A DNA stretch of 26,832 nt from a virus (taxonomy: Duplodnaviria > Caudoviricetes), in the IMG/VR virus record IMGVR_UViG_3300044652_000033, positions 1 to 26,832 of that record; one strand, written 5' to 3'. Each line of letters starts with the position of its first letter. Position 1 is the first letter of the stretch. Position numbers and translations under genes: made by a program. Below the pieces are notes generated by a model, which saw only the letters and a list, made by a program, of their open reading frames with translations, was not told the DNA's origin and searched no databases. Positions 1 through 26,832 of this stretch are shown here, in pieces.

Positions 1-28
1 CATTTTTGTTCCGCGCCGCATCGTTCAT
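1..28 (-). CDS. 5' end of a gene running off the window (MNDAARNKN...)
   Basis: ATG at 28 overlaps the TGA of the upstream gene (ATGA) and follows GAGGAGGAAAG. Confidence 0.5.
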
Positions 29-455
29 TTGCTTTCCTCCTCTTTCGCGCGCATCCAGGCAACCGCCTTCTCAAATGCCGTTCTACAGTCTGCATCAGGA
101 ACACTGCAACTCTGATAGGTTTGATTGTAGTACTCGGGCTGGGCGTCACCAGAGGTCACCGTACAGTCGATCATCATATTGTGCGCCGTTTGAAACCTTA
201 CGGAGCGAATGTATCCTGGCTCCTTCGTCCACTGGTTGATCTGTTGCTCTAGCGTGCGCAGCTCGGGCTGTGCGAAGTCGGAGAGACCCTCGCGGGCCAT
301 TTCACGGCATACATTAGCAGACCATCCCAACTGATCCGGTTTACGCGCTATTCTTTCCAGGGCCGCCCGCAGCCGCGCGTTTTCGCGCGACAACTTCACG
401 TTCTCCGCGTACAGGCGCGCTCCGCCTCTTTACGGTAGTATTCTGCGCTTTCCAT
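25..455 (-). pseudogene. Hypothetical coiled-coil phage protein, apparently frameshifted near its 5' end (intact frame 25..399)
   Basis: ATG at 455 overlaps the upstream stop (TGATG) and reads MESAEYYRKEAER. Removing 2 nt from the GCGCGC run at ~415-420 joins it to LYAENVKLSRENARLRAALE of the 124-aa ORF. Confidence 0.45.
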
Positions 456-652
456 CAGTTTTTCGGCACCTCGTAAAAGTAGGCGTACACGGAATAGGTC
501 GTGTACCCGCAAGTGGCGCAGCCCCAAATATTATCCGCTTCGGGATGCTTGCGCGCCACCGACGCGCAGGTACGACAGAGGTATCCTGGAATCTTCTCCC
601 AGGTTGCGCTAACGCGCATGGACTCGATCCGCTTTTTCTCCTTGGGGCTCAT
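455..652 (-). CDS. Small zinc-ribbon-like protein (65 aa, CRTC...CATC)
   Basis: Start revised to ATG 652 (MSPKEKK), just after the upstream stop at 657; two CxxC pairs. Confidence 0.6.
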   Translation of the reverse strand: MSPKEKKRIESMRVSATWEKIPGYLCRTCASVARKHPEADNIWGCATCGYTTYSVYAYFYEVPKN

Positions 653-656
653 ACCA

Positions 657-884
657 TTACGCAATCCCTTTGATGGCGATATCGCCGTCGGCTGGGTACC
701 AGGCTTTTTTCGCTGCCTCCAACGCCGCCGCCTCCGCCTGCCTGCGCAGTTCATCTATTTCTGTGGCAGCGACGACATGACCGTTAATGCTGCGGTTCCG
801 CAATGCGGATTCAAAAAGCAACTGGGCAGCCTTGGCGACCGCCAACTTTTGCTGCTCCTCGTTCAATTGGTAGAAGGACTTCAT
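657..884 (-). CDS. Hypothetical protein (75 aa)
   Basis: Start revised to ATG 884 (MKSFYQL), which overlaps the upstream TGA (ATGA). Confidence 0.65.
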   Translation of the reverse strand: MKSFYQLNEEQQKLAVAKAAQLLFESALRNRSINGHVVAATEIDELRRQAEAAALEAAKKAWYPADGDIAIKGIA

Positions 885-1246
885 AATACGAAATTCTCGT
901 CCAATTTTCCAGCTATTTCGTAGGCTCGAACGGCGCGGTCGCCCGCGTCCCTCAGGTGGTAGGCGATGTAGTCCTGCATATCCTTCAGCGAGAACTCGCC
1001 CTTGGGCTTCAGCGTAAACCAATGCGAAAGCTCGAAAAGCATTTGCGACGCCGCCAGTTCGGCAGAGTAGTCCACGTAGTCGCCCAGCAACAGATAGACG
1101 AACCGCTCGACTTTACCGAAGTTGTCCAAAGCTAGAACCTTTTCCAATCGCTTTATCTCCTCCAAAACTTGGAGGGAATTTTCGGGTCACAGAGACGCCT
1201 CAAGAGCCCAGAGCCTTGTAAGGTCCTCCTCCAATTGCCTTATCAT
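881..1246 (-). pseudogene. Hypothetical helical protein with an in-frame TGA at codon 20 (intact portion 881..1165)
   Basis: Strong SD AAAGGAGGTGA precedes ATG 1246; reads MIRQLEEDLTRLWALEASL*PENSLQVLEEIKRLEK in the frame of the 94-aa ORF. Confidence 0.5.
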
Positions 1247-1472
1247 CCGCCATCACCTCCTTTCGAAACGCGAATCCATCGAGCCGAACCTTACCGTTCG
1301 CCACGTCCATTTTATCCAGCCTTACTTCCTCTCGCGAGCCGTGACACTCCGCAATCACGAGGTGGCAATCCAATAACAGATCCTCAATCGTGTGGATGAC
1401 CTCCACCCGCTTTTGACAAACCGCGCAGATTGGCCAGCCGAGCCGTTTTAATGAGTCAGTTTCAATGCCCAT
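1200..1472 (-). CDS. Hypothetical protein with CAVC...ECH (possible Zn binding)
   Basis: ORF tiles with neighbours; SD GAGGAGG upstream. Confidence 0.6.
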   Translation of the reverse strand: MGIETDSLKRLGWPICAVCQKRVEVIHTIEDLLLDCHLVIAECHGSREEVRLDKMDVANGKVRLDGFAFRKEVMADDKAIGGGPYKALGS

Positions 1473-2065
1473 AATTCCTCCTCGTCACTGTCACTCGGCC
1501 ACGTTGGATTGTGCGCCCAAGCCCTCGCCTTGTCGATATCGTAAAAGACCTTCCTGTAGCCCATCCCTGCAACTCCTGGCATGTGCCAGGGCTCCGCCTC
1601 TACGACCATGCCCGGACGGCCTTCGACACCGCGAGGATTTCTTACTAGGCGAATTTTGGGTACCCGTCGCTGCATGTGGCATCCCGTGCATACCTGAATG
1701 TGCGGATATTCGTTGCAGTAGGGATCGAATTTACGGCGCTCGCTGGTGTAGACCTTGTGTTCGCAGGCTGGTCGGTGGAATTCGTGACAGCCGCCGCAGT
1801 ACTTGTTATCAATGTCGGCAGGATGATATGAAATCCGCAGACAGCGGCGACAGAAGATGGCTTCCTGGTTATTTTTGTCGCGCAGAATATCGTATGTGTT
1901 CCCTGAAGAAACCACCGAAAACACCTGCGTAACGTGGCTTCGGAAATCCTTCTCTACCTCAGCGGAAGTCACGCCAATGGGATAGAGGCGGCTGCGCCAG
2001 CCGCAGCCGCACACCACCCGAAGTTCCTTGCCTTCTTGCTGCACCCGCCGACCGTGTCCATGCAC
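1448..2065 (-). CDS. Cys/His-rich hypothetical phage protein
   Basis: CGCGW, CRRC, YCGGCHEFH and CTGC motifs; tiles with neighbours. Confidence 0.6.
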   Translation of the reverse strand: MHGHGRRVQQEGKELRVVCGCGWRSRLYPIGVTSAEVEKDFRSHVTQVFSVVSSGNTYDILRDKNNQEAIFCRRCLRISYHPADIDNKYCGGCHEFHRPACEHKVYTSERRKFDPYCNEYPHIQVCTGCHMQRRVPKIRLVRNPRGVEGRPGMVVEAEPWHMPGVAGMGYRKVFYDIDKARAWAHNPTWPSDSDEEELWALKLTH

Positions 2066-2070
2066 CCGAT

Positions 2071-2304
2071 TTACTCCTCCGTCTGCGTCAGGTGCGCGGA
2101 CAGCGCCTGGGCTTTATCGGCAGCTTCCTGCTCCGTTTCGAACGTCGCCAGATTCGGGACCGGGTGCCAGCGCCCGTCCTCCTCCGCCACCGTACCAACT
2201 TCCCATCTATTGTTTTCGACCATGCGGTACTGATACCCGCGTTGATCGCCTTTGAATCCGGCGCGTTTCTGTTCCAGCGTCTGGTCTTGCTTTTGATCGG
2301 CCAT
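2071..2304 (-). CDS. Hypothetical protein (77 aa)
   Basis: GAGGTG SD before ATG; tiles with neighbours. Confidence 0.65.
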   Translation of the reverse strand: MADQKQDQTLEQKRAGFKGDQRGYQYRMVENNRWEVGTVAEEDGRWHPVPNLATFETEQEAADKAQALSAHLTQTEE

Positions 2305-2307
2305 TGT

Positions 2308-3108
2308 TCACCTCACCAATTCATGCTCGTACATCAAAACTCGAAATTCCAGTCCACGCTTACGGCAAAAAGCGCGTGCTGCCTTAAATTTGGCGCGGGA
2401 TGCTGGGTTGTCGCAAAACTGCTTAGGTTTTACCTCTTCAAGCACTATCCGCCCAGAATGATACTCAATTTGGTAGTCGGGTATATACGTGTGCTCTACC
2501 CCACCTGTTCGATATGCTAAACGGTAGGGCTCACGAATCAGGTTTTTAACGTCAGACTGCTGAACCAAAAAGGAAACCCTGCGGTGCTCCCAAGTGCTGT
2601 CGCAGCGAATTTTCCCAAAGGCGGTTTTTATAGAACTCTTTATTCCTATGCTACCTCGCCCCTGAGGGTTCATTTCACCCTTGGCAATAGCCTCTTTGTG
2701 ATGCTCGCTTATTTTCTTTCGCTGGTCAGGAGGATGAGGAATTCCTTTATTCCAGCCCCCCTTACCCCACTTTTTACCCTGAGCCTTGAACTCCGCCGCG
2801 CGAGCGGACATGAGCTTTGCCATCTTTCGACGTGTCGCCTTGGAAAAGTTATGCGGTTTTCTATTGGAGGCTGACGCCTTGGCAATGCGTTCCGCTTTCT
2901 TCTCTGGGCTCTCTCTTTGGTGGAACGCCTTAGAGGACGCGGACATCCTCGCCCTCGTTTCAGGAGTGTTCATGGCTCGCGTGTGAGCTGCCCAGTGTTT
3001 TTCCGCGTAAGCCTTGCGTTCCTCAGGTGTCTGTGAAGCCCAGTAACGACGCAAGGAAGCTGCCCGCTTCGCAATGTGCTCAGGTGTTTGCGGTCCCTTT
3101 AGCGGCAT
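2308..3108 (-). CDS. Putative free-standing homing endonuclease: NUMOD3-like basic repeats plus C-terminal TnsA-like PD-(D/E)xK nuclease domain
   Basis: TPEHIAKR, TPETRARMSAS, SKATRRKM and WNKGIPHPPDQRKKISE repeats; CDSTWE...EP..LAY...YIPDYQI...EEVKP nuclease motif; start revised to ATG 3108. Confidence 0.75.
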   Translation of the reverse strand: MPLKGPQTPEHIAKRAASLRRYWASQTPEERKAYAEKHWAAHTRAMNTPETRARMSASSKAFHQRESPEKKAERIAKASASNRKPHNFSKATRRKMAKLMSARAAEFKAQGKKWGKGGWNKGIPHPPDQRKKISEHHKEAIAKGEMNPQGRGSIGIKSSIKTAFGKIRCDSTWEHRRVSFLVQQSDVKNLIREPYRLAYRTGGVEHTYIPDYQIEYHSGRIVLEEVKPKQFCDNPASRAKFKAARAFCRKRGLEFRVLMYEHELVR

Positions 3109-3830
3109 TGGAGTATTTTGTGAAGCTGAACGCAGATCCGCCAATTCGGGTGACGGTCCACCATCCGCGTCACATAATCGGCGTTAGCGCGATTCAGTTC
3201 ATGGACGCGGTTGATGGGCTGGACGTACACTAACGCGCGCGGATTTAGCGCGGCTAGCGCCTCAATGCGCGCCTCCTGATCCTCGATGTGCTCCGAGCCA
3301 TCCACCACGAACTTCCACTCGTTCACCGCTGGCGCGTTTTCGGCAATAAACGGATGTTTGGGGCTGCATGTGATCCACCGCAACTCGGAGGGCGTAAAGG
3401 CCCACCGCGGAAACGGTCGCGTCCCGCTCGTTTCGACGTGCAGCATGACCCCCCGCGCCACCAACGCCCACACCAGCGGCTCGAGGTCATGAAGAAATGG
3501 CTCTCCGCCCGTCACGCAAACGTGCCTTTTATTGCCCATTGCAGAGAGGAGCCCACCGACGGTTTTCATTGAGGTCCTGAAGTAGTCGGTGTCGCAGAGG
3601 AACCGCTGCCCGAGCGCCGTGGTACAAATCGGAAGTGTGGGGTTCTGTCGTCGCGCCTCGGCGAGGTCGGGCGGTAAGGTTTCTGGATCCGCGTACACGC
3701 CAACATTGCAGCCAGCCAATCGAATAAAGAAATGCGGCGTCCCTGCATACAGTCCTTCACCCTGGACAGAGTGGAAGATTTCCGCAATAGGGAATCGGAT
3801 CTGGTCGCCGACGCCGTAATCAGCCAACAT
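3099..3830 (-). CDS. queE: 7-carboxy-7-deazaguanine synthase (radical SAM), atypical cysteine spacing
   Basis: EIFHSVQGEG, FIRLAGCN, CDTDY, VCVTGGEP, VETSGT, ITCSPK and QLHKIL motifs; SD GAGGAGG before ATG 3830. Confidence 0.9.
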   Translation of the reverse strand: MLADYGVGDQIRFPIAEIFHSVQGEGLYAGTPHFFIRLAGCNVGVYADPETLPPDLAEARRQNPTLPICTTALGQRFLCDTDYFRTSMKTVGGLLSAMGNKRHVCVTGGEPFLHDLEPLVWALVARGVMLHVETSGTRPFPRWAFTPSELRWITCSPKHPFIAENAPAVNEWKFVVDGSEHIEDQEARIEALAALNPRALVYVQPINRVHELNRANADYVTRMVDRHPNWRICVQLHKILQCR

Positions 3831-4326
3831 CTGCAACCTCCTCTTGGATCACCGCGTCGAGGTAGTCCTCCTCGTTCGCCCAGTCCGAAAACACCGTCAC
3901 CTTGTTATTGGATGTCTCCCAAAGGCTGACGCTGATAACGTGCGCGGTCGGGTTGCTGACGATGACTGCGCACTCAATTTCCTCGACTAGGATCGAGGCA
4001 AAGTTCTCGGCGGTGGAGGGCTCGATATGCGGATGGTGGACGACCAGTTCCGTTTTTCGATCCATAGAAATCCCATCGGCGAGCAAAGCCCAACCGCCGC
4101 CCTGCGGGATGCCTAGAAAAGTGTGGTCGTATTTTCGCAGGGCGTTTTTGACGACCGTAAAGTCCACCACCATGCTGTAGCGGTTCAGCTTTTTGGCGCC
4201 GACGATGACCTTAGCCATGTAGTTGTGCCCGTGCAATTGCCGGCACTTGGAAGGGTAGTCCAGTTTCAACTGGTGCGCGATGCAGATGGGTCCCTCTGTC
4301 ACCGTAGCAATATGCCTATACCTCAT
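3820..4326 (-). CDS. queD: 6-carboxy-5,6,7,8-tetrahydropterin synthase (QueD/PTPS family)
   Basis: AHQL, CRQLHGHNY, MVVDF, YDHTFL, STAENFA and LWETSNN motifs; start revised to ATG 4326 with GAGG SD. Confidence 0.9.
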   Translation of the reverse strand: MRYRHIATVTEGPICIAHQLKLDYPSKCRQLHGHNYMAKVIVGAKKLNRYSMVVDFTVVKNALRKYDHTFLGIPQGGGWALLADGISMDRKTELVVHHPHIEPSTAENFASILVEEIECAVIVSNPTAHVISVSLWETSNNKVTVFSDWANEEDYLDAVIQEEVADVG

Positions 4327-4936
4327 TTTTGACCTCATCGTATTGTACAGATTTGGTTTTCCGTTCCCACACCGACAGGTAATCGTGAATGCAGGGCCAC
4401 TGCGGGATGTACATTTGGTCGAGTTCTTCGTAGTCCCGCTCCAGCACCTCAAAAAACGCATCGTTTGCTGTGCAGCCGCCAGATCCTTCACCGATGTAGA
4501 TAACCGTGTCTCCGCGAAAATGCTGCAAGCACTCGTAAGCCATCGAGTCCATGTACGGCCAGCAAAGGAACAGCGTCCAACCCTTCGCATACTGTGGGTC
4601 GGAGAGCACGCTAGGCTCGCCATAGCGGACGGGAAAATGCAATCGCATCTTCCAATCATTTTTTCTATGGCTACCTGGAGGCGCTTTATCGTAGGCGTGG
4701 ACCACAGCGCCCATTTCCGTCAGCAGTTTCGCCCAATAGCCTCCACCGGCACCAATTTCGACTATGGGTGAGAAGGACGCTACCCTCTCCAAGGCATTCG
4801 GCGAGGGGATAGCAAAAGCGTACTCCTCAAGGAGCTTATCTCGCGATAGGAGCATAGGGAGGGCTGGAATGGGTAGATTTGTTTCTACCGTGCCGCCCAG
4901 CGCCTTCCATTTTTCGTAGTATTCAATCGTGGGCAT
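4316..4936 (-). CDS. Class I SAM-dependent methyltransferase-like protein
   Basis: IVEIGAGGGYWA SAM-binding motif, acidic AYD after strand 2, LFLCWP, VIYIGE..GGCTA. Confidence 0.7.
   Translation of the reverse strand: MPTIEYYEKWKALGGTVETNLPIPALPMLLSRDKLLEEYAFAIPSPNALERVASFSPIVEIGAGGGYWAKLLTEMGAVVHAYDKAPPGSHRKNDWKMRLHFPVRYGEPSVLSDPQYAKGWTLFLCWPYMDSMAYECLQHFRGDTVIYIGEGSGGCTANDAFFEVLERDYEELDQMYIPQWPCIHDYLSVWERKTKSVQYDEVKNEV
4339..4350 (-). promoter_or_regulatory. Copy of recurring CTGTACAATACG promoter-like motif upstream of queD
   Basis: Matches copies at 16919-16934 and 26748-26763; contains a TACAAT -10-like hexamer. Confidence 0.45.
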
Positions 4937-5429
4937 GTCGTTTTACCGCCTTCAGGAAATACTCAAAAGAGAACATGACGAACCGCCGCCGGGCATGGAT
5001 GAAAACGAGGAATGGGAAGGCGACCTTTTTCATGTCTGGGACGACGTAGGAGCGAAATCGCGACAGCGACACCACGCAGTAGTCGCCCGTATTGTTGCCG
5101 CTCATGACGAGGAGCAACGTCCGCCCTTCCGCGCGCGGATCGTTCTCTTGACGGATCGCCTGATCCATCCAATTTTGCATGAGCTTGTTTCCCGTAAAGG
5201 CAAAGTACACCCGCCAGCTTTTGTCATGCTTCGACTCTACCGTAAACGGGACGATTTTTCGGAGTGCAGGTGAGATGCAGAGGTCTCCGCCATCCGCGTG
5301 CGGGTGTCCTCCGCTCAACGGAGTCCGATAGCAGTCCTTCGCGCAAAAGGGAGGGCCTACGGCCGCGAGGATGAGTTTGGCGACCTTCCTTTCGTGTTCA
5401 TTGCCCTTGTCCCGGCTGCGTTTGCTCAT
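4923..5429 (-). CDS. Holliday junction resolvase-like PD-(D/E)xK nuclease
   Basis: SRDKGNEHERKVAKL, RTPLSGG, GDL and VESKH motifs typical of phage Hjc-type resolvases. Confidence 0.75.
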   Translation of the reverse strand: MSKRSRDKGNEHERKVAKLILAAVGPPFCAKDCYRTPLSGGHPHADGGDLCISPALRKIVPFTVESKHDKSWRVYFAFTGNKLMQNWMDQAIRQENDPRAEGRTLLLVMSGNNTGDYCVVSLSRFRSYVVPDMKKVAFPFLVFIHARRRFVMFSFEYFLKAVKRHAHD

Positions 5430-5830
5430 GGCTTACGATACACCTTGAAGGCTCCTGGCGCGTCGGAATTGCAAACGACCAAATGTCGGTGTTCTGCGTC
5501 GCCATCCCACCGCAGCCATGCCACGTAATTGTCGGACGGTTCAGGCTGGAAAGGAAGGTCGTGTCGTTTTTCCAAGTCCAGCATACTGATATGACTGTTG
5601 ACTAGCGTCCACGCGCACCCCTCGGCGGTCTTCTGATACACCACCCAATAAGGACCAGAGCCTCGCACCATGGCGCGTCGAATCATGCCAGCCACCCCGA
5701 CTTTGACTGCGCTATGAAACGTCGTTACCGCATCGCCATCGAAAAGCTCCTCTCCGTTGCGGTCAAACATCCCGGTGCTGCGCCCAGGCACAACATCCTC
5801 CATTACAGGGGCCTGAAACCATCCTGCCAT
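5426..5830 (-). CDS. YopX-like phage protein
   Basis: STGMFDRNGEELFDGDAV resembles the YopX TGxxDxNGxEIYEGDIV motif. Confidence 0.55.
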   Translation of the reverse strand: MAGWFQAPVMEDVVPGRSTGMFDRNGEELFDGDAVTTFHSAVKVGVAGMIRRAMVRGSGPYWVVYQKTAEGCAWTLVNSHISMLDLEKRHDLPFQPEPSDNYVAWLRWDGDAEHRHLVVCNSDAPGAFKVYRKP

Positions 5831-5832
5831 TT

Positions 5833-8640
5833 TTAAACCTCCAACCTTGAGACTCCGTTTTCCTTGACGACCTCCAAATTACGCTCGCCCGACAGCGCAG
5901 ACAGAATATGCGGATTGTGGGTCGTCACCCAAATACTTCCGAACTTGTCTGCGATTTGCGTTAGCGCATTGGCGAACACCGTGGCATTGTGACTGTCGAG
6001 GCCCTCGCCTGGCTCATCCAAAAAGAGAACGTTCATCGGCACCATGACCTCGCGCAAGGCGAAGGAAACGATGAGGCTCGCCATCCTGCTTTCGCCCTGC
6101 GATTGATCCTCCACCGTAGCCCCGCCATGGACGTTGATAATGCAAACGTCGATATCCTCTCCGTCGATCAGAAACTCCACCGCGATCTCACCTTCGGAAA
6201 ACAGTTCCGAGTAGAACTCTGCCGCTGCGTTGAGGCGCGGGACTAGCTGGGCGGCGAGGTACGCTGGCAATCCGTCGCGAGAAAAGACATGGATGCAGAA
6301 GTTGTAAAACTCGATCTCCGAATGAAGCCCGCGCATCGCAAACTCGATGGATTTTTTCCCTTGCCGGGCCTTCCGCAGCGTTTCCGCGTATTCGGCGTGC
6401 TCCGCTTCCTGCTCCTTTCCGGCGGTGAGAGCCTGGTCTGCCATGCGGAAACGCAGCAGCGCCGAGCTAAACGCTTGCTCTAAGGGCTCTAGCGTGGCGC
6501 CCAACTTCTGTTCCTTGACCCGAAGCACCGCCATCTCCTCTTTTACCCGCTTTGCCTCCGATTTATGCTTCGACGCCAGCGCTTCCAGACGATCCCATTC
6601 CGCCTGCCACTCCTCCGCGCATTTGTGCAAAATGTCCTTGTCCACTTTTTGCTTGCACGTCGGGCAAATGCCGTCCATCGACTTGGCGCGCAGGATATTC
6701 GCGTTCAGCGGCGACTGCTTGCCTTCCGCAAGCGCCGCCTCCGTAATGAGGTCCGAAAGGTACGAGTCTTTTTTGGATAGCTCGTTACGAATAGCCTGGC
6801 GCTCGTTGTCGATCCGCTCCTTCTCCGCGTCGAGTTCTTTTTTCGCCTTGTCCTTGGCTTTGCGAGCGAGGTCTAGCTTTTCTTCGAGGTCGGCGATATC
6901 GTAGGTTTTCAGCGACCCGAGGAACTGTTTTACGGTCTGGATCTTTTGCGCTACCATCTCCGCATCCACGCTCAGACGATCCAGCGCGTCCTCTGTTTTT
7001 CTTCGATCCGCCTTCACCCGCTCCAGCGCAACCGCAAAGCGCTCCAGATTCTGAAACTGGCTGAAGATCGACTTCCGGTCTTTATCTGTACCTGTCAACA
7101 GCGTGGAAATATGCTGCTGGTCGATGTACAGGGCGTTGGTCATCACGTCCCACGTAATCCCGGTGAGCGCCTCGAGCGTTTTCTGGCTGTCCTTATTTCC
7201 CAGCCCGGAGGACATGTCCTTGCCGTCCACGATCAGGTTCAGCTTATGCGGATTCCGCTGCCGACGCAAAACGACGTGGCGGTTGTCGGGAAGATCGAAG
7301 TCTAGCTCGCCCCAGGACGATTCGTTTTTCGGCGCTTTGTTATAGCGCCAGCCGTCGAACTGCTGACCCTTGAGCGTTTTGCCAAACAGGACGACCGCCG
7401 GGAGCTGCAAGGCGTTCGTCTTGCCCACGCCGTTCTGTCGATCCGGCCAGTCGAGGTTCGTGCCTGTCACCACCGTGATCCCTGGCTCATACGTGATGGC
7501 GATATCGCGATACGAAAGGAAATTTTTACCGCGGGCTGAGTTCAACCGCAGCCCTTCAGTGGAACGTCGAAGGACGCCGGCTTGCTCCAGCTGGGCGATT
7601 AAATACGCCGCAACCTGATCGGCGGTTTCTTCGACCAGATCGGGCTTGTGTTCCTTGACGAAATCGAAGATCAGGTCAATATCGGACGCGGCTTCGGTGA
7701 CTGGTTTAATCTGACCGTCCGTAGCGATCCGCTCTGGGAATACGACGATCAGCGAATCTGGGTAGCGCAGTTGCGCGTCGGCGCGGGCTTTTTCCTTCAC
7801 CGAAAGCAGGTGCGAGGACGATTCGTAGGGTACATGAACTCGAATCGTCGCACCTTTAAAATCATCGGGACCGAATTGATCGAACGCCGGGTAGGTTTCG
7901 TCATAGAGGCCCGGCACCGAACTCGGGAGGGATTTTATCTTGCAACCCGCCAATTGATCGTCGAGGTCTACAAGCAGGTACCTTTTGCGCTGGTTCGCTT
8001 CGCCAAAATCGGTGCAGAAAGGACTGCCGACGTAGTAAACATTTTCCTCGAGCTTTTGCGGGAAGTGGAGGTGACCGCCAATGCAGAAACGGTACTTGTC
8101 TGGAAAGAGTTCGTCTACTTTGAGCGCCGAGGTGTCGCGCGAGATCATGTGGCGGCTCATTTTCGCTGTGGACAGTTCCTGATGGAAGAACAATACCGAG
8201 TCCTTGCGCTCCGCCGATCTCTGCGCCCAGTCCTTTAATTGCTCGCGAGCGGCTTGCAGGCTGTCTTGATACGGGAGCATGAAAAAGCGATACGGCGACC
8301 CGAGCAGGTGCAGTTCGGTGGGTGTGGTGACGACGTGCGCCCCAGCCGAAGCAAGGACTGGCGCGCAGGATCCCGTTTCAAAGGACATCCCGATGCGGTC
8401 GTGATTCCCCATCAAGACAATAAAACCTAGCTCCTCTTCCTGGAAACGCTTGGTAACGTCCACCATGAAATTCGTGACTCTTTGGTCTACCGGGTTGAGG
8501 GCATTTTTTACGTCGCCGCAATGCACGATGGTAGAAACCTTGTGCTCATGCGCGTATCGGATCAGGTCGTCCACCGCCATCCAGCATTTGGGCAAATTGA
8601 CCGGAGTCGCTTGCCAGTCCGAAGAGACGAGGAGCTTCAT
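5833..8640 (-). CDS. Fused Mre11/SbcD metallophosphoesterase and Rad50/SbcC ABC ATPase
   Basis: N-terminal SDWQ, HCGD, GNHD, FHQE, GHLH, YVGSP; C-terminal NFLSY, NGVGKT Walker A, Q-loop, coiled coil with CPTC hook, SQGE signature, LFLDEP, TTHN. Confidence 0.9.
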   Translation of the reverse strand: MKLLVSSDWQATPVNLPKCWMAVDDLIRYAHEHKVSTIVHCGDVKNALNPVDQRVTNFMVDVTKRFQEEELGFIVLMGNHDRIGMSFETGSCAPVLASAGAHVVTTPTELHLLGSPYRFFMLPYQDSLQAAREQLKDWAQRSAERKDSVLFFHQELSTAKMSRHMISRDTSALKVDELFPDKYRFCIGGHLHFPQKLEENVYYVGSPFCTDFGEANQRKRYLLVDLDDQLAGCKIKSLPSSVPGLYDETYPAFDQFGPDDFKGATIRVHVPYESSSHLLSVKEKARADAQLRYPDSLIVVFPERIATDGQIKPVTEAASDIDLIFDFVKEHKPDLVEETADQVAAYLIAQLEQAGVLRRSTEGLRLNSARGKNFLSYRDIAITYEPGITVVTGTNLDWPDRQNGVGKTNALQLPAVVLFGKTLKGQQFDGWRYNKAPKNESSWGELDFDLPDNRHVVLRRQRNPHKLNLIVDGKDMSSGLGNKDSQKTLEALTGITWDVMTNALYIDQQHISTLLTGTDKDRKSIFSQFQNLERFAVALERVKADRRKTEDALDRLSVDAEMVAQKIQTVKQFLGSLKTYDIADLEEKLDLARKAKDKAKKELDAEKERIDNERQAIRNELSKKDSYLSDLITEAALAEGKQSPLNANILRAKSMDGICPTCKQKVDKDILHKCAEEWQAEWDRLEALASKHKSEAKRVKEEMAVLRVKEQKLGATLEPLEQAFSSALLRFRMADQALTAGKEQEAEHAEYAETLRKARQGKKSIEFAMRGLHSEIEFYNFCIHVFSRDGLPAYLAAQLVPRLNAAAEFYSELFSEGEIAVEFLIDGEDIDVCIINVHGGATVEDQSQGESRMASLIVSFALREVMVPMNVLFLDEPGEGLDSHNATVFANALTQIADKFGSIWVTTHNPHILSALSGERNLEVVKENGVSRLEV

Positions 8641-9230
8641 TGTTTACTTGTCGGACGAAACCCTTGTATTTCGCTCGGCTCTGGCTGTGCGGAGCCGGAG
8701 AGGGCGGCGCGGGCGATTTTGCGATCACTTTCATTCGCGCTGTACAGGTTGATATAGTCCAGCGCCTTCCGCAGCCGCGCAATCTCGGCGCGGAGGTCGT
8801 CGGACTGGCGCTCCAGGTCGAGAATCTTGTCGTGTTGTTGGGACGCCAGCCGCGCGAACTGCGCCTGCGCCTGCGCGGCCTTCAGGAACAGATCAATCGC
8901 AGCCTGCCACTCCGTCCAATCGAGGAACCCGGCCGCAACGTACGCGCCGTGCAGGCGCTTTACGATCTCGTGATACAACTTGGCATCGTCCCGCAGCCGC
9001 TCCATCTCCCGCCGCACTTCATCGAGAGAGGCACGGACCTGATCGCGATAGACTACGCAATCCGGGCATGGCTTGCCTCCCCATGCGGCAGCGTGCTCCT
9101 CTGGCGTGTCCGTCTCGTAAGTGGTCCACATCCGATACGGAACCGTGCCTTTCCCGCCACATTTCACGCACTTCGGGTTGTGGGGCAACAGCGCCGCCTC
9201 GATCCGGTCCCAATGCTCGTCTACCGTCAT
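8637..9230 (-). CDS. Hypothetical protein with CxxCGGKG...CPDC zinc finger and coiled coil
   Basis: Start revised to ATG 9230 (MTVDEHW) with GGAGG SD. Confidence 0.65.
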   Translation of the reverse strand: MTVDEHWDRIEAALLPHNPKCVKCGGKGTVPYRMWTTYETDTPEEHAAAWGGKPCPDCVVYRDQVRASLDEVRREMERLRDDAKLYHEIVKRLHGAYVAAGFLDWTEWQAAIDLFLKAAQAQAQFARLASQQHDKILDLERQSDDLRAEIARLRKALDYINLYSANESDRKIARAALSGSAQPEPSEIQGFRPTSKQ

Positions 9231-9388
9231 TTTGCCTCCATGAGATCGGCGCATGTCCAATCCCAATTGCGGTCCCCGCGCTTCCACTCATCGGCGCAAT
9301 GGTTGCACAGTACTACGTTCCAGCGTTCGTAATAGCGAAGGTCACCCAACGCCCAGAGCTTTTTGCAGCAGTCGCATGGATCTGTCAT
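9227..9388 (-). CDS. Small Cys-rich protein (53 aa, MTDPCDCCKKLWALG...LCNHCADEW...), not in the ORF track
   Basis: Translated by hand; ATGA overlaps at both ends, SD GAGGAG, fills the gap exactly. Confidence 0.6.
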   Translation of the reverse strand: MTDPCDCCKKLWALGDLRYYERWNVVLCNHCADEWKRGDRNWDWTCADLMEAK

Positions 9389-9402
9389 TGCCCCTTCTCC
9401 TC
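9384..9402. repeat. 19-bp direct repeat copy 1 (minus strand GAGGAGAAGGGGCAATGAC)
   Basis: Identical to 9599-9617. Confidence 0.85.
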
Positions 9403-9603
9403 TATCGGCATATGAACAATAGCGTCCTCGCCCTCGCCTATCAGCATCCAGCCACCCGAACCGTTTCCATCCTCATAGCGCACAGCGCAATCCTCAAGAT
9501 GCTCCGCCTCCATCAACTCAGCAGCGGCAAATGCGACATCCCGCGCATCCACGTTGGTTTTGGTGCCTCTCAAAATCTTTTGGTGGTAAATCTTTACCGT
9601 CAT
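9385..9603 (-). CDS. Hypothetical protein (72 aa)
   Basis: ATGA overlaps at both ends; SD present. Confidence 0.65.
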   Translation of the reverse strand: MTVKIYHQKILRGTKTNVDARDVAFAAAELMEAEHLEDCAVRYEDGNGSGGWMLIGEGEDAIVHMPIEEKGQ

Positions 9604-9617
9604 TGCCCCTTCTCCTC
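9599..9617. repeat. 19-bp direct repeat copy 2
   Basis: Identical to 9384-9402. Confidence 0.85.
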
Positions 9618-10217
9618 CAACCGCTGCATAGCGATATACACCGCCTCCCGCAACTCTGCGATCTTGCCAAACTCTCGCGCCCTCCTAAAGTACTCCAGAA
9701 ACGTACCGCGAGCCGGAAGTTCTCCAAAGTCAATCCCCAGACTTTGAACGATCCCGACCTGCATGTGATACGGAAGGCTGAGGAATTTGCGCGCCAGCTG
9801 AAATGTGTCCATAGCTTTTTGGACTGCTACAGACTCGGTGGGCTCCTTGATTGACTGGTAATCACCATCGGCAGTCCTCACCCAATTTTTGCGCGTCTGG
9901 ACCTCGGCGAATTTTCGCTCCATCGCCTCCAGCCATTGCTGCACCGTAAAGCCTGCGCGTTTCAGCGAATGCAGCAACAGCATTCCACAATCCGCCCACT
10001 CCTCCAGATCGTCTGGATGCTCGCGCACCTCGTCCACTTCCTTTTTTAGGTGGCTCAGTTTGCTGTCCAGCGTTTCGTCAGGGAATATACCGCGCGCCCA
10101 TTCGTCGTGCCGGTCCACGAAGTCTTGAAGTTTTTTGTTTTCCATATAATCGCGCAACCTGTAATAGTCCGCTTCAGTGAAGGGAACGCATTCCTCGAAC
10201 CAGGTTGAGTCGTCCAT
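9600..10217 (-). CDS. DUF550/MazG-like dATP/dGTP pyrophosphohydrolase with an extra C-terminal helical domain
   Basis: EWARGIFP...KLSHLKKEVDEV...DLEEWADCGMLLL...AG...K....RKNW all-alpha NTP-PPase pattern; start revised to ATG 10217 (TGATG overlap). Confidence 0.75.
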   Translation of the reverse strand: MDDSTWFEECVPFTEADYYRLRDYMENKKLQDFVDRHDEWARGIFPDETLDSKLSHLKKEVDEVREHPDDLEEWADCGMLLLHSLKRAGFTVQQWLEAMERKFAEVQTRKNWVRTADGDYQSIKEPTESVAVQKAMDTFQLARKFLSLPYHMQVGIVQSLGIDFGELPARGTFLEYFRRAREFGKIAELREAVYIAMQRLEEKGQ

Positions 10218-11005
10218 CAGTCCGCCACCATCGCCGCCCGCTGACAGCAAACGTCGAGGGCGCCAAAGGAACAATTGCGGAGGAGGAAATCGAGCGCTCG
10301 CCGCAGCTTGTCCTTCTCCGTTTTGGGAGCCGGCTGCATTTTCGCTCGCGGGTTCACGCCCATACAGTCGAGGCAATGCACGTAATCCCCTTCCTCCAAC
10401 GTGTCCTTGCCGCTGAAGGATTCTGGACGAATGTTGACACTGCCGCAACCACCGCATACGAGGCGGTCTTTCAGCACCTCGCCGAGCTTCCCTTCCGCAA
10501 ATACCAGCGACGGTAGAAACCAAACCTCCCAGAACTGACCAGAAGCTCCGCGCCGCGAACGCAGGCAATGAAATCCGTAGGACTCCAATTTGTCGGCTTC
10601 GTGCTTGTAGTTCTCTGGGCTGTAGTTGTAGCCGCAGAGGTGCTGGATCAAGATCGACGGATAGTTCCAGACCTCGATTGTGTCGAAGTCGAAGTTCTTG
10701 GGACCGCTGAAGTCCTGCGGCTTCTCACCAAAGAGCGGACGCTGGGCTCCTGGATTCCAATGCGGCGCAAGCGCTGAATCCACGGTCGGCTCGGGCAGCG
10801 GCTTGTGCTTTTCGCGCGTCTCCAACCGCCCTTCCTCGTCCACGCCAACCCATGAACATTGGGCGTCTATGGCGTGTCGGAATCGGTCCACTTCGCCCGT
10901 GAACAGATTGGTAACCGTCACCTCGCCTGTTGGGTCGTTGCCATGGTAACGAGTACCGAGCTTCATTCCGGCGATTCGTACTCTGGGCGCTTTTTCTTCG
11001 CTCAT
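10217..11005 (-). CDS. Hypothetical protein (262 aa) with CGGC...CLDC zinc ribbon
   Basis: Start revised to ATG 11005 (ATGA overlap); tiles with neighbours. Confidence 0.7.
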   Translation of the reverse strand: MSEEKAPRVRIAGMKLGTRYHGNDPTGEVTVTNLFTGEVDRFRHAIDAQCSWVGVDEEGRLETREKHKPLPEPTVDSALAPHWNPGAQRPLFGEKPQDFSGPKNFDFDTIEVWNYPSILIQHLCGYNYSPENYKHEADKLESYGFHCLRSRRGASGQFWEVWFLPSLVFAEGKLGEVLKDRLVCGGCGSVNIRPESFSGKDTLEEGDYVHCLDCMGVNPRAKMQPAPKTEKDKLRRALDFLLRNCSFGALDVCCQRAAMVAD

Positions 11006-11271
11006 GCCTTCAAGTAACCCAGCGTATCGAGCACCGCCAGGCCCTCCTTTGTCACCACCTGCCAACCGTTAAATCGCGTAATCAGGCCCTTTTTGTAAAG
11101 CGCCGACCGCGCTGTTTTGCTAATCAGGTTCCCGTCCCAGGTTGCGTTGCGCAACTGCGTTAATTGCTCTAGTTCCACAACGCTCAACATAGGACACTGC
11201 ATGAGCCGTCGCTGTCGGCATTCATCAACCGTTTCTGTTTCTGGATCGAAGTCGTACCAAGCCATGTTCAA
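11002..11271 (-). CDS. Hypothetical protein, possibly winged-helix-like
   Basis: Tiles with neighbours; KTARSALYKKGLI...GWQVVTKEG resembles a wHTH wing. Confidence 0.6.
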   Translation of the reverse strand: MNMAWYDFDPETETVDECRQRRLMQCPMLSVVELEQLTQLRNATWDGNLISKTARSALYKKGLITRFNGWQVVTKEGLAVLDTLGYLKA

Positions 11272-11693
11272 TTCGACCTCACATAGTTGTGTTCAGGATC
11301 GCCGTCCTTTTCGTGTCCGCGGTACTTGGCGCAGTATACCTTCAACCAAGGCTTAGACTCGTCTGTGGGATCGGGAACCTTTTTGAAGAATCGGCAATAC
11401 GGTCCGTGCTTTTTGCTTTGCGGAGGTCCCTGGAGGCGCTCTAATTCGTTGACCACACCTTCCACCTGATCCACCATCACCAGGTAATGCGTATCGCCCA
11501 ATTTCAAAGCCTCGCGAATGCCGTCCAGAACCTCGCCGTACGTCTGCGCGGCTTTGCGAAGATTGTAGACCCGCACGTACACGGGTTCCTTGCCAAAACG
11601 AGCAATGTCGTCTGGAAGGATGTCCGTGAAGGAATCAGCGGTGCAAATGCGATCTAGCGCCTTCAGCAGTTCCCTGCGGTCCTCGTCGTTCAT
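11268..11693 (-). CDS. Hypothetical protein (141 aa)
   Basis: Tiles with neighbours; C-terminal C/H cluster. Confidence 0.65.
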   Translation of the reverse strand: MNDEDRRELLKALDRICTADSFTDILPDDIARFGKEPVYVRVYNLRKAAQTYGEVLDGIREALKLGDTHYLVMVDQVEGVVNELERLQGPPQSKKHGPYCRFFKKVPDPTDESKPWLKVYCAKYRGHEKDGDPEHNYVRSN

Positions 11694-11699
11694 TGCACT

Positions 11700-11903
11700 T
11701 TAATCCTTGGAGGTGGCGCCCTCAACCAGTACATCTATTTCATGCTGCAAAAACCGCAACCTCGCCTCTATCGCTATCGTTGTTTCATGGGGGTAATCAT
11801 CGACGCGCGATTCCCAACCGCAAGAACAATGGGCGTAAAGGTACACAATTTTCCCTGAGTGTGTATGCCTTTCTCTGCGGATGTAAAACTCGTGCCCTGT
11901 CAT
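11700..11903 (-). CDS. Small hypothetical protein with HCSCGW motif
   Basis: ATGA overlap; the CxCGW motif is shared with the 1448..2065 protein. Confidence 0.6.
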   Translation of the reverse strand: MTGHEFYIRRERHTHSGKIVYLYAHCSCGWESRVDDYPHETTIAIEARLRFLQHEIDVLVEGATSKD

Positions 11904-12889
11904 GCGGTGAACCTCTTGCAGTTTTTATACAGCATCGAAAAAAGCCAGGCCGCGAACAGCCCCTCCTCCACCGGACCCATGGCCGTCAGTTCCTCGATAG
12001 CCGCAGCAGACTGTGCGGCGATTTTCCCGCTGTCGTTGAGGAGGATCGCGCGCAGGTACCCAACCACCGCGCGTCGAATGTCGAAGGTCTGGTCGGGAGA
12101 GGCGCGCTTCAATTCCGATTTCACCGCAGCCCAATCGCCTCGCGTAAGCGACTGGCAAATGCGCAGCGCCACTGCCGCCACCGCGTCTCCTGTCGATACC
12201 GCTTCCTTGGCACCAGCACCCGCGATGTATTTTTCCAGCGATTGCAAAATGACCCCAGGCGACGTAATCCCAAACGTGTGGATGTGCTCGATAAACGGAT
12301 CCAGATCCTTCTGGAACCCGACGGACTTGGCGGCGCGCTTGATGAGCTTTTCCACGCCGATGGGACCCAGCGGCTTGACGTTGTATATCGCGCAGCGGCG
12401 CTTGAGGGTCGGAAGGATTTTCGACGGGTTCGTGGTGCAGATGAACCAAGCCGTGGTCTTCGGGCAGTCCTCAAAGGGTTTCAGCAAAAGATTCTGGCTG
12501 GCGGAGGACAGATTGTGCGCTTCGTCCAGAATGTACACGCGATAGCGGCTGGGCGGAGCCGGCTGATACATCGCCGTGGACGCCACCTGCCTGATCTCGT
12601 CAATCCCGTTCACGTCGGAGGCGTTGATCTCAACTACGGAAAAATTCGTCGCCTTCGCGAGGCACTGGTCGCAGGGCTCGCCAAACTGCTCCTGGTGCGC
12701 GCATTGCAAGCTCATCGCCATGATGCGCGCCAGCGTCGTTTTCCCGCCACCCGACGCGCCAATGAACATCCAGGTTCTCGGTACGCGCTTCGAAGCCACC
12801 TGCGCCCGGATGGATTCGATGATTTCTTTCTGCCCGACCGTTTCCGAAAAACGCTTGGGGCGCAGGGACAGCTGGAGAATGTCACCCAT
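11900..12889 (-). CDS. dnaX: Clamp loader AAA+ ATPase, DNA polymerase III gamma/tau-like
   Basis: LRPKRFSETVGQ, GASGGGKTTLARI, Zn motif C..EPCDQC, EINASD, ILDEAHNLS, LKRRC. Confidence 0.88.
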   Translation of the reverse strand: MGDILQLSLRPKRFSETVGQKEIIESIRAQVASKRVPRTWMFIGASGGGKTTLARIMAMSLQCAHQEQFGEPCDQCLAKATNFSVVEINASDVNGIDEIRQVASTAMYQPAPPSRYRVYILDEAHNLSSASQNLLLKPFEDCPKTTAWFICTTNPSKILPTLKRRCAIYNVKPLGPIGVEKLIKRAAKSVGFQKDLDPFIEHIHTFGITSPGVILQSLEKYIAGAGAKEAVSTGDAVAAVALRICQSLTRGDWAAVKSELKRASPDQTFDIRRAVVGYLRAILLNDSGKIAAQSAAAIEELTAMGPVEEGLFAAWLFSMLYKNCKRFTA

Positions 12890-13170
12890 TATGCTATCCT
12901 ACGCAAACCGCGATGCGGTAAGGCGCACTTCACGCGGACAGACAACTGATGATTGTTGAACTGGCGATGCAACTCCCATTCATTGACCTGCTGGCGCGCC
13001 TCGCGCCCGTCTGAACTGATCTCGAAGCGCTCGCTGGACACGTTCCATTGCACCCACTTTCGGTAGCAGATGGAACCGAAAATGTTCTGGTTCAGTTCCT
13101 CTGCCTGCGCTATCGAAAGACCGCGCCTGCGCACGATCTCATCCAACATCTTCAGTTGTCGTATCGTCAT
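12889..13170 (-). CDS. Hypothetical protein (93 aa)
   Basis: Start revised to ATG 13170 (ATGA overlap). Confidence 0.6.
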   Translation of the reverse strand: MTIRQLKMLDEIVRRRGLSIAQAEELNQNIFGSICYRKWVQWNVSSERFEISSDGREARQQVNEWELHRQFNNHQLSVRVKCALPHRGLRRIA

Positions 13171-13364
13171 ATCTGGTCTGCCAAGAGCGGAAACCGCTCC
13201 CTCTCCCATTGTTTTATTAGCTCCAGACTCGCTTCCTCGAACGATTTGCGAATGCAGACACCGCAGATCGTGAGGTCAAATTTATTCCGCGCAATGCGCC
13301 GCAGTTCCTCGCGTCGATCCGACAACTGCCAGCACCGCGTGCAACGCAGGTAGGTGGTAATCAT
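13167..13364 (-). CDS. Small zinc-finger-like protein (CTRC...CGVC)
   Basis: Start revised to ATG 13364 (ATGA overlap, GGAGG SD). Confidence 0.6.
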   Translation of the reverse strand: MITTYLRCTRCWQLSDRREELRRIARNKFDLTICGVCIRKSFEEASLELIKQWERERFPLLADQI

Positions 13365-13759
13365 GCGTCCTCCGCTGCGCATTCATTCGAGCAGTACACA
13401 GCTACTTGCGTGGGCGGGAGCGGTTTGCGGCAGCGCGGGTTCTCGCACTTGCGCCCGTTCGGATGGCTTTTGGGCGACAGCCAGCCTTTGCCTTTGCAGG
13501 TCGGGCATTCTGAACCTCGTCCGCCACCCCAACCACCGCAGGCGTCGCATTGCACGCTGTCCGCTGGGAAATTGCTATCGCGAGGAATCGGACCATCGGC
13601 GCCCACCGACACTCGCCAAACTGGATTTTTGGTCGTGCGGTAGATTTCATAGCCGCATTTTCCGCAGCGGTTAAAGAAACGCGCGTCTTGTCCGCCTGTG
13701 CGATGCAGGATGGCCGGCTCATGAGTTCCAGGCTCGCAGGGATACGCTTCGATGGGCAT
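13361..13759 (-). CDS. Cys-rich protein with DnaJ-like CxxCxGxG repeats and YCSNEC finger
   Basis: CDACGGWG, CPTCKGKG, CENPRC...YCSNEC. Confidence 0.65.
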   Translation of the reverse strand: MPIEAYPCEPGTHEPAILHRTGGQDARFFNRCGKCGYEIYRTTKNPVWRVSVGADGPIPRDSNFPADSVQCDACGGWGGGRGSECPTCKGKGWLSPKSHPNGRKCENPRCRKPLPPTQVAVYCSNECAAEDA

Positions 13760-13953
13760 TATTTTCCCTCCGGAGGTCGGTAGGTCTCGGAGAACCCAAT
13801 CATGGTTTCGCTGAACTCCTGAAACATATTATCCAGCATTACCTTCATTGGGACCCAAGGAAACCGCGCGTGCCGCAACTGGATTTCTGGTAGCTCTTTT
13901 TCGTTGACGAACTCGTGGCCGTCGTCGCTGATGGCTTGGAACTTGATCTTCAT
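13759..13953 (-). CDS. Hypothetical protein (64 aa)
   Basis: ATGA and TAATG overlaps. Confidence 0.6.
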   Translation of the reverse strand: MKIKFQAISDDGHEFVNEKELPEIQLRHARFPWVPMKVMLDNMFQEFSETMIGFSETYRPPEGK

Positions 13954-14948
13954 GGTTTCTTTGCCGCCTTTTTCTTCGCCTTCCTCAGGATCTGGTTACC
14001 GTAGCGAGAAGGACCGTTGAAATAAATCTTGTATGGGCACTTCTCTCCTTGGAGCCCGCCCGCTTTGTTTTTGTAATTGCGAATCTCGCCCTTCAGCCCG
14101 ATCAGACCGCCACCCGTGCTCTGAACGATGCGTCCGCCCTCCGTCGTCTGCATTCGATTTCGCACGTGGCAGTAGAACTTCAGCGCCTTGCCGCCCGTCG
14201 TTGTTTCAGGATTGCCAAAGTAGGTATTTGGGTCAATTCGTAGCTGGTTGATAAAAAGAATGGTGGCGTTGTACGCCTGCGCAATCCCGATCCAGCGCCG
14301 CAGCAATCGCGACAGAAAACTGGCGAGCGACAACTTGGTGCGCATGTTCTGTTCCGTCACTCCGCCAGCCGCCTCGTCGTCCGTCAGCAGGGCGGTGACG
14401 CTATCGACGCACCAGAACTGCTTGCCCTTCGGATCGGCGTGGTAAAGCTCCGCCATCATTTGTTCCTGGGCGGCGCAGAGTTCCTCGGCCGTGCTCAGGC
14501 GCGGCTGGTCCTCCATGATGAACTTTTGCTTGCCCGTGTTCTTATCGACCTCGACCTTTTTGGGGAATATCCCAACAAACGGCTGGATGAGATGCAATTT
14601 GGCGTTGTCCACTCCGCGCTTCGCTGCCCAGGCGTCGTCGTAGGAGTTCTCTGCGTCCGTCCAGCCTGTGTAAGCGCCGTCGTTTTGCGCCATGGCAATC
14701 AAGTCCATCGCCGTGGCGGTTTTTCCGTTCGATGGATTACCAGCCACCTCCAGCAGCTTGCCGTAAGCGATACCTAATTTTGGATGCCCCCAAACTCCGT
14801 TCAGTTTTTCGTCGCCCGTGTCCAGGTAACAGCGCGGCGGCGGTTCGAGCGCCATGTAGTGCAGGCGCTGGCGCACCGCGTCTACATCGACGCTGGGAAT
14901 GCCGGTCAGCTTTTTGGGCATGACCTTCACGTTTTGCTTTGCTGGCAT
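13950..14948 (-). CDS. recA: RecA-like recombinase
   Basis: GNPSNGKT Walker A, DAENSYD, VDSVTAL, FINQLR, GNPETTTGGKALKFY. Confidence 0.9.
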   Translation of the reverse strand: MPAKQNVKVMPKKLTGIPSVDVDAVRQRLHYMALEPPPRCYLDTGDEKLNGVWGHPKLGIAYGKLLEVAGNPSNGKTATAMDLIAMAQNDGAYTGWTDAENSYDDAWAAKRGVDNAKLHLIQPFVGIFPKKVEVDKNTGKQKFIMEDQPRLSTAEELCAAQEQMMAELYHADPKGKQFWCVDSVTALLTDDEAAGGVTEQNMRTKLSLASFLSRLLRRWIGIAQAYNATILFINQLRIDPNTYFGNPETTTGGKALKFYCHVRNRMQTTEGGRIVQSTGGGLIGLKGEIRNYKNKAGGLQGEKCPYKIYFNGPSRYGNQILRKAKKKAAKKP

Positions 14949-14956
14949 ATGGATGC

Positions 14957-14968
14957 GTTATACAGGAA
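14957..14968 (-). promoter_or_regulatory. Variant promoter-like motif TTCCTGTATAAC, 8 nt before the recA ATG
   Basis: Resembles TTCCTGTACAAT at 26754-26765; recA has no obvious SD. Confidence 0.35.
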
Positions 14969-15026
14969 AAGGGGACTGCCAAATTCGCCCCTGTCAAAAA
15001 GCGAACCCAACAAGTCCCCTCCCTCC
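14965..15026 (-). other. Long RNA stem-loop between ssb and recA (processing site or terminator/attenuator)
   Basis: GGAGGGAGGGGACTTGTTGGGTTCGCTTTT-TGAC-AGGGGCGAATTTGGCAGTCCCCTTTTCC pairs over about 28 bp with many G-U pairs. Confidence 0.6.
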
Positions 15027-15042
15027 CCCTAGGGAAGCTCGT

Positions 15043-15250
15043 TTACTTTTTCTTGGCCGGAGGAGCGGCCTTTTTAACCGGCGCTGCTCCCTTTTTCACC
15101 GGCGGAACGGGTTTCTTAGCCGGAGCGGGTGGCGGAGCCGCCTTCTTGGCCGGAGCAGCGGGAGCAGCAGCCTTTTTAGCAGGCAGGGGCGCGGCCTTTT
15201 TCGCCGGCGGAACGGGTTTCTTGGCCGGAACTGTCTTTTTGGGCGGCGGA
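15043..15250 (-). repeat. Imperfect repeats encoding P(A/V)KK histone-H1-like tail
   Basis: PKKTVPAKKPVPPAKKAAPLPAKKAAAPAAPAKK... Confidence 0.8.
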
Positions 15251-16260
15251 GGAGCCTCTTCCTCTTCCTCCTCGGCCAGTTCCTCCTCTTCCTCGGCCTC
15301 CTCTGCGTCGAGGGCCTCTTCCAATTCCTCTTCGTCGGGCATTTCTTCCACGTCCTCGTCAGCCACTTCCTCTTCCTCCTCTTCGGCTTCGGATTCTTCC
15401 TCCTCAGCCTCTTCCTCCTCAGCCTCTTCCTCCTCAGCCTCTTCCTCCTCCTCGACCTCCTCAGCGTCCTCGGACACGTCGGAGTCCTCCTCTTCGGCTT
15501 CCTCCTCTTCGCCCTCTTCCTCGGCTTCGGCTTCCTCCTCCTCCGTTTCCTCGGTCTCGGTCTCGTCCTCCTCGGGCTCCTCGTCCTCCTCGTCGCGGGT
15601 CTTTTTGTTTTTGTCGTCGCCCGTGTTGTAGAACGCTTCCTTCTGCTCCGCCTCCGTGTACTTCGGGACCAGGTCCTCGAGGGGCTTCAGCTTTTTGAGC
15701 AGCGTCGGATCCGCGGCGGAGGGTTCGTCGTCGGGCTCCAGCGTACCGTACTTGGTGTTCATCCCGGTGCCGGTGCGCGTAAAGTTGATGTTGTAGCCCT
15801 TTTTCGGGCTGTCGTACGAACGCCGAGGGCTGGTGAGAAGCCCCATCACCTGCGCCCACATGCTTTTGGGACCGCCCATCGTCAGCAGCCAGGGAATCGG
15901 TCCCGTCCACATGCCGCTGTCCTGGTCGAGGACGCCGATTTGAATAATACAGTCCTCCTCGATCCGCATTGCCTCTGCCATCGCCTGCTTCGAACGCTTC
16001 TCCGACGCAGCGAGTTTAGGGATCATCACGTCGCACAGCCAGCACTTGCCCGCGCGCGTATCGAAGTCCTTGCCGCACCGCACGAAACGCTCCTGTTTCC
16101 CGACGTTGCGATGCGACAGAAACTCGATGTAGGGGGCGTTTTCCGTTCCCTTTTTGTTCGGAAGGATGCGGACGGTGTTGTTGGCTACCGCCTTGAAGTA
16201 CTGCCCTTGCTCCTTCTCCTTCATTCGCGCCCGGGCGCGATCTTTCCAGTCACCAGCCAT
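15043..16260 (-). CDS. gp32-like single-stranded DNA-binding protein with long acidic linker and basic PAKK-repeat tail
   Basis: NTVRILP, H...RCGK...KCWLCD Zn site, GYNINFTRTGTGMNTKY; lies between polymerase and recA. Confidence 0.75.
   Translation of the reverse strand: MAGDWKDRARARMKEKEQGQYFKAVANNTVRILPNKKGTENAPYIEFLSHRNVGKQERFVRCGKDFDTRAGKCWLCDVMIPKLAASEKRSKQAMAEAMRIEEDCIIQIGVLDQDSGMWTGPIPWLLTMGGPKSMWAQVMGLLTSPRRSYDSPKKGYNINFTRTGTGMNTKYGTLEPDDEPSAADPTLLKKLKPLEDLVPKYTEAEQKEAFYNTGDDKNKKTRDEEDEEPEEDETETEETEEEEAEAEEEGEEEEAEEEDSDVSEDAEEVEEEEEAEEEEAEEEEAEEEESEAEEEEEEVADEDVEEMPDEEELEEALDAEEAEEEEELAEEEEEEAPPPPKKTVPAKKPVPPAKKAAPLPAKKAAAPAAPAKKAAPPPAPAKKPVPPVKKGAAPVKKAAPPAKKK
15395..15450. repeat. 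15-bp tandem repeat TCTTCCTCCTCAGCC, about 3.7 copies (encodes AEEEE)
   Basis: Units start at 15395, 15410, 15425 and (partial) 15440. Confidence 0.85.
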
Positions 16261-16262
16261 CT

Positions 16263-16406
16263 TTACCTGTGCTCCTTTTGCGTTAGATATTCCATCAAGC
16301 TCCGGCGTTTTTCAGCGAAATACGTCCGGACGCAAATCCTGGCCACGATCCAAACGACAAGCAAGCCCAGAACGCAGCCCCAAACCACTCGCAGATACCA
16401 GTCCAT
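16263..16406 (-). CDS. Small single-TM membrane protein (47 aa, MDWYLRVVWGCVLGLLVVWIVARICVRTYF...), not in the ORF track
   Basis: Translated by hand; fills the gap, has a hydrophobic segment, and its 3' end holds the AAGGAG SD of ssb. Confidence 0.6.
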   Translation of the reverse strand: MDWYLRVVWGCVLGLLVVWIVARICVRTYFAEKRRSLMEYLTQKEHR

Positions 16407-16409
16407 CGT

Positions 16410-16910
16410 TCACGGTCTCCCTGGATATTTGGCGTGCAGTTTTTTGCGCAAATCGTCCAGCGCGGTAGCGCTGTCGATATGATCCAACATACGCATCTCA
16501 GCGTTGTTGGTATTCTGCACCGTCCAAATCATGTCTTTCCTTTGACGGAGCCCTTCCAGGAGTAGCTTGCAAAACTCTTCCTGGGCTTCTAAATCGGACA
16601 GATTCTTTTCGGCTTTTCGCACCTCAGGCAGCGTGTCGAGCTTTTCCTTGATCGCGCCTTCCGTAATCTTGTCCCCAACCTGCGCGGCCTTCGCTCGAAT
16701 CGCTAAAGACAACTTGGCGCGAAGTGTTTTCACCTCCATGTCAGCAGCGGCGCGCTGGCGTCCTGATTGAACGCGCAGTCTTGCTGCCTCGAGAAATAGC
16801 GTTGGTTGCGCGAGTGCAGCCGCCACCGCGTTTTTGTCGTCAAACGGAATCCTGTCGAGGATCGCCGCTACGTCCACCGCCTGCTGCAATAGACTTTCGA
16901 TTTCCTTCAT
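16410..16910 (-). CDS. Alpha-helical protein, possibly a UvsY-like recombination mediator
   Basis: All-helical 166-aa protein upstream of ssb/recA; the functional call rests on context and size only. Confidence 0.5.
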   Translation of the reverse strand: MKEIESLLQQAVDVAAILDRIPFDDKNAVAAALAQPTLFLEAARLRVQSGRQRAAADMEVKTLRAKLSLAIRAKAAQVGDKITEGAIKEKLDTLPEVRKAEKNLSDLEAQEEFCKLLLEGLRQRKDMIWTVQNTNNAEMRMLDHIDSATALDDLRKKLHAKYPGRP

Positions 16911-16918
16911 TTTGCCTT

Positions 16919-16934
16919 CACCGTATTGTACAGG
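16919..16934 (-). promoter_or_regulatory. Intergenic promoter-like motif CCTGTACAATACGGTG
   Basis: Fills a rare intergenic gap; 15/16 identical to 26748-26763. Confidence 0.6.
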
Positions 16935-17147
16935 TCAGGTTCGTTTTCTCGGTTGGCGGATCGGTTTTGCGGTAAATCGGTACTGCGGATGCTCGATAGG
17001 CTGTCCGCCGTGCAGGATAACCTCAGCCATTGCGCGATCCAAACCTGTAATCTTTTCGATGTACACGAAAAACTCGTCCGTCTTTTCAGGACGCACGTAG
17101 AGGTTTTCCTTCGTAGACTTTCGAAAGACGAAGTATTGATGCGTCAT
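16935..17147 (-). CDS. Hypothetical protein (70 aa)
   Basis: ATGA overlap with the polymerase stop. Confidence 0.6.
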   Translation of the reverse strand: MTHQYFVFRKSTKENLYVRPEKTDEFFVYIEKITGLDRAMAEVILHGGQPIEHPQYRFTAKPIRQPRKRT

Positions 17148-19951
17148 GCCGCTGCCACCAGCCCGAACTCCTTCTCCATTTTGGCGTTGGTTTCTTCGTT
17201 CTTACGCCGCCAATTGTCGATGAAAACCGGGCCCTCCTCACCGCGATAGCCTACCTTAGCTCCCATCCGATACATCGCCTCCGCCTCGCACGCGAGCGGT
17301 ACGGACAGCGTGAACCCAAAGTTCTTGGTCACGTATTCTGGGACCGAATGCTCCAGCAAATGCTTTCCCTGCGCGTACATTTCGGGAAGGTCTTCCGTCT
17401 CCCCAAAGAAATACAGGGCGTCATGCACCTCCATCACCACGTCCTGAAGCAGGCTATAGGTCTTGGGCTTTTCATGCAGGTTTACCATCGCCATCAGCAC
17501 CAATTGATGCGCGGATCCTTGAATCGGCGAATTGACCGCTTGATTACCCCAGAACGTATGACGCGACTCATCCCAGGACCCAATCTCACGCCGGAACCCG
17601 AACAATGTGTCCGTCCAGCCGTACCGTTCCACGTGGTCGCGCTGGGCTGCGATGTATGCCGCCACGCCCTTGTACTTTTTGAAGTACGCTCGATAGAGTT
17701 CCCCAAACGCCTGGCGCTTGATTTTGACGCCCTTGGACAGCGCATCCTGATAAGCGGATTCTTCGGACATCCCATACACGATGCCGAAGTGCAACTGCTT
17801 AATCATCGTGCGGGTGACCTTGTCCTCCTTGATTTTCGCCGGATCCCAGCCTGTCAGCGAATGACCAACGAGGCAATGCACGTCCGCCCAAGGATCGTCA
17901 GGGTTCTCTGCCTCTGCGGCTCTTTGGAACATCGAAATCAAGAGCGGATCGCGAGAGGCTTCGGCGAGGACGCGGATTTCGATCTGCGAGTAGTCCAGCG
18001 CGAAGATCGCGCGCAAACGACGCAACCTGTCCCAATCCTGTTTTTTGTCGAGGACCAGGCGCCAGTTTTTATCAGAGATCAGCAGGTTCTGGAGCAGCGG
18101 CGACCCATGCAGGTTCTGGAAATTGACGATGCCGTCCGCACCATCCTCCTTGCCACCGCTGCGCATTCTCCCGGTTGCGGTGCCTGCCAGATGCCAGCGC
18201 GTGCGCAGTTCGCCGCCGTTCAGATCCGCGGATTTTTTGTACCCTTTTAGATACGTCGAATCCATCTTGAAGTACTTGCGGTACTCCAAAACTAAACGCG
18301 GAAATTCGTGCCGCTGCGCCAACAGCGACATGATATCCTCTGCCGTGGTGCGCGGACGGTCTTTATCGAGGACAGGTAGCTTTAATTTGTCGTAAATGAC
18401 TTTGGCAACGTCGGCTGGCGTGTTGGGGTTGAAATCCGGATCGCCAGCCATGACGCGGAGTTTTTCACCCAGCCGTTCCACCTGACGCGGAATCACGTCG
18501 CCCAACTGATCCATGTACACGGTGTCGAGGACAGGTCCTTTTTTCTCCATCGCATCCACGACGAACGCGGCAGAGATGTAGACCTTCAACAGCGCGCGGG
18601 TTTTCTGTCCCTTCGGGTTGGTCTTGTGCTCTAGTCTCTTGGTGAGGTCGGCGTCTGCGCAGTTGTAGAGGGACAGTGTAGAAAGCGGGATGCTGGCGTA
18701 GTTCCGATCCTCACCTGGCTTGAAATGCTGGTCGATGATGGACTTGTACCCAGCAAACTCCGGGAAGGCAAACACCGACATTTCGCCCAGCCCGTACTTG
18801 GCTTTATGCGGCCAGCGAAAATACGCGGCATAGAAGGTGTCGAAATCGTACCCTTTGACGCGCAGCCCGTATCGACGCAAGCCGCGCACGTCTGAGGATC
18901 CAAAGTGCAGCACCTTCCTGATTTTCGGATCCGCGAGGATGTCCCGAGCCGTTTGCCAGCAGGCTTCGCGGTCCTCGGCGCTCGCGTTGTTTTCTGGATG
19001 ATCGAGGACGAGACAGCGGGCGTGCGCTTTGGGCAAGGTACCAATCGTGTCGGGCTCATTGGGTACGCTTTTCGTCTTGAACCCAAGGTCCCAGGAAAAC
19101 CCGATCATGAGGAGAATCGAATTTCCTTGATCGTCCAGACCTTCCTCGATATCGACCGAAATCCGCTGTCCCTGCGCTGCCACCTCGCGCAGTTTCGTTT
19201 TAAGCCACGCCGCGTTTTTTGCGGTGGTGACGTTGCGATAATCCTGGGCTTTGATGTAGCCGTAGCGACCAGGCGCAGAGAGGAACGCTTTGGCGGCGCG
19301 GATGCGGTCGCGGAATTCGTACAGGCGCCATTCTGGGTAGTTCTTTCGAACGAAGTACGACGGATGATCGCAGACCACCACCATCCCTTGCAGTTTTTCG
19401 GACCAATAGACAGGCTTGTCGCCCTTGTACTCTTTTCCCAGGAGCGCCTTGACCGCAACCTTGCCAAACACCAAATGAACGACCGCCTTGCCGTCGTTTT
19501 TCTCTATCGCTTGGTCGTTGAAGATGGAACAGTGGAATAGCTGTTCTTCGGACGGTTCGGCGTCGATTCGATTCCCGTGGTCGCTGATTTTCGTGGGTCG
19601 GCAGCGGCAGACGTTCTGGATATCGCAGTCCTTCCGCTCGATCTTGAAACGGCCAAGCTCCTCCCACAGCCATTCGCCAGCCGGACCGACGAACTCGAGG
19701 CCCTCGTCGTTTTCTTTGCGCCCGGGAGCCTGTCCCCAGAGCATGATTCGTCGCCCTTTGATTCGCTCCAGACCAATGACCTTGTTCACCTTGGCGCGGT
19801 TGAGCGAGCAGTAGCGACAGCCGGGAGGTCCCCAGGACAGCCGCTCCTTTTGCTTTGCGGTTTGCTGTTTCCTCGCTCGCCCAGGTTTTCCAGGCTTCTC
19901 GAGGACGACCAGCTTACCCGAATCGAATAGCGACGGCGCAACGTAGCTCAT
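17144..19951 (-). CDS. polA: Family A DNA polymerase with N-terminal family-4 UDG-like domain and 3'-5' exonuclease (SPO1-type architecture)
   Basis: CRYC..GQAPG..E...FVGPAG..NVCRCRP..HPSY; exonuclease DIE and YNCADA; TATGR, NFQN, LDYSQIEIRVLA, R...K...FGIVYG, NSPIQGSA, VHD. Confidence 0.93.
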   Translation of the reverse strand: MSYVAPSLFDSGKLVVLEKPGKPGRARKQQTAKQKERLSWGPPGCRYCSLNRAKVNKVIGLERIKGRRIMLWGQAPGRKENDEGLEFVGPAGEWLWEELGRFKIERKDCDIQNVCRCRPTKISDHGNRIDAEPSEEQLFHCSIFNDQAIEKNDGKAVVHLVFGKVAVKALLGKEYKGDKPVYWSEKLQGMVVVCDHPSYFVRKNYPEWRLYEFRDRIRAAKAFLSAPGRYGYIKAQDYRNVTTAKNAAWLKTKLREVAAQGQRISVDIEEGLDDQGNSILLMIGFSWDLGFKTKSVPNEPDTIGTLPKAHARCLVLDHPENNASAEDREACWQTARDILADPKIRKVLHFGSSDVRGLRRYGLRVKGYDFDTFYAAYFRWPHKAKYGLGEMSVFAFPEFAGYKSIIDQHFKPGEDRNYASIPLSTLSLYNCADADLTKRLEHKTNPKGQKTRALLKVYISAAFVVDAMEKKGPVLDTVYMDQLGDVIPRQVERLGEKLRVMAGDPDFNPNTPADVAKVIYDKLKLPVLDKDRPRTTAEDIMSLLAQRHEFPRLVLEYRKYFKMDSTYLKGYKKSADLNGGELRTRWHLAGTATGRMRSGGKEDGADGIVNFQNLHGSPLLQNLLISDKNWRLVLDKKQDWDRLRRLRAIFALDYSQIEIRVLAEASRDPLLISMFQRAAEAENPDDPWADVHCLVGHSLTGWDPAKIKEDKVTRTMIKQLHFGIVYGMSEESAYQDALSKGVKIKRQAFGELYRAYFKKYKGVAAYIAAQRDHVERYGWTDTLFGFRREIGSWDESRHTFWGNQAVNSPIQGSAHQLVLMAMVNLHEKPKTYSLLQDVVMEVHDALYFFGETEDLPEMYAQGKHLLEHSVPEYVTKNFGFTLSVPLACEAEAMYRMGAKVGYRGEEGPVFIDNWRRKNEETNAKMEKEFGLVAAA

Positions 19952-20169
19952 GCGGGCTGTTTGACGTTACCATTTACCAAAATCTCGCCAATGATATGTT
20001 CCACCGCTTCCGTCGTGCCTTGTTCGCTATGCGGACCCGCCCAAACCAGTTGCCCGTCCACCTCGATAGTGGCAAAGGTAACCTCTTGGTCCTCCACGTC
20101 AATCACAGGTATTCCGATCCGGACATGGATGTTAAAGTCGTATTGGTTCCTAGGAACGTATTGCGGCAT
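19948..20169 (-). CDS. Hypothetical protein (73 aa)
   Basis: Tiles between clamp and polymerase; GAGG SD. Confidence 0.6.
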   Translation of the reverse strand: MPQYVPRNQYDFNIHVRIGIPVIDVEDQEVTFATIEVDGQLVWAGPHSEQGTTEAVEHIIGEILVNGNVKQPA

Positions 20170-20172
20170 GGT

Positions 20173-21294
20173 TTATTTCCTCGCGATGATGAGATCGAGT
20201 TTATTTTTACCCTTCGTACCGCGAAAACTGTAAGGGCTGGCGTCGGTAAACGCTACCGACATGCTGGGCTCGGAGGCGAGGAACTCTGTGAGGGGCAGCA
20301 GCGTGGCTAGCGGCCATTCTACTGCAACGTCCTCAGTCAGCCCCTTGTCGATGGTCAGCGCCTCGTGGAAGGCGCCCTGTAGCGCTTCTGACGTGAGCAC
20401 GACCACCTTTTTCCCAGCGCTTCCTTTGCACCTCACGGAAACGTCTGTCGATCCGCCGCCAGACGTGTATGTCTGAAGCCGTTGCAGGATTATCAAAAGG
20501 TCATTGGGCTTGAAGGTCAGCGTCACCGGAAGTTTGGCGCATTCCTTCACCATGTCTGAAATCTGGTCGGTGGGGAAGCCCACGCGGCATTCGTCGTTTA
20601 TCAGCTGGAATAAATAACCGCTGGGCTGGAAGGTAATCCGCGTCCCTTTTTCGCCGACCTGAATGCCGTCCACGGCTTGGTTGCTCAGGATCTCTGGCAG
20701 CATTCGCGGGAAGGGCATGGTCATCGGGATCGAGGAATCGGCAGCGGAGAACATCACCACCTGATTCGAAGATTGAATCCCTTTACCCTTGGAAAGATAA
20801 ACGCAGTTCAGGTTGGCGGCGGTGGGATCGAGCGGAGCGTATTTAGCGGCGAGCCGAATCAAGGCTTTGTGGTCGTCGGTCAGCGAAACGGTCGTCAGTT
20901 CCTTGAGGTTCGCCTTGGCGTAGCCCGAAACCACGTCCAGCCCTTGGATATTGGCTCGGCGGCGCTTGTACCTGATTTTCAACTCGCCAGCTGACGTTTT
21001 CGGATCCGTTGAGGTGAACTCAGTAATGATATCGTCGGCGTCGGTGGCGCAGTCACAAGCGTTGATAAACGCTGACATGGCGCGCCTGTCTGCGTAAGCC
21101 ACCCACGCCTCGCCGTTCGAAGAACCGTTGGCGGCTACGGCCACCTCGCCGAACATTTCTGCCGACAGCGCCATCGTCAAGTAACCTTTGGACGCGGTGC
21201 AACGAATGTACTCGGACGGACGAATCCCGGAACGCGACGGTACCAGGGAAATGATCGAAAGCGCCTCGCGCAACTTCACAGCAGGCAGGTTCAC
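20173..21294 (-). CDS. Sliding clamp, DNA polymerase III beta-like (divergent)
   Basis: 373 aa, three-domain alpha/beta periodicity, LNCVYL and FP motifs at DnaN-like positions; near polA, with a clamp loader in the window. Confidence 0.65.
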   Translation of the reverse strand: MNLPAVKLREALSIISLVPSRSGIRPSEYIRCTASKGYLTMALSAEMFGEVAVAANGSSNGEAWVAYADRRAMSAFINACDCATDADDIITEFTSTDPKTSAGELKIRYKRRRANIQGLDVVSGYAKANLKELTTVSLTDDHKALIRLAAKYAPLDPTAANLNCVYLSKGKGIQSSNQVVMFSAADSSIPMTMPFPRMLPEILSNQAVDGIQVGEKGTRITFQPSGYLFQLINDECRVGFPTDQISDMVKECAKLPVTLTFKPNDLLIILQRLQTYTSGGGSTDVSVRCKGSAGKKVVVLTSEALQGAFHEALTIDKGLTEDVAVEWPLATLLPLTEFLASEPSMSVAFTDASPYSFRGTKGKNKLDLIIARK

Positions 21295-21950
21295 TTTTTT
21301 CTCCTCATGGCGATGGATTGCAGAAACTCCTCCTTAACGCTCGGGTCATCCTTGAAGCAACCCGACAATGCGCTGGTGACGGTCACGGATCCTGGACGCT
21401 GGACGCCGCGGATCGTCATGCACAAGTGCTCCGCCTCCATCACCAGCCCGCAGCCTTTGGGAGCGACCTCTTCCTGAAACGCCACCACCACCTGCTGCGT
21501 CAATTGCTCCTGCAGTTGCAGACGATGGCTGAAAACGTCGATCAGGCGCGGCATTTTCGAGAGCCCAACCACGCGCTTGTCAGGCAGGTAACCGAAGTGC
21601 GCTTTCCCAATGAACGGCAGCAGGTGGTGGCTGCAAAGGCTGACGAAGTCGATATCGACCACCATCACCATCTGGTCGTAACGTCCTTCCTCGAAGCCCA
21701 CGTCACCGCTGGTTGTCGCAAGCGCTTCGGCGGGCGTAGCGTAATAGCCCCACAGAAACTCGGAGTAAAAATTCGCCACGCGCGTGGGCGTGTCGCGCAG
21801 ATGGCTGAAGTGGACGTTATCGCGCACCACCTTATCACTGACCAACGCCTGTACGCCTCGCTTTAGATCGTGGTACCAGAGGGGCTGCGATCCTGGCACC
21901 AAAGAGGGGTCCTCCATCTGTTCTTCCTTCCTTACAGCAATGTCTTCCAC
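21291..21950 (-). CDS. folE: GTP cyclohydrolase I
   Basis: DTPTRVA, SLCSHHLLPFIGKAHFGYLP, GLSKMPR, RLQLQEQLT, HLCMTIRG. Confidence 0.95.
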   Translation of the reverse strand: MEDIAVRKEEQMEDPSLVPGSQPLWYHDLKRGVQALVSDKVVRDNVHFSHLRDTPTRVANFYSEFLWGYYATPAEALATTSGDVGFEEGRYDQMVMVVDIDFVSLCSHHLLPFIGKAHFGYLPDKRVVGLSKMPRLIDVFSHRLQLQEQLTQQVVVAFQEEVAPKGCGLVMEAEHLCMTIRGVQRPGSVTVTSALSGCFKDDPSVKEEFLQSIAMRRKK

Positions 21951-22909
21951 CGCATCTCCTTTTTCGTCGTATATCGACGTGATACAGATTCAAAAACGTG
22001 CAGGTTGTACAACGCTCGCGCCGCGCGGCTAGAGCGAACATCCTGAAAACGAATCCCTGCCGCTTTTACCTGCTCCGATAGGTAACTCCACTGTCGTCTG
22101 GTCGTCGCGTCCCACGTCACTTTTTGGTCGGATACAGCCACCTCGCGAATCGTCGGTCGGCTGTAGGCGTGATGCACCACGTCCATCACCTTGCCGTACG
22201 CCGCTGCCTTCAGCCAGGTCGCGGAATCGACAGAATGCCAAGGCCAGGAAAACATGTCGCCGCCTGTCATTGCAAAGCCATGCAACGCCACCCCATACTT
22301 TGCGGCGACGTTGAAAACGTGGTCGTAGTACCGGCGACGGCGAACCTTCCCTTCCGTCACCTCCGTCCACGAAACACCAATCAGCCTATGACCTTCGTCG
22401 ATGTAGCGCCGCAGCCAACTTATGGAATCGTCACCGTGGTACACAGGCATCGGTTGCACGCCAAGTTTATAGAGACGCTGGGTGACGTTATAGATTACCT
22501 GGCAATCTTGCTCGTAATCGACGGTCGCATAAAAGTCCAGGAGCCCTGTTTTGCGGATTTCGGCGATGCGCGCCGCATAGGCGTGCAGGTACTCGTCCAG
22601 ACGTTTTTCCACTATCGCCTTGCTGGTATGTTTCGTCTGGCGATTGGCCCAATTGCGTCCGTAAATCAGGTTGTGGAAGGTGTGGGCGCCGCTGTCAAGG
22701 AAAATACGCACGCCGTGCCGCTGGCAGAAGTCAAGGGTCTTGAACTGCTGCCGCGGTCCTTTGGGGGCACCCAGAAAAGCGAATGATACGCAGCGGTGGG
22801 TGAAGGGCACCCGCGCATGAAAGGCGTCCTCGTCCACGTTCGAAACGCCGCTGTAATAGATGATTGGAGAACGGTCGGTTTCGCGGCGCCCAATCCACTC
22901 AGCGGTCAT
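21932..22909 (-). CDS. dpdA: DpdA/TGT-like guanine transglycosylase, copy 2
   Basis: IFLDSGAHTF, TVD, PVYH, LHGFA and WHSVDSATW motifs; adjacent to folE. Confidence 0.8.
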   Translation of the reverse strand: MTAEWIGRRETDRSPIIYYSGVSNVDEDAFHARVPFTHRCVSFAFLGAPKGPRQQFKTLDFCQRHGVRIFLDSGAHTFHNLIYGRNWANRQTKHTSKAIVEKRLDEYLHAYAARIAEIRKTGLLDFYATVDYEQDCQVIYNVTQRLYKLGVQPMPVYHGDDSISWLRRYIDEGHRLIGVSWTEVTEGKVRRRRYYDHVFNVAAKYGVALHGFAMTGGDMFSWPWHSVDSATWLKAAAYGKVMDVVHHAYSRPTIREVAVSDQKVTWDATTRRQWSYLSEQVKAAGIRFQDVRSSRAARALYNLHVFESVSRRYTTKKEMRWKTLL

Positions 22910-23562
22910 ATCTGCGCCGTTTTAGAAAAACATGAAGGCAGGTCGTTGATCGTGTCAATGCGCCAGCGCGGTCCAGAACCCAGTGAGGGAAGGTTTTTTC
23001 CCACGCCAATGAAGGGAACACCTGCCATGTCTGCCGCCGCCTGGTCGTCTGCCATGTCGCCGACGTAGGCTGCGATTTCTGCGTAGGTGTTCATCGCCTG
23101 TAAGACGTGCGGACGCGGCTTTTTGGGCATCGGCGTTTCGCAGGTGACGACTGGATTAAACCAGTACCTGCAATCGAAGCGCTCGAAAGAGCGAATGAGG
23201 TCGCGCACCGGCCGCCCTGTCCAGATCGCTAGCTGGAAGCGCTGGGCGAGTTCTTCGAGCAGTCCTGGACGCGGGAGCCAGACCTCCTTGTCCATCATGT
23301 GCGGAAGAATGCGATTGAACTCTCGGTCGAGGTCCGAATAGTTGCATTTGAAGCCGTTGGCGTCGAGGAACAACTGCGCTGTCAGCACGTCGTCATTATT
23401 GGCGCCGGAATGACGATTGCGGAACTTGATTTGGGTTTCGGCGTCGAAGTCCAGGTCTGAAAACATACCCACCAGTTCCTCCGTCGCCGCAAGGTAGGTC
23501 TGGGAGGCGTCGATTAAAACGCCGTCCACGTCCAGAACGAGAATCGGTTTGGTTATTCGCAT
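22906..23562 (-). CDS. HAD-superfamily phosphatase (subfamily IA, TIGR01548-like)
   Basis: LDVDGVLID, NND, WTGRP, KPRP, YVGDMADD. Confidence 0.85.
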   Translation of the reverse strand: MRITKPILVLDVDGVLIDASQTYLAATEELVGMFSDLDFDAETQIKFRNRHSGANNDDVLTAQLFLDANGFKCNYSDLDREFNRILPHMMDKEVWLPRPGLLEELAQRFQLAIWTGRPVRDLIRSFERFDCRYWFNPVVTCETPMPKKPRPHVLQAMNTYAEIAAYVGDMADDQAAADMAGVPFIGVGKNLPSLGSGPRWRIDTINDLPSCFSKTAQI

Positions 23563-24212
23563 GGTGGGTATAATACCTCCAGGTTTTGTTTGCCGCGAAG
23601 CAACTCTGCCACTGCGTCAGGGCCTTCCGCCTCCGCCATTTCCATGAGCGAAGGCAAACCTGTCTCCACGCTTTGCTCGATTTGCGCCCGCGTAGCTGGC
23701 TTGCCCTCCGCGTACCATTCGACCATGTGCGGATCGCCGATGTTGAACAGGAAGCCTTTACCGTCTCGAATGAGCCTGTAATCCCGCGTCACCCACAGCG
23801 CCGTTACACCCGGATTTCGCGTCAGGCAAACCCCAGCCGACGTTTCCTGAATCGTTTGGTTGTTCAGCAGATCGTCCTCGCGCCGGACCATGTGCGGGCG
23901 GGTGAGGAAAGGGCAGTTGCGCGCCGACCATCGCGCGCAGTCGAGGTGGGATGGCGGCTCCGACGAAATGCGATTGACGCCGCACATAGGACCAATAACA
24001 AAACACAGGTTCGCACCCAGCCGATTCCCGCAAACCCAGCAAAGTTTTTCGGTGATCGCTCGCGTAAACTTCTGGCGGCTCATGGCGCGGAACTCCGGTT
24101 CGCCGTTGATCCATTCGACAAACCAAGGAACGACGTAGCCGCGCTTGTCGATCGGTAGCGCTTGCATCCGCTCTGGGAGCGGTTCCAATTCAGGACGTAA
24201 TAGTGTACTCAC
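23553..24212 (-). CDS. Hypothetical Cys/His protein, putative Zn-binding (219 aa)
   Basis: RGYVVPWFV, LCWVCG, EPPSHLDCARWSARNCPFL; start revised to GTG 24212 with AGGAG SD. Confidence 0.7.
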   Translation of the reverse strand: MSTLLRPELEPLPERMQALPIDKRGYVVPWFVEWINGEPEFRAMSRQKFTRAITEKLCWVCGNRLGANLCFVIGPMCGVNRISSEPPSHLDCARWSARNCPFLTRPHMVRREDDLLNNQTIQETSAGVCLTRNPGVTALWVTRDYRLIRDGKGFLFNIGDPHMVEWYAEGKPATRAQIEQSVETGLPSLMEMAEAEGPDAVAELLRGKQNLEVLYPPCE

Positions 24213-24213
24213 G

Positions 24214-24882
24214 TTATTTCTCCTGGAACGCGGTCGCCGCAGCCGCTTGCCGAGCCACGCCATGGTCGATAGTGTGGAACACCTTGTACAGCGGGATCGA
24301 AGCGTTAAACCCGGTTTTACGGCAGTACTCCAGAAGCCCTGTGATCTCTTCCTGATTCGCCTCGCGCGGAAGGATGGAGACGATGGGCCGCGTGGTCTGG
24401 TGCCTCGGAATCATCGCCAGAATGCGCTCGATATTCGCCTCCCACATGTCTGTGTCGTTGATCGACCAGAACAGGCGCAGCTCGTGGGCGGCGCGAATGA
24501 CCTCCTTGCAGACGGGCAGGCGCGGGTAGGGACCGACGCTCAAAAAGCTGACCAGGTCGAGGCGTTCGAAGGGGTGAAACCCGGTCACATCGAGGTAGAT
24601 GCGATAGCCTATCGCGTCTAGGGTCTCCAGCAACTCGTCAATCATGCAGAAGGACGGATCCGAGCCCATGATATGAACCGTGTCCCTGCCCGCCTGGGAG
24701 CAGGCTTCTGCGATCTCCAGCGCCGTCATGAGCTTGATATCGCACAGGCGCGGCACGCAATGTAGGTACTTGAACTCGGGCAAATGCCCGAACCGGACGA
24801 GGGTCAGCACCTCGCCTGTCTTGGGTCCTTCGCCTTCCACATTGACGAGGATTTCGTTTATTGGAAACTTGGCAACTTCCAT
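24214..24882 (-). CDS. Degenerate QueE paralog lacking a complete radical-SAM cysteine triad
   Basis: Colinear with queE: FPINEILVNVEGEG, LVRFG, HIMGSDP, LDVTG, LSVGP, ELRL, ILP, PLYKVF; start revised to ATG 24882 with AGGAG SD. Confidence 0.75.
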   Translation of the reverse strand: MEVAKFPINEILVNVEGEGPKTGEVLTLVRFGHLPEFKYLHCVPRLCDIKLMTALEIAEACSQAGRDTVHIMGSDPSFCMIDELLETLDAIGYRIYLDVTGFHPFERLDLVSFLSVGPYPRLPVCKEVIRAAHELRLFWSINDTDMWEANIERILAMIPRHQTTRPIVSILPREANQEEITGLLEYCRKTGFNASIPLYKVFHTIDHGVARQAAAATAFQEK

Positions 24883-25490
24883 ATCTCTCCTGTCACTTTT
24901 TGGTTTAAAATGCAATCCACAGCAAAATCCACAGCTTTATCGGCCGGCATCGGCTCTACGGGCAAACTGGGATCGAAGGCGTTTAGGTCAACGCAGGTAT
25001 GGTACATGCCCGTGTCCACTAGCCCCAGAGCCAGCCCGTTCACGCGAATCCCTTTCGACAACAGTTCCCGCGAAGCCGACAGCACCCACTCCGCCACCCA
25101 GGCTTTGGAGCAGTTGTAGAGGATCTGATTTTTTGGGTGGTCGTAAATGTCGTGGGACAACATGCAGAAAATCGACCCACGAATCAACCTGTCCCTCAGC
25201 AAAGTACGAGTAGCGAGAAGCGGCGCCCAGGCGTTGACGATGGTCACCCGAAAGAGGTCATCGAACGTAAAAAGATCGCAGCTACCAAACGCTAGCACGC
25301 CGGAATTGAAAACAACGATATCGACAGGTGAACCATGCAGGTGCTGGGCTATTTTTTCGTACGCCATATCATTCTGGAGGTCGAATCCGTTCGACCGCGA
25401 GACGCCAACAACGTTATGCCCTTGCTCCGTCAGCTTTTTTCGGAGCAGGCTCCCGATGCCACCTGTATGACCGACTAGAAGAATCTTCAC
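24858..25490 (-). CDS. Short-chain dehydrogenase/reductase (SDR)
   Basis: GHTGGIG, VFNSG, VN, YNCSK (YxxxK), GIRVNGLALGLVDTGM; start revised to GTG 25490 (GTGA overlap, GGAGG SD). Confidence 0.85.
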   Translation of the reverse strand: MKILLVGHTGGIGSLLRKKLTEQGHNVVGVSRSNGFDLQNDMAYEKIAQHLHGSPVDIVVFNSGVLAFGSCDLFTFDDLFRVTIVNAWAPLLATRTLLRDRLIRGSIFCMLSHDIYDHPKNQILYNCSKAWVAEWVLSASRELLSKGIRVNGLALGLVDTGMYHTCVDLNAFDPSLPVEPMPADKAVDFAVDCILNQKVTGEIWKLPSFQ

Positions 25491-26542
25491 AGCAACCTCC
25501 CCCATCCGCGATTTTGTACCTTGTATTGATTCGAAATGTCCACGAACGTTTTGGCGTTGTATAGCCCTCGCTGCGTCAAACTGGTGCAAAGCTGGCGCAG
25601 TTCGAATCCCTTTTTCGCTACCCGGTCTTCCAGATCCCGAAGGACAGGCTTGGGGAGGTTCTTCAGAGCGAAGGCGTTCGCCTTCCCAGCGTTCGCCATT
25701 ACGTCGGAGACATGAAGGACGCGCAGGCGGAGGCGACCGTTTGCAGTCGGAACCGTGTCCACGATTGAGCCAAATGCAGCGACTTTGAGCCAGCTGGAAC
25801 TATCGACGCTGTACCACGGGTACGCGAATGCCGCCCGGCCTGTCTGCGCGAACCCATGCAGGTAAACGTTGTGCTTGGCGGCGAGGTTGAAAACCCGGTC
25901 GTAATACTGACGACGGTAGTTGCCGCCCTGCGTAGCGTGCGACCATGAAATACCGATCAGTTTATGCCCGTCGTCAATGTACCGCTCCATCCACTCCAGC
26001 GTTTCATTCCCGTGGTAGACAGGGATCGGGCGGATGCCCAAGCGGTAGAGGTCGCGCAAGACTCGGAAAATCGCCGCGCAGCCCTTTTCGTAATCGAAGT
26101 TCACGTAAAACGCGAACCGTCCGTACTTGGCCTGGTAATCGCACACGAATTTGGCGTACCGCTCCACGTACCCGGCCACCAGCATTTTAATGGCGGTCAG
26201 TTTATCGACTCCGGAGGGCAGGTTCGGGAGCTTTTTGCCCTTGAAAAACACGTTATGGAACGTATGCGCGCCGCTGTCGAGGAACACCCGAACACCGTGC
26301 GTCATGCAGAAGTCGAGCGCCTTGCGATTTTCCTGACTGAACAAACCCGTGTCGGTCCCACAATATGCGTAGGACAAGCAACGATGGCGCACACCGACGC
26401 GCAGGAAGTCCTCCTCCGTAGCCTGAGCCGACTTCGGGATGCCAGAAAAATAGATGATGGGATGAGGGTCGCCTGGTTGCGGACCGTCCCATTCCGCTAT
26501 GCCAAGCGTTTTTTCAGGCTTGGGGGTAGGAAGAGCCGACAT
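25487..26542 (-). CDS. dpdA: DpdA/TGT-like guanine transglycosylase, copy 1
   Basis: VFLDSGAHTF, NFD, PIPVYH, LHGFA and WYSVDSSSW motifs; start revised to ATG 26542 with GGAG SD. Confidence 0.8.
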   Translation of the reverse strand: MSALPTPKPEKTLGIAEWDGPQPGDPHPIIYFSGIPKSAQATEEDFLRVGVRHRCLSYAYCGTDTGLFSQENRKALDFCMTHGVRVFLDSGAHTFHNVFFKGKKLPNLPSGVDKLTAIKMLVAGYVERYAKFVCDYQAKYGRFAFYVNFDYEKGCAAIFRVLRDLYRLGIRPIPVYHGNETLEWMERYIDDGHKLIGISWSHATQGGNYRRQYYDRVFNLAAKHNVYLHGFAQTGRAAFAYPWYSVDSSSWLKVAAFGSIVDTVPTANGRLRLRVLHVSDVMANAGKANAFALKNLPKPVLRDLEDRVAKKGFELRQLCTSLTQRGLYNAKTFVDISNQYKVQNRGWGRLL

Positions 26543-26748
26543 AATCTCCGATCGTCGCAAAGGATCCTGCAGGCCGTTACCTGAGGGTTGTATGCGCCTC
26601 CAAAGCAAATATTCACAGACTCGCGCATGGCGAGGTAGCATTCTGCGCAGACCAGAGTGCGCGGAAAAAAGCGCAGGTCGGCGACACTCTTTTCATTGTG
26701 CCGATCCCCGCACACCGCGCACTCATAGAAACGCTTAAATTGCGCCAC
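26497..26748 (-). CDS. Small Cys-rich protein (CAVC..CAEC..CFG..C...C.....C)
   Basis: Eight cysteines in 83 aa; first gene after a promoter-like motif. Confidence 0.6.
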   Translation of the reverse strand: MAQFKRFYECAVCGDRHNEKSVADLRFFPRTLVCAECYLAMRESVNICFGGAYNPQVTACRILCDDRRLCRLFLPPSLKKRLA

Positions 26749-26763
26749 ACCGAATTGTACAGG
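26748..26763 (-). promoter_or_regulatory. Promoter-like motif CCTGTACAATTCGGTG at the head of the dpdA cluster
   Basis: 15/16 identical to 16919-16934; follows a TAG that probably ends the upstream gene. Confidence 0.55.
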
Positions 26764-26832
26764 AAGGCTACTTCATCGAGACAACGAGGCGGACATCCGC
26801 GCAGGTTATCTGGTGTCGGGCGGACAGGGTCC

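Follow-up and report, generated by a model that had tools for sequence, protein, structure and literature searches.

Phages that place 7-deazaguanines in their DNA have been described with several gene sets. In the dPreQ0 systems a DpdA1 transglycosylase is accompanied by FolE, QueD, QueE and QueC, as in CAjan and Rosebush, or by a set without QueC, as in Bipper; in phage 9g, DpdA alone inserts preQ0 made by the host, and the DpdA2 subfamily (Vibrio phage nt-1) is defined by loss of the active-site His (PMC6884629). The dDG system of Cellulophaga phage phiST comprises FolE, QueD, QueE, DpdL and DpdA3, and DpdL arose from QueD, an example of how tailoring enzymes are known to come from paralogues of the pathway enzymes (10.1101/2023.04.13.536721). 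Bacterial Dpd islands contain dpdA with dpdB, dpdC and dpdD-K, and the structure of DpdA from Salmonella Montevideo is available (PDB 7UI4; PMC10164549). Here we analyzed a soil phage fragment of 26.8 kb, referred to below as the window, that carries two dpdA genes among phage replication genes and not in a bacterial Dpd island. On balance, the phage probably swaps some of its guanines for an already known 7-deazaguanine, and four genes inserted between the dpdA copies are likely lineage-specific extras.

Every open reading frame (ORF) of the run from dpdA to polA lies on the minus strand. The run begins with a gene for a small Cys-rich, Zn-finger-like protein of 83 amino acids (26497–26748), followed by dpdA-a, which encodes a DpdA-type DNA-guanine transglycosylase (25487–26542; phrog_887, E 2e-25), a short classical SDR (24858–25490; PF00106, E 8e-18), a degenerate QueE paralogue that matches the QueE profile over its full length (24214–24882; E 5.5e-11), a Cys/His protein (23553–24212), an HAD-IA phosphatase (22906–23562; PF13419, E 1e-12), a second DpdA-type transglycosylase gene, dpdA-b (21932–22909; phrog_887, E 6e-21), folE for GTP cyclohydrolase I (21291–21950; PF01227, E 3e-59; TIGR00063 above cut-off) and a clamp-like gene (20173–21294); a 73-aa ORF and polA (17144–19951) come next. 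From the Zn protein gene to the clamp-like gene the junctions measure -46, -4, -25, +1, -10, -4, -19 and -4 nt, and the four genes between dpdA-a and dpdA-b are translationally coupled. The contiguous run into clamp and polymerase, proposed in an earlier sequence-only reading of this DNA, was thus confirmed in its ORFs, order and junctions. The clamp-like gene matched nothing in Pfam or PHROG, and it took a profile built from 18 relatives to reach a DNA polymerase III beta subunit (E 6e-4).

The remaining pathway genes are located 17 kb from the dpdA-folE run, also on the minus strand. QueD (CPH4 synthase; 3820–4326; PF01242, E 7e-22) has a canonical CxxxHGH motif, read from the sequence, and QueE (CDG synthase; 3099–3836; TIGR04322, E 5e-26; solved QueE, E 8e-21) aligns with all three cluster cysteines at a widened spacing (C43, C71 and C81). 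With FolE, these enzymes make up the complete set for CDG synthesis. The core of the earlier interpretation, in which FolE, QueD and QueE make CDG and DpdA inserts a deazaguanine, therefore holds by gene identities and motifs. As in the DpdA1 systems, FolE, QueD, QueE and a DpdA with the conserved His are present; in contrast to those systems, the window has two DpdA copies of a separate clade, no queC within the fragment, four extra genes and a pathway divided between two loci (PMC6884629). The QueC-less core resembles that of phiST, but the window lacks DpdL, and phrog_887, which its DpdA matches, is the family found in DpdA1-like phages (10.1101/2023.04.13.536721).

The two DpdA proteins share 43% identity and have the same catalytic motif residues. 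Residues D89, D150, H177, G178 and D247 are invariant across 33 DpdA sequences; the Asp pair and the base-binding Asp/His expected of the TGT superfamily (D89, D150, H177 and D247) are present in both copies, and both contain PVYHG, which retains the His. Membership in the DpdA2 subfamily was rejected on this account, the position being matched by motif; hence the names dpdA1 and dpdA2 given previously are right as to two copies, but serve as copy labels only. In structure comparison the dpdA-a model aligned with TGT structures over 270 residues (Z 20.2, rmsd 3.3), and it shares the TIM-barrel fold with 7UI4, whose D95, D130, H181, G182 and D256 have counterparts in the same order (by motif order, not superposition), whereas both window copies lack its CxCxxC zinc motif and are about 60–90 residues shorter (PMC10164549). 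No solved structure was found by sequence with the clade profile. The clade comprises about 32 proteins, in which dpdA-a groups with P0002/P0003 (0.97) and dpdA-b is sister (0.84); DpdL and QueC labels are intermixed over the tree, which thus gives no prediction of the base. The nearest proteins in annotated phages are Pseudomonas and Stenotrophomonas phage transglycosylases with 25–27% identity, and a single-protein locus search of viral contigs with dpdA-a yielded no true relatives. Two apparently active (predicted) DpdA copies in one phage were not found in the literature searched; together they might cover a wider range of target sequences.

Three exact copies of CTGTACAAT, against 0.07 expected, are located on the minus strand before the small Zn protein gene (26754–26762), before the gene at 16410–16910 that heads the ssb/recA run (16925–16933), and 16 nt before queD (4342–4350). 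This is likely a phage promoter element. The motif said to link the dpdA run with queD-queE is therefore real, but since it also heads the recombination genes it does not single out the deazaguanine pathway. TGTACAAT showed no clear association with the same genes in relatives.

As had been noted earlier, no known tailoring gene is recognizable within the window. Pfam families for QueC, QueF, ArcS and DpdN-type proteins were not called in the 26 ORFs scanned, the only QueF-like match being a sub-threshold one in FolE; profiles built from relatives detected neither QueC nor DpdL in window ORFs of at least 50 aa; and DpdL, a QueD paralogue with LxxxHRHxF, gave no window match by tblastn or profile. 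PADLOC returned 0 matches among 10 proteins scanned, without DpdB or DpdC, a difference from the Salmonella Montevideo system.

Known tailoring genes were present in all seven relatives at 82–100% completeness. Four of them (G001, G002, G005 and G013) carry a DpdL-like gene adjoining folE and no QueC, and the three near-complete relatives without DpdL (G003, G004 and G006) all carry QueC about 63 kb from dpdA. Compared with the 99–131 kb of near-complete relatives, the window spans roughly one quarter of a genome, and a queC may lie beyond its ends, as suggested earlier. However, G013, the closest complete relative, has DpdL and no QueC, and in G017, which shares the SMC-resolvase order of the window, QueC sits at a place that is included in the window, where the gene is missing; a distal queC is thus not assured. 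Among the 32 distinct dpdA-clade loci in the matches listed, a DpdL-like LxxxHRH protein adjoins folE or dpdA in eight, in every case at a position covered by the window. One further relative (G015, 76% complete) has neither DpdL nor QueC. Because DpdL is missing and the fragment is so short, a known base is the best reading. CDG is predicted to be made by FolE, QueD and QueE; QueC from the host or from outside the fragment would likely convert it to preQ0, and the two DpdA copies are predicted to insert the base into DNA after replication. The base is likely dPreQ0, which we prefer, or dCDG if no QueC acts.

The conserved unit in relatives is small Zn protein-dpdA-folE-clamp-polA. Homologues of the small Zn gene, which matches no family in Pfam, PHROG or NCBIfam, occur in 24 of the 32 loci listed, which places it among the core genes of the clade, and folE occurs in 29. 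In contrast, the SDR, QueE-like, Cys/His and HAD genes occur in none of the 32, and no orthologues were found in 17 whole records. PF00106 and PF13419 were absent from all four complete genomes tested, and the SDR subfamily, the HAD and the Cys/His protein were absent from 121 more distant dpdA loci. Broad-SDR matches in the whole records were weak (19–35 bits) and far from dpdA, and one that was inspected resembles a sugar-nucleotide dehydratase. The sequence-only reading, which proposed a new hypermodification system, had itself named a failure of these four genes to accompany dpdA elsewhere as what would refute it, and this is the situation at the 32 loci; gene neighborhood lends no support to the proposal there or in the 17 whole records. 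Thus, a known base is likelier than a new one, and the four genes are likely lineage-specific and dispensable for the base. The same slot in relatives holds clear passengers (HNH nucleases, RtcB, helicase-methylase and DUF4031) as well as tailoring candidates (DpdL, QueC, radical SAM, glycosyltransferase and PIG-L), and the SDR or the QueE-like protein may yet take part in tailoring.

The Cys/His protein belongs to a widespread phage family with 1,618 homologues, and none of 80 viral loci had a dpdA, folE, queD, queE, SDR or HAD match within 8 kb. Its model is of high quality (pLDDT 95.9), and its best matches are poor (Foldseek E 0.27 and 0.11; VIA Z 5.4, C-terminal helices only), which does not show that the predicted fold is new. 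The protein had been included in the pathway as an unknown; it indeed matches no known fold, but as a common phage gene unlinked to the pathway it is likely a passenger.

The SDR has the classical GxxxGxG (G7-G11-G13), NxG (N62) and YxxxK (Y125, K129) motifs. Its best non-self match among 1.84 billion proteins has 33% identity (E 2e-12), and it shares a P-x-x-x-x-x-YN[CLT][SAT]K motif with seven other proteins, forming a small unnamed subfamily; neither a subfamily profile nor a search with a degenerate motif turned up relatives, so there is no known context for the subfamily. Annotated phages gave weak SDR matches in Vibrio phage Va2 and, via the L330 SDR, in Pantoea phage Kyle, and these do not adjoin deazaguanine genes. 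In the HAD protein the DxD and GD motifs are intact, TIGR01548 falls below cut-off, and searches of phage collections found no relatives. Single-protein locus searches of viral contigs with the SDR and the HAD gave no true relatives.

In the QueE paralogue the first cluster Cys is replaced (H33), and C42 and C47 are kept, so that the cluster motif is broken, not absent; the description of a cluster-deficient QueE is accurate for the first Cys, but two of three cysteines remain. GGEP is changed to GSDP, and there is a C-terminal extension of about 20 residues. The fold is that of QueE (TM 0.77–0.78 against QueE models), and R30 aligns with the substrate-site Arg. GC3 is 0.78, and GGAG precedes the start. 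No homologue was found among 5.8 billion proteins; its phage matches are ordinary CxxxCxxC QueE proteins (two of three inspected). Strain differences in the gene, two synonymous and two not, are too few for judging selection. The literature searched describes no QueE paralogue whose cluster motif is broken.

It is possible, though unlikely, that CDG is converted to a base not yet described, such as 7-formyl- or 7-hydroxymethyl-7-deazaguanine, by the QueE paralogue together with the SDR and perhaps the HAD. In this scheme the carboxylate would be activated by the paralogue through non-radical chemistry and then reduced by the SDR, and one DpdA may have shifted its substrate. The genes occupy the tailoring slot of the clade with coupled starts, in a window without DpdL or QueC, and the SDR motifs are intact. 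R30 aligns with the carboxylate-binding Arg27 of QueE (PMC5347944), the SAM-site motifs are conservative versions, and QueE can form a carboxylate-5'-deoxyadenosyl ester without reductant; however, the terminal carboxylate, which binds substrate in QueE, would be pushed out of place in the paralogue by its C-terminal extension (PMC9204691). The origin of DpdL from QueD is a precedent, and in L043, an unrelated phage with dpdA, a cluster-less QueE paralogue independent of this one adjoins folE and dpdA. Against this explanation, the four genes are missing from the related loci listed, the paralogue lacks any homologue, and one of the four, the Cys/His gene, is a likely passenger. Furthermore, an SDR is not known to reduce a free carboxylate unless this is activated, and in another unrelated dpdA phage, L330, the SDR that follows folE is of a different subfamily. 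We tentatively extend the idea to a paralogue and orphan SDR that replace DpdL/QueC, a specialized second DpdA that writes the reduced C7 base, and cluster-less QueE as a recurring tailoring class, as L043 hints. Should these genes indeed act in tailoring, they would add a natural DNA letter not seen before and show a radical-SAM fold put to use without radicals, which would interest both anti-restriction biology and DNA chemistry.

An improbable alternative places the SDR and HAD on the pterin side, the HAD dephosphorylating dihydroneopterin phosphates and the SDR reducing a pterin in the manner of FolM or sepiapterin reductase, for a cofactor or for clearance of side products; the DNA base would again be a known one. 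Known pterin routes have phosphatase and SDR steps after FolE, and in the window FolE and a PTPS-fold enzyme coexist with an SDR and an HAD that look intact. However, no pteridine-reductase model is among the best 25 of the 108 NCBIfam matches of the SDR, the SDR lacks the Arg that FolM and PTR1 carry in their glycine motif, and neither gene turned up in relatives that share the FolE and QueD.

We consider it more doubtful still that the QueE paralogue stands in for DpdL as a CDG decarboxylase, which would yield the known base dDG by a new enzyme; a C7-decarboxylated base, earlier offered as an undescribed product, is already in print (10.1101/2023.04.13.536721). The two relatives nearest by sequence, G013 and G009, have DpdL where the window has none, and QueE folds bind CDG as their product; but L043 carries both a cluster-less QueE and DpdL, and the paralogue is a singleton with an altered C-terminus. 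Least credible is a nucleotide-level route, also raised earlier, in which the nucleotide pool would supply a modified deazaguanine for the phage polymerase to incorporate, with the HAD in the role of ToyI: the HAD, a PF04447 dATP/dGTP pyrophosphohydrolase domain at 9600–10568 (E 7e-14) and the precedent of ToyI, described as a dephosphorylating enzyme (PMC12648386), favor it, but the presence of two intact transglycosylases leaves it little support, and no phosphoribosyltransferase or kinase is among the 26 ORFs scanned, all reported cases were proposed to be post-replicative (Cui et al.), and a phosphatase removes a dNTP precursor and does not build it. Like the toyocamycin cluster ToyA-M, the window combines FolE/QueD/QueE-type enzymes with a phosphatase; unlike it, DNA transglycosylases are present, and QueC, phosphoribosyltransferase and purine-salvage enzymes were not seen (PMC12648386).

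With a known base, the window adds one more phage deazaguanine system, with twin predicted-active DpdA proteins and a cluster-broken QueE paralogue. Tandem dpdA genes recur in unrelated phages (L094, L045/L046, L071 and L121), as does a cluster-less QueE, and both features are thus testable. No RNA holder of the window is listed. Contigs of the source runs extend beyond both window ends; on the right, the record concerned measures 5.2 kb. Of 72 strain differences, 40 are shown, comprising 34 synonymous and 6 that are not.

The modification locus of this 26,832-base phage record, which derives from soil metagenome runs, is of a kind already known. On the minus strand it comprises, in this order, a Cys-rich 83-aa ORF (the small Zn gene), dpdA-a, SDR, QueE-like, Cys/His and HAD genes, dpdA-b, folE, a clamp-like gene, a 73-aa ORF and, last, a family A polymerase fused to UDG. 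At each of the eight junctions between the 83-aa gene and the clamp gene, the neighbours overlap or stand 1 nt apart, in agreement with the sequence-only reading of a contiguous, overlapping run into clamp and polymerase. The genes queD (3820-4326) and queE (3099-3836) lie 17 kb downstream of the dpdA-folE run. The motif CTGTACAAT occurs three times in the window, versus 0.07 expected; two copies stand where that reading had used them to link the run to queD-queE, but the third precedes the gene run leading to ssb and recA, so that it is probably a general mark of replication-phase operons. A methyltransferase-like ORF (4316-4936; phrog_19090; PF13489, E 0.003), for which no counterpart was found in relatives, is located immediately upstream of queD. 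Positions 9600-10568 encode a dATP/dGTP pyrophosphohydrolase domain (PF04447), and 5833-8640 is a single, clade-conserved 935-aa ORF in which an Mre11-like phosphoesterase is fused to a Rad50/SMC ATPase.

The two DpdA-type transglycosylases, dpdA-a and dpdA-b, each match phrog_887 and are 43% identical. The dpdA-a model (pLDDT 88) aligned with TGT structures over 270 residues (Z 20.2, rmsd 3.3), and Foldseek placed DpdA 7UI4 among its matches (E 2.4e-3). Residues D89, D150, H177, G178 and D247 are invariant across 33 aligned sequences and correspond, by motif order, to D95, D130, H181, G182 and D256 of Salmonella DpdA (PMC10164549); with these catalytic residues both copies look active at the sequence level. 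Their clade numbers about 32 proteins (E < 1e-30) and stands well apart from the DpdA of cultured phages (25-27% identity). Both copies keep a conserved His that is missing from the published DpdA2 subfamily (PMC6884629). The second copy may serve to broaden the set of target motifs. Tandem dpdA pairs also exist in four other phage lineages (L094:8982-10987; L045/L046, with L046:8804-10771; L071:9030-10957; and L121), and in L046 a ParB-like-looking ORF follows each copy.

Most likely, FolE, QueD and QueE would convert GTP to CDG, a QueC from the host or from outside the fragment would convert CDG to preQ0, and each DpdA would replace guanine once the DNA is replicated, by way of the covalent Asp intermediate that has been described for this enzyme. 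FolE scores above curated cut-offs, QueD has the CxxxHGH motif, and QueE (3099-3836) has three cysteines at widened spacing and matched a solved QueE at E 8e-21. These assignments and motifs are consistent with the CDG synthesis proposed earlier, and the three families are described as making CDG from GTP (10.1101/2023.04.13.536721). Host supply of preQ0 has precedent, since the 9g DpdA by itself puts preQ0 into DNA in E. coli (PMC6884629). Where QueC is missing, insertion of CDG by a DpdA is possible but inefficient, and the default product in that case is covered by the published dCDG; the same source reports dDG, so the C7-decarboxylated base once suggested as undescribed is already published (10.1101/2023.04.13.536721).

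The idea that the four genes between dpdA-a and dpdA-b form a new conserved module finds no support in the related phage loci. A clade profile run on viral and metagenome contigs yielded at least 160 loci, and a narrower profile four more; the clade set has at least 43 loci, at least 32 of them distinct at 95% identity, several being short contigs of 1-5 kb. Among the matches listed, 29 of the 32 distinct loci have folE and 24 have the small Zn gene; eight encode a DpdL-like protein, two have QueC and one has a second dpdA. Genes for the SDR, the QueE paralogue, the Cys/His protein and the HAD were found in none of the 32 (among the matches listed, some on contigs of 1-5 kb). Nor was an orthologue of any of them found in 17 whole records of related phages (G001-G017), which gave only true QueE and weak broad-SDR signals distant from dpdA. 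Known tailoring is present in all seven records of 82-100% completeness. G001, G002, G005 and G013 have a gene like DpdL (the QueD paralogue of the dDG route) without QueC; G003, G004 and G006 have QueC (preQ0 route) about 63 kb from dpdA, without DpdL, and an ArcS-core (DUF5591) gene adjoins queC in G003. G015 (76% complete) has dpdA, folE, queD and queE, and neither DpdL nor QueC. Among 66 selected ORFs scanned, the dpdA-folE slot of relatives holds tailoring-type genes (DpdL, QueC, radical SAM, glycosyltransferase and PIG-L) as well as HNH nucleases, RtcB and a helicase-methylase, and with such mixed content the slot cannot decide between tailoring and passenger roles for the inserted genes.

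The Cys/His gene (23553-24212) is likely a passenger in the dpdA context. Its product has 1,618 homologues, mostly viral (54-65% identity in the best 120 of 1,618), with C58, C61, C77, H89, C92 and C100 invariant. None of 80 viral loci (L224-L303) has pathway genes within 8 kb of the homologue, and the neighbours differ from locus to locus. Its confident predicted fold matched no known fold in our searches. The SDR has unbroken catalytic motifs, a best non-self match of 33% identity and a small subfamily of eight proteins; the HAD motifs are also unbroken, and a search for close relatives in phage collections found none. The SDR lacks the Arg of the FolM/PTR1 glycine motif. The QueE paralogue has a QueE fold in the predicted model and matches the QueE profile over its full length. 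Its earlier description as cluster-deficient holds for the first cluster Cys, replaced by His, but C42 and C47 remain; R30 is retained and GGEP is changed to GSDP. About 20 additional C-terminal residues fall where the terminal carboxylate through which QueE binds its substrate sits (PMC9204691). A homologue search with the paralogue found none; its GC3 (0.78) and the presence of a ribosome-binding site point to a working gene and not to a decayed one.

That the window phage makes a new DNA base is unlikely, but four observations keep the case alive. An unrelated dpdA phage (L043) encodes at 5195-6499 a QueE paralogue without Cys that retains QSEG..R, GGEP and ETNG (one of 87 QueE-profile matches, 10 of the 87 being unscored); an ORF with a faint QueE-like start and no profile match follows, then PRTase-folE-dpdL-glycosyltransferase-like-dpdA, and a canonical queE lies 7 kb away at 12892. 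A MAG contig (L330:1695-9171) has a queD-queE-folE-SDR-radical SAM-like-queC-like-PIG-L-like-glycosyltransferase-like-dpdA operon, with labels partly sequence-read and an SDR of a subfamily other than that of the window. G013, the nearest of the complete relatives, with 46% identity in the polymerase, is without QueC, and in G017 QueC sits in a stretch covered by the window, where the window has none. In a partial literature search, neither twin DpdA nor a cluster-broken QueE nor a reduced C7 base came up; such cases may be listed in the supplementary gene tables of Cui et al. and Hutinet et al.

G001-G017 form a clade of phages of about 100-130 kb. The block dpdA-folE-clamp-polA(UDG)-ssb-recA-clamp loader-SbcCD-like is conserved among them, and their tailoring genes (DpdL-like, QueC, ArcS-core and glycosyltransferases) are interchangeable. 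In G004, a class III aminotransferase adjoins a divergent QueC and a GT2 glycosyltransferase (L195:7149-9803), a possible further tailoring set. Over window positions 1-26832, GGCC is strongly depleted (observed/expected 0.39) and CCGG is depleted too (0.63), which suggests host restriction pressure.
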